IMG/VR virus record: IMGVR_UViG_3300045934_000076
Location: 1-63,135 of that record
Source: a virus
Lineage: Duplodnaviria; Caudoviricetes
Length of the DNA stretch: 63,135 nt
Strand: one strand, 5' to 3'
Shown here: in pieces, positions 1 through 63,135 of the stretch
Position numbering within the stretch: position 1 is the stretch's first letter
Layout of the letters: every line of letters starts with the position of its first letter
Translations under genes and position numbers: made by a program
Notes under the pieces: generated by a model
The model's database searches: none
Told to the model about the DNA's origin: nothing
Seen by the model: the letters and a program-made list of their open reading frames with translations, nothing else

Positions 1-240
1 GAGATGCCGTCCACCGTCAACTACATCGATCAAGCCTGGAATGCTGTCTCCAGCATGGCCATCGCACTGGAGCGCTACGAGGCGCGAGGTCCCATGGAGG
101 CATTCGACGCGACACATCAACTCGAGGCCTTCGAGAAGCGCGTCGGGCTCAAGCTTCATACGTGCGAGGACTGTCGTGGGCAGTTCCTCGAGAGCAAGCT
201 CGCAGGCCATACTTGCCTGCCAAGACTGGGAGAGTAGTCA
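1..240. repeat. Terminal direct repeat, left copy
   Basis: 1-240 equals 62896-63135 except C128 vs T63023; indicates a circular or terminally redundant, probably complete genome. Confidence 0.97.
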
Positions 241-581
241 TGCTGGATCACATCGAAGGAATTTGGAGCACAGAGGACTGGTACGGCGAGGTGAAACTCA
301 ACGACCAGGTCCTGGACCCTGCTCGCAGCCAGAAGGTGAGGAACCACTCACCCGACGGCTTCTCGTGGGGCTACGCGGGCAGCGGGCCGTCGCAGCTCGC
401 GCTGGCCGTGTTGCTTGCCAAGGGAGTGCCCGAGTACACGGCTGTCCTCGCGCACACCGACTTCTGCCGCGAGGTGATCGCGGCCGTCAACGACGAGCAG
501 CCGCTCAACATCCACATCGACGTGAGGGCCTGGGTCGAAGCGTGGAAGCGCAAGAACGGCCGTCTGCTGGAGGAGGCATAG
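240..581 (+). CDS. DUF6166-like phage protein
   Basis: ATG at 240; motif VRNHSPDGFSWGYAGSGPSQLALAVL typical of DUF6166. Confidence 0.7.
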   Translation: MLDHIEGIWSTEDWYGEVKLNDQVLDPARSQKVRNHSPDGFSWGYAGSGPSQLALAVLLAKGVPEYTAVLAHTDFCREVIAAVNDEQPLNIHIDVRAWVEAWKRKNGRLLEEA

Positions 582-583
582 TC

Positions 584-1234
584 ATGTGGCACAAGATCAG
601 CGACGGGCACCCCGAACGCGGCGGCGTCTTCGTGGTGCGCCGTGACAGCATCATCTTCACCGCGACGGTATGCTACGGGATGCACGCGCCGTGGTGGGTG
701 CCTCGCGTTCCGTCCGAAGGTCTCGCGAAGGTCCACGAGACCGAGCCCATCAACATGGAGCCCAACGACCTGTGGACCACGCTGCATGAGCTCAACCCGA
801 TGGCGGCACAGCGGGAGATCGGCCGTCACTTCGGGATGCAGGACTTCGCGGATGAGCATTCACCTGCCGAGCTGGCCGCCGAGATCGAGCGTCGTCATCG
901 TGAGAGCGCAGCCGCACTCAACGCCGAGACGCGCGAAGCGAACGTGAGACAAGCCCGCCTCCTCGGGATGGCCACTCGGTTCCAACTCGAGACCACGAAG
1001 TGCAAGCGGCTCGAGCATGCCACCGTCACCATCGAGCTTCGCAGTGTGATCGGTGAGCCACGATGGGCCGTCTGTTGTGAGGGCGGCGTGCTCAACACTC
1101 ACAACGAATGGGAGTACGAGCCGAACCCGTCCAGTCGCAGCGACGCGTTCAAGAAGCGCACGCGATTCGACACTATCGAGGAGGCAGAGGCTGCCTTCCG
1201 GAGGTTCGAAGAGAGATGTCAACCGGAGGAGTAG
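584..1234 (+). CDS. Hypothetical protein
   Basis: GGAGG SD before ATG 584; genome-typical codon usage; 3' part of ORF 41..1234. Confidence 0.7.
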   Translation: MWHKISDGHPERGGVFVVRRDSIIFTATVCYGMHAPWWVPRVPSEGLAKVHETEPINMEPNDLWTTLHELNPMAAQREIGRHFGMQDFADEHSPAELAAEIERRHRESAAALNAETREANVRQARLLGMATRFQLETTKCKRLEHATVTIELRSVIGEPRWAVCCEGGVLNTHNEWEYEPNPSSRSDAFKKRTRFDTIEEAEAAFRRFEERCQPEE

Positions 1235-1500
1235 TCACAGCTCGCTGTACCGTCCAAGACTGCAAGTCTCGCGAGGTTTACACCTCAAGCCCAATCAGGG
1301 CCGAGCGGCACAGGCTCAACGCCTGGAACAAGGCCGCTCGGCTCGCTCGTTCCCACGCGGTCGAGACGAACCATCGCGTGGACCTCGACGACGGTGACCG
1401 GCACGCCTTCGTCGAGTGTCGTTGTTCCAAGTGCCAGGAACCTACGCCCGGGAACGCCTCGGGCGTCTGTCTCGAATGCCTCAAGAAGGAGATGATGTGA
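1216..1500 (+). CDS. Hypothetical Cys/His-rich, putative Zn-binding protein
   Basis: CTVQDC, CSKC and CLEC motifs; overlaps both neighbours. Confidence 0.55.
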   Translation: MSTGGVVTARCTVQDCKSREVYTSSPIRAERHRLNAWNKAARLARSHAVETNHRVDLDDGDRHAFVECRCSKCQEPTPGNASGVCLECLKKEMM

Positions 1501-1895
1501 TGCGGTTCAAGAGTTTGGTCGCTGCGTTCCTGATCGTACTCGCGGTCGTTCCGCTGGCGTCGGCCGATGTGAAGGCTCATCTCATGAGGGCGCCGGATCC
1601 CTGTGAGGGCGAGGGGCCGTGGCTGCTCGTCTATCGGTATCACTTCGTGAACGATGACGGCGTGACCCAGGTCGAGGAGACGTTCGACGGTCTGCGATTC
1701 GCAACCGAGGAGCTGGCCTTCGCGTGCGCCGCGAAGCTTCGAACGACTGGAGTGCGACTGCCGACGCTGCCTCGCTACGGTCGCGATTCGAACGTGATGC
1801 CCGACTTGATCACGCCCATGCCGTCGCTATGCGCCGTCGAACAGGGCATCAGGCCCACGCGCCAGCCTCGCGGGGCCGCTGACCCCGCGCCATAG
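1500..1895 (+). CDS. Hypothetical exported protein
   Basis: Signal peptide MRFKSLVAAFLIVLAVVPLASA with AxA site; AAGGAG SD. Confidence 0.65.
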   Translation: MRFKSLVAAFLIVLAVVPLASADVKAHLMRAPDPCEGEGPWLLVYRYHFVNDDGVTQVEETFDGLRFATEELAFACAAKLRTTGVRLPTLPRYGRDSNVMPDLITPMPSLCAVEQGIRPTRQPRGAADPAP

Positions 1896-2467
1896 GCCCC
1901 GCGCCCGCGTTCGTACCCTGCCCGCCCCTGCTAGGGGCCTTGCACCATGCAAGGCCCCCGGCAGGGGCCTTTGAACGATTAGGGCCTCACGGACCATCAC
2001 GATTCTGGAGCCTATATGGCTGACGGAATCGTGATGTTCGGCGTTCTCGACCCCAACGAGCCCAAACCGTGCCTGTAAGTGCTTACAGGTCAACAACTTA
2101 CAGGCCGGATCGTTTAAAGCCGTTTTAAGGCTCGCAAGGCGGGCGGGTAGGGCAAGGGGCTTAAGGCTCCCGCTTGGTCACTCCCTAGGGCTCCCTGTCA
2201 GCCTAGTTTTAGGCCCCTTCCGGCCCCCTCCTGGCCTAGGAGCGGCTAGCGAGCCCAGGAGAGCCCAATCCGGGGGGATTGGGGCCTGTACCCTGCGGCC
2301 CCTGCGGGCGGCTCGCTGGCGGGCGCGTGGGGCTCAGCCGCCCGTGGCACTTGCCACGCGGGCGCGGCACTTGCCATGCGGGCTCGTGGCGGGACCGGGC
2401 GACGGCAGGCCCCCGGCTCGTGCCGACTGGTCCAGAAGACGCTCGATGAACTTTGTTGTGTGGCCCC

Positions 2468-2495
2468 TTGCGCGCTGGCGCGCTGCGCCTATATT
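2468..2495 (+). promoter_or_regulatory. Putative sigma70-type promoter
   Basis: TTGCGC-16 bp-TATATT upstream of gene 2552; same -35 hexamer as the promoter at 56967. Confidence 0.55.
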
Positions 2496-2551
2496 GAAGC
2501 TGCAAGCGCGGCACTCACGCTGCGCCACAGTTCAGAAAGAGAGCAAGCATC

Positions 2552-2917
2552 ATGGCCGAATCCAAGGAGAAGCCGGCGAAGGTCAAGCGGGACCGTCAGG
2601 TCACGCGTCTCACCGACGGCCAGGGCGGGTCGCTCGAGGTGTTCGCCCAGGGCACGAAGGCCGGTCGGTTCGAGAGCTACGCCAAGCACACGGTCCGCGA
2701 CGAGAAGGGCAAGGTCAACAAGGGCGCGTCGAAGGGCTCCGGCATCGCCGGCGACCACGCGACCTTCGACGAGGCCAAGACCGCCGCGAACGGCATCATC
2801 GAGGGCGCGAAGGCCCTCGGCTGGACCGTCAAGTCCAGCGGCGGCGGAGCGGCCGGTCGCAAGGACGCCTTCACGCTCGACAGCCTCCCGAAGCCCGCGA
2901 AGGCCCCCAAGAAGTAG
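2552..2917 (+). CDS. Small Lys/Gly/Ala-rich protein, likely highly expressed and monocistronic; paralogue of 3443..3667
   Basis: Extreme GC3 codon bias, own promoter and terminator. Confidence 0.85.
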   Translation: MAESKEKPAKVKRDRQVTRLTDGQGGSLEVFAQGTKAGRFESYAKHTVRDEKGKVNKGASKGSGIAGDHATFDEAKTAANGIIEGAKALGWTVKSSGGGAAGRKDAFTLDSLPKPAKAPKK

Positions 2918-2940
2918 GAGCGGCCTCCGTCGCGGTCTCG

Positions 2941-2974
2941 AGCCGCTCCACTCGCACAGTGGAGCGGCTTTTTT
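2941..2974 (+). terminator. Rho-independent terminator
   Basis: AGCCGCTCCACT-CGCAC-AGTGGAGCGGCT 12-bp stem followed by a T run. Confidence 0.9.
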
Positions 2975-2975
2975 G

Positions 2976-3005
2976 TTGCAATCAGTTGCTAACTTGTGCT
3001 ACAAT
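2976..3005 (+). promoter_or_regulatory. Promoter with GTTGCTAAC box in spacer
   Basis: TTGCAA-18 bp-TACAAT, extended -10 TGn; spacer TCAGTTGCTAACTTGTGC. Confidence 0.75.
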
Positions 3006-3012
3006 GCACCTT

Positions 3013-3125
3013 CACGTCATGCGATCGAAGCCGTCGGGTCACGCGAAAGCGCGGGTGGACTCAAGGCCGGGATACAACTACACTCCCCGGGAGGCTCGAC
3101 GGCTTCGATCGCGCTGCGTGGTGCA
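3013..3125 (+). ncRNA. Structured leader or small RNA candidate
   Basis: 20-bp stem 3021-3040/3093-3112 enclosing a CGC-GAAA-GCG hairpin and a CCGGG...CCCGG hairpin, just after a promoter. Confidence 0.55.
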
Positions 3126-3146
3126 GCGTGTTCAGAGGAGGGCGCG

Positions 3147-3446
3147 ATGTTCTCATGCGAAGCATGCGGAAGGAAGAGCGAGCGCGGCCAGAAGCAGCAT
3201 CGTCGAGTGGTCGAGCAGCGTCGGCGGCAGTACGATCGTGGCCTCGAGATCGTTCGCGAGCTCAAGGTCGGTGAGTGCTGCAAGGACCTACCTCCCGACC
3301 AGCTCCTGACCAAAGCCCACAGTCTGCCGGCGATCACTGGTCGCCTCAGCTGTTCGGGACCCGGTTTCCAGAACGTCAAGCCGCCAAAGCACGTTCAGCA
3401 GCGGCTCGCTGCGTTCCTGCTCGGTGAGGTCGTGAGGAAGTCATGA
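3147..3446 (+). CDS. Hypothetical basic Zn-ribbon protein
   Basis: GAGGAGG SD, MFSCEACG...GECC. Confidence 0.7.
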   Translation: MFSCEACGRKSERGQKQHRRVVEQRRRQYDRGLEIVRELKVGECCKDLPPDQLLTKAHSLPAITGRLSCSGPGFQNVKPPKHVQQRLAAFLLGEVVRKS

Positions 3447-3667
3447 CCCTCGTGAAGGAGGTCAAGCTTCTGGACGACGGCGGCAACTCGCTCACGTTCA
3501 CGCTGACCAACGAGGGCCGGCTCTACATCACGTCGGTCGTCTACGTGAACGGCCGCAAGACTGGCACTGGCCTCGCGAAGAAGTTCCTCGAGCAGCGGCA
3601 CGCTGAGACGTCACTCGAGAAGCAGGTCGCTGAGGCCCGCGAGCTGGGATGGGAGCTGCCGTCATGA
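3443..3667 (+). CDS. Hypothetical protein, possibly WGR-like fold; paralogue of 2552..2917
   Basis: ATGA overlap; shares L.D..G.SL, G[ST]G[IL]A and A[KR].LGW with gene 2552. Confidence 0.7.
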   Translation: MTLVKEVKLLDDGGNSLTFTLTNEGRLYITSVVYVNGRKTGTGLAKKFLEQRHAETSLEKQVAEARELGWELPS

Positions 3668-4584
3668 GGCCCGATCACATGGAACGTGCCATGACTCGGG
3701 GCTTCGTCGAGCCCATGCTGGCATCACCGACGAAGGAGGGCATGCTCCTCCCGTCAGGAGAGTGGATCGCCCAGGAGAAGTACGACGGGCATCGCCTGAT
3801 AGTAGCAGTAGGCAAGGCCAGTGGTCTCTTCGGCGGCGAGCCAAGAGCGTGGAGCCGCGACGCGAAGGACCGCATCCTGCCGGCTCACGTTCGCACAGCG
3901 ATCGGGAAGCTACCGAACGGCATCTACGACGGTGAGCTTCTGGTGCCAGGTGAGCGCTCGTACGGCGTCACCCGACTGGACCTCGCCGACAAGCTCGTGT
4001 TCGTGTGCTTCGACGTCTTGGAGCTCCTCGGAAAGGACCTCACGATCAGAGGCATCGGGGCCAATCAGCAAGATCGCAGAGACTACCTCTTGCAGATCTT
4101 CAATCAGCCCGAGCTGGGAGTGCCAGGGATTCAACTCGCGTGGCAGATGCCAATCAAGACATTCGAGGACGCTAACAGGATAGCCGCCAGGGATGTCTGG
4201 TCGCGCGACGGTGAAGGGCTCATTCTCAAGAGAGTGACGGGGCTCTATCAGCCCGGCAAGCGACCCAAGGACTGGCTCAAGATCAAGATGCTCAGGAGTG
4301 CCTGTCTCACGATCGTTGGCTTCAAGGCAGGCACGATGGGTGACAACTCAGTCGTCATGCTTCGGGACGATGACGGCAACGATACGACGGTCAAGTGGAA
4401 GAATCTCGAGATACTCCATCAGCTTCAGACCGATCCGAAGAGCTTCATCGGGCGCAAGCTCTGGATCGAGTTCCAAGAGAGAACGCCCGACGGCGGCTAT
4501 AGGCATCCTCGGTGGGATCACCTCGACGAGGGTCGCAACGCAGGCAAGCGCGTCCTCAGCGCGCTCAAAGGAGGCACGAAGTGA
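3664..4584 (+). CDS. ATP-dependent DNA ligase
   Basis: Motif I EKYDGHR, YDGEL, FDVL, EGLILK, WLKIK, C-terminal OB fold (YRHPRW). Confidence 0.93.
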   Translation: MRPDHMERAMTRGFVEPMLASPTKEGMLLPSGEWIAQEKYDGHRLIVAVGKASGLFGGEPRAWSRDAKDRILPAHVRTAIGKLPNGIYDGELLVPGERSYGVTRLDLADKLVFVCFDVLELLGKDLTIRGIGANQQDRRDYLLQIFNQPELGVPGIQLAWQMPIKTFEDANRIAARDVWSRDGEGLILKRVTGLYQPGKRPKDWLKIKMLRSACLTIVGFKAGTMGDNSVVMLRDDDGNDTTVKWKNLEILHQLQTDPKSFIGRKLWIEFQERTPDGGYRHPRWDHLDEGRNAGKRVLSALKGGTK

Positions 4585-5009
4585 AGAGCAAGGTCAAGAT
4601 GCCCAAGGACGAGTTCTACAGGATCGTCCACGAGTGCGGTCTCAGCAGCGATCGTCTCACGCAGATCCTCTACGAGACCTGCCCCACTCCTGACATCACC
4701 GAAGACGAACTTCGCAAGTTCATGCATCACAAAGACACCGTCAAGTGCCTCCGCGTCTGCCTGGGGATGCTTCGCGGTGAGAAGTGGGCCTTCGAGGAGG
4801 CTTTCAAGCAGATCGCGAAGTACCTCGAAGAGCACGGCGTGTTCCTCGTGATCCTGGAAATCCGCAGCGACGCTCAGGCCAGCAAGATCCCAAGCGACAC
4901 TCCCGGAGCGCAGGCCGCGGATCCCTTCGGCAAGACCGAGGCTGACGTCATCGACGACATCGCGTCGATGTTCGGCTCGCAGCCAATCGACCCTCGCAAG
5001 GCGAACTGA
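4581..5009 (+). CDS. Hypothetical protein
   Basis: GTGA overlap with ligase stop, GGAGG SD. Confidence 0.65.
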   Translation: MKSKVKMPKDEFYRIVHECGLSSDRLTQILYETCPTPDITEDELRKFMHHKDTVKCLRVCLGMLRGEKWAFEEAFKQIAKYLEEHGVFLVILEIRSDAQASKIPSDTPGAQAADPFGKTEADVIDDIASMFGSQPIDPRKAN

Positions 5010-5010
5010 G

Positions 5011-5304
5011 GTGCGCCGCTTGGGTCGTTGGTGGATCAAGGTCCACGCACGAAGCTTCTACAAGTTCTGGGGCTTCGACAAGGCAGTCCCGATGGCTCGT
5101 GAAGGAGCCGTCGGCTTCAAGCCGATGCGCTGGTACTGGCGTCGCGTGCTCAAGCAGGTAGAAATCCTGCGGCTCTGCGAGAAGACCGACCGGTTCATGC
5201 GCGTCTACGGCGCGTCTCCGTTGAAGATCGCTGAGATGCAGCCGCTCAACTGGAAACCGTCCGATGCTGCTCAGGCATTCGGAAGATTCAGGAGGGGTCG
5301 ATGA
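5011..5304 (+). CDS. Hypothetical protein
   Basis: Tightly packed ORF within the operon. Confidence 0.55.
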   Translation: MRRLGRWWIKVHARSFYKFWGFDKAVPMAREGAVGFKPMRWYWRRVLKQVEILRLCEKTDRFMRVYGASPLKIAEMQPLNWKPSDAAQAFGRFRRGR

Positions 5305-5483
5305 GGTTCAAGCTCACGTTCAAGGAGGGGCTCAACGTCGTCGGGACCGTGAGGTCCATCCGGATGCCGAAGCCGGAGAAGCCTGATCAGGAGAAGCTCC
5401 TCGCAGAAGAGATCATCAAGCTGGAACAGCTCACTGAGCGCGTCACCGGTCTCCGGCTGCACATCGAGACCGTCGAACAGTGA
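5301..5483 (+). CDS. Hypothetical protein
   Basis: ATGA overlap, GGAGG SD. Confidence 0.6.
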   Translation: MRFKLTFKEGLNVVGTVRSIRMPKPEKPDQEKLLAEEIIKLEQLTERVTGLRLHIETVEQ

Positions 5484-6418
5484 GTCTCGTAGACCAGTTC
5501 TGCGAGCGTTCGACGCCATTCAGGATCATGGCCGAGCAGTCGCAGGTCTTCCGCGTGCCATTCGAAGTCACTCCCTTCACTCGAGAGCCTGACGGCAAGT
5601 GGGGCTTCTGGTGGAGGGAGTGGGCTGAGTGGAAGATGAAGTTGATTCCGAAGAAGGGCGATGCGTTCGACTCGTCGTGGTGGCGACCTCCCTTCAAGGA
5701 CATGATCATCATGAGCGAGCGCGACGAGCAGGGTCTCATGATGATCTTGAGCCCTCGCGCTGGATTCAACTTCAGCGACGTCACTCTGCCGGGCCACGGG
5801 CAGGTCAAGCCAGACTGGGGATGCATCGTGGCTCAGCTCGGCCTGGATCCCAGAACTCGAGAGCTGATGGTCTTGATGTCGATGCGGGTGTTCTCCGTGG
5901 ATGGATTGCTCCACCTCACGAAGCTCGAAGAGCAGGCCCGCGACACCGTCTCGCTCCAGAAGATCATCACTCCCTACGCCGACGAAGAGCGGATGTACAA
6001 GCACGCTCTCGAGATCTGGAGAGACAATCCCAAGGATCACGAACGCGACGCAGTCAACTCAGTCGCAACTTTCGCGATCGTCTGTGGGCTCCTGTGCTGC
6101 AAGAACGTGCTCACCGAGGAGCGGGCCGCTACGCGCCAGATCCGGCGTGATAGGGAGCGGCGTGGGCTCTTGCCTCTGGTGCGCTGGCACATACTCAAGG
6201 TTCAGGTGGGCGCGCAGCGCAAGCAGCCTCGCAGCGGGCCATCGCTCGGCGGTCCACACGAGCCACTCGCCAGTCACTTCGTTCGAGGTCACTTCAAGAC
6301 CTTCACGAAGGAGAAGCCGCTCCTCGGGAGGGCCGTCGGCACATTCTGGTGGAGTCAGCACGTCGCTGGCCGCGCCGACCGAGTCGTCCTCAAGGACTAC
6401 GAAATCGAGAAGGAGTAG
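5480..6418 (+). CDS. Hypothetical phage protein with C-terminal HxxRGHxK motif
   Basis: HFVRGHFK...FWWSQHVAG motif seen in many uncharacterised phage proteins. Confidence 0.7.
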   Translation: MSLVDQFCERSTPFRIMAEQSQVFRVPFEVTPFTREPDGKWGFWWREWAEWKMKLIPKKGDAFDSSWWRPPFKDMIIMSERDEQGLMMILSPRAGFNFSDVTLPGHGQVKPDWGCIVAQLGLDPRTRELMVLMSMRVFSVDGLLHLTKLEEQARDTVSLQKIITPYADEERMYKHALEIWRDNPKDHERDAVNSVATFAIVCGLLCCKNVLTEERAATRQIRRDRERRGLLPLVRWHILKVQVGAQRKQPRSGPSLGGPHEPLASHFVRGHFKTFTKEKPLLGRAVGTFWWSQHVAGRADRVVLKDYEIEKE

Positions 6419-6421
6419 ATC

Positions 6422-6730
6422 ATGTTCGGCAGGCTATTCAAGAGAACGCCGAAGCCGCAGCGCCGATTCTGGTGTCCAACTTGCAAGGTGATCTTGCTTG
6501 AGAAGACCCACGAGGTCTTCACATTCTGGCTCAAGTTCAGCGAGCAGGCTTTTGGTCACAACGCATGGATCAAGGACGCAGAAGTCAGTCTTGGCGGCGG
6601 GTCATTCGGTCATCAAGTGACTCATGTCGTCATCCTTGAGATTCCCGCGACAGCCACTCCAGTCGCCGACGGTAAGCTCAGCATCGTCACGGAGGCAGGA
6701 GCAGTCAGCTTGGCTGACGATCTTCTGTAG
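6422..6730 (+). CDS. Hypothetical protein
   Basis: AAGGAG SD, CPTC motif. Confidence 0.6.
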   Translation: MFGRLFKRTPKPQRRFWCPTCKVILLEKTHEVFTFWLKFSEQAFGHNAWIKDAEVSLGGGSFGHQVTHVVILEIPATATPVADGKLSIVTEAGAVSLADDLL

Positions 6731-6733
6731 AGC

Positions 6734-7453
6734 ATGGGCCGCATCAAGGAGGTTTCGTTCAAGGCCAACGTCGAGACGCGACGCTTCGGGCATGTCCACA
6801 TCGAAGCGAAAGCCGATGTGGATAGAAACGAAGACCCCGGCGATGTGCTCGAGAACGTCAAGAGCTTCGTAGCACAGGAGCTCAAGGTCGCTCGTGATGG
6901 CGTTGGCCCCAACAAGGACGGTCGATTCGAGGACATGATCAAGGGCGAACCCGAAGTGATGGAAGAGGACCTCGCTCATTCGGGCGAGAACCCGCTCAAT
7001 CCCGGACGGATCACATCTTCTCATGTAGGATCTGGCACGCTCAAGCTCGGGACTGGAAAGCTCAAGGAGCTCCTCAACAGCGAGCGTGTCGCGAAGGCTC
7101 TTCGCGACTCCATGGACAAGCAGATGATCGTCGGCATCGCCGGCAAGGATCTCAAGGCCGGCGACATGGTCACAGTCGATGAGCATGGCCGTCTCATTGA
7201 GATCAGAAACGATTGGGTCAACGGCGAGAAGATCGTGAAGCGAGAGACTCAGGATGGGAGGATCACAGTCCAGAAAATCTCCATGAAGGATCCTGGCGGC
7301 AGAAGGCCGGAGGATTTCTTTATCACTATCGACGAAGCTCTTGAAGAGAAACTCAAGATGGGCGCCTTCACCCAAGATCAGCTACGTGATCTGTTCAAGA
7401 AAGAAGTGACAGCTGAACATCGGCGACGTGACAAGGAGGACAAACTCAGATGA
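6734..7453 (+). CDS. Hypothetical protein
   Basis: 239-aa ORF in operon with typical codon usage. Confidence 0.65.
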   Translation: MGRIKEVSFKANVETRRFGHVHIEAKADVDRNEDPGDVLENVKSFVAQELKVARDGVGPNKDGRFEDMIKGEPEVMEEDLAHSGENPLNPGRITSSHVGSGTLKLGTGKLKELLNSERVAKALRDSMDKQMIVGIAGKDLKAGDMVTVDEHGRLIEIRNDWVNGEKIVKRETQDGRITVQKISMKDPGGRRPEDFFITIDEALEEKLKMGAFTQDQLRDLFKKEVTAEHRRRDKEDKLR

Positions 7454-7619
7454 TGAACCATCAGCTCTACGTTCGCACTCCACCCTGGACGAAGGAGTAC
7501 TTCATGGTCATTCGCGTCCGTCCTGAAGATCCAACGGAGGAACAGATGCCGATCTCTCGTGAAGGCATCGAGAAGTTCCTGAACGCTGGTGGCAAGGTTC
7601 ACTGGAATCCGGTCTGGAA

Positions 7620-9545
7620 GTGAAGAAGTACGGCATGCCGAACCGCGATCAGGGAAGTCTCATGGGCGTCATGAGACCGGAGAAGAAGCATCACTGGCGA
7701 CCAGGCGAATTCCCGAACCTCGACGGCGTAGACGAACTCGGCGCCGACTTCGAAGCTGATGGGCCTTGTCTCCAAGGGAAGCCCTGCACAGGAGGCCTTC
7801 GATGGTGGGATGATGCGAGGGCCATCGGTCTTTCACTGGCCTGGGGCGAAGGTGCGGACGAACGATCGTTCTACCTCCCGTGGGGCCACGTTGGCGGGAA
7901 CGTCGATCCTGAGAAGGCGAAAGCCTGGATCAGAGATACACTCCGCTACAAGAAGCTCTACTGGATCAACGGCTCGTACGACATCAACCTGGGCCATGCA
8001 TCAGGCATCGACTTCGAAGAGATGGAATGCTGGTCAGCCGACGTCGGCTTCTACGCTGCCCTCCTCGACGACCATCGTATGCGGTTCAACCTCGATTCAA
8101 TCTCTAAGGAATATCTTGGCTACGGCAAGAAGGAGTTGCCACAAGGATCGATCGAGCACATGTCGCAGCTCCATGCAGGTGAAGCCGAGGAGTACGCTCG
8201 CCACGATGCGCTCCTGAACTGGCGGCTCAGGCAGAAGATGTGGCCGATGATCCAGGAGGAAGAGCTCGAGGAGGTGGCTGAGCTCGAAGAGGAGGTCATC
8301 TACGCGACTTGTGCCATGGAGCGTGCTGGAGCACCGATAGACGTTCCCAAGCTCGAGCGATGGTGCAACGAAGTCGAGCAGATCCGTATGCGGCTGCTCA
8401 CTGACATCCAACGTGAGGTCGGGTTCCGCTTCGAGCCAACTCACCGTGACTCGAAGCTGAGACTGTTCAGAGAGCTGGGTCTTGAGAACCCGTTCCGGAC
8501 TGAGAAGAAGCAAGAGGAGAGTTTCACAGCGGACATTCTCTCGAGCTTTGACCATCCGACTGTTCAAAAGTGGTACCTCTACAATCTCTACACGTCCCTC
8601 GACAACAAGTTCCTGACGGGCTATCGCAAGCGTGTGGATCGCAATGGAATCCTTCGTTACTCGCTCCACCAGATGGCTTGTGAGGAAGGAGGCACAGTCT
8701 CAGGCCGGTATTCCAGTTCACGAATGACTGCCAGCGAAGGGATCAACGTCCAACAAGTCACGAAGCCGTCAAAGCAGAAGACGAGCTGGAAGAATCTCGA
8801 GAAGTATGCGAAGCTGGCTCCGTACATCAAGGAGTTCATCGTTCGTGAGCTGTTCATTCCTCAGTCTGGTCATTGGTTCAGCTCTGACGCGCGACAGATT
8901 GAGTATCGGCTCTTCGCCCACTATGCTAACACCGAAAACATCCTCCAGAAATATCGTGAAAACCCACTCACCGATTTCCACGCTGTTGTGATGGAGATGG
9001 TGCAGAAGACAAAGCAGATCAACCGTGATCGCACGAAGGACTTGAACTTCGCAAAGATCTACGGTGCTGGCATCAAGAAGATTGCATGGATGCTCGGGTT
9101 CAGACGTGCGAATGCTCCTGAAAGCAGTGACGAGGGAGTTGCTCAGGCCAAGCCCTTCGTTGAAGCTTACGACAAGGAATTTCCCGAAGCGAAGGCTCTT
9201 CTCTACGAAGCCAGCCAGATCGCCGAGAAGCGTGGCTACGTCAAGACCGTCCTCGGAAGGCGTGCTCGCTTCATTCGAGGAGCGTTCTCACACAAGGCAC
9301 TCAATCGCGTGATTCAGGGTGGCGCAGCGGACATCGCCAAGAAGAAGTCGGCTCGTCTCCATGCAACTCGCAAGGAGACTGGCCTCAAGCTTCGCTTTCC
9401 GATGCACGACGAGTTCTGCGGTGACATTCCCGACAGAGGAGCACTCGAGAAGGTCGCCAAGATCCTAGACGAACAGGACTACGATCTTCGCGTGCCCATC
9501 CTGTGGGACACGCGCATGGGACCGAACTGGAAGGAGGCAGCGTGA
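7620..9545 (+). CDS. DNA polymerase family A with 3'-5' exonuclease domain
   Basis: Exo DFE and YARHDA; TVSGRYSS; motif A SDARQIEYR; motif B RTKDLNFAKIYG; NRVIQGGAAD; motif C MHDE. Confidence 0.95.
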   Translation: MKKYGMPNRDQGSLMGVMRPEKKHHWRPGEFPNLDGVDELGADFEADGPCLQGKPCTGGLRWWDDARAIGLSLAWGEGADERSFYLPWGHVGGNVDPEKAKAWIRDTLRYKKLYWINGSYDINLGHASGIDFEEMECWSADVGFYAALLDDHRMRFNLDSISKEYLGYGKKELPQGSIEHMSQLHAGEAEEYARHDALLNWRLRQKMWPMIQEEELEEVAELEEEVIYATCAMERAGAPIDVPKLERWCNEVEQIRMRLLTDIQREVGFRFEPTHRDSKLRLFRELGLENPFRTEKKQEESFTADILSSFDHPTVQKWYLYNLYTSLDNKFLTGYRKRVDRNGILRYSLHQMACEEGGTVSGRYSSSRMTASEGINVQQVTKPSKQKTSWKNLEKYAKLAPYIKEFIVRELFIPQSGHWFSSDARQIEYRLFAHYANTENILQKYRENPLTDFHAVVMEMVQKTKQINRDRTKDLNFAKIYGAGIKKIAWMLGFRRANAPESSDEGVAQAKPFVEAYDKEFPEAKALLYEASQIAEKRGYVKTVLGRRARFIRGAFSHKALNRVIQGGAADIAKKKSARLHATRKETGLKLRFPMHDEFCGDIPDRGALEKVAKILDEQDYDLRVPILWDTRMGPNWKEAA

Positions 9546-18743: not shown

Positions 18744-19174
18744 GCAAGGAAACCTCCATCACGACCAAGCTCGCCATGCTGGCCGAGCAGAAGCTGCGAG
18801 GCTCCGTGATCCAGAAGCACAGCGATGCTCTGACAACCGGAGTCCCTGACATGACCTGGACCTGGGCCACCATGACGACCTGGGTAGAAGCCAAGAGGGT
18901 CCGTGTGTGCCCTGGGCCTGTTTTGAAGATGCTTCACCCCAGAGCCGTACAGCGGTTCACGATGCAGCGGCTCGAGAAGGCCGGCTCTGCAATCTACGTC
19001 CTCTACGAGGAGAAGGGCAAGGCCACGTGGATCGCGAGGCCTCAGGATGTTCAGCCGAATAATACGATCGACATGAGCAAGCTCTTGATGCATTCGACCG
19101 GCATCGACCACGACGCCGTCATCGAGTTCGTGCGAGGCATCCACCTCAAGCTGAAGATCAAGTGCTCAATCTAG
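18740..19174 (+). CDS. PD-(D/E)xK nuclease (VRR-NUC / resolvase-like)
   Basis: N-terminal KE, GVPD, WVEAK, Q motif. Confidence 0.75.
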   Translation: MSKETSITTKLAMLAEQKLRGSVIQKHSDALTTGVPDMTWTWATMTTWVEAKRVRVCPGPVLKMLHPRAVQRFTMQRLEKAGSAIYVLYEEKGKATWIARPQDVQPNNTIDMSKLLMHSTGIDHDAVIEFVRGIHLKLKIKCSI

Positions 19175-19950
19175 AACGTCCTCTCGTCAGCATCGACCTC
19201 GAAACTACAGGCGAACATCCGGAGAAAGACCGGATCGTTCAGCTCGGTCTCGTGAAGCTCTATCCAGGTGGCAGAGAGACCGAGTACATGACCCTCGTGA
19301 ACCCAGGCATGTCAATCGCGCCTGAGATCAGCGAGATCCACGGCATCACAGACGAAGACGTCAAAGACGCTCCCTTCTTTGATTCAACTTACGTGGCGGG
19401 CTACCTCCAAGTCGGCCTTGTCGGTTGCGACGTGCTCGGCTACAACCTGAAGCGATTCGACCTTCGCATCATCAAGGAGGAGTTCCGTCGCTGTCGCAAG
19501 ATCTGCCCCGAGTGGATGGAGGTCATCGACGCTGGCCGGATCTTCCACATCAAGGATCCGCGTACACTCATCGCAGCGGCCAAGAAGTACCTGAACCGCG
19601 ACGTGGAGGAAGAAGCTCACGACGCGCTGTTTGATGCGAGGCTCACGAAGGATGTGCTCCTCGGTCAACTGGAGTTCTATCCTGAACTTCCGAGGAGCGT
19701 GCCTGAACTCGCTCGCTTCTGCGACGAGGGTAGGCCAGGAGGAAATTCCCTCGACCCTGAGGGCAAGTTCGCGTGGCGACACAATCGCTGCATCGTGAAC
19801 TTCGGGAACAAGCATCTGCTCGTTCCTCTTGAAGAAGTGGCACAGCGTGATCCTGGCTATCTCAAGTGGATGCTCAACGGCGACTTTAGTGACCAGGTGA
19901 AGGCCATCTGCACGCTGGCACTGAAAGGCGAGTTCCCGACCCGTGGCTAG
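19162..19950 (+). CDS. DEDDh 3'-5' exonuclease (DnaQ-like)
   Basis: IDLETTG, IHGIT, GYNLKRFD, AHDALFD; C-terminal FGNKH...DPGYLKW. Confidence 0.92.
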   Translation: MLNLERPLVSIDLETTGEHPEKDRIVQLGLVKLYPGGRETEYMTLVNPGMSIAPEISEIHGITDEDVKDAPFFDSTYVAGYLQVGLVGCDVLGYNLKRFDLRIIKEEFRRCRKICPEWMEVIDAGRIFHIKDPRTLIAAAKKYLNRDVEEEAHDALFDARLTKDVLLGQLEFYPELPRSVPELARFCDEGRPGGNSLDPEGKFAWRHNRCIVNFGNKHLLVPLEEVAQRDPGYLKWMLNGDFSDQVKAICTLALKGEFPTRG

Positions 19951-20191
19951 CTTCACGAAGGACGATCAAGTCGCTGTGCTCTTCGCTAACGGCAGAGAGA
20001 TCGTGCTTCAAGTGCGCGAGGTCACCGTCGAGTGTCACGAGTACGACTATCAAACGATCGAGCTCAGCGGCTTTATCGTCGCAGAGCATGTGAAGGCTGG
20101 CGCACCGGAGCTTGATCACAAGCGAACGATCTCGTCACAAGACTTTGTGAACGCGGCAAAGCGAGTCCTTCAGGATCTGAAGAATGGCTAG
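19943..20191 (+). CDS. Hypothetical protein, paralogue of 20184..20489
   Basis: Shared N-terminus, LSG.IV and DFV.AAKRVL. Confidence 0.7.
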   Translation: MASFTKDDQVAVLFANGREIVLQVREVTVECHEYDYQTIELSGFIVAEHVKAGAPELDHKRTISSQDFVNAAKRVLQDLKNG

Positions 20192-20489
20192 TTATCGCCG
20201 CGACGATCGGTATCCATTCGCTGTGATCTTTCTTGACGGAAAGATCATGGTTGTTCGAGTCGGTGACCTCAGTGTCGAAGATCGTTCTCACGATCACGAA
20301 TACGTCACTTATGATTCTCCGTATCCCATCGTCGTTCGTGGGATCAGAGATCATCGAGTGAATCTGTCGGGCCGCATCGTGGAGTACATCGACGATAGCG
20401 GAAGTCCTTTCTTGAAGAACGAGGGCCTCACTGAGAAGGACTTCGTAGACGCGGCGAAGAGAGTTCTGGAAGAGATCAAGAAGAAGTGA
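20184..20489 (+). CDS. Hypothetical protein, paralogue of 19943..20191
   Basis: Same shared motifs. Confidence 0.7.
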   Translation: MASYRRDDRYPFAVIFLDGKIMVVRVGDLSVEDRSHDHEYVTYDSPYPIVVRGIRDHRVNLSGRIVEYIDDSGSPFLKNEGLTEKDFVDAAKRVLEEIKKK

Positions 20490-20809
20490 GCTCTCCTGTA
20501 GACAAGTTCGGCTTCATTTGCAACGACGCAAGAATTGAAATCATCAAGCGACCCGATCTCGATGTCGTCGTGCTCCTCGATAGGCCCACTAACTTTCAGA
20601 TGAGCTACGATCGACGTAGATGGGATCTCAACGCAGAGGAGTGTGTCGAGGAGTTTCGACATCACGTTCAACGCAATTTCAACAATCGCTATCTGGACTT
20701 CAAAGAGCGATACGTCGACTTCAAGCCCAAGCCGAAACCTGATCCAGCCCCGATCAATCCGCGCCAAGCGGGGCTGCGCGTGCTGTCGGCGCTGAGGAGA
20801 AAGTCATGA
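20486..20809 (+). CDS. Hypothetical protein
   Basis: GTGA overlap; ends AGLRVLSALRRKS. Confidence 0.65.
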   Translation: MSSPVDKFGFICNDARIEIIKRPDLDVVVLLDRPTNFQMSYDRRRWDLNAEECVEEFRHHVQRNFNNRYLDFKERYVDFKPKPKPDPAPINPRQAGLRVLSALRRKS

Positions 20810-20988
20810 ACTCGAAGATGGCAAAGGCATTCAACGAGTGGATGCGTCTGTTCACCCAAGAGCCTGAGAAGTTTCAGCACGAGTGGCAGACGGTTCAGGA
20901 GTTCCTTGCCGATCTCAACGGCGGTCGCGAGCCGAGTTACGGTGAGACCGCCGCGCAGTTCCTCTCTGAGTTGATGTCTAAGTGCTAG
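20806..20988 (+). CDS. Hypothetical protein
   Basis: ATGA overlap, GAGGAG SD. Confidence 0.6.
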   Translation: MNSKMAKAFNEWMRLFTQEPEKFQHEWQTVQEFLADLNGGREPSYGETAAQFLSELMSKC

Positions 20989-21181
20989 CGTGGCTCCGCT
21001 GCATCATCCGACGGCGTCACAACCCTGTGAGACATCCGCTCGGCGGGTTCCGTTGCGCAGACTGTGGCATCGCAGGAGCTGACTTCGAAGAGATGGGCTT
21101 CGATCATGGCTATGTGATGCCGATCAGGAAGACGTTCTCACGGGATGGTGCCCCCATCTTCACCTACGACTCTTACGGGCA

Positions 21182-22852
21182 ATGGCGATAGAGCTTCCGC
21201 AGATCGGCAAGCCGCGCTGGGAGCATCAGGTCGTTGGGATCAAGAAGGTCGTCGAGACTGTCGAACCGGAGATCGGTCGCATCTATCCAGGGTGTGTTGC
21301 AATCTGGGACGAGGCAGGAGCTGGCAAGACTCGTCAAGCGATAGACGGGGCACAGGCTCTATTTCTCGCTGGCGAGATCACTCACGTGATCGTAGTGGCT
21401 CCAGCGGCTGTTCCGCCTCACTGGTGCGATCCTGATCCGCTGTTCGGTGAGATCGCGCAGTATCGGTGGCCCCAGGTCTCGATGAACGTCGCTCACTTCC
21501 ACGGCAAGACACGCATCTGGGAGATCGGTGACGACGTGGAGCATCGGCTCACGTGGCTTGTCACGAACTACGAGTACATTCGAAGCGGTGACTTCAAGAA
21601 TCCGAAGAGCAATCTCGGAATACTCATGAAGTTCACAGGCCCTCGTACACTCCTGATCGTTGACGAGAGTCATCACTGCGGCAACCCACGCGCGAAGCAG
21701 ACCCGGGCAGTCATGCGTCTGCGTCGAGCCTGTGGCCGTGTCATCGAGATGACCGGCACACCCGAAGCGTCGGGAACAGGAGCCAACGAGCCCGGCGAAG
21801 ATGACGAAGTTCGTTCGAAGGGCTCCATCGGCACCCTCTATTCACAGGCCGCGATCTTGGACCCTCGCATCCTTGCCTGCAAGACCTGGACCGACTATCG
21901 CGCGAAGTACGCGATCATCGGTGGATGGCGAGGCAAGGAGATTGTTGGCTGGCACAAGGACGGTGTCGAAGACGTGCAACGTCGGCTTGCTCCGTACGTT
22001 CTGCGACGTGAGAAGAAGGACTGCATGGATCTGCCGCAGGCTCTGCCTCCGGTGACCATCACAGTCCCTCTCAGCGAGAAGACGTGGAGGTTCTATCGCG
22101 AGATGCGTGACGATGCGATGGCATGGCTCAGCGAGCAGAAGACCTCGTTCACTCGCCAAGCTGGAGTCCGTGTCATGCGTCTGTCGCAGATCACATCCGG
22201 CTTCGTAGGCGGGCTCCGCAACGCGACGGCCTGTCCCGACTGTCAAGGAGATGATCCCGAGTGTGAGGACTGCGGAGGGTCCGGCATCTCGTACGAAAGC
22301 ATCCCTCCTGAGTTCTGTGGCGACGAGAAGCTCCGAGTGACCATCGACCAGATCAAGTCCATCTTGGAAGAGAAGAAGGACGCCAAGATCGTGATCTGGT
22401 GCAGGTTCGTGATGGAGCTCCAGCGCCTCCTTGAATCCATCAAGCATCACTTCCCAGATGTTAGTGCAGACGCTATCGTGGGCGGGCAGCGCAGGCAAGT
22501 ACGTATGGAGGCTCTGCGGCTCTTGAAGCCCACCACTGCGCCGCCCGGTCCAGTGGCCGTTACGTGTACGCCCGGCAGCGGCTCCACAGGCCTCGATTTC
22601 GCGGCGGGCAGCCACGTCATTTGGCAGAGCCGTGGCACATCCCTCCGTCAGTGGATCCAAGCCAGCGAGCGAGTTCACCGAGGAGGGCAGGTCAATCGCG
22701 TGTGGAGCGCTGACGTTGTTGCGACCGGCCCGAAGGGACAGAAGACCATCGATCACACGCTCATCAGGTCCATGCGTAGGAAGGACGACGCTGCGGCGTG
22801 GACCTGTGCGGCCTGGGTCACGGCGATCAAGAAGGAGCAGGAGGAGGAATGA
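21182..22852 (+). CDS. SNF2-family helicase
   Basis: EAGAGKT, VDESH, MTGTP, LRREKKDC, GSTGLD, QASERVHRGGQ. Confidence 0.92.
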   Translation: MAIELPQIGKPRWEHQVVGIKKVVETVEPEIGRIYPGCVAIWDEAGAGKTRQAIDGAQALFLAGEITHVIVVAPAAVPPHWCDPDPLFGEIAQYRWPQVSMNVAHFHGKTRIWEIGDDVEHRLTWLVTNYEYIRSGDFKNPKSNLGILMKFTGPRTLLIVDESHHCGNPRAKQTRAVMRLRRACGRVIEMTGTPEASGTGANEPGEDDEVRSKGSIGTLYSQAAILDPRILACKTWTDYRAKYAIIGGWRGKEIVGWHKDGVEDVQRRLAPYVLRREKKDCMDLPQALPPVTITVPLSEKTWRFYREMRDDAMAWLSEQKTSFTRQAGVRVMRLSQITSGFVGGLRNATACPDCQGDDPECEDCGGSGISYESIPPEFCGDEKLRVTIDQIKSILEEKKDAKIVIWCRFVMELQRLLESIKHHFPDVSADAIVGGQRRQVRMEALRLLKPTTAPPGPVAVTCTPGSGSTGLDFAAGSHVIWQSRGTSLRQWIQASERVHRGGQVNRVWSADVVATGPKGQKTIDHTLIRSMRRKDDAAAWTCAAWVTAIKKEQEEE

Positions 22853-23008
22853 AGCCGAGACGCTTGAAGTTTTGTGGGATCTGTGACGAGGCCATCAATC
22901 ATGGATGTTGGTGCGTGAACTGCACACTTCACATGCTCGCATCCAACTTCGCTGGAGCGCTCTGGGGATCCCTCCTGGCCTGGGCGCTCTCGGCTTGGGT
23001 GAAGTGAC

Positions 23009-23593
23009 ATGGGAAAGCATGACGAGATCCTCAAGCTCCTGACCCGTGCTCCTCTCACACGGGAGGAGAGCGAGTACGACATCCAGGTCAAGAAGGCCAT
23101 CGCGCATCTCAGGAAGGTCAGCGAGATGCCGAACAGCCTCCCCGATGAGGAGCACAGGCGAGAAGACACGTGGCCTGTGATTCCCGGGGTCAAGCCTTTC
23201 ACTGTCAGAACCGAGGATCACAAGTCCTTGGCCTGCCTCGTTCGCGAGTGGCATCGTCTGCGCGCGCACAAGGACCTCTTCGAAGACGTCGAGAAGCTCC
23301 TGAACCTCCAACTGCGAGCGATCTCCGACATGATCCAGGCCCTCCTTGACAGCGAAGGTCAGAGCAGCATCAAGCTCGAGGAGGGCATCGGCGTTCGTTC
23401 GCAACCGGATGTGATCGGGCTCGTGGAGGACCCGCAGAAGTTCTACGACTGGGTCCATCAGCAGAAGTTGGACTCACTCTTGAGCATGCATCACGGCAGG
23501 CTCGCGACGATTGTCAAGGAGCGACTGCACGGCAATCTGGCTTTGCCAGACGGAGTGAAGGCTCACTTCCGTCCCAAGCTCGTGAAGACGTAG
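23009..23593 (+). CDS. Conserved replication-module protein
   Basis: Coiled coil then FYDWV...LPDGVK, a pattern often found next to phage SSB and helicase genes. Confidence 0.6.
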   Translation: MGKHDEILKLLTRAPLTREESEYDIQVKKAIAHLRKVSEMPNSLPDEEHRREDTWPVIPGVKPFTVRTEDHKSLACLVREWHRLRAHKDLFEDVEKLLNLQLRAISDMIQALLDSEGQSSIKLEEGIGVRSQPDVIGLVEDPQKFYDWVHQQKLDSLLSMHHGRLATIVKERLHGNLALPDGVKAHFRPKLVKT

Positions 23594-23601
23594 TCAGAGG
23601 A

Positions 23602-23630
23602 TTGCTCGCGTTGCTAACTTGTGCTATGCT
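23602..23630 (+). promoter_or_regulatory. Promoter with GTTGCTAAC box in spacer
   Basis: TTGCTC-17 bp (GCGTTGCTAACTTGTGC)-TATGCT. Confidence 0.75.
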
Positions 23631-23666
23631 AGCCGCCCTCAAGCGGCGAGCGAGGTGAATCGCATC

Positions 23667-23894
23667 ATGTTCCAACGACAGATGTGGATGTGCACTCAGT
23701 GCCACACGAAGCGACAGTGGGGATACGGGGCAGCGAGCGATTCCAGCTACGAGCCTCTGCTCCTCTGTGAGGGAACTTGTGGCAAGGAAGTCGCCGGCCG
23801 CAAGCTCCCGATCGAGACTCGACATCGGTATGCCGGGGTCTCGGCCGAGTTCTCTTCCTCCTCAACCAAACGCGGCGAGTTGATCACCGCGTGA
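23667..23894 (+). CDS. Small Zn-ribbon protein
   Basis: GAGGT SD; CTQC...CEGTC. Confidence 0.55.
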   Translation: MFQRQMWMCTQCHTKRQWGYGAASDSSYEPLLLCEGTCGKEVAGRKLPIETRHRYAGVSAEFSSSSTKRGELITA

Positions 23895-23961
23895 TACGTG
23901 CTCGATTCGAACAGGGCGGTCGAGCTACGGTGACGTTCATTCCCTGACAGAAAGCAAAGTC

Positions 23962-24795
23962 ATGGCCAAGAAAGACGAGAAGATCGTACCGACCAAGGAC
24001 GAACCCAAGGAACTCGCCATCCCCGAAGACCTCAAGGCGCACGCCGGAGCGGGGACCGAGGGCATCACCTCGAAGGACGTCAGGCCTCCCAGGATGATCC
24101 TGGCGCAGGCCATGTCGCCTCAGGTCAAGCGCAGCGACCCGAAGTACATCATGGACCTGGGAGAAGGCGATCTGTTCAACGACCTGAGTCAGGCCATCTA
24201 CGGAGAGGGACCGATCGACTTCTGCGTCATCGCCTTCCTGGGCAGCCGCTTCGTCGAGTTCGACGAGACCGGCAAGGTCCGAGACGGCAACGTCCAGTCC
24301 GACGACAAGCGCACGGAGTGGACTCTGCGTTGCAAGTCCTGCGACGTCAAGTTCACCGGCGATCGGCGCATCTGCCCGAAGTGCAACAAGGGAGCCGACG
24401 TCGAGGGCGTCAAGCCCGTCGCATCCCGCTTCTACGACTATCTCCTGTGGCTCCCCGAGTCCCAGGAGGTCGTGACCTTCAGCATGAAGAACAAGCAGGC
24501 CGGCACGGTCGGGATCAACCTCAACTCGATGCTCAAGCTGCCGCTCAACGTCGGCGGCGCTCTCCTCACGAACCCGCCTGCCTGCGCCCGTCTCTTCCAG
24601 ATCAGCACCTCGATGGACAAGAACGAGAAGGGGAGCTGGGCCGTCGTTTCCATGGCGCCGAAGGGGATCACCGACGAGAAGGACCGCCTCATCTGCTACG
24701 AGCTGATGAACAGCTTCAAGGGCAAGAACGTCGTCATCGAACACGACGAGGGCGACGCGGACGAGGCGACCGGCGAGTTCGCACGCGACATGTAG
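23962..24795 (+). CDS. Putative single-stranded DNA-binding/annealing protein with Zn-ribbon insertion
   Basis: GAGTEGI...PRMILAQAMSPQV N-terminus, acidic tail, high-expression codon bias, CKSC...CPKC. Confidence 0.6.
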   Translation: MAKKDEKIVPTKDEPKELAIPEDLKAHAGAGTEGITSKDVRPPRMILAQAMSPQVKRSDPKYIMDLGEGDLFNDLSQAIYGEGPIDFCVIAFLGSRFVEFDETGKVRDGNVQSDDKRTEWTLRCKSCDVKFTGDRRICPKCNKGADVEGVKPVASRFYDYLLWLPESQEVVTFSMKNKQAGTVGINLNSMLKLPLNVGGALLTNPPACARLFQISTSMDKNEKGSWAVVSMAPKGITDEKDRLICYELMNSFKGKNVVIEHDEGDADEATGEFARDM

Positions 24796-24822
24796 ACACA
24801 TCGGGAGAGGGAGTGGATACAC

Positions 24823-25005
24823 AGGACTTCACATGTCGCGGCCCCCCGCTTTATCGGAAAGCGAGGGATCGTGTACTTGTGAGCCTTACGCTGCGCGCAA
24901 CCGTCAGCGCGACTATCGGTTGCCCCTAGTCATGCTCGGGGTCACGTACCAGCCCGCATGAGGCCACGCTGGTCCCGTCGTGGTGCAGAAACGGGACTTA
25001 GTCCT
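24823..25005 (+). ncRNA. Multibranch structured intergenic RNA candidate
   Basis: Closing helix AGGACT/AGTCCT around four hairpins. Confidence 0.45.
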
Positions 25006-25016
25006 TGGAGTAACTC

Positions 25017-25451
25017 ATGAACAACGAATGCACTCTTGCTCTCATCAAGCCCGACGCCCTCCGTCGTGGGCTCCTCGGAAGGATCATCGAGGTTATCGAG
25101 AGCAACGACTTCACCATCGTTCACATGCAGAGCCTTCACATGACCCTCGTTCAGGCTCAGCTGTTCTACGGACGTCAGCATCAAGGCCGTCCGTATTTCG
25201 AAGAGCTCACCGAGTTCATGTCCTCTGGGATGTGCGTCGGCTTGATCTTGGCGCACGCTGAGACAGAACCGATCTCCGCCTGGAGGCAGTTGATGGGAGC
25301 GGCTCAGCCTGAGAAACGCCTGCCGAGCGAGATCCGCCATCGCTTCGGTTTCAACGGTGCCAGGATGTGCGAGAACCTCGTTCACGGCAGCGACTCCATC
25401 GAGAGCTTCGAGCATGAGATCGAGGCACTCGGCTGGCGCAATCGTCGGTGA
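25017..25451 (+). CDS. ndk: Nucleoside diphosphate kinase
   Basis: TLALIKPDA, RPYFEELTEFMSSG, NLVHGSDS with catalytic His. Confidence 0.95.
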   Translation: MNNECTLALIKPDALRRGLLGRIIEVIESNDFTIVHMQSLHMTLVQAQLFYGRQHQGRPYFEELTEFMSSGMCVGLILAHAETEPISAWRQLMGAAQPEKRLPSEIRHRFGFNGARMCENLVHGSDSIESFEHEIEALGWRNRR

Positions 25452-25654
25452 AGCAGCGAAAGGTCGTCGGCAACACTCGCCTTGACCGCATGAAGTGCGA
25501 GTGCAGCCATTCCCGAGGAGCCCACCTCTGTAAGGAGGGCGAGGCTCCTGGGAAGTGCGTCGCCGGCGACTGCCAGTGCAAGCAGTTCAAGATCAAGTAC
25601 GACATCCCGCTCCCAGGAGCTGGAGTCAACTACGACGATGACGTTCCCTTCTAG
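25448..25654 (+). CDS. Small Cys-rich protein ending DDDVPF
   Basis: CECSH...H...C...CQCKQF and an SSB-like acidic tail. Confidence 0.6.
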   Translation: MKQRKVVGNTRLDRMKCECSHSRGAHLCKEGEAPGKCVAGDCQCKQFKIKYDIPLPGAGVNYDDDVPF

Positions 25655-25665
25655 GAGGCCGTCAA

Positions 25666-25935
25666 ATGAACATCGAGCCTGGAGTCTATCGCCATTACAA
25701 GGGCGAGCTCTACGTCGTGCTTGGAGTCGCACGTCATCACGAGACGGGGATCCAGTACGTCGTCTATCACCCCATCAAGCCTCATGGTGAGGAGAAGCGT
25801 CTTCGGGTCAACATCCGTCCCGTCACGCCTCAGCCAAACGACCCCGACTCTTGGACGACCGAGATTCCTCCTGGCCCCATGACACGCGACAAGAAGCCCC
25901 GTCAGCGATTCACGTTTCTGTATCCGCTCGGGTAG
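25666..25935 (+). CDS. DUF1653 family protein
   Basis: PGVYRHYKGELYVVLGVARHHET...VVY. Confidence 0.85.
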   Translation: MNIEPGVYRHYKGELYVVLGVARHHETGIQYVVYHPIKPHGEEKRLRVNIRPVTPQPNDPDSWTTEIPPGPMTRDKKPRQRFTFLYPLG

Positions 25936-26092
25936 AACAGGAGGATCTCTTGGCGACACCTGATCAGAAGTGCAATCACGTCGTGTTCGACGCGGCAGGC
26001 GACAGAGTGGTCGGCGTCTTCAGCTCGCGTGAGCGCCTTGAAGAGGACCTCAAGGAGAAGGGATACGAGCAACGCGGGACTGAGCCCTATGA

Positions 26093-26146
26093 GTGGTGGT
26101 CGCGTGCTCTTGAGGAGCCGTGGTGGTCGCGTGCTCCTGAGGAGCC
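26093..26146. repeat. 27-bp tandem duplication (WWSRALEEP/WWSRAPEEP)
   Basis: Two in-frame copies, one mismatch. Confidence 0.9.
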
Positions 26147-26211
26147 GAGCACTCTCATCGTAACCGGCTTTCTCGACAACATCCTGTTCTTGTCGTAGCT
26201 AGAGCTCGAGC

Positions 26212-28257
26212 ATGGGCCTCGAGTTCAAGGACGCGAAGGAGGCGGCATCGTTCTATGTCGGCCTCGGCTGGTATCCCATCCCCCTCACTCCAAAGACGAA
26301 GGAGTGCCGGGATGCGGATTGGCGCACACGGGTCTACACTCCCGACGAATTCGATGCCGACGGCAACATAGGCATCCGCCTCGTCAAGGAAAGCGACGTT
26401 CGTCAGAAGAAGCTCGTTGGGATAGACCTCGACTGTCAAGAAGCAGTTGACGTCGCCCTGGCGTTCCTTCCTGAGAGCGACGCAGTCTGGGGACGTGAGA
26501 CCAAGGAGCTGTCGCAGATCCTTTATCTCAGCCCCTTCGAGAGACCTGTCACGTACAAGGAGATGACCAGGAACAAGGAGGGGAACATCGTTCCTGGCCA
26601 GACCCTCGTAGAGATTCGCGTCGATCATCAGAGCATGGCCCCTCCGTCGATCCATCCCAACGGCGAGAAGCTGTCGTGGAAGAAGGATCGCATAGAGCCT
26701 AGTGCAGTAGAGCACAAGGTTCTCTTGCGGGCGGCTCAGATGGTGGCTACAGCGGCTCTCACAGCTCGCTTCTACCCGGCAGCGGGCAGCCGCCACGACT
26801 GGTGCCTTGCGCTCGCTGGAGCTTTTAAGCTGTTCGGTTTGACCGAAGACGAGGCCGTCGCTCTTGTGACTGCGGCCATGAAGGTCGCGGGCGACACGAA
26901 GACCAAGGATCGCAAGCTCGAGATCAGAACGACTTACGCCCGGAGCGACGACGAGCCAACGGCAGGCCTCAACAAGCTCGTCGAGTCGATGGGCGAGGAG
27001 AAGGGCAAGCTCTTCGTCGAGAGCCTGCGCAAGATCTGGGCCGAGAAGAGCCCCTTCAGGACTGACGATCGTGGCAAGAAGGTCATCGCCAATGATCAGG
27101 CCAACGTGAGGCGAGCCCTCAACAAGATGGAGGTCAAGGTCTACAAGGACGAGTTCAGCTATCGGCTCTTGGTTCGCCGAGGGGCCGATCCACCTGAGTA
27201 CTACACCGATGACGTTCGCAATCGCCTCTGGCTGGAGCTTGATTCAAGATTCCACTTCCGCCCATCACTCGAGTTCTTCGAGATCGTCTTGAAGAATTCC
27301 GCCGAAGGCAACTCGGTCCATCCCGTTCGTGAGTATCTCGAGTCGCTCAAGTGGGACGAGACTCCTCGGATAGACGGATGGCTCTCAGCGTATGGCGGAG
27401 CCAAGACCAACGACTACGTCAAAGCAGTAGGAACCATCATTCTCATCGCAGCCGTCAAGAGAGTGATGGAACCTGGCTGCAAGTTCGACGAGCTGCTCGT
27501 TCTCGAGAGCCCACAGGGCCACAACAAATCTACGATGCTCAGGACCCTCTGCCCCCACGAGAATTGGTTCAGCGACGATCTGCCACTTGGAGTGGACTCG
27601 AAGCTCGTGATCGAGAGGACTGCCGGCAAGTGGATCGTTGAGGCCCAAGAACTCATGAACATGAGGCGCACTCAAGTTGAGCACCTCAAGTCCTTCCTGA
27701 GCCGACAGACCGACGGTCCCGTGAGACTGGCCTACGAGCGTAACTCACGTGAGCTCCAGCGTCAGTTCATCATCATCGGAACGACGAACGCGAGTACTTA
27801 CTTGAAGGACCAGACTGGCAACCGTCGCTTCTGGCCTGTGCGAGTGAAGCTGTTCCAGGTCGGTAAGATCGCGCAAGACAGAGACCAGCTCTGGGCCGAG
27901 GCGTTCAAGCGATACAAGGATGGCGAGAGCATCAGGCTCAAGACCTCGCTGTGGGCCGAAGCTGGCAAGCTCCAGGAGTCTCGTCGAACCATTGATCCTT
28001 GGGAGGACAAGATCGACGCTCTGGTGGCAGGTCTCCCGAGCGACAGCGATAAGCAACGAGTGGATCCCGAGGAGGTGTGGTCGTCGCTCGGTATCAGCCT
28101 AGATAGACGAAGCACTCAAGACGGCGAGCGGATCGCAGCCCTCCTCGAGAGGCACGGGTTCCGTCGCATGAGCGTGCGAGGGAAAGACGGGAAGGTCATG
28201 AAGGGATGGGGCAGGGATCTCGTAGACGGGATCTGGAAGCCGGGAGGTTGGGAATGA
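26212..28257 (+). CDS. Primase-polymerase fused to a VapE/VirE-type helicase
   Basis: NIGI, IDLD, APPSIHPNG; PGCKFD, ESPQGHNKST, GTTN, DQTGNRRFWPV. Confidence 0.92.
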   Translation: MGLEFKDAKEAASFYVGLGWYPIPLTPKTKECRDADWRTRVYTPDEFDADGNIGIRLVKESDVRQKKLVGIDLDCQEAVDVALAFLPESDAVWGRETKELSQILYLSPFERPVTYKEMTRNKEGNIVPGQTLVEIRVDHQSMAPPSIHPNGEKLSWKKDRIEPSAVEHKVLLRAAQMVATAALTARFYPAAGSRHDWCLALAGAFKLFGLTEDEAVALVTAAMKVAGDTKTKDRKLEIRTTYARSDDEPTAGLNKLVESMGEEKGKLFVESLRKIWAEKSPFRTDDRGKKVIANDQANVRRALNKMEVKVYKDEFSYRLLVRRGADPPEYYTDDVRNRLWLELDSRFHFRPSLEFFEIVLKNSAEGNSVHPVREYLESLKWDETPRIDGWLSAYGGAKTNDYVKAVGTIILIAAVKRVMEPGCKFDELLVLESPQGHNKSTMLRTLCPHENWFSDDLPLGVDSKLVIERTAGKWIVEAQELMNMRRTQVEHLKSFLSRQTDGPVRLAYERNSRELQRQFIIIGTTNASTYLKDQTGNRRFWPVRVKLFQVGKIAQDRDQLWAEAFKRYKDGESIRLKTSLWAEAGKLQESRRTIDPWEDKIDALVAGLPSDSDKQRVDPEEVWSSLGISLDRRSTQDGERIAALLERHGFRRMSVRGKDGKVMKGWGRDLVDGIWKPGGWE

Positions 28258-29227
28258 TCAAAGTGTTCAAGGCCCAAGACTGGAACGCGTCGTTCGCCTA
28301 TGCTCCTCCACTTGTGGACAAAGCCGTGAATCTTGACGAGGTGAGCACAGCGCAGGTCTGCGATTCGCGAGGCGAAGGTCCGTGGATGAACGTTCGCATG
28401 CGAAACGGGGAGTCGTTCATCGCTCAAGGTCGACCTCAGGATCTGGTGCAATGATCGGACATCGTGTTCGTATCCTCACGAAGACCTTCGTTCACAAGGA
28501 CATGAACTTCTGGTTCGTGCGATGGACGGAGTCCAGCCCGATCACCTGCACGCGGAGCACATCGCGATATCGTTTCTTCGAGACTTGGGATCAGGCGATT
28601 CGGTTGGCACTCTCGCTCAAGTTCTTCGGTGGACTGTGATCGAGTTCGGCTTCTCGGACAAGGTCCATCACTCGCGTGTGACTTACGAGATCCTTCCTGG
28701 TCTTGTTGACCTTCATCGATGAGACCTGCTGCCATCCTCTCAAGGGAGGGTCGGCTCTCGGTGATGGACCCGACAGGCCGTGTCGTCCTTGCTCCGATGA
28801 CTATTGCTCCAGCAAGGAGCCAGTCACTCCACGTCCACTGGATCGCTCTCTTCCCTTTGACACAAGGCTCAAGTCGGGATTCTGGAGAATGGCATGAGGG
28901 TCAGTCTCAAGTTCGTTCCGCAGGACGTGTGGATCGGCGTCTTCTGGCGCAAGACTGAGCTGGAGTACATCCTTGGAGGAGTGCTCTACGAGATGTTCAT
29001 CTGTGTGTTGCCGTGCTTCCCCATCCATCTGTCATGGACAAGGAGTGTGCTCTCATGAACGCGGAGCAAGAGCTCAACCATGCCCTGTTTGCCCTCGTAA
29101 ATCGTGACACTCCCTGGCGCTTTGTCCAAGAGAAGGGAATGGAGCGATTCATGAAGGCCCTCGAGAAGTACGTTGACGAGCGTGTAAAGAACGCTCTCGA
29201 GGACCTGTCACCGACGCTGTTGGGACT

Positions 29228-30094
29228 GTGAGCGAGCACCCTCCAGACTGCGCTTGCCCCGACTGCGACTGGACCGATGTGAGTAAGGATCTTGGGATCG
29301 GGATCACTCCTGTCATCACGATCGACTCGGCTCCCTTCATGAATCAGCTCAAGCTGATCGCGAAGGAGTTCGATGGATGGAGGTTACTTGGTTTTGACCA
29401 TCCGTGCTCTGACCCTCCATCTCATCCTAACTGCCGATGTGTTCTAGTTCCTGTCGCCGATCCTCCAAAGCCGAATGAAGGACGCGAAGCTGGCCTGAAA
29501 GTCTTGGAGGGACTCGGCAAGCCCAGGACCGAGCCGATCAAGCTTCCAAGGATAGAGGCCGAGCTGAGCTGGCTCGTGAGCGACTATCCCTTCGATGACA
29601 TCTACATCCCCGATCCCGAGTTCTTCGTTCCTCAGATCCCTCCGCCTCCAATGGTTCGCCGATGCAAGCACTGCGGACAAGAACCAGGAACTGATCGCCA
29701 TCCCGACTGTCGCTCTAACCCTGATCGCGGAGCGGATGGAGCGAATCACGAGGATGTTGTCTCAGTGGACGCTGCCTCCATCATCGGCATGGATGTTGGA
29801 GAAGAGTCGAGCTTCTCCATCGGCATCAAGATCCCTCCTGGCATGGCTGAAGCTTTCAAGAAGATGGCTGACGTCGGCAAGGATCTTGGAGCCTCGTTTG
29901 ATGCGATGGCCGACGTCGGCAAGGATCTTGGAGCCTCGTTTGATGCGATGGCTGTCAAGATTGGAGAGATGGTGAGCGCACTCACAGGAAAGAACGCTCC
30001 GAAGACCTGGCCTCAAGTCTACAAGGAGCACAAGTACCTCAAGCGGATGGCGAGCAGACGCAAGCATCACGCTCACAGGAGACGCAAGCGATGA
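29228..30094 (+). CDS. Hypothetical mosaic protein with HPNCRC motif and internal repeat
   Basis: 288-aa ORF with GTGA overlap. Confidence 0.65.
   Translation: MSEHPPDCACPDCDWTDVSKDLGIGITPVITIDSAPFMNQLKLIAKEFDGWRLLGFDHPCSDPPSHPNCRCVLVPVADPPKPNEGREAGLKVLEGLGKPRTEPIKLPRIEAELSWLVSDYPFDDIYIPDPEFFVPQIPPPPMVRRCKHCGQEPGTDRHPDCRSNPDRGADGANHEDVVSVDAASIIGMDVGEESSFSIGIKIPPGMAEAFKKMADVGKDLGASFDAMADVGKDLGASFDAMAVKIGEMVSALTGKNAPKTWPQVYKEHKYLKRMASRRKHHAHRRRKR
29864..29953. repeat. 42-bp tandem repeat (MADVGKDLGASFDA x2)
   Basis: Two near-identical in-frame units. Confidence 0.92.
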
Positions 30095-30504
30095 AGATTC
30101 ACGAGGAGTTCGGTTGCTCCGGCTACTATGGCTTCGGCAACGGAATCGACATGGGCCGAAAGTTGAAAGCCGAAGCGAACATCGTGGGAGACGAAGGATA
30201 CTGCGGAAAGTGTCCCATCAAGGACTCCTGCTGGATCAAGCATCGTGAGCGAGCCAGACGAGTGTTCCCGGACCTGATGCAGCTCGTCGATGAGATCGTT
30301 GCGACTGGCCTCCTCGGGCCTGCCGTGATACGCGAGTACAATCGCAAGCTCGACGAGCTTGAGCCATCCCATGCTCCTCATCACTTTCCAACTCCTGACA
30401 TCTCCATCATGATGGGCAATCACGAAGACGCGATGATGATCGTTGCCGGAGGCAGGCCGAAGGATCGTGGAGCGTCTACCATCAAGTATCCGTTCGGGGA
30501 CTAA
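30091..30504 (+). CDS. Hypothetical protein with Cys motif
   Basis: CSGYYG...YCGKCPIKDSCW. Confidence 0.6.
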   Translation: MKIHEEFGCSGYYGFGNGIDMGRKLKAEANIVGDEGYCGKCPIKDSCWIKHRERARRVFPDLMQLVDEIVATGLLGPAVIREYNRKLDELEPSHAPHHFPTPDISIMMGNHEDAMMIVAGGRPKDRGASTIKYPFGD

Positions 30505-30708
30505 CATGATCCGTCAGCTCTTGTGTGGATGCGCATGGATGCAGTATCCTGAAGGAGACTCCGTCCAGGTATCAATCTGCCCTGACGGGATGCTCTATCC
30601 CGCGCCATGCCTGATTGATCCAGAAAACAAGATGCGTCGTACGGAGTACGTCGCGGAAATGAAGCCATCGCTCTCGGAGTTCTACGATTGAGCCTTCGAG
30701 GAGCGTCT

Positions 30709-30928
30709 TGTAACCGGATGTAACCGGATCTGTAACGCCGTAACTGCTTGACCTGCTTCATTGTAACCGTGTAACCGTTGTAATCCCGTTTCCGTAAAGT
30801 ACTTGACGTCACTCCGCGGTCACTCGAGGAGGGTACCCTCGACCCTGCGGTTACAGCGACTACACGGTTACTTTCCTTTGTTTACTTACACTTAAGAAGT
30901 TACAGAAGGGGAGTTACAGACGGTTACA
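30709..30928. repeat. Iteron-like array around a palindrome: candidate replication origin or packaging site
   Basis: GTAAC at 30710, 30720, 30732, 30740, 30763, 30771; GTTAC at 30850, 30867, 30899, 30913, 30923; central GAGGGTACCCTC at 30829-30840. Confidence 0.75.
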
Positions 30929-31025
30929 TCCGTCCACCTTATTAGTGTGGACAATCTAGTTGCTAACACCGCGACTAGGCTTGCGCCACCTCCTCGAGGC
31001 GTGCTACCACGCGCGCAGGCCAGTC

Positions 31026-31349
31026 ATGCCACGCACTCCACGCGAGTTCCGCGCAAAGGTCATCGAGCTTCTCAACGACGAGACCTATCTCACGAACCTG
31101 AGCATCCGTCTTCGCGAGGGGACCTGTGCGCCTGGAATCGAGAGGCTCTTCTGGGAAGTAGCCGCGAACATCGTCCAGAAGGTCGAAATCACTGATCGTA
31201 CAAAGCGCCCGATCACCGGCGACGTGCAGGATCCGGTCGAGCGCGCCAAGCTTCTCTTCCAGAAGGCCGCATCACTCAGCAGTGGCATCGACGCTCAAGC
31301 GTCGGCAGCCGATCTCCTCAAGTCAATCTCCGAGAAGAAAGTCCACTGA
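31026..31349 (+). CDS. Putative terminase small subunit
   Basis: Position directly upstream of the large subunit; no recognisable motif. Confidence 0.5.
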   Translation: MPRTPREFRAKVIELLNDETYLTNLSIRLREGTCAPGIERLFWEVAANIVQKVEITDRTKRPITGDVQDPVERAKLLFQKAASLSSGIDAQASAADLLKSISEKKVH

Positions 31350-32674
31350 GCGAAGAGCTCGAACTCGTAGAGCAGGAACTGGATCAGCTGGAGGAGTCCC
31401 TCTACATCGAGGAGCTCCAGCTCAAGTGGGAGCGTGGCCTCCCGAAGATCCTGCGTCCACTCCTCGAGCCCTCTCGGTACAAGGCCCTCCATGGCGGTCG
31501 TGGAGGGATGAAGTCCCACTTCTTCGCCGAGCTGATGATCCGTCGTGCGCGACGTCAGCCCGGCTTCAGAGGAGTGTGCATCCGCGAGGTGCAGAACTCT
31601 CTCGCAGAGTCTGTCAAGCGCCTCCTCGAGGACAAGATCAAGGAGTTCGGCCTCGGCAGTGAGTTCCGAATCCTGCAGAGCCACATCGAAACACTCAACG
31701 ACGGGATCATCATCTTCCGCGGAATGAAGGAGCAGACTGCGGAGAGCATCAAGTCGTTGGAGGGCTACGACGTGGCCTGGGTTGAAGAGGCTCAGACGTT
31801 CAGCGAGCGCTCTCTCACTCTGCTGCGGCCCACCATCCGTAAGGATGACAGTGAGCTCTGGTTCTCGTGGAACCCCAACGAGTCAACCGACCCTGTCGAC
31901 AAGTTCTTCCGTGAGGCGAATCCTCCCGACTGCATCATCATCGAGACGAGCTATCTCGACAACCCTCGGCTCCCTCAGGTCATGCTGCGTGAGGCCGAGT
32001 GGGATCGTCAGCGTGACGCCGATAAGTACGCGCATGTCTGGCTCGGCAAGTACAAGAAGATCAGTGAGCTGCGCGTCTTCCGAAACTGGAAGGTCGAAGC
32101 GATCGAGGCACCCATCGACATCCCTCGGTTGTTCGGTGGCGACTGGGGATTCAGCATCGATCCCACGGTTCTCATCTCAGGGTACATGCATCCTGAGCTG
32201 AAGCGCACGCTCGTCATCGACCATGAAGTCTACGAGGTCGGGTGTGAGATCGAAGACACTCCCGATCTGTGGGACGCGCTCTTCTGTGACGGCCTGTGCC
32301 CTGCGAAGAGGAGCGAGTGTGAGCGTCCCTCGCATGGCGCAGCGCGGCGATGGCCCATCATCGGTGACTCCGCGAGACCCGAGACCATCTCTCACATGCA
32401 ACGTCACGGGTACAAGAAGCTGGAGCCGTCGAAGAAGGGACCGAACTCCGTGGAGGAAGGAGTCATCTTCCTTCAGGGTCTCAACATCATCGTGCATCCG
32501 CGGTGCAGGCACGCGATCAACGAGCTTCAGTTCTACTCGTACAAGGCCGACCCTCTCACGGGCCGACCGACGGCGATACTCGCCGACAAGAAGAACCACG
32601 TCATCGACTCAGCGCGGTACATGCTCGAGCCGCTTCGCGCTGAAGTCAAGGCGAGCGGAGGTCTGCTTTGGTAG
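31346..32674 (+). CDS. terL: Terminase large subunit (PBSX-like); start probably the non-canonical CTG at 31346
   Basis: RYKALHGGRGGMKSH Walker A, WVEEA Walker B, SWNP, GGDWGFSIDP, NHVIDSARY. Confidence 0.93.
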   Translation: MSEELELVEQELDQLEESLYIEELQLKWERGLPKILRPLLEPSRYKALHGGRGGMKSHFFAELMIRRARRQPGFRGVCIREVQNSLAESVKRLLEDKIKEFGLGSEFRILQSHIETLNDGIIIFRGMKEQTAESIKSLEGYDVAWVEEAQTFSERSLTLLRPTIRKDDSELWFSWNPNESTDPVDKFFREANPPDCIIIETSYLDNPRLPQVMLREAEWDRQRDADKYAHVWLGKYKKISELRVFRNWKVEAIEAPIDIPRLFGGDWGFSIDPTVLISGYMHPELKRTLVIDHEVYEVGCEIEDTPDLWDALFCDGLCPAKRSECERPSHGAARRWPIIGDSARPETISHMQRHGYKKLEPSKKGPNSVEEGVIFLQGLNIIVHPRCRHAINELQFYSYKADPLTGRPTAILADKKNHVIDSARYMLEPLRAEVKASGGLLW

Positions 32675-35037
32675 CAGTCGTCCGTCAGTTGAGCGACTTC
32701 GTTCAGCGTGCAGGCCTCGCCCTCAAGGCGGGCATGACGTTCGGTGGGAAGCGGGATCTCTTCGCTGTGCTTGGGTACAAGCGCGAGCTGACTCCCGACG
32801 ACTATCGTGCACGATACGAGAGGAACGGAATCGCTGCTCGTGTAGTCGAGTCGCTCCCTCAGGCCACATGGAGGGGAGGTGCCGAGCTCATCGAGGATGA
32901 GGACCCGGACGTCAGCACCGACTTCGAACAGATCTGGGAGGACTTGGACAAGAGGCTCGGCATCTGGTCCACGTTCTCGAAGGCCGATGTCCTCGCTGGC
33001 CTCGGTCAGTTCTCCATCATCCTGATCGGTGCGCCGGGCAAGCTCGAGACTCCTCTGCCGTCAAGCATGACCGCAGAGCAGCTCATCTATCTCACGCCGT
33101 TCGCACAGGACGACGTCGACATCGTGTCTTACGTTGAGGACGAAGCCGACCCTCGCTTCGGTCTGCCCGCTGCATACATGATCAAGCGGCTCACGTCAGC
33201 AAAGGGTTCGGTTCGTGCGAAGAAGGTCGATGCGTCACGTGTGCTCCACATCGCCGACGGCGTTCTCGACGATCGCGTGTTCGGCACTCCTCGGCTCTCT
33301 CGCGTCTGGAACTGGCTCGACGACTTGGAGAAAGTGACTGGCGCAGGGAGCGAGTCGTTCTGGCTGCGAGCGCATCAGGGCTTCCACTTCGACCTCGATA
33401 AGGACCTGGTCATGTCCGAGCCGGACGTGAAGAAGGTCCAGGATGCAGCAGAGGAGTTCGCGCATCAGCTGCGAAGGACCATCGCCACTCGTGGCATGAA
33501 GATGGAGGCCTTCGGCAGCGACGTTGCGAACTTCAACAATCAGGTCGACGCCATCATCACGCTGATCGCAGGGGCCACGGGGATTCCGAAGCGCATCCTG
33601 GTCGGGAGTGAGCGGGGCGAGCTCGCCTCCACGCAGGACAAGACGAACTGGGATGAGAGGGTCAGCGATCGACGGCAGGACTTCGCGGAGCCGAGCATCG
33701 TTCGGCCCTTCGTCGAGATGCTCCAGTCGGTGGGTGTCCTTCCCGAGGTTGAGGAGTGGAATGTCCGCTGGCCCGAGATGATTCAGATGGACGAGGCTCA
33801 GCGCGCGGACATCGCGACGAAGTGGGCCGACCTCAACGCGAAGGCCGGTGAGCTGGTCGTTAAGGGATCCGAGATTCGTGACCACGTTCTGGGTCTTGAG
33901 CCGCTCACCAATGAGGACTTGGCTGAGTTTGAGGCCGACCATCAGCCCGTCGACGAGGTTCCTCCCGATCAGCCTCCTGCTGACGAGACTCAGGTTGACG
34001 TCGTTGACCCCGACGCTGAGGACCCCGAGACTCAGCCTGCCGCAGCCGCGCGACGTGTGCTCGCGTCCATCAGCAAGGGACGTACGGCCATCAAGCCGAG
34101 TCCCGAGCGTCGCATCCAGAAGGTCGCCGACGATGCGCGTGGGCGGTTCGCGGCGATCATCGAGAAGGCAACTCGCAAGGCCGGCGAGATCCTGTCCACG
34201 AGCGCTCTCACGAACGGCCTCGAGAGCAGGACGGAGAGCGAGGTTCTCAAGATCGCCGACCGTGCCATGGAGCAGTTCGAGCACGTCTTGCGTGAGCAGC
34301 TCATGGAGTCGTTGCTCGACATCGTGGACTCGTCAGGCACGTCACTCTCCAAGATCGGCATTCGCGTTGCTCAGGGCAAGATTCGCACAGCGAAGGACAC
34401 CGTCAGGACGTCCTTCAAGAAGAGCAACCCTCGCGCGCGGCAGTGGGCTGCGCAGCGAAGCTCGCGTCTGGTCACCGATGTCACCAAGACCACGCGTGAG
34501 GCGATCAGGAAAGTCATCGCTCGCTCCTTCGAGAAGCAGTTCACAGTCGGTGAGTCAGCTCGCTTGATTCGCAACGTCGTGGGCCTCACCGAGCGCGACG
34601 CTCAGGCTGTGCTGCGTCTGCGTGAGACCCTCGCCGAATCGCCGGGCCAGCTCGTTCGCGCAGGCAACACTCGCATCAGAGTCCCGGAGGATCCGTCGCA
34701 GGACTTCCTCGAGTCCAAGACGGAAGCTTACGCCGACAGGCTCCTTCGTGCTCGTTCCGAGACCATCGCGAGAACCGAGACGATGGCCGCGTCGAACGAG
34801 GGTCAGCGTGAGCTCTGGCTCCAGGCTCAAGACGAGGGACTGCTTCCGCGCAACATCGTTCGCAAGTGGATCATCACCGACGACGACAGGCTCGATGAGG
34901 CCATCTGTGCTGAGATGGAGGGCGAGACCGCCGAGCTCGACGAGCCCTTCGTGCTCCCCGATGGCACCGAGGTGATGGGTCCACCTGCCCATCCCAATTG
35001 CCGATGCACACAGGGCCTCGCGCAGGGGAGGGACTGA
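32668..35037 (+). CDS. Portal protein (DUF1073-like) fused to a MuF/SPP1 gp7-like minor head domain
   Basis: YERNGIAARVV, ATGIPKRILVGSERGELASTQD; C-terminal RSETIARTET...KW...PPAHPNCRC. Confidence 0.85.
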   Translation: MVAVVRQLSDFVQRAGLALKAGMTFGGKRDLFAVLGYKRELTPDDYRARYERNGIAARVVESLPQATWRGGAELIEDEDPDVSTDFEQIWEDLDKRLGIWSTFSKADVLAGLGQFSIILIGAPGKLETPLPSSMTAEQLIYLTPFAQDDVDIVSYVEDEADPRFGLPAAYMIKRLTSAKGSVRAKKVDASRVLHIADGVLDDRVFGTPRLSRVWNWLDDLEKVTGAGSESFWLRAHQGFHFDLDKDLVMSEPDVKKVQDAAEEFAHQLRRTIATRGMKMEAFGSDVANFNNQVDAIITLIAGATGIPKRILVGSERGELASTQDKTNWDERVSDRRQDFAEPSIVRPFVEMLQSVGVLPEVEEWNVRWPEMIQMDEAQRADIATKWADLNAKAGELVVKGSEIRDHVLGLEPLTNEDLAEFEADHQPVDEVPPDQPPADETQVDVVDPDAEDPETQPAAAARRVLASISKGRTAIKPSPERRIQKVADDARGRFAAIIEKATRKAGEILSTSALTNGLESRTESEVLKIADRAMEQFEHVLREQLMESLLDIVDSSGTSLSKIGIRVAQGKIRTAKDTVRTSFKKSNPRARQWAAQRSSRLVTDVTKTTREAIRKVIARSFEKQFTVGESARLIRNVVGLTERDAQAVLRLRETLAESPGQLVRAGNTRIRVPEDPSQDFLESKTEAYADRLLRARSETIARTETMAASNEGQRELWLQAQDEGLLPRNIVRKWIITDDDRLDEAICAEMEGETAELDEPFVLPDGTEVMGPPAHPNCRCTQGLAQGRD

Positions 35038-36566
35038 TGGGTCAGCTGGCTCGGCACGTTCACCTCATGGCCGCGACGGGCACGATCCGCACAGCCGTCT
35101 TCGAGGAGCGTGAGCACATCGTCATCCCCGTGGTCGCGCTTGTCGAGGGCGTGATTTGGCCCATCAACGCGGAGACGCCGGAACTCGTGCTCGCGGAAGA
35201 GCTCGCGAAGGCTCCCGCTGGATGGGATGGCCGGCCCGTGATGCTGGATCATCCCTCGTTCGGGGACACGAGGGTGAGCGCCAATCACCCCGACGTTCTC
35301 GAGAGTGGCATGATGGGTCGGTTGTTCAACACCCACATGGAGCACAAGAAGCTGGTGACGGAAGCCTGGATCGATCCGCTGCGCTCCAAGAAGGTGGGAG
35401 CTGAGCAGATGGTCGAGGACATCCGCAACAGCCAAGAGATGATCGAGGTCAGCGTCGGCGCCTTCATCATCCCGGAGAAGAAGTCGGGCATCCACTTGGG
35501 CCAGCGATTCGACTCGATCTGGAGGGAGATCGTTCCGGACCATCTGGCCTTCCTTCCCAAGGGGAAGATCGGCGCGTGCTCGAACGAGATGGGATGTGGA
35601 GCTCCTCGAGCAGCGACGGTGCACGTCTTCATCGGTGGCAAGTATCTCACCCTCAGCGGTTCGGAGGAGAAGATGTCGAAGGACACAAAGCGTCCGTGGC
35701 GTGAGAAGTTCGCGGCGCTGTTCTCGTCGTTCCGTGGAGCGGAAGACGAGGGGCTCGGGGACATGGACCTGCGGGCCAAGCTCGAGGAGTCTCTGCGAGC
35801 CACCGAGCCCGGCTTTCTCGGTGTCGACATGGTGTTCCCCGAGGCGTCGAACGTCATCTACGCGGTCGCGCCCAAGGACACCGTTCAGCTGTTCCAGCGC
35901 TCGTTCTCGGTGAACAGCGAGGGAGTCGTGAGCCTCGGCGAGGAGAAGGTCGAGGTCAAGCCCGTCACTCGGTTCGAGCCGGTCACGGCAGCCGAGGAAG
36001 ATCCGTGCAAGTGCAAGAAGGAGGAAGAGGAAGCGATGGCGACCAAGAAGGAGTGGGTCCAGAAGATCCTGGCCCGAAAGAACCCGCGGTTCGCGGCGTC
36101 GGACGCTTCGATCCTCGAGCAGCTCTCCGACGAGCGCCTGAAGGCCCTCGCCGAGGAGCCCGAGCCCGAGGAGAAGAAGGAGCCCCCGACTCCGCCTCCG
36201 CCGCCCGAGGACAAGGTGAAGGACCCTCTCGAGGGCATCACCGAGGAGCAGGTCCTCGCCAAGTTCCCCGGCCTGAAGAAGGTCGTGGAAGACGAGCAGA
36301 AGCGCGCGGCCGAGCGTCGCAAGACCCTGGTCGCCGCGATGGCCAAGCAGAAGGTCTACACCGAGGACGAGCTCAAGGCCATGCCTCTCGAGCAGCTCGA
36401 GAAGGTCGTGCAGTTCGCGTCGGCGAGCGGCGCGGCCGAGTCGGTCGACGAGTCCGGTCGCGGCCTGCCGCGCTCGGCGGCGGCGAAGGAGGGCGAGGTG
36501 CCCGAGCCGCCGAACATGCACAAGGTCATCCGGGACTCGCGTCTCGGGGCCGGCAAGACGGCCTGA
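35037..36566 (+). CDS. DUF2213-like head maturation protease/scaffold
   Basis: WDGRPVMLDHP, IEVSVG, PDHLAFLP..IGACS...GCG; charged C-terminal scaffold region. Confidence 0.8.
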   Translation: MGQLARHVHLMAATGTIRTAVFEEREHIVIPVVALVEGVIWPINAETPELVLAEELAKAPAGWDGRPVMLDHPSFGDTRVSANHPDVLESGMMGRLFNTHMEHKKLVTEAWIDPLRSKKVGAEQMVEDIRNSQEMIEVSVGAFIIPEKKSGIHLGQRFDSIWREIVPDHLAFLPKGKIGACSNEMGCGAPRAATVHVFIGGKYLTLSGSEEKMSKDTKRPWREKFAALFSSFRGAEDEGLGDMDLRAKLEESLRATEPGFLGVDMVFPEASNVIYAVAPKDTVQLFQRSFSVNSEGVVSLGEEKVEVKPVTRFEPVTAAEEDPCKCKKEEEEAMATKKEWVQKILARKNPRFAASDASILEQLSDERLKALAEEPEPEEKKEPPTPPPPPEDKVKDPLEGITEEQVLAKFPGLKKVVEDEQKRAAERRKTLVAAMAKQKVYTEDELKAMPLEQLEKVVQFASASGAAESVDESGRGLPRSAAAKEGEVPEPPNMHKVIRDSRLGAGKTA

Positions 36567-36610
36567 TCCGCCGATCGGGTCACTGAAGCAGACACAGGAG
36601 GAAGACAGAG

Positions 36611-37036
36611 ATGGCGAAGAGAGTCATCGTGCTCCGGGGCGACCCGATCGTCAACGAGGAAGAGCCGGCCACCGAAGCGATCACCCCGGGACACTTCATC
36701 GAGCTCACCTCCACGGGGTGGAGGAAGAACACGGCGAACGCCGCCAACATCGCGCCGATCGTCGCGCTGGAGCGCGAGGAGTTCGGCAAGGAGATCGGCG
36801 ACGCCTACGCGACCAACGACTACGTCAAGGCCGCGGCACTCGCTCCCGGGATGCGCGTCTACGCGTTCATCCCGTCGGGTCAGAACATCGCGAAGGGAGC
36901 CTATCTGACCGGCGACGCGGCGGGTCGGCTCAGCTCGTCGGGCGTCGCGGCGGGCATCCGCACGGCGCAGGCCCTGGAGGCCGTCAACAACAGCGCGGGT
37001 CCCGGCGACGCGCGCATCCGCGTCCAGATCGTCTGA
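36611..37036 (+). CDS. Capsid decoration/cement protein
   Basis: Between scaffold and capsid genes; AITPG, IAKGAYL, ALEAV pattern. Confidence 0.7.
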   Translation: MAKRVIVLRGDPIVNEEEPATEAITPGHFIELTSTGWRKNTANAANIAPIVALEREEFGKEIGDAYATNDYVKAAALAPGMRVYAFIPSGQNIAKGAYLTGDAAGRLSSSGVAAGIRTAQALEAVNNSAGPGDARIRVQIV

Positions 37037-37078
37037 GCGCGAGCTGACGCAAGACTCACTCAGAGGAGGAATCGAGAC

Positions 37079-38089
37079 ATGAGCAGAGCAGAAGGCGCGT
37101 CGCTCGACACGGGCAAGTCGATCCTGAGCACGGGTCGCTGGGCCGGCGAGCGGCTGCTGGCGGCGCTGAAGGAGGGACGCAAGATCTCTCCGAAGGAGCT
37201 GAGGACCGCGGACACTCTCCAGAAGGACGAGTGGATCGCGCTCGACACCGCCCTCATCGAAGAGGGCAAGATCCGTCTGCGCGGGATCGCCGACCTCATC
37301 GCGGCCGGGCTCACCATCCCGGTCACGAACGCGATGGGCAAGACGATCTTCCAGTGGGAGCGCGTCACCGACATGGATCCGGCCGACGTCAGCATGAGCG
37401 GCCGGTCGAGGTCGGAGGACGACCGGGTCGAGTACGACCTGGGCAGCCTCCCTCTCCCGATCACGCACAAGGACTTCAACCTGGATCTGCGCACTCTGTC
37501 CGCGTCGCGTGAGCGGGGCGAGTCGCTCGACGACACGCAGGCCCGCATCGCGGGTCGCCTCGTGTCCGAGAAGCTCGAGGAGATGCTGTTCAAGGGAGGC
37601 AAGACCTTCCTGGGCTCCACGATCTACGGGCTCACGAACCATCCCAACCGGAACACCGCTTCCTACGGCACGGGCGGCGCGTGGACCGGCTCGAAGACCG
37701 GCGACCAGATCATCGCCGACGTGCTCACCATGAAGGCCGGCCTGGAGGGCGACCGGATGTTCGGTCCCTACTGGCTCTACGTCAGCGCGAACTCCAGCAC
37801 GAAGGTCGAGGAGGACCTCAAGGCCGCGTCCGACAAGAGCATCCGTCAGCGCATCCTGGAGGTCGACGGCATCCAGGCCGTGCGCGTGGTCGACCAGATG
37901 CCCGCGAGCACCGTCGTCATGGTGCAGGCCACCCGCGACGTCGTCGCGCTGGTCGACGGCGAGCCGCTGCAGACCGTCCAGTGGGACGTCGAGGGTGGCT
38001 TCTTCGTGAAGTTCAAGGCGTTCACGATCCAGGTGCCGCTCATCCGCGCGGACGCCCAGGGTCGCTCGGGCGTCTTCCACATGAGCTAG
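37079..38089 (+). CDS. Major capsid protein (HK97 fold, encapsulin/Linocin-M18-like)
   Basis: LQKDEWIALD, PLPITHKDF.LDLR.L.ASR, YGLTNHP, FGPYWLYV; strong codon bias. Confidence 0.88.
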   Translation: MSRAEGASLDTGKSILSTGRWAGERLLAALKEGRKISPKELRTADTLQKDEWIALDTALIEEGKIRLRGIADLIAAGLTIPVTNAMGKTIFQWERVTDMDPADVSMSGRSRSEDDRVEYDLGSLPLPITHKDFNLDLRTLSASRERGESLDDTQARIAGRLVSEKLEEMLFKGGKTFLGSTIYGLTNHPNRNTASYGTGGAWTGSKTGDQIIADVLTMKAGLEGDRMFGPYWLYVSANSSTKVEEDLKAASDKSIRQRILEVDGIQAVRVVDQMPASTVVMVQATRDVVALVDGEPLQTVQWDVEGGFFVKFKAFTIQVPLIRADAQGRSGVFHMS

Positions 38090-38141
38090 ACCTTCGGGCC
38101 TGCTCTAGACAAGGGACCGCGTTCAACTTCTGAGAGGTGTC

Positions 38142-38531
38142 GTGATGGCGGAAGACAAGGAAGAGACGCCGAAGGAGCCGACGAAGGCGTATCGTTTCAA
38201 GAGCGACGTCGGCAAGCACTTCGTGGACGGCGAGCCGGTCGAGCCGGGCACGGTCGTGCAGCTCAACCGTCGGCAGTCGGTGCAGTTCAAGGACAAGTTC
38301 GTGCCCGAAGACGGTGTCGGCTGGGGAGCGGGCGAGCCCTCGGGCTCCTCGAAGGGCCAGTCGGTCACCGCCGAGGTGCTCACCGGGACGGTCAACGACG
38401 TGAGGGCCGAGATCGAGAAGATCGAGGACGTCGACACACTCAAGAAGCTGCGCTCCGAGGAGAAGGACGGCAAGCAGCGTCAGGGCGTGCTCAACGCGAT
38501 CGAAGCTCGGCTCGAGGAGCTGGCGAAGTAA
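38142..38531 (+). CDS. Head-associated protein
   Basis: Follows the capsid gene; C-terminal E..GKQRQGVL helical motif. Confidence 0.65.
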   Translation: MMAEDKEETPKEPTKAYRFKSDVGKHFVDGEPVEPGTVVQLNRRQSVQFKDKFVPEDGVGWGAGEPSGSSKGQSVTAEVLTGTVNDVRAEIEKIEDVDTLKKLRSEEKDGKQRQGVLNAIEARLEELAK

Positions 38532-38543
38532 GCCAGACCTGCC

Positions 38544-38876
38544 ATGTCTGCCACGTACCACATCGTACTCGACAGGGATCTGGACTGGGTCAGGTTCCTG
38601 ACGGGTGATACCGATGTAACCTCCGCGAGTGTGACCGATGAGGAGATCACCGCGATCCTCGCGGAGGAGCCGAACAAGTATCTTGCCGCCGCTCGCGTCG
38701 CCATGCGCATCTCGGTCATGGGCGGCGACATCGTGTCCAAGTCGGTGGGTGCCCTGTCGATCACATACGGTGGGAGTTCGGAAGAAGCGTACGCGAAGGT
38801 GATCCAAGACCTTCGTGAGAAGGGCGCGGAAGTCGAGCTGAAGAAGAGCGGCTCGCACGTGTTCAGAGTGCTGTGA
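38544..38876 (+). CDS. Head-tail adaptor
   Basis: VRFLTGDTD...TDEEI...SKSVGALSITY. Confidence 0.75.
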   Translation: MSATYHIVLDRDLDWVRFLTGDTDVTSASVTDEEITAILAEEPNKYLAAARVAMRISVMGGDIVSKSVGALSITYGGSSEEAYAKVIQDLREKGAEVELKKSGSHVFRVL

Positions 38877-38879
38877 GTC

Positions 38880-39212
38880 ATGGCCGACCCGATCGTTCCG
38901 GACCTGCTCGACCTGTTTCCATTCACCGTTACGGTGATCCCCGTGACACGCGATGGCTTCGGGAAGAAGACGCTCGGGACTCCGTTCACCGTTCCGGCCA
39001 TGATCAACGGGAAGACACAGCAGGTCCAGACCACAAAGGGACTCCTCACAAGCGACCTTGAGGTGATCGTCGGCGGCGACTTCCAGTTGACCGCCGACAA
39101 TCACGTCTACACTCTCCCCACACGGTTCAAGCCGGGGGTCGAAGCGACTGCGATGCACGTTCACACCGAGTCGGACGAAAACAACGTGCATCATCAGGTC
39201 GTCTTCTTCTGA
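38880..39212 (+). CDS. Putative head closure protein
   Basis: Position and size; RDGFG, YTLP. Confidence 0.6.
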   Translation: MADPIVPDLLDLFPFTVTVIPVTRDGFGKKTLGTPFTVPAMINGKTQQVQTTKGLLTSDLEVIVGGDFQLTADNHVYTLPTRFKPGVEATAMHVHTESDENNVHHQVVFF

Positions 39213-39214
39213 TC

Positions 39215-40291
39215 ATGTATCACGTCAGCAAACCTTCGCTCACGGTCTATGAGGAGGAGGCCGTCCTCTCTGTCATCCGACGGCGATGGATCACTCACGG
39301 CCCGGAGGTTGAAGCTTTCGAGAAGGAACTCGCGTCACGTCTCGGGACGCGATACGTGGTCGCGTGTTCCTCGGGGACTTCAGCGCTGCATCTCGCACTC
39401 GCGGCTGCAAAGATCGGTGATGGTGACGAGGTGCTCGTTCCTGACATCACCTATGTCGCATCGGCGAACGCGGTCAGGTACGTCGGCGGTGAGGTGGTTC
39501 TTGTTGATGTGGACCCCATCACTTGGACTATCGACCTCGAGGATGCAAAACGCAAGCTCAGTGAGAACACTCGGGCGATCATGCCGGTTCACATCTACGG
39601 TGTGCCGTGCAACATGACCGAGATCACGCAGTTCGCGCTGGCGCACAGGCTCGACATCGTCGAAGACGCTGCCGAGGCCGTTGGCGCATCGTGGCGAGGT
39701 CGTGCTTGCGGCACCATCGGCGACTTCGGTTGCTTCAGCTTCTACGGCAACAAGGTCATCACGACCGGCGAAGGTGGAGCAGTGATCTGCCGTTCGAAGA
39801 CTGACTACGATCGTGCTCGGCTCCTTCGTGGTCAGGCCCAGGGCAAGCGTCGGTTCTATCATGAGGAAGTCGGGTTCAACTATCGCTTGACGGATCTGCA
39901 GGCAGCCGTCGGTCGCGCTCAGCTTCGGCGGGTCGACGACTTCCTGCAGAGGCGTCGAGCAGTCTGCGAGTTCTATCGTGGGAGCACAGGCAAACTCCTT
40001 GAAGCGCCGACTCAGGGACCAGATGGCGTGATCGCGCCATGGATGTTCACGGGCGTGTTGCCACCGGGAGTCAAGCGCGATCTCGTCATGCGTCAGCTTC
40101 GAGACCGAGGGGTCGAGACGAGGCCGACGTTTGTACCACTTCACAGACTGCCGATGTATCGTGAGAACGACTCGGAGTTTCCAGTCGCTTGCGTCATCGG
40201 TGATTCGGGCATCAGTCTTCCAACGTATCCAGACATGACCGCCAAGGACGCGGAGAACGTGGTCAAGCTGCTCGAGGAGTGCATCTCATGA
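39215..40291 (+). CDS. DegT/DnrJ/EryC1/StrS PLP aminotransferase (perosamine synthase-like)
   Basis: SSGTSALHLA, VEDAAEA, FSFYGNKVITTGEGG, GFNYRL. Confidence 0.93.
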   Translation: MYHVSKPSLTVYEEEAVLSVIRRRWITHGPEVEAFEKELASRLGTRYVVACSSGTSALHLALAAAKIGDGDEVLVPDITYVASANAVRYVGGEVVLVDVDPITWTIDLEDAKRKLSENTRAIMPVHIYGVPCNMTEITQFALAHRLDIVEDAAEAVGASWRGRACGTIGDFGCFSFYGNKVITTGEGGAVICRSKTDYDRARLLRGQAQGKRRFYHEEVGFNYRLTDLQAAVGRAQLRRVDDFLQRRRAVCEFYRGSTGKLLEAPTQGPDGVIAPWMFTGVLPPGVKRDLVMRQLRDRGVETRPTFVPLHRLPMYRENDSEFPVACVIGDSGISLPTYPDMTAKDAENVVKLLEECIS

Positions 40292-40836
40292 GCGCAGAAC
40301 AACAGGAAAGATGCCGGCAGTTCCTGGAGGATCAGATGAACCTCGATGAGCTGCTGTCTCCGGGGCCAGCCATCTTCTACGAACCGATCGTGAAGACCGG
40401 TGATCTGTCGCGGCTGTTCGTAGGTGATGGCTCACGCATCGACACATGGGTCAAGCTCGAGATCGGTCTCGGGTTGCACATCGGGAAGTACGTCCACATC
40501 GCGAGCTTCGCACATCTCGGCATCGGCGGAGGGATGACCGTGATCGAAGACTACGCGGCCGTCGCGAGTGGCGGCAAGATCATCTCCGGAAGCAACGCCG
40601 TCTACGCAGTCACGATGAGCGCGTGTGCCCCGAAGGACATGCAACGCGTCGAGAAGACCCTTACGACTCTGAAGAAGTACGCGACGGTCCTCACGAACGC
40701 TGTCGTACTGCCCGGAGTCACGCTCGGCGAGGGAGCTGTGCTCGCTGCTGGCGGCGTCGCAACGAAGGACATCCCCGCGTGGGAGATCTGGGGCGGAGTG
40801 CCTGCCAAGTTCCTGGCGAAGAGGATCATCGGGTGA
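40288..40836 (+). CDS. Hexapeptide-repeat acyltransferase
   Basis: IGKYVHIAS, VLPGVTLGEGAVLAAG, WGGVPAK. Confidence 0.88.
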   Translation: MSAEQQERCRQFLEDQMNLDELLSPGPAIFYEPIVKTGDLSRLFVGDGSRIDTWVKLEIGLGLHIGKYVHIASFAHLGIGGGMTVIEDYAAVASGGKIISGSNAVYAVTMSACAPKDMQRVEKTLTTLKKYATVLTNAVVLPGVTLGEGAVLAAGGVATKDIPAWEIWGGVPAKFLAKRIIG

Positions 40837-41516
40837 ACGTAGTCGTTGGATCGGCGTTCAGGAACAGCGAGTGGGTGATCTCGTCCTACTTCGACAGAGT
40901 CGCCCGCCTTCAGAGCCTCCTCGGATGTAACATCCGTGTGATCGCAGCCGAGGGCGATTCAACGGACGATACTCGCCAGAAGATCATCAACATGCGGAGT
41001 CACGGCTTCACGATCGAACTGCCAGACTGTTCACACGGTCAGCGATGGTTCGGTTCGACCGAGGAGCCTGATCGCATGAAGGCTCTGTCTCGTGTTGGCA
41101 ATGCGATCTTCGAGTCGGTCACACCCGACGACGACTACTTGGTCTATGTCGAGAGTGATCTCTACTGGCACGCCAACGTGATCGCGGCTCTGGTCGAGAA
41201 CGCGGTGCAACGAACGGAGGGCTTCGACGTCTTCTCTCCACTCGTCATGGCCGGTGATGCGTTCTACGACATCTGGGGATTTCGCAAGAACGGTCAGCGA
41301 TTTGGGCCGTTCCCTCCGTATCATCCGAGCCTGTGCTTCACATCGGGACGTGTCACTGAAGTGGACAGCGTCGGTTCTTGCTTGGTGATGCGCAGTGAAG
41401 TCGCCAGACGGGCACGCATTCGCAACGACTACTGTCTGGTGGGATGGTGCGAAGACGCGAGGAGACAGGGATACAGGATCGGAGTCAGGACGGACATCTC
41501 GGTGAGGCAAGCGTGA
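40833..41516 (+). CDS. GT-A fold glycosyltransferase (GT2/Anp1-like)
   Basis: FRNSE, EGDSTDDT, YVESDL, FYDIWGFR, DSVGSC. Confidence 0.75.
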   Translation: MNVVVGSAFRNSEWVISSYFDRVARLQSLLGCNIRVIAAEGDSTDDTRQKIINMRSHGFTIELPDCSHGQRWFGSTEEPDRMKALSRVGNAIFESVTPDDDYLVYVESDLYWHANVIAALVENAVQRTEGFDVFSPLVMAGDAFYDIWGFRKNGQRFGPFPPYHPSLCFTSGRVTEVDSVGSCLVMRSEVARRARIRNDYCLVGWCEDARRQGYRIGVRTDISVRQA

Positions 41517-42373
41517 GAGTTCTGGTCGATCCACTTCGTGCGATGTCGGCGGCCATGGATCGGGTCGCACTCGCTCTCAAGAAGAACGCTCCTGCCGACG
41601 TGACGTTCACGAAGGACTTGCGCGATGCTGAGCTGGCGGTCCTTCACGTGATCGGAACGGATGCAGTCGAGTTCGCGAGCAAGCTCACCATCCCTTATGC
41701 TGTGATCCAGTACTGTTGCCAGCCTCGGACGACCGAAGCATGGCATCACCTGTGGTATGACTCGGTCCTCACGTGGAGCTACTATGACCTGTCGAAGATC
41801 ATGCCTGTCGGTGCTTCGTACATGCACGCTCCTCTCGGCTGCGATCCGTTGACGTTCGGGCTCGGTCGCAATGGCCGGTTCATCGGAGCTGTCACGTCCG
41901 GATACGTCGCAGGTCCTGGTGCCGAGGCCATCGAGGAGATGGCCGAAGCCTGTCAGCGACTCGGCATGGATGTGATTCACGTCGGGCCGATGTTCATCGA
42001 GGGCATGAGAACGCGACGAGAACCGACGTGGTGCTCCCGACAGGGGATCTCCGACCCCGAGCTATCGAGCATCTATCGCAGCTCGAAGTGGGTGTCGGGC
42101 CTCAGGTTCGGCGAGGGCTTCGAGCTGCCGGCTCTCGAAGGCTTGCTCAGCGGATGTCGTCCCATCCTGTTCGACAGGGACGACGCTCGAGAGTGGTACA
42201 ACGGTCATGCGGTCTTCGTTCGGGAGTGTTCTGGTGAGCCTCTCATCGAGCAGCTCATGCAAGTGATGGCTCAGCCTCCGGAGCCTGTGACCGAAGAGGA
42301 ACGCTCGGTGATCGCCGAGAGGTTCTCCTGGCCTCGCATCGCGGGTGAGTTCTGGGGGAAGGTGCTGTCGTGA
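41513..42373 (+). CDS. GT-B fold glycosyltransferase (GT4-like)
   Basis: EGFELPALEGLLSG (Ex7E), RFSW. Confidence 0.8.
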   Translation: MRVLVDPLRAMSAAMDRVALALKKNAPADVTFTKDLRDAELAVLHVIGTDAVEFASKLTIPYAVIQYCCQPRTTEAWHHLWYDSVLTWSYYDLSKIMPVGASYMHAPLGCDPLTFGLGRNGRFIGAVTSGYVAGPGAEAIEEMAEACQRLGMDVIHVGPMFIEGMRTRREPTWCSRQGISDPELSSIYRSSKWVSGLRFGEGFELPALEGLLSGCRPILFDRDDAREWYNGHAVFVRECSGEPLIEQLMQVMAQPPEPVTEEERSVIAERFSWPRIAGEFWGKVLS

Positions 42374-42963
42374 AGCAAGACTATCCGTCGGATGCAAGCT
42401 TCGCCGCAGCCGCTTGGATGTTGAGCTGCGAAGTGGCCTCAATCAAAGCTGTGACTCGCGTCGAGTCGGGACCACTCGGTGGCTTCCTCGATGACGACAC
42501 TCCAGTCATTCTGTTCGAGCGTCACTTGTTCCATCGTTTGACCGGTGGGAAGTACGATGCGGTCAAGCTTTCGACCACGAAACCGGAGCACTCGTTCCTT
42601 TCGATGGTCACGCCGGGAGGGTATGGCCCATCGTCGCTTCAGCACGCGAAGCTGGCAGCGGCTGCACTCTTGGATCGGGATGCTGCTTTGAAGTCCTGTT
42701 CGTGGGGTCTGTTCCAGATCTTGGGCTTGAACTTCGAACGTGCCGGATTCCAGAGACTTCAGCGGTTCATCAACGCGATGTACCGCAGCGTCGACGATCA
42801 CCTGCGCGCGTTCGTGAACTTCGTGCAGAGCGACGAGTCGTTGGCCGATGCGATTCGCACAAAGAACTGGCCATCGTTCGCGCGTCAGTACAACGGTCCG
42901 GCTTACGCGAAGAACAAGTACGACGAGAAGCTCGCCGAAGCCTACTTGAAGGAGCAGCCATGA
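42370..42963 (+). CDS. Endolysin, N-acetylmuramidase (DUF3380)
   Basis: VES, ILFERHLF, SWGLFQILG, FARQYNGPAY..NKYD.KL. Confidence 0.92.
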   Translation: MKQDYPSDASFAAAAWMLSCEVASIKAVTRVESGPLGGFLDDDTPVILFERHLFHRLTGGKYDAVKLSTTKPEHSFLSMVTPGGYGPSSLQHAKLAAAALLDRDAALKSCSWGLFQILGLNFERAGFQRLQRFINAMYRSVDDHLRAFVNFVQSDESLADAIRTKNWPSFARQYNGPAYAKNKYDEKLAEAYLKEQP

Positions 42964-43469
42964 AGACCCTCGCGATCATCTGTCTTGCCTTGTTGACACT
43001 CGCGGCCACGTGTCGCATCGAGCCAGCACCGACCCCGACCCCGACGCCGACACCCTCCTCGGGGCCTTCGCCGACGCCGGTTCCGACGATCGTTCCTGGC
43101 TGTGGCCTGCCTCGAGGAAACGGTGATTCAAGCGGATGTCGCAAGCTCAACGCGACATTGCGCTACGCGATCGACGGTGCGCTCAACGAGATTGGTGCGA
43201 CCATGCCCGCTCTCGTGGACGTCAATGACGTACGACCCGGAGGTTCGGAGACCGATTGGCGGATCCGTCCGGGTAAGTCAGCTGCGTATCACAGCATGGT
43301 CGTGGCTCTTCTCAGAATCCACGGCTTCTGCGCAGACTTCGATGGCGAGGAGATCGCCGTCAAGAGCACGAACGACTACAGTGAGCAGTTCGACGTTGAG
43401 ACGGCCTCGGGGTACAGCATCCGTCTCTACACTGCGACTTGTCGCCCGGCTCTCCAGAGCATCCCTTAA
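42960..43469 (+). CDS. Putative lipoprotein with Pro/Thr linker
   Basis: Signal ending LAATC, PTPTPTPTP, DGEEIAVKSTNDYSEQFDV. Confidence 0.75.
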   Translation: MKTLAIICLALLTLAATCRIEPAPTPTPTPTPSSGPSPTPVPTIVPGCGLPRGNGDSSGCRKLNATLRYAIDGALNEIGATMPALVDVNDVRPGGSETDWRIRPGKSAAYHSMVVALLRIHGFCADFDGEEIAVKSTNDYSEQFDVETASGYSIRLYTATCRPALQSIP

Positions 43470-43478
43470 GGAGGGAAC

Positions 43479-44057
43479 ATGAAGAAGTACCTGCCGCATC
43501 TCGCAATCGCGCTGGCAGCTCTGTCACTGGCGTCGTGCAACACGCCTCTGCCGACCAACGAGGACAACGACATCACCATCATCATCGGGAACCAGCCGAG
43601 CCCTTCGCCGTCCGGTTCGCCGTCGCCTTCGCCCGGCTGCAAGGCGGTCGCTCGCGTGACCGTCGGCTTCTCGGGAGCAGGAGGTCGGACGACCACGCGC
43701 GTCGGAGTCGGTGAGGTGCTCGACGTCACCCCACGAGCCTCCGACGGCAGCGAGGTTTCGGCGGAGTGCCACGGCAGCACCGTGAACTGGACCATCAACG
43801 GCGTCTCTTCGGGCAGTCTTCGCATGATGGGCGATCCGTGGACGGATCCGGATACGAACCCGCCTCCGCGTCTGGTTCCCGAGGACTTCGACCCGGTCGC
43901 CACGGCCTTGAGCGTTCCGGCAACGTGCGAGTTGACCGGTGATCTACACGGGTTCAACCCTCACGTGACGTGTTCTTCGCCGGGATCCATGGAGGCCTGT
44001 GCCGAAGTGAGTTCGCCCGGCGGCAGGAGCTGCACGACCTTCACCGTGAACCCGTAG
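43479..44057 (+). CDS. Putative lipoprotein with Pro/Ser linker
   Basis: Lipobox LASC, PSPSPSGSPSPSP, Cys-containing beta-rich domain. Confidence 0.78.
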   Translation: MKKYLPHLAIALAALSLASCNTPLPTNEDNDITIIIGNQPSPSPSGSPSPSPGCKAVARVTVGFSGAGGRTTTRVGVGEVLDVTPRASDGSEVSAECHGSTVNWTINGVSSGSLRMMGDPWTDPDTNPPPRLVPEDFDPVATALSVPATCELTGDLHGFNPHVTCSSPGSMEACAEVSSPGGRSCTTFTVNP

Positions 44058-44065
44058 GAGGGGCC

Positions 44066-44767
44066 ATGCGCTTCGCGACAGCAGCGATCGCCGTTCTGCT
44101 GGCCGTACCGGTCGCGGCTCAGCCGACCGACCCGTGTCCCAAGGACCAGAACTGTTCCGTCTACGTCGGCCTCTTGGCTGGAGGAAGTGTCACGATGGCC
44201 TCGGGAGCAACCGGGGCCACGCCGTTCTTCCGTGTCAATGTCGAATTGCCGTTGTGGCAGCGTACGATGGCGACACGGCTCCTGTTCAAGATCGACGTGC
44301 TCGGCACTCCAGGCGTGTCACTCACCGAACTGGATCCGACGACGTTCACAACGATCGAACCGGCAATCGGGCTTTGCCAGCGTTTCGCTTCGGTGTTGAA
44401 CTTCTCCGCATGTATCCATGCGGGATTCGGGACTCGCCTCGGCACCGATCCAACTCCGTTCGTGAAGACCGTACGATACGGCAAGCTCGCGCTGCGATTC
44501 GGCGGCTATCAGGAGGGATACTTGGAGGTGTCCCTCAACGCCGATCAGCGTCACACTTTGGATGGCTCCTACGGCCTCGCGGCGGGACTGGAGGGAGCTA
44601 TCAAGCTTCACGAACAACAGCCTGGTCAGCCTCTCGAGGGAGCAAACGTCCAGCTCCTCGGGGCCGCAGTCCTCGGCATCCAACAGCGATACAGAAACGT
44701 GAGCGGTCGACCAGTCGCTGAGCCTCAAGGGAACTACGTCGTTCTCTCGGTGGCGGTGGGGAAGTAG
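44066..44767 (+). CDS. Exported protein, possible outer-membrane beta-barrel
   Basis: Signal peptide ending VAA-Q; alternating amphipathic strands. Confidence 0.6.
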   Translation: MRFATAAIAVLLAVPVAAQPTDPCPKDQNCSVYVGLLAGGSVTMASGATGATPFFRVNVELPLWQRTMATRLLFKIDVLGTPGVSLTELDPTTFTTIEPAIGLCQRFASVLNFSACIHAGFGTRLGTDPTPFVKTVRYGKLALRFGGYQEGYLEVSLNADQRHTLDGSYGLAAGLEGAIKLHEQQPGQPLEGANVQLLGAAVLGIQQRYRNVSGRPVAEPQGNYVVLSVAVGK

Positions 44768-44768
44768 C

Positions 44769-45242
44769 ATGACCCAATCGGCTCGGGAGAAGATCGGCGG
44801 CTACTCCAACATGGTGGTCGGAGCGACCATCGGGTTGGGTCTGCTGTACTTCATCTGGCACATCTTCGACTGGCGTTTCGCTGTTGCACTCGGTGTCTAC
44901 CTCTTGTACGAGGGGTGGACCCTGATCAACCGCTTTCCCGAGGACACTCTCAGCGAAAGCGTGTGGCGGCTCGCGGCTCGTCCGATGGTGCCGTACCTCT
45001 TCGGGATGGCGATGGGCGCATGGGCCTGCTGGATCTGCGTTCGGCCCATGCTCGGTAGGCCGATCACTCCCGAATCGGTTCTTCAGTTCGGTGGAACGAT
45101 GTTCCTCATGGGCCACTTCTTCTTTCAGGCTCAGCGAGAGAACAAGAAGCTGGTCGTGCAGGACGCTGCTGACGTAGTCGAAGAGACAGTCGGTCGTGAG
45201 GCGGCCGAAAGAGTCAAGACTGCGGCGGCGGTGCAGAAGTGA
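44769..45242 (+). CDS. Multi-pass membrane protein (holin candidate)
   Basis: About four hydrophobic segments and a charged C-terminal tail. Confidence 0.55.
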   Translation: MTQSAREKIGGYSNMVVGATIGLGLLYFIWHIFDWRFAVALGVYLLYEGWTLINRFPEDTLSESVWRLAARPMVPYLFGMAMGAWACWICVRPMLGRPITPESVLQFGGTMFLMGHFFFQAQRENKKLVVQDAADVVEETVGREAAERVKTAAAVQK

Positions 45243-45742
45243 TTCGAGAAGTCGCCGAATGGGCCGCGTCACTCACTGCCGTCGGTATCGGGATTCGGAT
45301 TACTCCGATGATCTGGCGCAACCGAAAGCGGATCGCCGGTGCAATTCGTGGATGGCTGCGCGAAGGAGAACGCTCGGATCCACGGCAGGGCAACGGTTCG
45401 ATTCACGACGGGCTCGAGGAGCTTAAGGGTATCGTGATTCGTCATCACACGACTACGAGTCAGGTGTTGGCCGATCATGGCGCTCGAATCACTTCGGGTG
45501 GAAACCAGATCGACGCTCTTCGTGAGACCGTCGAAGACAATACGAAGAAGCTCGATGCGCTTCACACTCGTGTCGACGTCATGGCAGCAGCCTTCGCGGA
45601 TCACATCCGTGAAGAGGAGCCTCTGAAGGAGAAGTTCGAGAAGATCCTCACCGAGCGCGACGTCGAAGGCGACGGAACTCTCCGAGGACTCGGTCGTCTC
45701 GTGCCTCGTGAGGCAACCATCCAACCGGAAAACAAGGAGTGA
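45239..45742 (+). CDS. Membrane-anchored coiled-coil protein (lysis-associated candidate)
   Basis: N-terminal hydrophobic segment followed by heptad-rich region. Confidence 0.5.
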   Translation: MIREVAEWAASLTAVGIGIRITPMIWRNRKRIAGAIRGWLREGERSDPRQGNGSIHDGLEELKGIVIRHHTTTSQVLADHGARITSGGNQIDALRETVEDNTKKLDALHTRVDVMAAAFADHIREEEPLKEKFEKILTERDVEGDGTLRGLGRLVPREATIQPENKE

Positions 45743-45746
45743 CTTC

Positions 45747-46904
45747 ATGAATCGCAAGCTTCTCTGGATCGGTGACGCGGACGTCGCGTCCGGTTTCGCG
45801 CGTTGCACTCACAAGGTCCTGGACGTCTTGAGGGAGACCTGGGAAGTTCACGTGCTCGGGCTCAACTACGGTGGTGATCCACACGACTGGCCCTATCCCA
45901 TCTATCCGTGTATGCCCGGCGGCGATGGGTTCGGAGTCGGTCGCACGGCCTCGCTGGTCAACGGGTTGAAGCCCGACGTGGTGATCGTTCAGAACGATCC
46001 GTGGAACGTCCCGATGTACCTCAAGAAGATCGGGAACGTACCCTCCATCGCATCAATGCCCGTCGACGGGAAGAACTGCCGTGGGAACTGGCTCAACGGC
46101 CTGACTCACGCGATCTTCTGGACCGAGTTCGGTCGCAAGGAAGCTCAGCTCGGAGGATACTCCGGAGACTCCTCGGTGGTCCCACTCGGTGTCGACTTGG
46201 AGGTCTATCGTCGGCAGTATGATCCACTCGAGGCTCGGAAGATGGGTCGTCTGCCGGAGTACACCCACGAAGCGTACATCGTTGGGAACGTCAACCGCAA
46301 TCAGCCGCGGAAGCGACTCGACTTGACGGTTGCGTACTTCGCCGAGTGGGTGAAGGCCTTCGACGTGAGGGATGCGTTCTTGTTCCTTCACGTGGCCCCG
46401 ACCGGCGATCAGGGCTACGATGTGTCACAGCTCATGAAGTACTATGGGCTCTCGAACAGGCTCATCCTCGCGGAACCGGAGATCGGCCTGGGGATCAGCG
46501 AGAGCGGTCTCAACATGACCTACTCGTGCTTCGATGTGCAGATCAGCACGACCCAGGGCGAGGGATGGGGTTTGACCCACATGGAGGGGATGGCCTGCCG
46601 TGTGCCGCAGATCGTGCCCGACTGGGCTGCTCTCGGTGAATGGCCCGGTGACACCGTCGTGAAGGTGCCGTGTTCGGAGATCTGTGTGACTCCGAACCAC
46701 ATCAACGCGATCGGTGGCATCGCTGATCGCGGTGAGTTCATCAAGGCTCTCGATCTGGTCTATCGTGACCAGAACCTTCGTCGGTCTTTGGCCGCGAGAG
46801 GACGTGAGCTGGTCGTTCAGCCGCAGTTCCGGTGGCGCGCTATCGGGGAGCGCTTCCGAGAGGTTATCGACGAGGCTCTGTCTCCTGCGAGGATCGCTTG
46901 CTGA
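45747..46904 (+). CDS. GT4-family glycosyltransferase
   Basis: SGFAR, NRNQPRKR, GEGWGLTHMEGMAC. Confidence 0.9.
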   Translation: MNRKLLWIGDADVASGFARCTHKVLDVLRETWEVHVLGLNYGGDPHDWPYPIYPCMPGGDGFGVGRTASLVNGLKPDVVIVQNDPWNVPMYLKKIGNVPSIASMPVDGKNCRGNWLNGLTHAIFWTEFGRKEAQLGGYSGDSSVVPLGVDLEVYRRQYDPLEARKMGRLPEYTHEAYIVGNVNRNQPRKRLDLTVAYFAEWVKAFDVRDAFLFLHVAPTGDQGYDVSQLMKYYGLSNRLILAEPEIGLGISESGLNMTYSCFDVQISTTQGEGWGLTHMEGMACRVPQIVPDWAALGEWPGDTVVKVPCSEICVTPNHINAIGGIADRGEFIKALDLVYRDQNLRRSLAARGRELVVQPQFRWRAIGERFREVIDEALSPARIAC

Positions 46905-47266
46905 AGGTGACCTTCAAGGGCCAGAAGGAGATGTCCGACAAGATCAAGAAGATCGCTCGCGACTATCCCCTCAAGGTCAAGGCTGTTCTGGTCTTGAAGG
47001 CCGAGCTCAAGATGACCGTCATCAAGGACGACTACGTTCCAGTGAGGGATGGTATCCTTCGTGGAACCGGGATGGTCACTCCCATCCCTGGTCGTGTTGC
47101 CGTCATGATGTCTTTCGGAGGCTCGGCTGCACTCTACGCTGAGGACCAGCACGAGAATACGACCTATCACCACACTCATGGCGGGCCGTTCTACCTCAAG
47201 CGCGGAATCGAAGAGATGGCTGCGACGCTGCTGTCCGACATCGCCCGTGAAGCGAGGCTTGAGTAA
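46898..47266 (+). CDS. Neck / tail completion protein (HK97 gp10-like)
   Basis: VPVRDGILRGTG, YAEDQHE, FYLKR. Confidence 0.7.
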   Translation: MLKVTFKGQKEMSDKIKKIARDYPLKVKAVLVLKAELKMTVIKDDYVPVRDGILRGTGMVTPIPGRVAVMMSFGGSAALYAEDQHENTTYHHTHGGPFYLKRGIEEMAATLLSDIAREARLE

Positions 47267-47670
47267 TGGCGACTTGGTACAGAGAGCTCTCGCCGATTCA
47301 GCCCCCGATCGGCATCGCGTCGGACGAGAACAATCGGGCACAGATCGTGTTCAATGTGCAAGCCGTCAAGGAGCCTTCACTCACGTTTCTCGAGGAACTC
47401 GTCAAGCTCCTCGTGACCGCAGCCGTCGGAGTCTTCAACACGAACATCTTCGCCGGAACGATGGCTCAAATCCCAGCCGAAGGAGGGCCGTATCTTCAGC
47501 TCATCGAGAACGGAGGAGGTCCACCTCTTCGCATTCAGAATGATCTGTCAGGATACGATCGTCCTACTGCTCAGGTCAGAGTCGTAGCGCCGAACTACGT
47601 TGATGCTCGGTTGATGGCACGAAATGCCTACGTTGCGTTGAACATCCGGAACCAGTCGGTCACGCCGTAA
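47266..47670 (+). CDS. Tail terminator-like protein
   Basis: Position; NGGGPP...DRPTAQVRV. Confidence 0.6.
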   Translation: MATWYRELSPIQPPIGIASDENNRAQIVFNVQAVKEPSLTFLEELVKLLVTAAVGVFNTNIFAGTMAQIPAEGGPYLQLIENGGGPPLRIQNDLSGYDRPTAQVRVVAPNYVDARLMARNAYVALNIRNQSVTP

Positions 47671-47687
47671 GAAGAGGAGGAGAATAG

Positions 47688-48110
47688 ATGGGCAATCAGG
47701 CAATCTCGGCGCACGGGACGTTGCTCGCTCGCGCGCCCGCCGCAACTCCGACCACGTTCTCGACGATCGGGGAGCTGCGTGATCTCACGCCGTCGCCGCT
47801 GACGCGCAACGCGATCGAGACGACCGCTCAGGACGACGACTACGACACGTTCGTGGTCGGCATCAAGCGTCGCGGTGAGTACACGTTCACGATCGGCTTC
47901 AAGCCCACGTTGGGCACGCACGATCACCTCACCGGTCTCACGAAGGCGTGGATCGACGGGACCAAGGACGGATACCGCACCACGTTCCCGGACGGGTCGC
48001 AGTGGCTCATGAGCGGGTACGTGATCAACATCGGTCCGTCGGCTCCGGTCGACGACGGTCTGGTGGCCGACGTCACGATCCGACCGACGGGGCCGCAGTA
48101 CTTCAGCTGA
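47688..48110 (+). CDS. Major tail tube protein
   Basis: AHGT, IETT, FVVGIKRRGE, TFPDGS...SGYV, TIRPTG. Confidence 0.85.
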   Translation: MGNQAISAHGTLLARAPAATPTTFSTIGELRDLTPSPLTRNAIETTAQDDDYDTFVVGIKRRGEYTFTIGFKPTLGTHDHLTGLTKAWIDGTKDGYRTTFPDGSQWLMSGYVINIGPSAPVDDGLVADVTIRPTGPQYFS

Positions 48111-48140
48111 TCAACCTGATCAGCAGCTAGGAGATGGGTC

Positions 48141-48497
48141 ATGGCGAAGAACGAGCAGACCAAGAAGCTGCTCAGCGCGGCGGAGTTCCTCGACACGAAG
48201 GACGACGAGTTCGAGGACGTCTACCTCCCCGCGTTCAAGGGATGCGTGCGCATCCGCAGCATCTCCGGACTGGAGGCGGCGAACTTCATCGACGCCGACA
48301 CCAAGAAGCGCTCGGAATCGATCGCTCGTGCCGTCGTGATGTCGGCGATCGACGAGAAGGGTGAGCCGATCTTCACCCTCGAGGACATCGAGCGTATCAA
48401 GCGCAAGAGCTACAAGACCCTCATGATCCTCCAGGACGCCGTGATCCGTGTGAACGGTCTCACGAAGGAGTCGCGCGAGGCGTCAAAAAACGACTGA
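48141..48497 (+). CDS. Tail assembly chaperone (gpG-like)
   Basis: Between tube and tape measure genes; ends in a slippery site. Confidence 0.8.
   Translation: MAKNEQTKKLLSAAEFLDTKDDEFEDVYLPAFKGCVRIRSISGLEAANFIDADTKKRSESIARAVVMSAIDEKGEPIFTLEDIERIKRKSYKTLMILQDAVIRVNGLTKESREASKND
48485..48491 (+). other. Programmed -1 frameshift heptamer A AAA AAC
   Basis: In-frame X XXY YYZ; the -1 frame is open into ORF 48536..48856. Confidence 0.85.
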
Positions 48498-48856
48498 GGC
48501 GGGGCAGCGCGTTTCGATTCGCGCATCGCCTCGCCTTGAATCTTGGGGTTCCGGATGTCGACGGGATGCTGCGGTCGATGAGACCGCAGCAGCTCATCGA
48601 TTGGATGGTGTTCGAGGAGCTTGAGCCATTCGGGGACCAAAAGATGGCGGACATGTTCGGGTCGGTCGTGCAAGTAATCGCGAACGTCAACCGTGACAAG
48701 AAGAAGCGGCCGCAGATCTATGAGCTCGAGGACTGCAAGCTCTACTTCGGAGATGCGGAGAAGCCCAAGCCAAAGGTCATGCCGTGGCAGCAGATGAAGG
48801 CTTACGCTCAAGCCATCGCCGAGTCGCATAACGCGAGAATCAGAGGAGCTGCCTAG
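48488..48856 (+). CDS. Tail assembly chaperone frameshift extension (gpT-like)
   Basis: -1 frame relative to gpG; WMVFEELEPFG motif. Confidence 0.75.
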   Translation, partial: KRLRRGSAFRFAHRLALNLGVPDVDGMLRSMRPQQLIDWMVFEELEPFGDQKMADMFGSVVQVIANVNRDKKKRPQIYELEDCKLYFGDAEKPKPKVMPWQQMKAYAQAIAESHNARIRGAA

Positions 48857-51601
48857 ATGCCTTTGAACGTCGGTTCTGTTCAAGGCGAGATCGATCTCCA
48901 GGATTCGTTCTCCGGGAAGATGAACCAGATCGGCAGCAGTCTGCAAGCCGGGATTGGCATTGCCCTCGGCGAACGGATTGTCAACATGGCCGAGGCCGCT
49001 GGCGCGGCCATCTTGGGCTTCGCAGACAACCTCATGAACATGGCCGATGAGGTCACGAACACCTCAGCGGCCTTCGGCGCGAGCACAGAAGCTCTGCAGG
49101 AGTTCGGCGTTGCTGGAGCTGCCGTCGGTGTCAGTGGTGAGCAGATCGCCACAGGTCTTCGAAAGCTCCAGACGGGTCTGTCCGACGGAAACAAGGAGGT
49201 CGAGAACGCGGTCAAGTTCCTTGGGCTGAGCACTCAACAGCTCAAGGACATGAAGCCTGAAGAGCAACTCCAGACCATCCTTGAAGCGACTTCGAAGATC
49301 CCTAACGAGATGGACCGAACTGCCGTTGCCACCGAGCTCCTCGGCAGAGCAGGAGCCAAGCTCGTTCCTCTCGGCGCAAATCTGCAAGAGACAATGGACC
49401 GGGCGAAGGAGCTCGGCATCGTCATGTCCGCCGACACCATCAAAGCCGCCGATGACCTCGGTGATGAGATGGGTCTGCTCGGCATGACGTTCGGTGGCCT
49501 CAAGAACAACATCGCCTCTGTGATCGTGGAGTCTGAACCACTCCACGTTCTCATCGAGGGACTCACCGACATCTTCGGTGAGTTGTCCGTCTGGGTGCAG
49601 GAGAACAAGGAACAGCTTCAGACTCTCGTTGATGCTGGAATCGTGTTCTTCGCTAATGCCCTGGTGAACGCCATCGATGTTGTCGAAGTGGGGATGGCTA
49701 TCTTCAAGGCCCTCGCGGACATCTGGACGACTCTCACCACGGGAGCGAAGATTCTCGGCAACATCATCGCGTCACTGTTCGAAGCTTTCGCTCATCCGGG
49801 TGACATCTTCAACATCTGGGACCGGCTCAAGCAGTCAACAACGGATGCCATCAATGAGGCCAGCGACGCGTTCCGTGAGCATCAGGAGGTGCTCGACAAG
49901 GGAGTTGGCATCGCTGAGACCGTCAAGGGCAAGTTCGAGAATCTGTCCAAGGAGGTTGAGAACTCCGTCGGTAAGCACCATGCTGCCGCCGAAGCGGGCA
50001 AGAAGCACAGCGACTCTCTGTTCAAGAGCGCTGCCGCTGCTGACGCGTTCAAGAAGTCTGCAGAGGAAGCTTTCAAGAAGAGCACTGAAGAGCTGAGTGC
50101 TTTCAACCAAGAGCTCGACGAGTTCCATCATCTCCTTGGACCGACGGTCCTGGATGCGAACGCCAAGCTCGGTCAATTGGTCGCTGTCACTGGTGAGCTC
50201 GGTGGTGTCACGAAGCTCTCGACGAATCAACTCGAGACTTTGCGAGACGAACTCATCAAGCAGATCCAACTCGGCGGAGAAAGCAAGGATGCATACATGC
50301 TCCTTGCGAAAGCTCTGTCGGAGCTCGGTGTTCGTGCGATCTCTGCGACCGGTGAACTTGCGAAGCTCCCGCACGCGATGGGCACCACGTTCGGGAAGAT
50401 GTTCAACGACGACATCTCGAAGGCCTTCAAGGGTCTTCCCGATGTCATCCTCCAAACCATCCAAGGCGGCGGCAACATCTTCGACGCAGTTGGAAGCGCG
50501 ATCGGCAAGGAAATCTTCGGACCAGACGCTGCCCTGTGGGGCGAAATCACGACGTTCTTCGGGGATCACTTCGGGGTCGCAGTCGCGGAGGCTGTCGGGA
50601 GTGTTCTGCCGGGAATCGGCGCCCTCCTCGGACCCGCCCTCAAGGGCCTGGGCTCTCTGATCGGTGGCCTCTTCCACGACGAAGAGGAGGACGTCAACGA
50701 TCTCCGTGACGCGTTCCTGGACACGTTTGGTGGATGGGAAAACCTCCATCAATCGCTGGCCCAAGCGGGTCACGAAGAGCTCATGAAGAAGATCTTCGAC
50801 GCGGACACTGTCCAAGAGTGGCAGGCCGCAGTCGAGGAGGTGAACAGCATCTTCGACACGCAGAAGCAGGCTCAAGAGGCTCTCAACGCTGCGGTCGAGA
50901 AGTACGGATTCACCATCGAGGAGCTCGGTCCGAAGTTCCAACAGCAACAGCTTCTTGAGCAGGCTCAACAGCTCTTCTCTGAATTCCAGCTCCTGACCGC
51001 ATCCGGCATCGATGTCAACACTGTCATCGAGCGGATGGGTCCGGCGATGAATGACTTCCTCCATCAGGCGATGGCGACTGGGCAGGCTCTGCCCGAAGCC
51101 ATGCGTCCGATGGTGGATCAGTTCATCGAGTCGGGTCAGCTCATCGATGAGAACGGCGACGCGTTCAAGTCAGCAGAGGATGCTGGCATCACGTTCAGTG
51201 AGACGCTCGATCAACAGTTCGCCAAGCTCATCGATCGTCTGAACGAGTTCATCGATGCGCTGATGGGAGTCGGCAGCGCACACATCCCGCCGATCAACGT
51301 TCCTATCCAGTTCAACGGTGAAGGCGAGTTCGAGACGGGGCACGGCATCCGCTTCGAGCCGTTCGCAAAGGGCGGAGTCGTTACGCGACCCACGCTTGGC
51401 CTCGTTGGCGAGAGGGGTCCTGAGGTCATCCAGCCTCTCGACGAAGTGCGCAAGGATCGACAGCGGACCATCGCTGAGATGCGGGCACTCATGAAGGAAG
51501 TCCGCAATGCTGGCACGGGTGGACCCGTCAGCGTGTTCATCGGAGGAGAGAAGCTCGACGGCGTGCTCAATCGGCGCAAGCGCGCTGGGATGCTGGAGTA
51601 G
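48857..51601 (+). CDS. Tape measure protein
   Basis: 914 aa, Ala/Gly-rich helical; C-terminal FAKGGVVTRPT...GERGPE. Confidence 0.92.
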   Translation: MPLNVGSVQGEIDLQDSFSGKMNQIGSSLQAGIGIALGERIVNMAEAAGAAILGFADNLMNMADEVTNTSAAFGASTEALQEFGVAGAAVGVSGEQIATGLRKLQTGLSDGNKEVENAVKFLGLSTQQLKDMKPEEQLQTILEATSKIPNEMDRTAVATELLGRAGAKLVPLGANLQETMDRAKELGIVMSADTIKAADDLGDEMGLLGMTFGGLKNNIASVIVESEPLHVLIEGLTDIFGELSVWVQENKEQLQTLVDAGIVFFANALVNAIDVVEVGMAIFKALADIWTTLTTGAKILGNIIASLFEAFAHPGDIFNIWDRLKQSTTDAINEASDAFREHQEVLDKGVGIAETVKGKFENLSKEVENSVGKHHAAAEAGKKHSDSLFKSAAAADAFKKSAEEAFKKSTEELSAFNQELDEFHHLLGPTVLDANAKLGQLVAVTGELGGVTKLSTNQLETLRDELIKQIQLGGESKDAYMLLAKALSELGVRAISATGELAKLPHAMGTTFGKMFNDDISKAFKGLPDVILQTIQGGGNIFDAVGSAIGKEIFGPDAALWGEITTFFGDHFGVAVAEAVGSVLPGIGALLGPALKGLGSLIGGLFHDEEEDVNDLRDAFLDTFGGWENLHQSLAQAGHEELMKKIFDADTVQEWQAAVEEVNSIFDTQKQAQEALNAAVEKYGFTIEELGPKFQQQQLLEQAQQLFSEFQLLTASGIDVNTVIERMGPAMNDFLHQAMATGQALPEAMRPMVDQFIESGQLIDENGDAFKSAEDAGITFSETLDQQFAKLIDRLNEFIDALMGVGSAHIPPINVPIQFNGEGEFETGHGIRFEPFAKGGVVTRPTLGLVGERGPEVIQPLDEVRKDRQRTIAEMRALMKEVRNAGTGGPVSVFIGGEKLDGVLNRRKRAGMLE

Positions 51602-51604
51602 ATC

Positions 51605-53281
51605 ATGGCTCTGCCGAAGATCTTCCGTACGAATCTGGTGACGGTGGCAGGAGCTCTGCTCACTCCGTCATCGGAAGAACCGGGCATGACCAGAGAGGCT
51701 CTCTTCCGGATCGGTGTGACCGACGCCATCCAGTGGCTCTTCGGATACGATGTTCGCACAGGAGAGAACGACCGAATCGACTTCAATCGTGGCGGCGTCA
51801 AGGTCGCTACGATCGCTCAAGCTCACTATGCGACGTTCTCGGCCTACGCCACGGCTGTCGTAGCAGCGATGAATGCTGCCGATGCTCAGGCGTGGAGCGT
51901 GACCAGGAGTGTTACGACAGGCATCGTGAGCTTCAGCGCAGGAGTATCGTTCAGTCTCCTGTTCAACACGGGAGCGAACTTCGCCAGATCGGCTCACAGG
52001 GACCTCGGGTTCTTGGACATCGATCGGGCCTCTTCTGCGCTTCACGTCAGCAACAAAGCTTCGTGGCAGAGCCGTCGTTCAATCAACCTTGACGCTGGCC
52101 TCACGGCGACACTCGACGAGTTCGTGATCACTTCCGGCTTCAACGACAAGCTGGACGTTGGAAGCTATCGAGCCGGCATCACGTCGTCTTCGGTTGCAAA
52201 TCCAACAACCATCACGACTTCGTCTCCACATAACCTGACGAACGGTGATCGGGTCAGGATCAGTGATCACACGGGCAGCACTCCCGATATCAACGGTTCG
52301 TGGATCGCTACGGTGACAGGGGCCAGCACATTCACCATCCCCGTCAACGTCACCGTGGGTGGATCGAACGGAGCAGTCTACAAGCACATCTCGATCACGA
52401 TCCCTGCCGATACTTACTCCGGGTCAACGCTCGCTGCGAAAGCGGCAGAACTGCTGGCGACTGCTGATCCAACGATGGGCTGGATGGTCGAGTTCGGTAG
52501 CAACATCTTCGGATTCGCGACTCCTGGCCTGACTCCTCATGTGCTGTTGACTGGCACGGGTGTGAACGTAGCGACGTCAACATGGGGTACGATGGGCTTC
52601 TTCACAGGTTCGGATTCAACTGCGTTCACCTCACACAGCTCCGACTTCGAGGTCTCAGGATCAGCTCTGCCAAATGCGAATTTCGGGTACATTCTCGGGC
52701 ATGATCTGTCCGAGCAGGGGACTGCGAAGCTTCAGGGGAGTGCTTCCACTTTGGTCGGCGTAGGTCTGCTCGCAACGACTCCTTCGCTCAACGTCACGCT
52801 TGACCCGGATCCTAGCGAGAGATCCGATATCCGTCTCAAGGAGTTCAACCAAGTAGGATTTAGATTCTGGCGTTTGATCTTGGAAGACGTCCAGAACGAC
52901 GCAGGATTTCTGTCACTCGGGAAGTGGTTCGTTGGCAATGGTCAGTTCCTCACGGGTATCGCGATGGGTGTATCCGATACCCGCGATGAGTTGACCACCA
53001 TCGCGTATGCTGTGGAAGGAGCCCATTCGGCTGTCGATCGTGAGACGCGTCGAGTACTGAGCGTGACCATCCATCGCATCACAGATGCTGACAAGCTCGT
53101 GCTCGAGAGCTTCGCCAAGGAAGTCAAGATCGGTGGGCCGTTCCTGTTCGTTCAGGATTCCAACGACATCTACTCCGGGCGATACGTCTTCATGAACGAG
53201 GGGTTCAGCTTCGAGACTGTCGAGGACTCAAGACCCGTCCTCTGGGAAGCCAGCGTCTCTCTTCTTGAGGTGATCGGCTGA
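51605..53281 (+). CDS. Distal tail-like protein with inserted beta modules
   Basis: Follows tape measure; FRFWRL...LGKWFVG; E1-FCCH-like module. Confidence 0.7.
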   Translation: MALPKIFRTNLVTVAGALLTPSSEEPGMTREALFRIGVTDAIQWLFGYDVRTGENDRIDFNRGGVKVATIAQAHYATFSAYATAVVAAMNAADAQAWSVTRSVTTGIVSFSAGVSFSLLFNTGANFARSAHRDLGFLDIDRASSALHVSNKASWQSRRSINLDAGLTATLDEFVITSGFNDKLDVGSYRAGITSSSVANPTTITTSSPHNLTNGDRVRISDHTGSTPDINGSWIATVTGASTFTIPVNVTVGGSNGAVYKHISITIPADTYSGSTLAAKAAELLATADPTMGWMVEFGSNIFGFATPGLTPHVLLTGTGVNVATSTWGTMGFFTGSDSTAFTSHSSDFEVSGSALPNANFGYILGHDLSEQGTAKLQGSASTLVGVGLLATTPSLNVTLDPDPSERSDIRLKEFNQVGFRFWRLILEDVQNDAGFLSLGKWFVGNGQFLTGIAMGVSDTRDELTTIAYAVEGAHSAVDRETRRVLSVTIHRITDADKLVLESFAKEVKIGGPFLFVQDSNDIYSGRYVFMNEGFSFETVEDSRPVLWEASVSLLEVIG

Positions 53282-56200
53282 TGCCGTCGGCTTCCGACAA
53301 CAAGATCGGCTTCGGCCGCACAGGCCTCCTCGGAAACCTCCGTACTCATGGGGATTTCCAGCGTGACAATCGTGCTCGACGTCAGGGATACGTTGATCTC
53401 GTGCTTGGGAAGGCCATCACCAAGACTGGGACTTACTTGGGATCAATCAGGTACACAGACCTCAGTGTTGATTCTGCGTTGACCTGGGCGGGCGCAATAC
53501 GACCGATCGTTGGCATGGAGGCGATGAGGACACCGCGAGCGTTGTCTTTTGCGGAGAGTCTTGCCTCCATGGCGGCTGGAACATTCTTCTACGATGAGAC
53601 CCAGATGGTCAAGGGCGGGACTTTGACCGTCTATTGGTGGCTTCCTGACAGTTCCAATCCTTCAACGTCCGAGGAGTTCGTCATCCACTTGATGTTCAAC
53701 ATTGGCACTCGTGGTGAGCGGCATCCTCTGTTTCTCCCCGAGCGCTTCGTCGATGGAGGGTTCGCCTACTGGACAAGCCCCACGGTCCCGAAGTTCTGGA
53801 CTCCTTCCGGAGTGGCCGCATCGGGAGTCAGGCTTGATCAGGATACCGATGCTGCCCCGTCATCCAAGGATCCCTACTCGCTCAAGATTTCACCGGGAGC
53901 AAGTGGACTTCCCAACGCCTCTGACGGTGGAGTACTCATCGATGGTGCTACGTCACCTCCGGGATTCAACAACGGAAATCTCGGAGCTGGTCGTGAGACG
54001 TGGTACACGTTCTACTACAAGACTGATCCGGACATGCCAGTCGGTGTCTTCCCAGCGATTCGTGTAAGAGCCGGATCTGGTCAGTTCATGAACGCGGACG
54101 GAGAGTCGTTTTCTGTGCCTCCGAACAACGTCCCACTTCCACTCACGAATGGACAGTGGCGGCGTTGCATCTTTGTATTCCGGAATCCGTCTGACACGAC
54201 GAGCTTGTCGATTCATCTTCGGCTCAGGAACGACAGTGGAGGGACGGTCACCACGGGATGGGTGAAGTACGACGGGGCCAGTCTGAGAACAGTTCTGCGA
54301 CGAGTGTACTACCAGCCAGGATTGGAGATCGATTCGTTGCCAGTCCTTGAGCTCAAGTCTCAGTCGGTCGCGTTCGGTGCTAAGACCATCGGCCAGGGCA
54401 AGGTCTCCATTCTCGATGGCAATCGTGCTCTGACAAAAGCGTTCGCGAGTTTGCTGCCTCTTCGAAAGCCTGTTAAGATCTCAGTCGGAGGAGCATTCTC
54501 TAACAAAGAGTTCCTTCGCCGCGACGATTGGCGAACAGCGTTCTTGGGCTTGTCACAGACGCCGCTCTTCAAGACCCAGGAAGGCCGCATCGTGATCGAC
54601 CTTGAGGACTCCAGGACCATCACGAGATCGCGTGTCTTGGAGAAGGCCTATCGCATTGCGGACTTGTCCGGACTTGATCGGGAGGCTGAGGGCACTCCGA
54701 AGAACTATGTCTTTGGCGACACGATCGAGCAGGCTTTCAAGTACACGCGCGTCGGGGTGAACTCGAACGGTTATGGTCTGTACGAGGCTCTCGATCCTGC
54801 CGTGCCTGTGGCTGACAATGTCAACGTTGGACTTCCGACAGGATACTCCGCCATCATCTTCCCTAACGAAGAGATGGCCGACAAGAACGTCAACGGCTAC
54901 GACCTGTCCAACACGATCACTGGCAACACGGCTGCCAATCCCACTGCTGTCACGACGTCGAAGCGGCATGGCCTCGCGACGAATGACTTCGTCACCATCT
55001 CTGGGAGCAACTCTACACCGAACATCAACGGTCGTCGGCAGGTCACAGTCACGAGTGACTTCACGTTCACGGTCGCTGTCAATGTGTCTGTCGCCGGAAC
55101 TACAGGCAAAGTAGTCTCACACGCCGACTACGACTACTCGTTGAACAACACGCGATGGGAGATCAAGCGGGATTTGCACAACATGGCCTTCGACAAGCAA
55201 GGCCAGGAGATTGGTCTCGGGTGTCGTTTCTACTACATGAACGAGACTTACCTAAACCCGACCTTCGTCGATCTGGATTTGTCGGGTCCACCGTGGAAGG
55301 TCGCTCTCGATCTTCAAGCTGCCATCCGTGCCAACGACGCAGACAACAACACGAGCGTAGTCTACGCTGAGAACACTCACAAGATCACGGTGTCCAGGAC
55401 CGGTGGCAAGGGAGTCTTCATCGACCTCTACTCGGTCTCATCCGTCGCACTTCCAAACATCGACAGCGTGAGCATGCGGAGCTGGGAGCTCCTCGGGTAT
55501 GACGTCAGGGGAGATCACGGCGGTGGAGCGACTACGTCGTGGACCGCTGAGAAGCCTCTGTTCACCGATGTTGACAAGGACCACATCATTCGGTGGTTCG
55601 TTGGCGGATACTACGATGATTCGTTGGGAAGCATCTGTGGCGTCGCAAACGCGGCCATCGACAATCCTCCAGCGATCTACTCGTGGCTCTGGCAGAAGCA
55701 TCTGCGGCAGTCGCCTTCGACCATCAATGTGAACTCCTTCGCTGACGCCAGGAACCTCAGCTTCAGCGGTGACTTCGTCCAGATGCTCATGGTCTTGTTG
55801 AACCAAGACGACGATGTGTTCAAGGCTTTCGGGCTGCTCGACCAGATGGGTCTGATGGACACGGTCTTGGATGGCGACGGCGTGCTCCAGTGCCGGAAGC
55901 ACAGCGACTCTGCGCCAGTCGTCCGGGTCCTGCGTGATCGGGACTATCAGTCCTTCGAGATGCGCTATGACCCCAAGATCCTGTTCAGGGAAGTCCGTGT
56001 CTGGGGCAGCTATCGCCAATCGCTGCAGAAGTTCGAGACCTATCTTGACTCACCAGCTTTCACCGATGCGGCTGCGCCGATCAAGACCGGGGCCACGGAC
56101 ATCTTCAATCTGTACGGATACCTCTCGCGAGCCTCCATCACAGGAGGCCTGTGCCTGCTCCCGAACTACTACGCTCGGCTCTTCAAGAAGGTCCCGAGGA

Positions 56201-56394
56201 TCGTTCAACTGTCAACAGTAGGACAGCTCATCGACACGTTCATCGGCGACAAGATCAGCCTCTACGCGAGCAAGGCTCTGTCACCGACGGGCACGCTCAG
56301 CGGTGAGGTGTTCAGGATCTTCAACCTCACTCACGACTACCTCACAGGCATGACGACCTGCGAGGCGGTCGAGAACGTTCAAATCCTGACATGA
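53281..56394 (+). CDS. Large tail tip / baseplate hub protein
   Basis: 1037 aa; carbohydrate-binding-like segment (DGGF..WT...WVKYDGASL); E1-FCCH-like module. Confidence 0.7.
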   Translation: MPSASDNKIGFGRTGLLGNLRTHGDFQRDNRARRQGYVDLVLGKAITKTGTYLGSIRYTDLSVDSALTWAGAIRPIVGMEAMRTPRALSFAESLASMAAGTFFYDETQMVKGGTLTVYWWLPDSSNPSTSEEFVIHLMFNIGTRGERHPLFLPERFVDGGFAYWTSPTVPKFWTPSGVAASGVRLDQDTDAAPSSKDPYSLKISPGASGLPNASDGGVLIDGATSPPGFNNGNLGAGRETWYTFYYKTDPDMPVGVFPAIRVRAGSGQFMNADGESFSVPPNNVPLPLTNGQWRRCIFVFRNPSDTTSLSIHLRLRNDSGGTVTTGWVKYDGASLRTVLRRVYYQPGLEIDSLPVLELKSQSVAFGAKTIGQGKVSILDGNRALTKAFASLLPLRKPVKISVGGAFSNKEFLRRDDWRTAFLGLSQTPLFKTQEGRIVIDLEDSRTITRSRVLEKAYRIADLSGLDREAEGTPKNYVFGDTIEQAFKYTRVGVNSNGYGLYEALDPAVPVADNVNVGLPTGYSAIIFPNEEMADKNVNGYDLSNTITGNTAANPTAVTTSKRHGLATNDFVTISGSNSTPNINGRRQVTVTSDFTFTVAVNVSVAGTTGKVVSHADYDYSLNNTRWEIKRDLHNMAFDKQGQEIGLGCRFYYMNETYLNPTFVDLDLSGPPWKVALDLQAAIRANDADNNTSVVYAENTHKITVSRTGGKGVFIDLYSVSSVALPNIDSVSMRSWELLGYDVRGDHGGGATTSWTAEKPLFTDVDKDHIIRWFVGGYYDDSLGSICGVANAAIDNPPAIYSWLWQKHLRQSPSTINVNSFADARNLSFSGDFVQMLMVLLNQDDDVFKAFGLLDQMGLMDTVLDGDGVLQCRKHSDSAPVVRVLRDRDYQSFEMRYDPKILFREVRVWGSYRQSLQKFETYLDSPAFTDAAAPIKTGATDIFNLYGYLSRASITGGLCLLPNYYARLFKKVPRIVQLSTVGQLIDTFIGDKISLYASKALSPTGTLSGEVFRIFNLTHDYLTGMTTCEAVENVQILT

Positions 56395-56705
56395 ACTGTG
56401 ACGCGTGCCGAGGAGCGTGTTGCGAAACGCTCCACGTCCTTGGCGATGCGATCGCAAGACAGAGCCCGACCTCCTCGGAGTTCATCCGCGTGTTTGCCGG
56501 AGCGGAGGATGGTCACGGTGACATCGAGCTGAAAGTTCGCTGCTCGAAGCTCACGAGTGAGGGCTTGTGCAGCATCTACGAGCGGCGACCACTCATCTGC
56601 CGACTGTTCAAGCCCGGGAGCCCCGACTGCATCGCGGCCGTCAAGGCTCGTAGGTCGCCAGCACAGCGCGCCAGCATTCGTGAGGCTGGAGACCCCTCGC
56701 TGTGA
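56391..56705 (+). CDS. YkgJ-family cysteine-cluster protein
   Basis: CDACRGACC...CSKL...CSIYERRPLICRLF. Confidence 0.85.
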   Translation: MNCDACRGACCETLHVLGDAIARQSPTSSEFIRVFAGAEDGHGDIELKVRCSKLTSEGLCSIYERRPLICRLFKPGSPDCIAAVKARRSPAQRASIREAGDPSL

Positions 56706-56945
56706 TCCCCTGCTCCGCCTGAACTTCGGCCCTTCGCTGCCCTGGTAGCAGGGGCGGGCAGGCCCCCGCAACCGTGACCCTGGAGCGGCCCCGCTAGGTC
56801 CGGCTGCGCGCACGGGTTCGCTCGTGGCCCCGTGGCCCCCAATCGCGACTTGCGAGGCCCTAGGAGCCTGCAAATAGTTGACTTCTACAATCCGCCGGAT
56901 TTGAGCGAACCCGAACTATATCACCCTTGATTTTCAACAACTTAC

Positions 56946-56995
56946 GTGAGTATTCAAAATACTCACTTGCGCGAACGGGGCCTTCCACCTACTAT
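56946..56995 (+). promoter_or_regulatory. Early promoter with adjacent palindromic operator
   Basis: TTGCGC(56967)-17 bp-TACTAT(56990); GTGAGTATT-CAA-AATACTCAC at 56946-56966. Confidence 0.8.
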
Positions 56996-57001
56996 ATGTT
57001 C

Positions 57002-57390
57002 ACAACACGAGCGCAGCGGGCAGGCAAGGCAGGCCACCTAAGCAAGCGCGGCAAGGCAAGGGAAGCCCCGGCGCACCTCGGAAGCGACCGGCCCCCAAGC
57101 CCCAAGGTAGCACCCGCGCCCGGTGAGGGGTCAACGCGCGGTGCCAGTCGCTACTCCACAAGGCAAGCAACACGCGCAGCCGCTAGGCGCGACGGGCCGT
57201 CACGGCCGGTTGCTCACCCCGAGGAGCGCGGCGCATCCGGGCCGGTTGCACCATGTTGTTCGCTGTGATGGCGATGGGGTGACCGGGGGTGAGTCGAACA
57301 CCCGCAAGCGAGGAAGGGGCCGCCGCCAAAGATGCTTTCAAGTGCGGTCACCGGGCACAGCCGCCAAAGCGCTCAAGCGCTGATGCCACT
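57002..57390 (+). ncRNA. Large structured RNA candidate
   Basis: Begins at the predicted start site; nested long-range helices; no credible ORF. Confidence 0.55.
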
Positions 57391-57401
57391 CGCAACGTAC
57401 A

Positions 57402-57475
57402 CAAGGCGGGCTATCGCAGCTCGCCCTTACGTTAGAGCCGTCGAGCTTGTTCGACGGCTCCACCGTGAGGAGGTT
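57402..57475 (+). promoter_or_regulatory. Two-hairpin leader element, copy 1
   Basis: Repeated at 57782-57852 with compensatory changes; ends in GAGGAGG SD. Confidence 0.8.
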
Positions 57476-57479
57476 TTAC

Positions 57480-57779
57480 ATGGCAAAGCGTATCAAGGCT
57501 CGTCGTGCTTACCAGCTCGAGTTCACGCGCAGTGGCGATGGTCACACCGTCAAGTACGGTGAGCCGGTCACTTCGCTGGCCGCTTGTGCGGCCCTGCTCG
57601 ACAAGGCCGAAGTCGAGTGGCAGGAGTGGTTCGACAAGTACTCCGACAACGACTACGAGCCGCTCGAAGGGCAGGCCGAGTGGCTTGACCACTACGAGGG
57701 CTGCGACGTCTACGCCCGCTGCACCGACGGTCGGCTCTACGCCTTCAACGATGAGGACGGTTGGGACCTCATCTCGTAA
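57480..57779 (+). CDS. Acidic early protein
   Basis: GAGGAGG SD; D/E/W/Y-rich C-terminal half. Confidence 0.8.
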   Translation: MAKRIKARRAYQLEFTRSGDGHTVKYGEPVTSLAACAALLDKAEVEWQEWFDKYSDNDYEPLEGQAEWLDHYEGCDVYARCTDGRLYAFNDEDGWDLIS

Positions 57780-57781
57780 CG

Positions 57782-57852
57782 CAAGGCGGGCTTCGGCCCG
57801 CCCTTACGTTAGAGCCGCCGAAATTCTTCGGCGGCTCCACCGTGAGGAGGTT
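57782..57852 (+). promoter_or_regulatory. Two-hairpin leader element, copy 2
   Basis: C-UUCG-G capped stem plus 11-bp stem, then CACCGTGAGGAGG. Confidence 0.8.
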
Positions 57853-57855
57853 GTG

Positions 57856-58044
57856 ATGGCTATCAACAAGTTCGCGTTCGTGACCAAGTTCAAGTCGTCT
57901 TCGTCGGACCGTTACTACAAGGTGAAGGTCAACGTGGTGACCGGCGACCTGTCGTGCGACTGCCCTGGCTGGACCTTCAAGCGCGAAGGCAAGGCGCGGG
58001 ACTGCAAGCACCTCCGCCGTCTGCGCACCGGAGTGGCGGCGTGA
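57856..58044 (+). CDS. SWIM zinc-finger protein
   Basis: SCDCPGW...CKH. Confidence 0.85.
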   Translation: MAINKFAFVTKFKSSSSDRYYKVKVNVVTGDLSCDCPGWTFKREGKARDCKHLRRLRTGVAA

Positions 58045-58175
58045 CCGCCCGCACTCCTCGTAAGCCGCGTCGCATCAAGCGCGGTCTCGAGCTCAAGGTT
58101 CTGAAGAGCTGGCTTCGTTCAACCGACTACACCGAGCAGGAGCTGCGCGCTCTGCTCACGAAAGGCAAGTGAGTC

Positions 58176-58454
58176 ATGAGGAATATCCGCCTGGTCGCTT
58201 TCGAGGAGTTCACTGTCGAGGACAACGGCAACATCGTCATCGAGGCCTCGCAGTACTCGCCCGTCCCCATGCGCTTCGATGAGCTCGAGGAGGGCGATGC
58301 TCCTCGGCAGGGCATCTTCGTTCAGCTGGAGCCCGGTCGCGTTCAGCGCTACGCCGTCACCAAGGCCCGTCGCAATGGCGACGACGAGATCCTGGCCTGG
58401 GAGTTGCGCGCCATCGACGGCGCTGGCCCGCTCATGGTCGTCATCAACGACTGA
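58176..58454 (+). CDS. Hypothetical protein
   Basis: Typical codon usage; ends VIND. Confidence 0.65.
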   Translation: MRNIRLVAFEEFTVEDNGNIVIEASQYSPVPMRFDELEEGDAPRQGIFVQLEPGRVQRYAVTKARRNGDDEILAWELRAIDGAGPLMVVIND

Positions 58455-58526
58455 GCATCAACATCAACCTTCGCCCTGCGCTGCAAGCCAGCGCACACGG
58501 CTCAACCTTAAGTAAGGAGAACTCAC

Positions 58527-59768
58527 ATGGTGGTAGGCAAGCAGCATGAGATCGGTTCTTGCGACGCTGACAAGAAGACCCGGCATCTCATCACGTGCAA
58601 GCGTTGCGGTACGCAGTCGCTGATGTGGCATCACTGCAACGTCAACGGCGATGCGAACGCGCTCTACGTCGCCACGAAGACCGGGTACAAGCAGTGGGAT
58701 GCGGACACCATGAACCCTCACCGCTGCACGGGTCGCATGCAAACGATCCCCGAGCCCCTGGCCCCGGTCACGGACGAGTCGAAGCTTCGTGAGCTGGCCG
58801 AGGAGGTGGCGGGCAGCGTCGCCCGCAAGGCTCTCGAGGGCGCGCACAAGGAGCTCGGTAGTAAGTTCGACGAGTTCGTCCTGACGGTCACGAGCGGCCT
58901 CAACGATGCGCTGATGTCGCGCCTCGAGGAGCTGGCGCTCCCCGCCAAGACCCTGACCATCGAGCTGCTCGGCGACGACGGCGAGATCCGCCGCGTCGAG
59001 GGCGCGCACGCTCAAATGCCCGAGCTGCTGTATTGGGCCAACTCGAAGGACATGCACGGCTATCGCTGGCCGGTGATGCTCTTCGGCAAGCCGGGCGTCA
59101 GCAAGTCTTTCTCCACGAAGCAGGCCGCCGACGCGATGGGCCTCAGCTTCGGGCTCATCTCGCTCAACCCGCAGACCCCCGAGTCGCGGCTCTTCGGGTT
59201 CATCGATGCTGGCGGCAAGTATCACCGCACGCTCTTCCGTGAAGCGTTCGAGAACGGTGGCGTCTTCCTCATCGATGAGATCGACAACGCCAACGACGCG
59301 CTGCTGACCTCGCTCAACTCGTGCCTCGCCAACGGTCATGGCGCGTTTCCCGATGGGCGCATCGAGCGTCACGCCGACTTCGTCTGCGTCGCTACCGCTA
59401 ATACGCCAGGGCGGGGCGGCGATGCCAATCACAGCGGTCGTCGGCAGCTCGACGCCGCCACCATCAACCGGTTCGCGGTCATCGAGTGGAAGAATGACGA
59501 CGAACTGGAGATGCGCATCGCGACTGCCATCAACGAGAAGGCCGGTCGTCTGTGGCTCGAGTGGATCCGGAAGGTGCGGGTCTACTGCGAGGCCCATCAC
59601 CCGCGCGTCATCGTGTCGCCGCGCTCCACCTACATGGGCGCGAAGGCGCTGCTCGATTCGCCGTTCACCATCGAACAGATCGCCGACATGACCCTGTTCA
59701 AGGGGCTCGACAAGGATACCAAAGCTAAGATCCTGTCGGCCTGCCCGTTCCCCGCCGTCTCGAAGTAG
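58527..59768 (+). CDS. MoxR/CobS-like AAA+ ATPase
   Basis: GKPGVSKS, FLIDEID, ATANT, LDAATINRF, SPR. Confidence 0.9.
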   Translation: MVVGKQHEIGSCDADKKTRHLITCKRCGTQSLMWHHCNVNGDANALYVATKTGYKQWDADTMNPHRCTGRMQTIPEPLAPVTDESKLRELAEEVAGSVARKALEGAHKELGSKFDEFVLTVTSGLNDALMSRLEELALPAKTLTIELLGDDGEIRRVEGAHAQMPELLYWANSKDMHGYRWPVMLFGKPGVSKSFSTKQAADAMGLSFGLISLNPQTPESRLFGFIDAGGKYHRTLFREAFENGGVFLIDEIDNANDALLTSLNSCLANGHGAFPDGRIERHADFVCVATANTPGRGGDANHSGRRQLDAATINRFAVIEWKNDDELEMRIATAINEKAGRLWLEWIRKVRVYCEAHHPRVIVSPRSTYMGAKALLDSPFTIEQIADMTLFKGLDKDTKAKILSACPFPAVSK

Positions 59769-59776
59769 AGGAAGCC

Positions 59777-60658
59777 ATGCTCGAAGAGCGCAAGACCGTC
59801 GGCAACACGAAGTTCTACTCGGCCCGCTTCACGTGGGGCGAGTGGATCGCCCGTGCCACCTCGGCACCCATGCCCGGCAGGATGGGCGCCGCTTCCGCTG
59901 ACGCGAACCATCCACCGTCGAGCCACTGGGATTTGGGCCACGGCTTCGGCGGCACAGTCCAGCGGGCGCTGCACGGATGGGACGAGGGCGAGCGCGCAGT
60001 CAAGACCATCAGCAAGGCCCTCTTCGACAAGATCGCGCTTCACGTTGAGCGCGAGTACCCCGTCATGGACGTCGAGGGCGCCGAGATCGACATCGCGCTG
60101 TTCCTCGATGGCGAACCGGAGTGCTGGCGGCGCATGGAGTCGGTCACCCAGGAGAACGCTGGCCGCCGCATCATCAAGCTCGTACTCAACATGAGCACGT
60201 CGGCTGGCGTCAGCTCGGCCAGCATGATGGCGAAGGGCGCGGCCGTGACTGCCCTCGCCGAGCTCCTCGAGTTCGCCGGCCACGGCGTCGAGATCGTGGT
60301 CACTGACGGCATGAGTGGATGGGGCGACGGGGCTTTCCAAGCGTTCAACTTCATCACCATCAAGCATGCCGATCAGCCCATGGACGTCAACCGGATGGCC
60401 GTTGCACTGGCTCACCCGGGGATGCTGCGCCGCTTGGGCTTCTCCGTTATGGAGCACTGGCCGCTCGATGTGCAACGCGCGATCGGCGTCGGTGGCGGGT
60501 ACGGGATGCCCACCGACGTGGAGAAAGAGGAGCAGGGCGACGTCTACGTTGGCCGCTCGTTCTACGGCGAGCGCCAGTGGGAGTCAGTGCCTGAGACCAT
60601 CAAGTGGGTCCTGGCACAGCTCAAGGCTCAGGGCGTCGTCATCAACGCGGAGGTGTGA
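59777..60658 (+). CDS. VWA-like (CobT-like) partner protein
   Basis: DIALFLDGEPECW, NMSTS (degenerate MIDAS), IKHADQP, HPGMLRR; follows the AAA+ gene. Confidence 0.65.
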   Translation: MLEERKTVGNTKFYSARFTWGEWIARATSAPMPGRMGAASADANHPPSSHWDLGHGFGGTVQRALHGWDEGERAVKTISKALFDKIALHVEREYPVMDVEGAEIDIALFLDGEPECWRRMESVTQENAGRRIIKLVLNMSTSAGVSSASMMAKGAAVTALAELLEFAGHGVEIVVTDGMSGWGDGAFQAFNFITIKHADQPMDVNRMAVALAHPGMLRRLGFSVMEHWPLDVQRAIGVGGGYGMPTDVEKEEQGDVYVGRSFYGERQWESVPETIKWVLAQLKAQGVVINAEV

Positions 60659-60946
60659 AGTGCGCCGACTGCGAAACTTCTTCTACGACCTGGGGATGGC
60701 CATCGGCATCGTGGCCATCCTCGTATTCGAAAGTCTTGAACGGCTGTTCGGCTTCAACGATGACGAACCGGAGGGCCTGGGCTTGGGTGACCAAGTCCAG
60801 GTCTTCCCCATCAACGATGACGACGTAGCCGACGGCCTCCTCGGGGTGATCGTTGGCCGCGATGGCGACAAGTTCGAGGTCAAGCTCGATGACGGCCGGA
60901 AGGTTCTGCTCGAGGAGTACGAACTCGAGAAGAGGATGGTGAGGTC

Positions 60947-61414
60947 ATGACGCATCAGCCACGACGGTTCAACCTTGATCGGCTCGACCGGGCCATGTCC
61001 GCAATGGCCCGGTCACTCAACTCGCCGGTCCCGAAGGAGTGCTTCCTGAACGCGTTCCGTGCGTTCCCGCTGATGCTGCACCACGGGGCCACCCTCTATG
61101 TCGAGGGCTATGCGGCGCTCGAACAGGCTCCCATCATGACACCTCACGGATGGCTCGAGGCGTCTGGTGGCCGCATCATCGAGTGCACCGTCGAGCACTA
61201 TCAAGCGTACTATCCGGTTCAGACCTACTCGTTCAAGGAAATGATGCGCGAAGCGGAGGAGACGATGGCTCTGCCGCTACTCGACTTCGAGTTCGGCATC
61301 GGACGGCACGGGCAGCAGCTTCGCTTCACCTACAACGATGCGATGAAGCAGGAGTACGGCGTCGACTTCGACCTCCTGAAATCCTACATCAAGGAGGTGG
61401 ATCGTGGCCGCTAA
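60947..61414 (+). CDS. Hypothetical protein with transglutaminase-like Cys/His motif
   Basis: KECFLNA, YVEGYA, HGWL. Confidence 0.6.
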   Translation: MTHQPRRFNLDRLDRAMSAMARSLNSPVPKECFLNAFRAFPLMLHHGATLYVEGYAALEQAPIMTPHGWLEASGGRIIECTVEHYQAYYPVQTYSFKEMMREAEETMALPLLDFEFGIGRHGQQLRFTYNDAMKQEYGVDFDLLKSYIKEVDRGR

Positions 61415-61727
61415 GCTCAGTCGCAATCAGCTGGTGGATGCCTTCAACGACTACCTCGACGATCAGGCGGGGCTGACCTGCCAGGGGCGCGGCTCGGCGA
61501 CGTTCATGCTGCGCCGCGCCCATCTCATCTTCGGCCTCGTGAAGGGCAGCACTGGCCCCGGGGTCTACTTCAAGCTCACGAAGGGCGAAGTCGCGGCTCT
61601 CATCCGCGGCTTGCTCTGGGGTGAGCAGGGATGGCACATCATCGAGAAGCCCGAGCTCGGCAAGCGCGTGATGGTGCTTGAGCCGTGCTCCGATCACACG
61701 AAGTGCAAGCCGGAGGTGAAGCCATGA
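61404..61727 (+). CDS. Hypothetical protein
   Basis: GGAGG SD, operon packing. Confidence 0.6.
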   Translation: MAAKLSRNQLVDAFNDYLDDQAGLTCQGRGSATFMLRRAHLIFGLVKGSTGPGVYFKLTKGEVAALIRGLLWGEQGWHIIEKPELGKRVMVLEPCSDHTKCKPEVKP

Positions 61728-61890
61728 ACTGCATCCACGGACCTGTGCCGGGATGTGCATTCGGCTGCGAGTCGTCGCTCGTTGCACTCTTCCGGCAGGT
61801 TCAGGAGTGGGCCAGCATTCGCCCGTGGGACTGGGACGAGCTGGCTCACCTGATGTTGCTCCAGTCAGTTCTCAACAGCGGAGGCATGTG

Positions 61891-62217
61891 ATGGCGATCA
61901 AGGTCAACAAGCCCGAAGTAGGCACGCTCGTGTATCTGCCGTTCAGCCCCGTCACGATCGGGGTCATCACCGAGCTGCGCGAGGTCGCGAACCCGCTGCC
62001 TCGCAACCCCGATCACAAGGACACCGAAGCCTGGGTCACGTGGCTCAACGGCAAGCTCAAGGGCGGAGTGTGGCACGGCTTCTCGTGGAGGCTCTCCGAC
62101 TTCGACGCGCTCATCGCCGATCACGAGAAGAAGCTGGCTACTCACCGGGCCAATCGCCTGAAGGCCCTCGCCGAAGCACACACGCGCGGGCTCTGCCCGC
62201 ATCAGAAGGAGCTGTGA
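61891..62217 (+). CDS. Hypothetical protein
   Basis: GGAGG SD before ATG 61891. Confidence 0.6.
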   Translation: MAIKVNKPEVGTLVYLPFSPVTIGVITELREVANPLPRNPDHKDTEAWVTWLNGKLKGGVWHGFSWRLSDFDALIADHEKKLATHRANRLKALAEAHTRGLCPHQKEL

Positions 62218-62218
62218 C

Positions 62219-62815
62219 ATGGGCGGCGTCATTGGCGTGACGATCCGTTACTCCGACTCCTCGGAGTGGCGCGGGTCGTGCTGGACCAACGTTCTGCCGG
62301 TCGGTCTGTTCGGGGCCGACTTCTACGATGAGGCCACTTCCGAGGAGCACGTCAAGTCCTGGCAGACGAACCTTGTCAAGCACCGCAAGGCCGACAAGAG
62401 CGGTGACCTCGAGAAGCTCTGGGGAGGGCATCACATGCTGGCTCCTCTGGAGTACGGCATCATCGTGATCGACTTCAGGACCAAGCAAGTCATCTCAGCT
62501 CAGGGCTACTCGGCTGTTCAGTTCCGTCTCCCGAGTGACATCATGGACCCCGAGTACGCCTATCAGTTCCGCAAGGATCTCAAGCTGCCGTTCGACAGGT
62601 CGAAGCTGAACCCCGACTGGCAGCGGTTCGACGCGTGGACTCAACACGGGCACGGAGCCTGGGCCACGTTCGGGCCTCACACCTTCTGGCGCTTCGACGA
62701 GACGCTGGAGTATCCAACGGAGTTCACGAAGGCCAAGATCATGGGCCTCGGCTTCGAGTTGAGCGTCGCCGAGAAGAGAGCCTGGGCCAAGTTCATTCGA
62801 GAGAGGAGCCAGTGA
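62219..62815 (+). CDS. Hypothetical protein
   Basis: AAGGAG SD; 198 aa. Confidence 0.65.
   Translation: MGGVIGVTIRYSDSSEWRGSCWTNVLPVGLFGADFYDEATSEEHVKSWQTNLVKHRKADKSGDLEKLWGGHHMLAPLEYGIIVIDFRTKQVISAQGYSAVQFRLPSDIMDPEYAYQFRKDLKLPFDRSKLNPDWQRFDAWTQHGHGAWATFGPHTFWRFDETLEYPTEFTKAKIMGLGFELSVAEKRAWAKFIRERSQ

Positions 62816-63135: not shown

Follow-up and report, generated by a model that had tools for sequence, protein, structure and literature searches.

A short peptide on otherwise unrelated proteins of an uncultured tailed phage: a probable address tag and its candidate partners

Carriers of the shared peptide

The DNA analysed here, referred to as the window, is a stretch of 63,135 bases from one uncultured tailed phage. 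Its six-frame translation was searched for a short peptide, A-[AG]-x-[RK]-V-L-x-x-[LI] (the strict pattern), which a first-pass annotation had noticed in several of the encoded proteins. The copies and their look-alikes are found at the following sites:

4531..4584, + strand: C-terminal tail GRNAGKRVLSALKGGTK of the ATP-dependent DNA ligase (gene 3649..4584, PF01068), with the strict motif from 4540
16677..16709, + strand: weaker copy QARRVLDVLSG in ORF 16575..16790 (or 16491..16790), ahead of a Gly/Ser-rich stretch
20150..20191, + strand: C-terminal tail NAAKRVLQDLKNG of orphan ORF 19943..20191, a paralogue of 20184..20489; strict motif
20448..20489, + strand: C-terminal tail DAAKRVLEEIKKK of orphan ORF 20184..20489; strict motif
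20765..20809, + strand: C-terminal tail QAGLRVLSALRRKS of orphan ORF 20486..20809, preceded by the linker KPKPKPDPAPINPR; strict motif
29486..29524, + strand: internal copy EAGLKVLEGLGKP in ORF 29228..30094; strict motif
34042..34080, + strand: copy AAARRVLASISKG in the acidic, Pro-rich linker encoded by the fused portal-MuF gene 32668..35037; strict motif
37136..37177, + strand: look-alike RWAGERLLAALKEG, residues 20-33 of the major capsid protein (37079..38089), a member of the motif-blind cluster described below

All seven peptides quoted in that annotation were found in their places. ORF 16575..16790 is located just downstream of the gene for a 5-hmdU DNA kinase, and the three small orphan ORFs are placed between the genes for an RNase_T-type exonuclease and an SNF2 helicase. 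ORF 19943..20191 has no homologue in seven related phage genomes; 20184..20489 falls into a cluster of its own among 5.8 billion proteins and yielded no match in a protein search against cultured phages, and 20486..20809 has no family match in Pfam, PHROGs or NCBIfam. In ORF 29228..30094, the motif has a Cys-rich HPNCRC segment on one side and, on the other, a region with tape-measure-like repeats and a strongly basic end. This ORF matches PhageMin_Tail weakly (E 0.021, below the cut-off) and has no true homologue among 1.84 billion representatives, where it retrieved itself and two repeat-only matches. One assembly starts the gene inside the motif at a TTG codon, and on six contigs the gene is called with 271 aa, the motif included; the cluster members of four carriers differ in their start codon only. 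The fused gene 32668..35037 encodes a Phage_portal_3 domain (residues 46-388) and a Phage_Mu_F domain (residues 693-781). The peptide had been attributed to the MuF domain itself, which needs correction, as it sits in the linker between portal and MuF, outside the latter domain. A capsid-like stretch, AGEGLMGQL, at the start of 34998..36566 was discarded as probably untranslated, since translation more likely begins from the ATG at 35037, in overlap with the upstream stop codon.

The strict pattern matches six times in the six-frame translation of the window, in each case on the plus strand and inside a named ORF, and not once in the other frames or on the minus strand. The annotation had called for a comparison with shuffled controls. 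In a crude set of 91 ORFs (19,955 residues), 0.027 matches are expected analytically as compared to the six observed, and 20,000 within-protein shuffles contained no match in 19,452 cases, one in 544 and two in 4, but never more than two. In agreement with the description of the motif as mostly C-terminal, four of the six strict copies end 14 residues or fewer from the C-terminus. By hand arithmetic, ~3.8% of all positions lie that near a C-end, and the probability of this placement is ~3e-5 for four of six copies, or 5e-4 for three of five when the paralogues are merged.

Because the strict pattern was written after its instances had been seen, a motif-blind test was added, which links pairs of 10-mers from different proteins that have at least 7 of 10 residues identical. 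The largest cluster obtained in this way comprises five proteins, namely the ligase, the products of 19943..20191, 20184..20489 and 20486..20809, and the capsid protein. Across 300 shuffles, no cluster reached four members, the maximum being two (225 times) or three (75 times). The test adds a carrier to those listed before, that is the capsid protein with its N-terminal helix WAGERLLAALKEG. Most third codon positions of the motif copies differ, placing conservation at the protein level, as the annotation had proposed; for the same reason, a DNA-level repeat or a gene-end cassette was rejected.

The annotation had also counted two carriers as paralogues, and 19943..20191 and 20184..20489 are indeed related (34% identity, E 2e-14). 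The relation of 20486..20809 to this pair is not clear (E 0.058, with a faint N-terminal likeness), leaving five independent strict cases, or four at worst. This relatedness would suit a scenario in which the peptide has no common function at all and reflects paralogy of the small ORFs combined with a chance likeness of ordinary structural helices. A sequence such as AAxRVLxxL is plausible as an ordinary helix, and most carriers lack relatives in which conservation could be assessed. We consider such a coincidence highly improbable, since even with all three small ORFs merged, four independent strict cases face an expectation of 0.027, the motif-blind cluster is larger than in all 300 shuffles and the wrong frames of the window contain no match.

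The copies conform to a consensus of ~10 residues, [NDQE]-A-[AG]-[KLR]-[RK]-V-L-x-x-[LI]-[KR]. Read as a helix, the sequences place A(-4), A/G(-3), V(0), L(+1) and L/I(+4) on one side, flanked by basic residues. The motif is predicted to be helical on account of this periodicity and of the capsid copy, which falls into helix 20-31 of the modelled protein. Its sites are four C-terminal tails and two Pro-rich or acidic linkers, and in a relative, G006, also an N-terminus; the earlier remark that the motif occupies termini or Pro-rich, disordered linkers matches the carriers' sequences. The motif is real, operates at the protein level, occupies termini or linkers and is peculiar to the phage under study. 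Occurrence of the same peptide on at least six otherwise unrelated proteins, together with the look-alike at the start of the capsid protein, indicates that this ten-residue, predictedly helical peptide is probably an address tag.

Two details of the small carriers and tails may be added. In the four C-terminal tails, the codons of the last 2-5 residues coincide with the ribosome-binding site and start codon of the following gene, and the basic or Gly end of the tails may be partly shaped by this overlap; the A..RVL..L core is located further upstream. In the two paralogues, the motif helix comes after DFV and might be no more than an element of the fold.

The ligase tail and the N-terminal helix of the capsid protein

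Whether ligase homologues lack the tail was a further question raised by the annotation. They do: the tail is absent in 119 of 119 homologues, whose ends read ...RHPRWDRWEDE. In the structural model, the tail extends as coil beyond a well-folded core, with pLDDT values of 59 falling to 43, and thus appears as a clear add-on, that is a floppy appendage. This, too, speaks against a chance likeness of ordinary helices.

The capsid protein had been called encapsulin-like, a view upheld by a Pfam match to Linocin_M18 (E 9e-7) and by structural comparison. The model of the protein (pLDDT 86.9) aligns with 9i8e_A (Z 26.7, rmsd 2.5 over 276 residues) and 7s2t_A (Z 24.1), whole Family 1 encapsulin chains aligning to residues 36-336 only. 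Judged by this model, the protein has a Family 1 encapsulin fold with an N-terminal helix; it is all the same the capsid protein of a phage, its gene being flanked by portal, protease, decoration and tail genes. The helix resembling the tag (residues 20-31, pLDDT ~86) is modelled as packed onto the protein and represents, on the same evidence, an N-terminal extension outside the encapsulin-like fold. It is visible in the 119 homologues listed, and among 44 homologues G19, W21 and A22 are invariant and E24 is nearly so.

The ligase tail and the capsid helix have seven of ten residues in common. Moreover, the ligase tail is the best non-capsid match in the proteome for a profile of the capsid N-termini of other phages (P = 0.018, 500 shuffles). 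There are also systematic differences: in the tags, W21 is replaced by polar residues, E24 by K, L or R, and L26 by V in all six strict copies. When a 10-column capsid profile was used, the tag sites did not come out on top (P 0.12). In view of these differences and of the latter value, the capsid link rests on the ligase-capsid pair and a P of ~0.02. A role of the motif in loading cargo into the capsid had been offered as one option by the annotation, and this idea now gains support from the conserved look-alike in the capsid protein's own N-terminal extension.

Occurrence in related phages

In ~1.6 Mb of related phage DNA, no carrier was detected except for capsid N-termini and one N-terminal copy in G006, the closest of seven relatives (32 of 91 ORFs in common) and the only one of them with tag-like copies outside the capsid protein. 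The positional counterpart of ORF 16575..16790 in G006 begins GTG-SAAKKLLDALKGRQPAPG, which puts the motif at the extreme N-terminus (residue 2), behind a GAGGAGG ribosome-binding site and followed by a Pro-rich linker. The fusion of portal and MuF is likewise found in G006, with KAAARNLKSM at the same place. The two are separate genes in most relatives, clearly so in G004, G005 and G007, and in G002 MuF is in another frame, after a longer portal ORF.

When 80 related loci (1,095,422 bases) were searched in six frames, the strict pattern matched four times, three times on the strand opposite to the capsid gene and once in an Arg/His/Trp-rich ORF of ~170 codons; a loose pattern gave 24 matches, seven of which were capsid N-termini. 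No tagged protein was seen within 10 kb of the capsid gene in related phages (80 + 20 loci), and any loading system would therefore be nearly private to the studied phage and G006. The motif-blind test revealed no comparable tag in the seven relatives, some of the 30 shuffles per genome reaching clusters of 4-5; the clusters observed were a paralogous WTTPRTW N-terminus (G005, G006) and a repeat (G002). Cultured phages gave no DNA match to the window. A search with the portal protein yielded 394 records, none of which reached 60% identity or 80% coverage of the query; in a metagenome scan the nearest capsid relatives (71-73% identity) were on short contigs only, and NCBIfam added no annotation. 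Conservation of the tag on the same carriers was not found in related phages, where these proteins either have no counterpart or come without the tail. By sequence, the tag appears nearly private to the studied phage. Apart from the capsid N-termini, the G006 copies and the four strict matches mentioned above, no tag-like site was present in 198 kb, 1.10 Mb and 0.13 Mb of related DNA, which is a further argument against a motif devoid of function.

The G006 copies bear on a possible role of the tag as substrate or adaptor tag for a MoxR-type AAA+ ATPase (58527..59768) and its DUF7192 partner (59777..60658). Among the seven relatives, this gene pair occurs in G006 only (62% and 49% identity), that is in the sole relative with tag-like copies outside the capsid, and AAA+ machines often engage terminal peptides. 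However, as G006 is the closest relative overall, this co-occurrence amounts to one data point, and the capsid helix is conserved in many phages without the gene pair. We regard engagement by this ATPase as very unlikely.

The separate portal and MuF genes of most relatives can likewise be read in another way, since a fused form might need cutting. Accordingly, the motif could be a recognition or cleavage site of the head maturation protease (DUF2213 domain of 34998..36566), whose action would shorten the capsid protein at its N-terminus, separate MuF from the portal and cleave the product of 29228..30094. Three carriers are head-associated, and their sites are in linkers, where cutting would part domains. 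On the other hand, removal of 10-15 end residues from the ligase and small cytoplasmic proteins would be senseless unless these were already in the head, and the capsid helix is modelled as packed. Within the text returned by a full-text literature search for DUF2213, no work on cleavage specificity was found. Cleavage at the motif thus seems very improbable to us.

Docking partners and comparison with known systems

We tentatively favour the possibility that the tag is a portable amphipathic docking helix whose common partner is the procapsid interior, the tagged proteins probably being loaded into the procapsid; we hold this to be quite possible, albeit short of likely. According to this model, a helix of ~10 residues would be put at C-termini and inter-domain linkers, and in G006 at an N-terminus, to serve as docking peptide for one common partner. 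The latter might be the encapsulin-like capsid protein, its conserved N-terminal helix, or an assembly core contacting this helix. In this way, tagged proteins would become part of the head, with the MuF domain and the tape-measure-like product of 29228..30094 held at or near the portal; the ligase and the three small orphan proteins might also be loaded and delivered with the DNA. Docking as such is favoured by an enrichment far above chance, both by the written pattern and by the motif-blind cluster, and by copies at C-terminal tails, in linkers and at the G006 N-terminus, a placement typical of a docking peptide. A link to the capsid is suggested by three head or probable virion carriers (the capsid protein, portal-MuF and, on account of weak tape-measure-like repeats, 29228..30094), by the conserved capsid look-alike and its location outside the Family 1 encapsulin fold, and by the profile match to the ligase tail. 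Against the capsid as partner, five of the eight carriers belong to DNA-metabolism modules and not to the head genes; these are the ligase, the trio of small ORFs and the ORF that follows the 5-hmdU kinase.

This distribution favours a DNA-replication or -modification hub as docking site, such as the family A polymerase, the primase-polymerase/VapE helicase or the SNF2 helicase. The tag would then bring a DNA-hypermodification protein to the fork, along with the ligase and small accessory proteins; its presence on head proteins would be coincidental or serve another use. Tagging of the G006 counterpart of the post-kinase ORF fits this idea, and docking of ligases and other enzymes to replisome hubs by terminal peptides is common. 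Short terminal peptides that dock several unrelated enzymes, including ligases, to one hub are exemplified by the SSB C-terminal tail, the acidic tails of T7 gp2.5 and helicase, and clamp-binding motifs. In contrast to these acidic or aromatic tails, the tag is basic and aliphatic and is also carried by portal-MuF and the capsid protein. The strict pattern in the portal-MuF linker and in 29228..30094 is difficult to reconcile with a hub, as two further chance matches are very unlikely at 0.027 expected per proteome; the same holds for membership of the capsid protein in the motif-blind cluster. Furthermore, neither a clamp nor an SSB could be recognised in the window. Clamp-binding motifs follow the consensus Q-x-x-[LIM]-x-x-[FY]-[FY] (PIP box) or Q-L-[SD]-L-F (beta-clamp pentapeptide), whereas no copy of the tag has an aromatic residue after V-L, and the peptides lack the aromatic residues of such motifs altogether. 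Recruitment to a replication hub is unlikely in our view; if it occurs, the tag would constitute a new hub-docking motif.

Two further options concern the helix itself. All copies have the same narrow hydrophobic face with Ala/Gly at -4/-3, and these small residues would allow close packing of like helices. The carriers could then assemble by pairing with each other, with no untagged partner involved, and E in the capsid helix versus K, L or R in the tags would suit hetero-pairing. A helix of 10 residues is nevertheless short for a stable coiled coil and shows no heptad continuation, and pairing of this kind appears decidedly improbable. Alternatively, the motif might be a membrane-targeting amphipathic helix that holds replication and assembly proteins at the membrane, like the C-termini of MinD and FtsA. 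In line with this, the copies are short, terminal, amphipathic and basic and follow flexible linkers. Conservation (A, R/K, V and L invariant) is, however, far tighter than required for membrane helices, aromatic residues are absent, two copies have acidic residues on the helix (EEIKKK, QDLKNG), and the capsid copy is modelled as packed onto the capsid protein. Membrane targeting is therefore most improbable.

Docking at the procapsid interior would have counterparts in several known systems. Encapsulin targeting peptides are described as mostly C-terminal and sometimes N-terminal, binding to a pocket partly formed by the N-terminal helix of the shell, and those of Family 1 follow the consensus SDGSLGIGSLKRS with a GSL..GSL core (PMC8346489). 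Like these cargo peptides, the tag is short, follows flexible linkers and occurs on unrelated proteins: it occupies four C-terminal tails, the G006 N-terminus and two Pro-rich linkers, and the ligase tail is modelled as disordered. In addition, the shell is of the same fold here and possesses the N-terminal helix which, in encapsulins, contributes to the peptide pocket. Unlike encapsulin peptides, the tag is predicted to be helical rather than extended, none of the eight peptides contains the GSLxIGSL core of SDGSLGIGSLKRS, and the resemblance is to the extra N-terminal helix of the shell protein and not to a known cargo peptide. Its carriers are also scattered over the phage genome rather than encoded beside the shell gene.

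The scaffold of phage 80alpha and CpmB of SaPI1 are reported to have a common C-terminal helix-and-hook, an 11-residue amphipathic helix with a short basic end, which binds the N-arm helix of the capsid protein inside the procapsid (PMC5644958). The four C-terminal tails studied here similarly appear to combine an amphipathic helix with a short basic end on unrelated proteins. In contrast to 80alpha and CpmB, the RIIK hook is absent from the tag, there are six to eight carriers, and some copies are internal or N-terminal. Homologues of the protease-scaffold protein have a conserved C-terminal tail, which in a few cases reads ...ARVLEHRKKSA or ...ARVLASRQ. When 42 distinct tails from relatives were combined into a profile (consensus PP[SD][LM]xx[RA][IV][RKL]xx[RA]), no tag site was among its best 12 matches in the window proteome, which were headed by 53281..56394, 56391..56705 and 48536..48856; mimicry of the scaffold tail was dropped on this ground.

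In T4, a capsid targeting sequence, that is a short conserved peptide on diverse internal proteins (IPI-III, Alt), is described to direct these into the scaffolding core for co-delivery with the DNA (PMC3012670). The tag is likewise one conserved short peptide on diverse proteins. In T4, the peptide stands at the N-terminus as a leader and is cut off by the prohead protease. Unlike this leader, the tag is mostly C-terminal or internal and unrelated in sequence. No copy in the window forms an N-terminal leader of ~10 residues as in T4; such a position is seen only in the G006 post-kinase ORF (residue 2).

A bolder version of procapsid loading, which we consider doubtful, starts from a capsid that is almost an encapsulin. 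A helical tag imitating the capsid's own N-terminal helix would load the ligase, the three small orphan proteins (possible anti-defence effectors), the DNA-modification protein and the tape-measure-like protein into the head for injection together with the hypermodified genome. If encapsulin-like cargo loading is true, it would naturally connect phage capsids with the way in which encapsulins take up their cargo, and the ligase would be the first packaged one of a phage, as we know of no other.

Short address tags for HK97-fold shells are known from T4, encapsulins and the 80alpha/SaPI1 pair; to our knowledge, few natural examples exist in ordinary siphophages. The tag studied here can stand at either protein end or in a linker, marks both DNA-metabolism enzymes and head proteins, and is similar to an additional, conserved helix of the encapsulin-like capsid protein. 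Should it be a loading signal, it would offer a 10-residue handle for putting foreign proteins into phage heads, and the set of virion-delivered proteins could be identified from sequence alone, among them orphans with a possible role as anti-defence factors.

Gene content and the shared peptide

The window is an entire virus record of 63,135 bases (GC ~60%; estimated completeness 88%), in which all genes as read lie on the + strand. No DNA match was found among cultured phages, and the best match of its portal among these is 38% identical. Family searches revealed genes of DNA metabolism (ATP-dependent DNA ligase, family A polymerase, primase-polymerase/VapE protein, SNF2 helicase, RNase_T-type exonuclease) and, at 9901-18543 and 23009-24795, a full thymidine-hypermodification set: 5-hmdU DNA kinase, thymidylate-synthase-like, radical SAM/SPASM, TAGT-like glycosyltransferase, Pam3 gp33-/gp34-like and DUF3310 nucleotide-kinase-like genes. 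Judging from its genes, the phage DNA is probably hypermodified. Inside this cluster, two neighbouring ORFs at 12392-14225, 310 and 299 residues long, are paralogous (34% identity, E 4e-49) and were assigned to no family. The head-to-tail module comprises the large terminase, a portal-MuF fusion, a DUF2213 head maturation protease whose C-terminal half is long and acidic, a decoration protein, a DUF6260/Linocin-like capsid protein, lambda-like tail tube and chaperones, and the tape measure.

Carriers of the tag in the window (all + strand)
3649..4584: DNA ligase, strict
19943..20191: small ORF, strict
20184..20489: small ORF, strict
20486..20809: small ORF, strict; tag after KPKPKPDPAPINPR
29228..30094: ORF, strict; tag flanked by DPPKPNEGR and GKPRTEP
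32668..35037: portal-MuF fusion, strict; tag preceded by an acidic, Pro-rich linker of 40 residues
37079..38089: capsid protein, look-alike
16575..16790 or 16491..16790: ORF, weaker copy QARRVLDVLSGRQLPRGG

Seven peptides named in the first-pass annotation were all found where it had placed them. The strict pattern A[AG].[RK]VL..[LI] matches six times in the six-frame translation, each time in frame with a + strand ORF. In the comparison with shuffled controls proposed earlier, the motif stands above background, with 0.027 matches expected in the 91-ORF set (19,955 residues) versus six observed; 20,000 within-protein shuffles gave no match in 19,452 cases, one in 544 and two in 4. Since the strict pattern was written post hoc, we added a motif-blind test, in which 10-mers of different proteins were linked if at least 7 of 10 residues were common. 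Here, the tag formed the largest cluster of the proteome, uniting the ligase, the capsid protein and the three small ORFs, five proteins in all; among 300 shuffles, the top cluster had 2 members in 225 cases and 3 in 75. The observation of a shared peptide is confirmed and extended.

As previously claimed, conservation resides at the protein level: codons differ between copies, so the tag is not a DNA repeat, and such a repeat was rejected as the source of similarity. The two carriers 19943..20191 and 20184..20489 are indeed paralogous, and 20486..20809 has at most faint kinship to them. That chance plus paralogy explains the tag is highly improbable, as merging all three small ORFs still leaves four independent strict copies against 0.027 expected.

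The consensus reads [NDQE]-A-[AG]-[KLR]-[RK]-V-L-x-x-[LI]-[KR], in which A(-4), A/G(-3), V(0), L(+1) and L/I(+4) would form a single narrow hydrophobic helix face with basic residues at its edges. That the tag helices pair mutually is unlikely, and that the tag is a membrane helix seems far-fetched. Four copies lie at C-termini, where 2-5 residues come after the helix. The codons for the extreme ends of these tails are shared with the ribosome-binding site and start codon of the next gene, which may account in part for their basic or Gly make-up.

The ligase tail and the capsid helix

The tag is an appendage of the ligase: in the structural model pLDDT exceeds 90 in the core and drops over the last 17 residues to 59, then 43. 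The tail is absent from 119 of 119 ligase homologues among the matches listed (45-61% identical), which stop at a conserved ...RHPRWDRWEDE. This acidic end is common to nearly all phage ligases of the family (P0002-P0120, the listed homologues) and could serve as a docking tail in its own right. The window's ligase (3649-4584) has the family end altered to ...RWDHLDEG, followed by the basic tag.

The capsid protein is a carrier beyond those noted before. Its residues 20-33, RWAGERLLAALKEG, have 7 of 10 residues in common with the ligase tail. The element is visible in 119 of 119 homologues listed (58-72% identity), takes the form xRLL in two distant ones and, across 44 aligned homologues, keeps G19, W21 and A22 invariant and E24 nearly so. 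In an AlphaFold model (pLDDT 86.9), residues 20-31 are helical (pLDDT ~86). Structurally, the model best matches Family 1 encapsulins (9i8e_A, Z 26.7; 7s2t_A, EncA with targeting peptide, Z 24.1); as their entire chains align to residues 36-336, the helix is predicted to be an extension outside the shell fold. With a 16-column profile made solely of capsid N-termini from other phages, the ligase tail was the best non-capsid match in the proteome (P = 0.018, 500 shuffles); with a 10-column profile the tag sites did not come out on top (P = 0.12). Relative to the capsid helix, the tag changes regularly (W to a polar residue; E to K, L or R; L to V). Kinship of the two is suggestive, not proven.

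Occurrence in related phages

Outside this phage, the tag is nearly absent. In the 198 kb of three distant relatives, no frame contained a strict or a loose match. A set of 80 loci surrounding related capsid genes (1.10 Mb) gave four strict matches, of which three fall on the opposite strand and the fourth in an unusual Arg-rich ORF, and 24 loose ones, 7 of them capsid N-termini. Twenty metagenome loci (0.13 Mb) yielded no strict match and three loose ones (two capsid N-termini, one in an unidentified ORF). No homologue of carriers 19943, 20184, 20486 or 29228 turned up in seven related genomes, and large protein collections contained no true homologue of 20184..20489 or 29228..30094.

The closest relative, G006, has 32 of the 91 window ORFs in common and carries tag-like sequences at three matching places.

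Tag-like sequences in G006
Capsid N-terminus: WAGEQLLKALKAG
Portal-MuF linker: KAAARNLKSM, fusion as in the window
ORF directly 3' of the 5-hmdU kinase: starts GTG-SAAKKLLDALKGRQPAPG, GAGGAGG site upstream; positional counterpart of the weaker copy

Therefore, the tag predates the window's phage, can be placed N-terminally and spread to more proteins in the window. The portal-MuF fusion (one 789-residue ORF, 32668-35037) is also present in G006; portal and MuF are separate genes in the relatives G004, G005 and G007. At 16491-17040, the weak-motif ORF ends Gly/Ser-rich and overlaps 16618..17040 by ~170 bases in a different frame; in G006 its counterpart forms one uninterrupted frame of 244 codons. 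There may be a frameshift here, whether genuine or due to misassembly. An N-terminus WTTPRTW.[AD]GE is common to several proteins of G006 (18347-19606, 23441-23896) and G005 (2765-3346, 65502-66718), probably paralogous N-terminal domains of tail-fibre type. Among the seven relatives, only G006 shares the gene pair at 58527-60658 (MoxR/CobS-like AAA+ ATPase and DUF7192 protein); that the tag addresses this pair is quite unlikely.

A putative docking helix

The docking tag proposed in the first-pass annotation is reasonable, and the data fit a portable, putative docking helix. We tentatively favour a candidate partner inside the procapsid, by analogy and from the identity of the carriers: three are proteins of the head or probably of the virion, and the capsid protein, an encapsulin-like shell, has a conserved look-alike on an extension. 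Between portal and MuF, the tag could keep MuF at the portal or recruit the assembly core there. Against a procapsid partner, five of the eight carriers lie in DNA-metabolism modules, we know of no packaged phage ligase, and the tag departs from both the encapsulin consensus and the family's scaffold tail. Docking to a replication hub is a less probable but conceivable alternative, and that the tag is a protease site is very unlikely.

As a kind, such a tag is known; its form is new, a helical, capsid-like peptide that sits in linkers or at either terminus and is carried by a ligase. Short terminal peptides load proteins into encapsulin shells (PMC8346489), the T4 capsid targeting sequence is another such loading peptide (PMC3012670), and the 80alpha scaffold and CpmB act through a helix-and-hook on the capsid N-arm helix (PMC5644958). 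However, the tag has no match to the encapsulin consensus and, unlike the 80alpha/CpmB-type tail, does not resemble its own family's scaffold tail, whose profile (42 distinct tails) did not match it in the window's proteome. That tail, at the C-terminus of the protease-scaffold (34998-36566) and its homologues in loci of relatives (L022-L141), consists of a Pro-rich linker, PP[SD][LM]xx[RA][IV][RKL]xx[RA] and a basic end, and is probably the scaffold's capsid-binding end. With the same profile, the C-ends of 48536..48856 and 56391..56705 outscored most shuffles.
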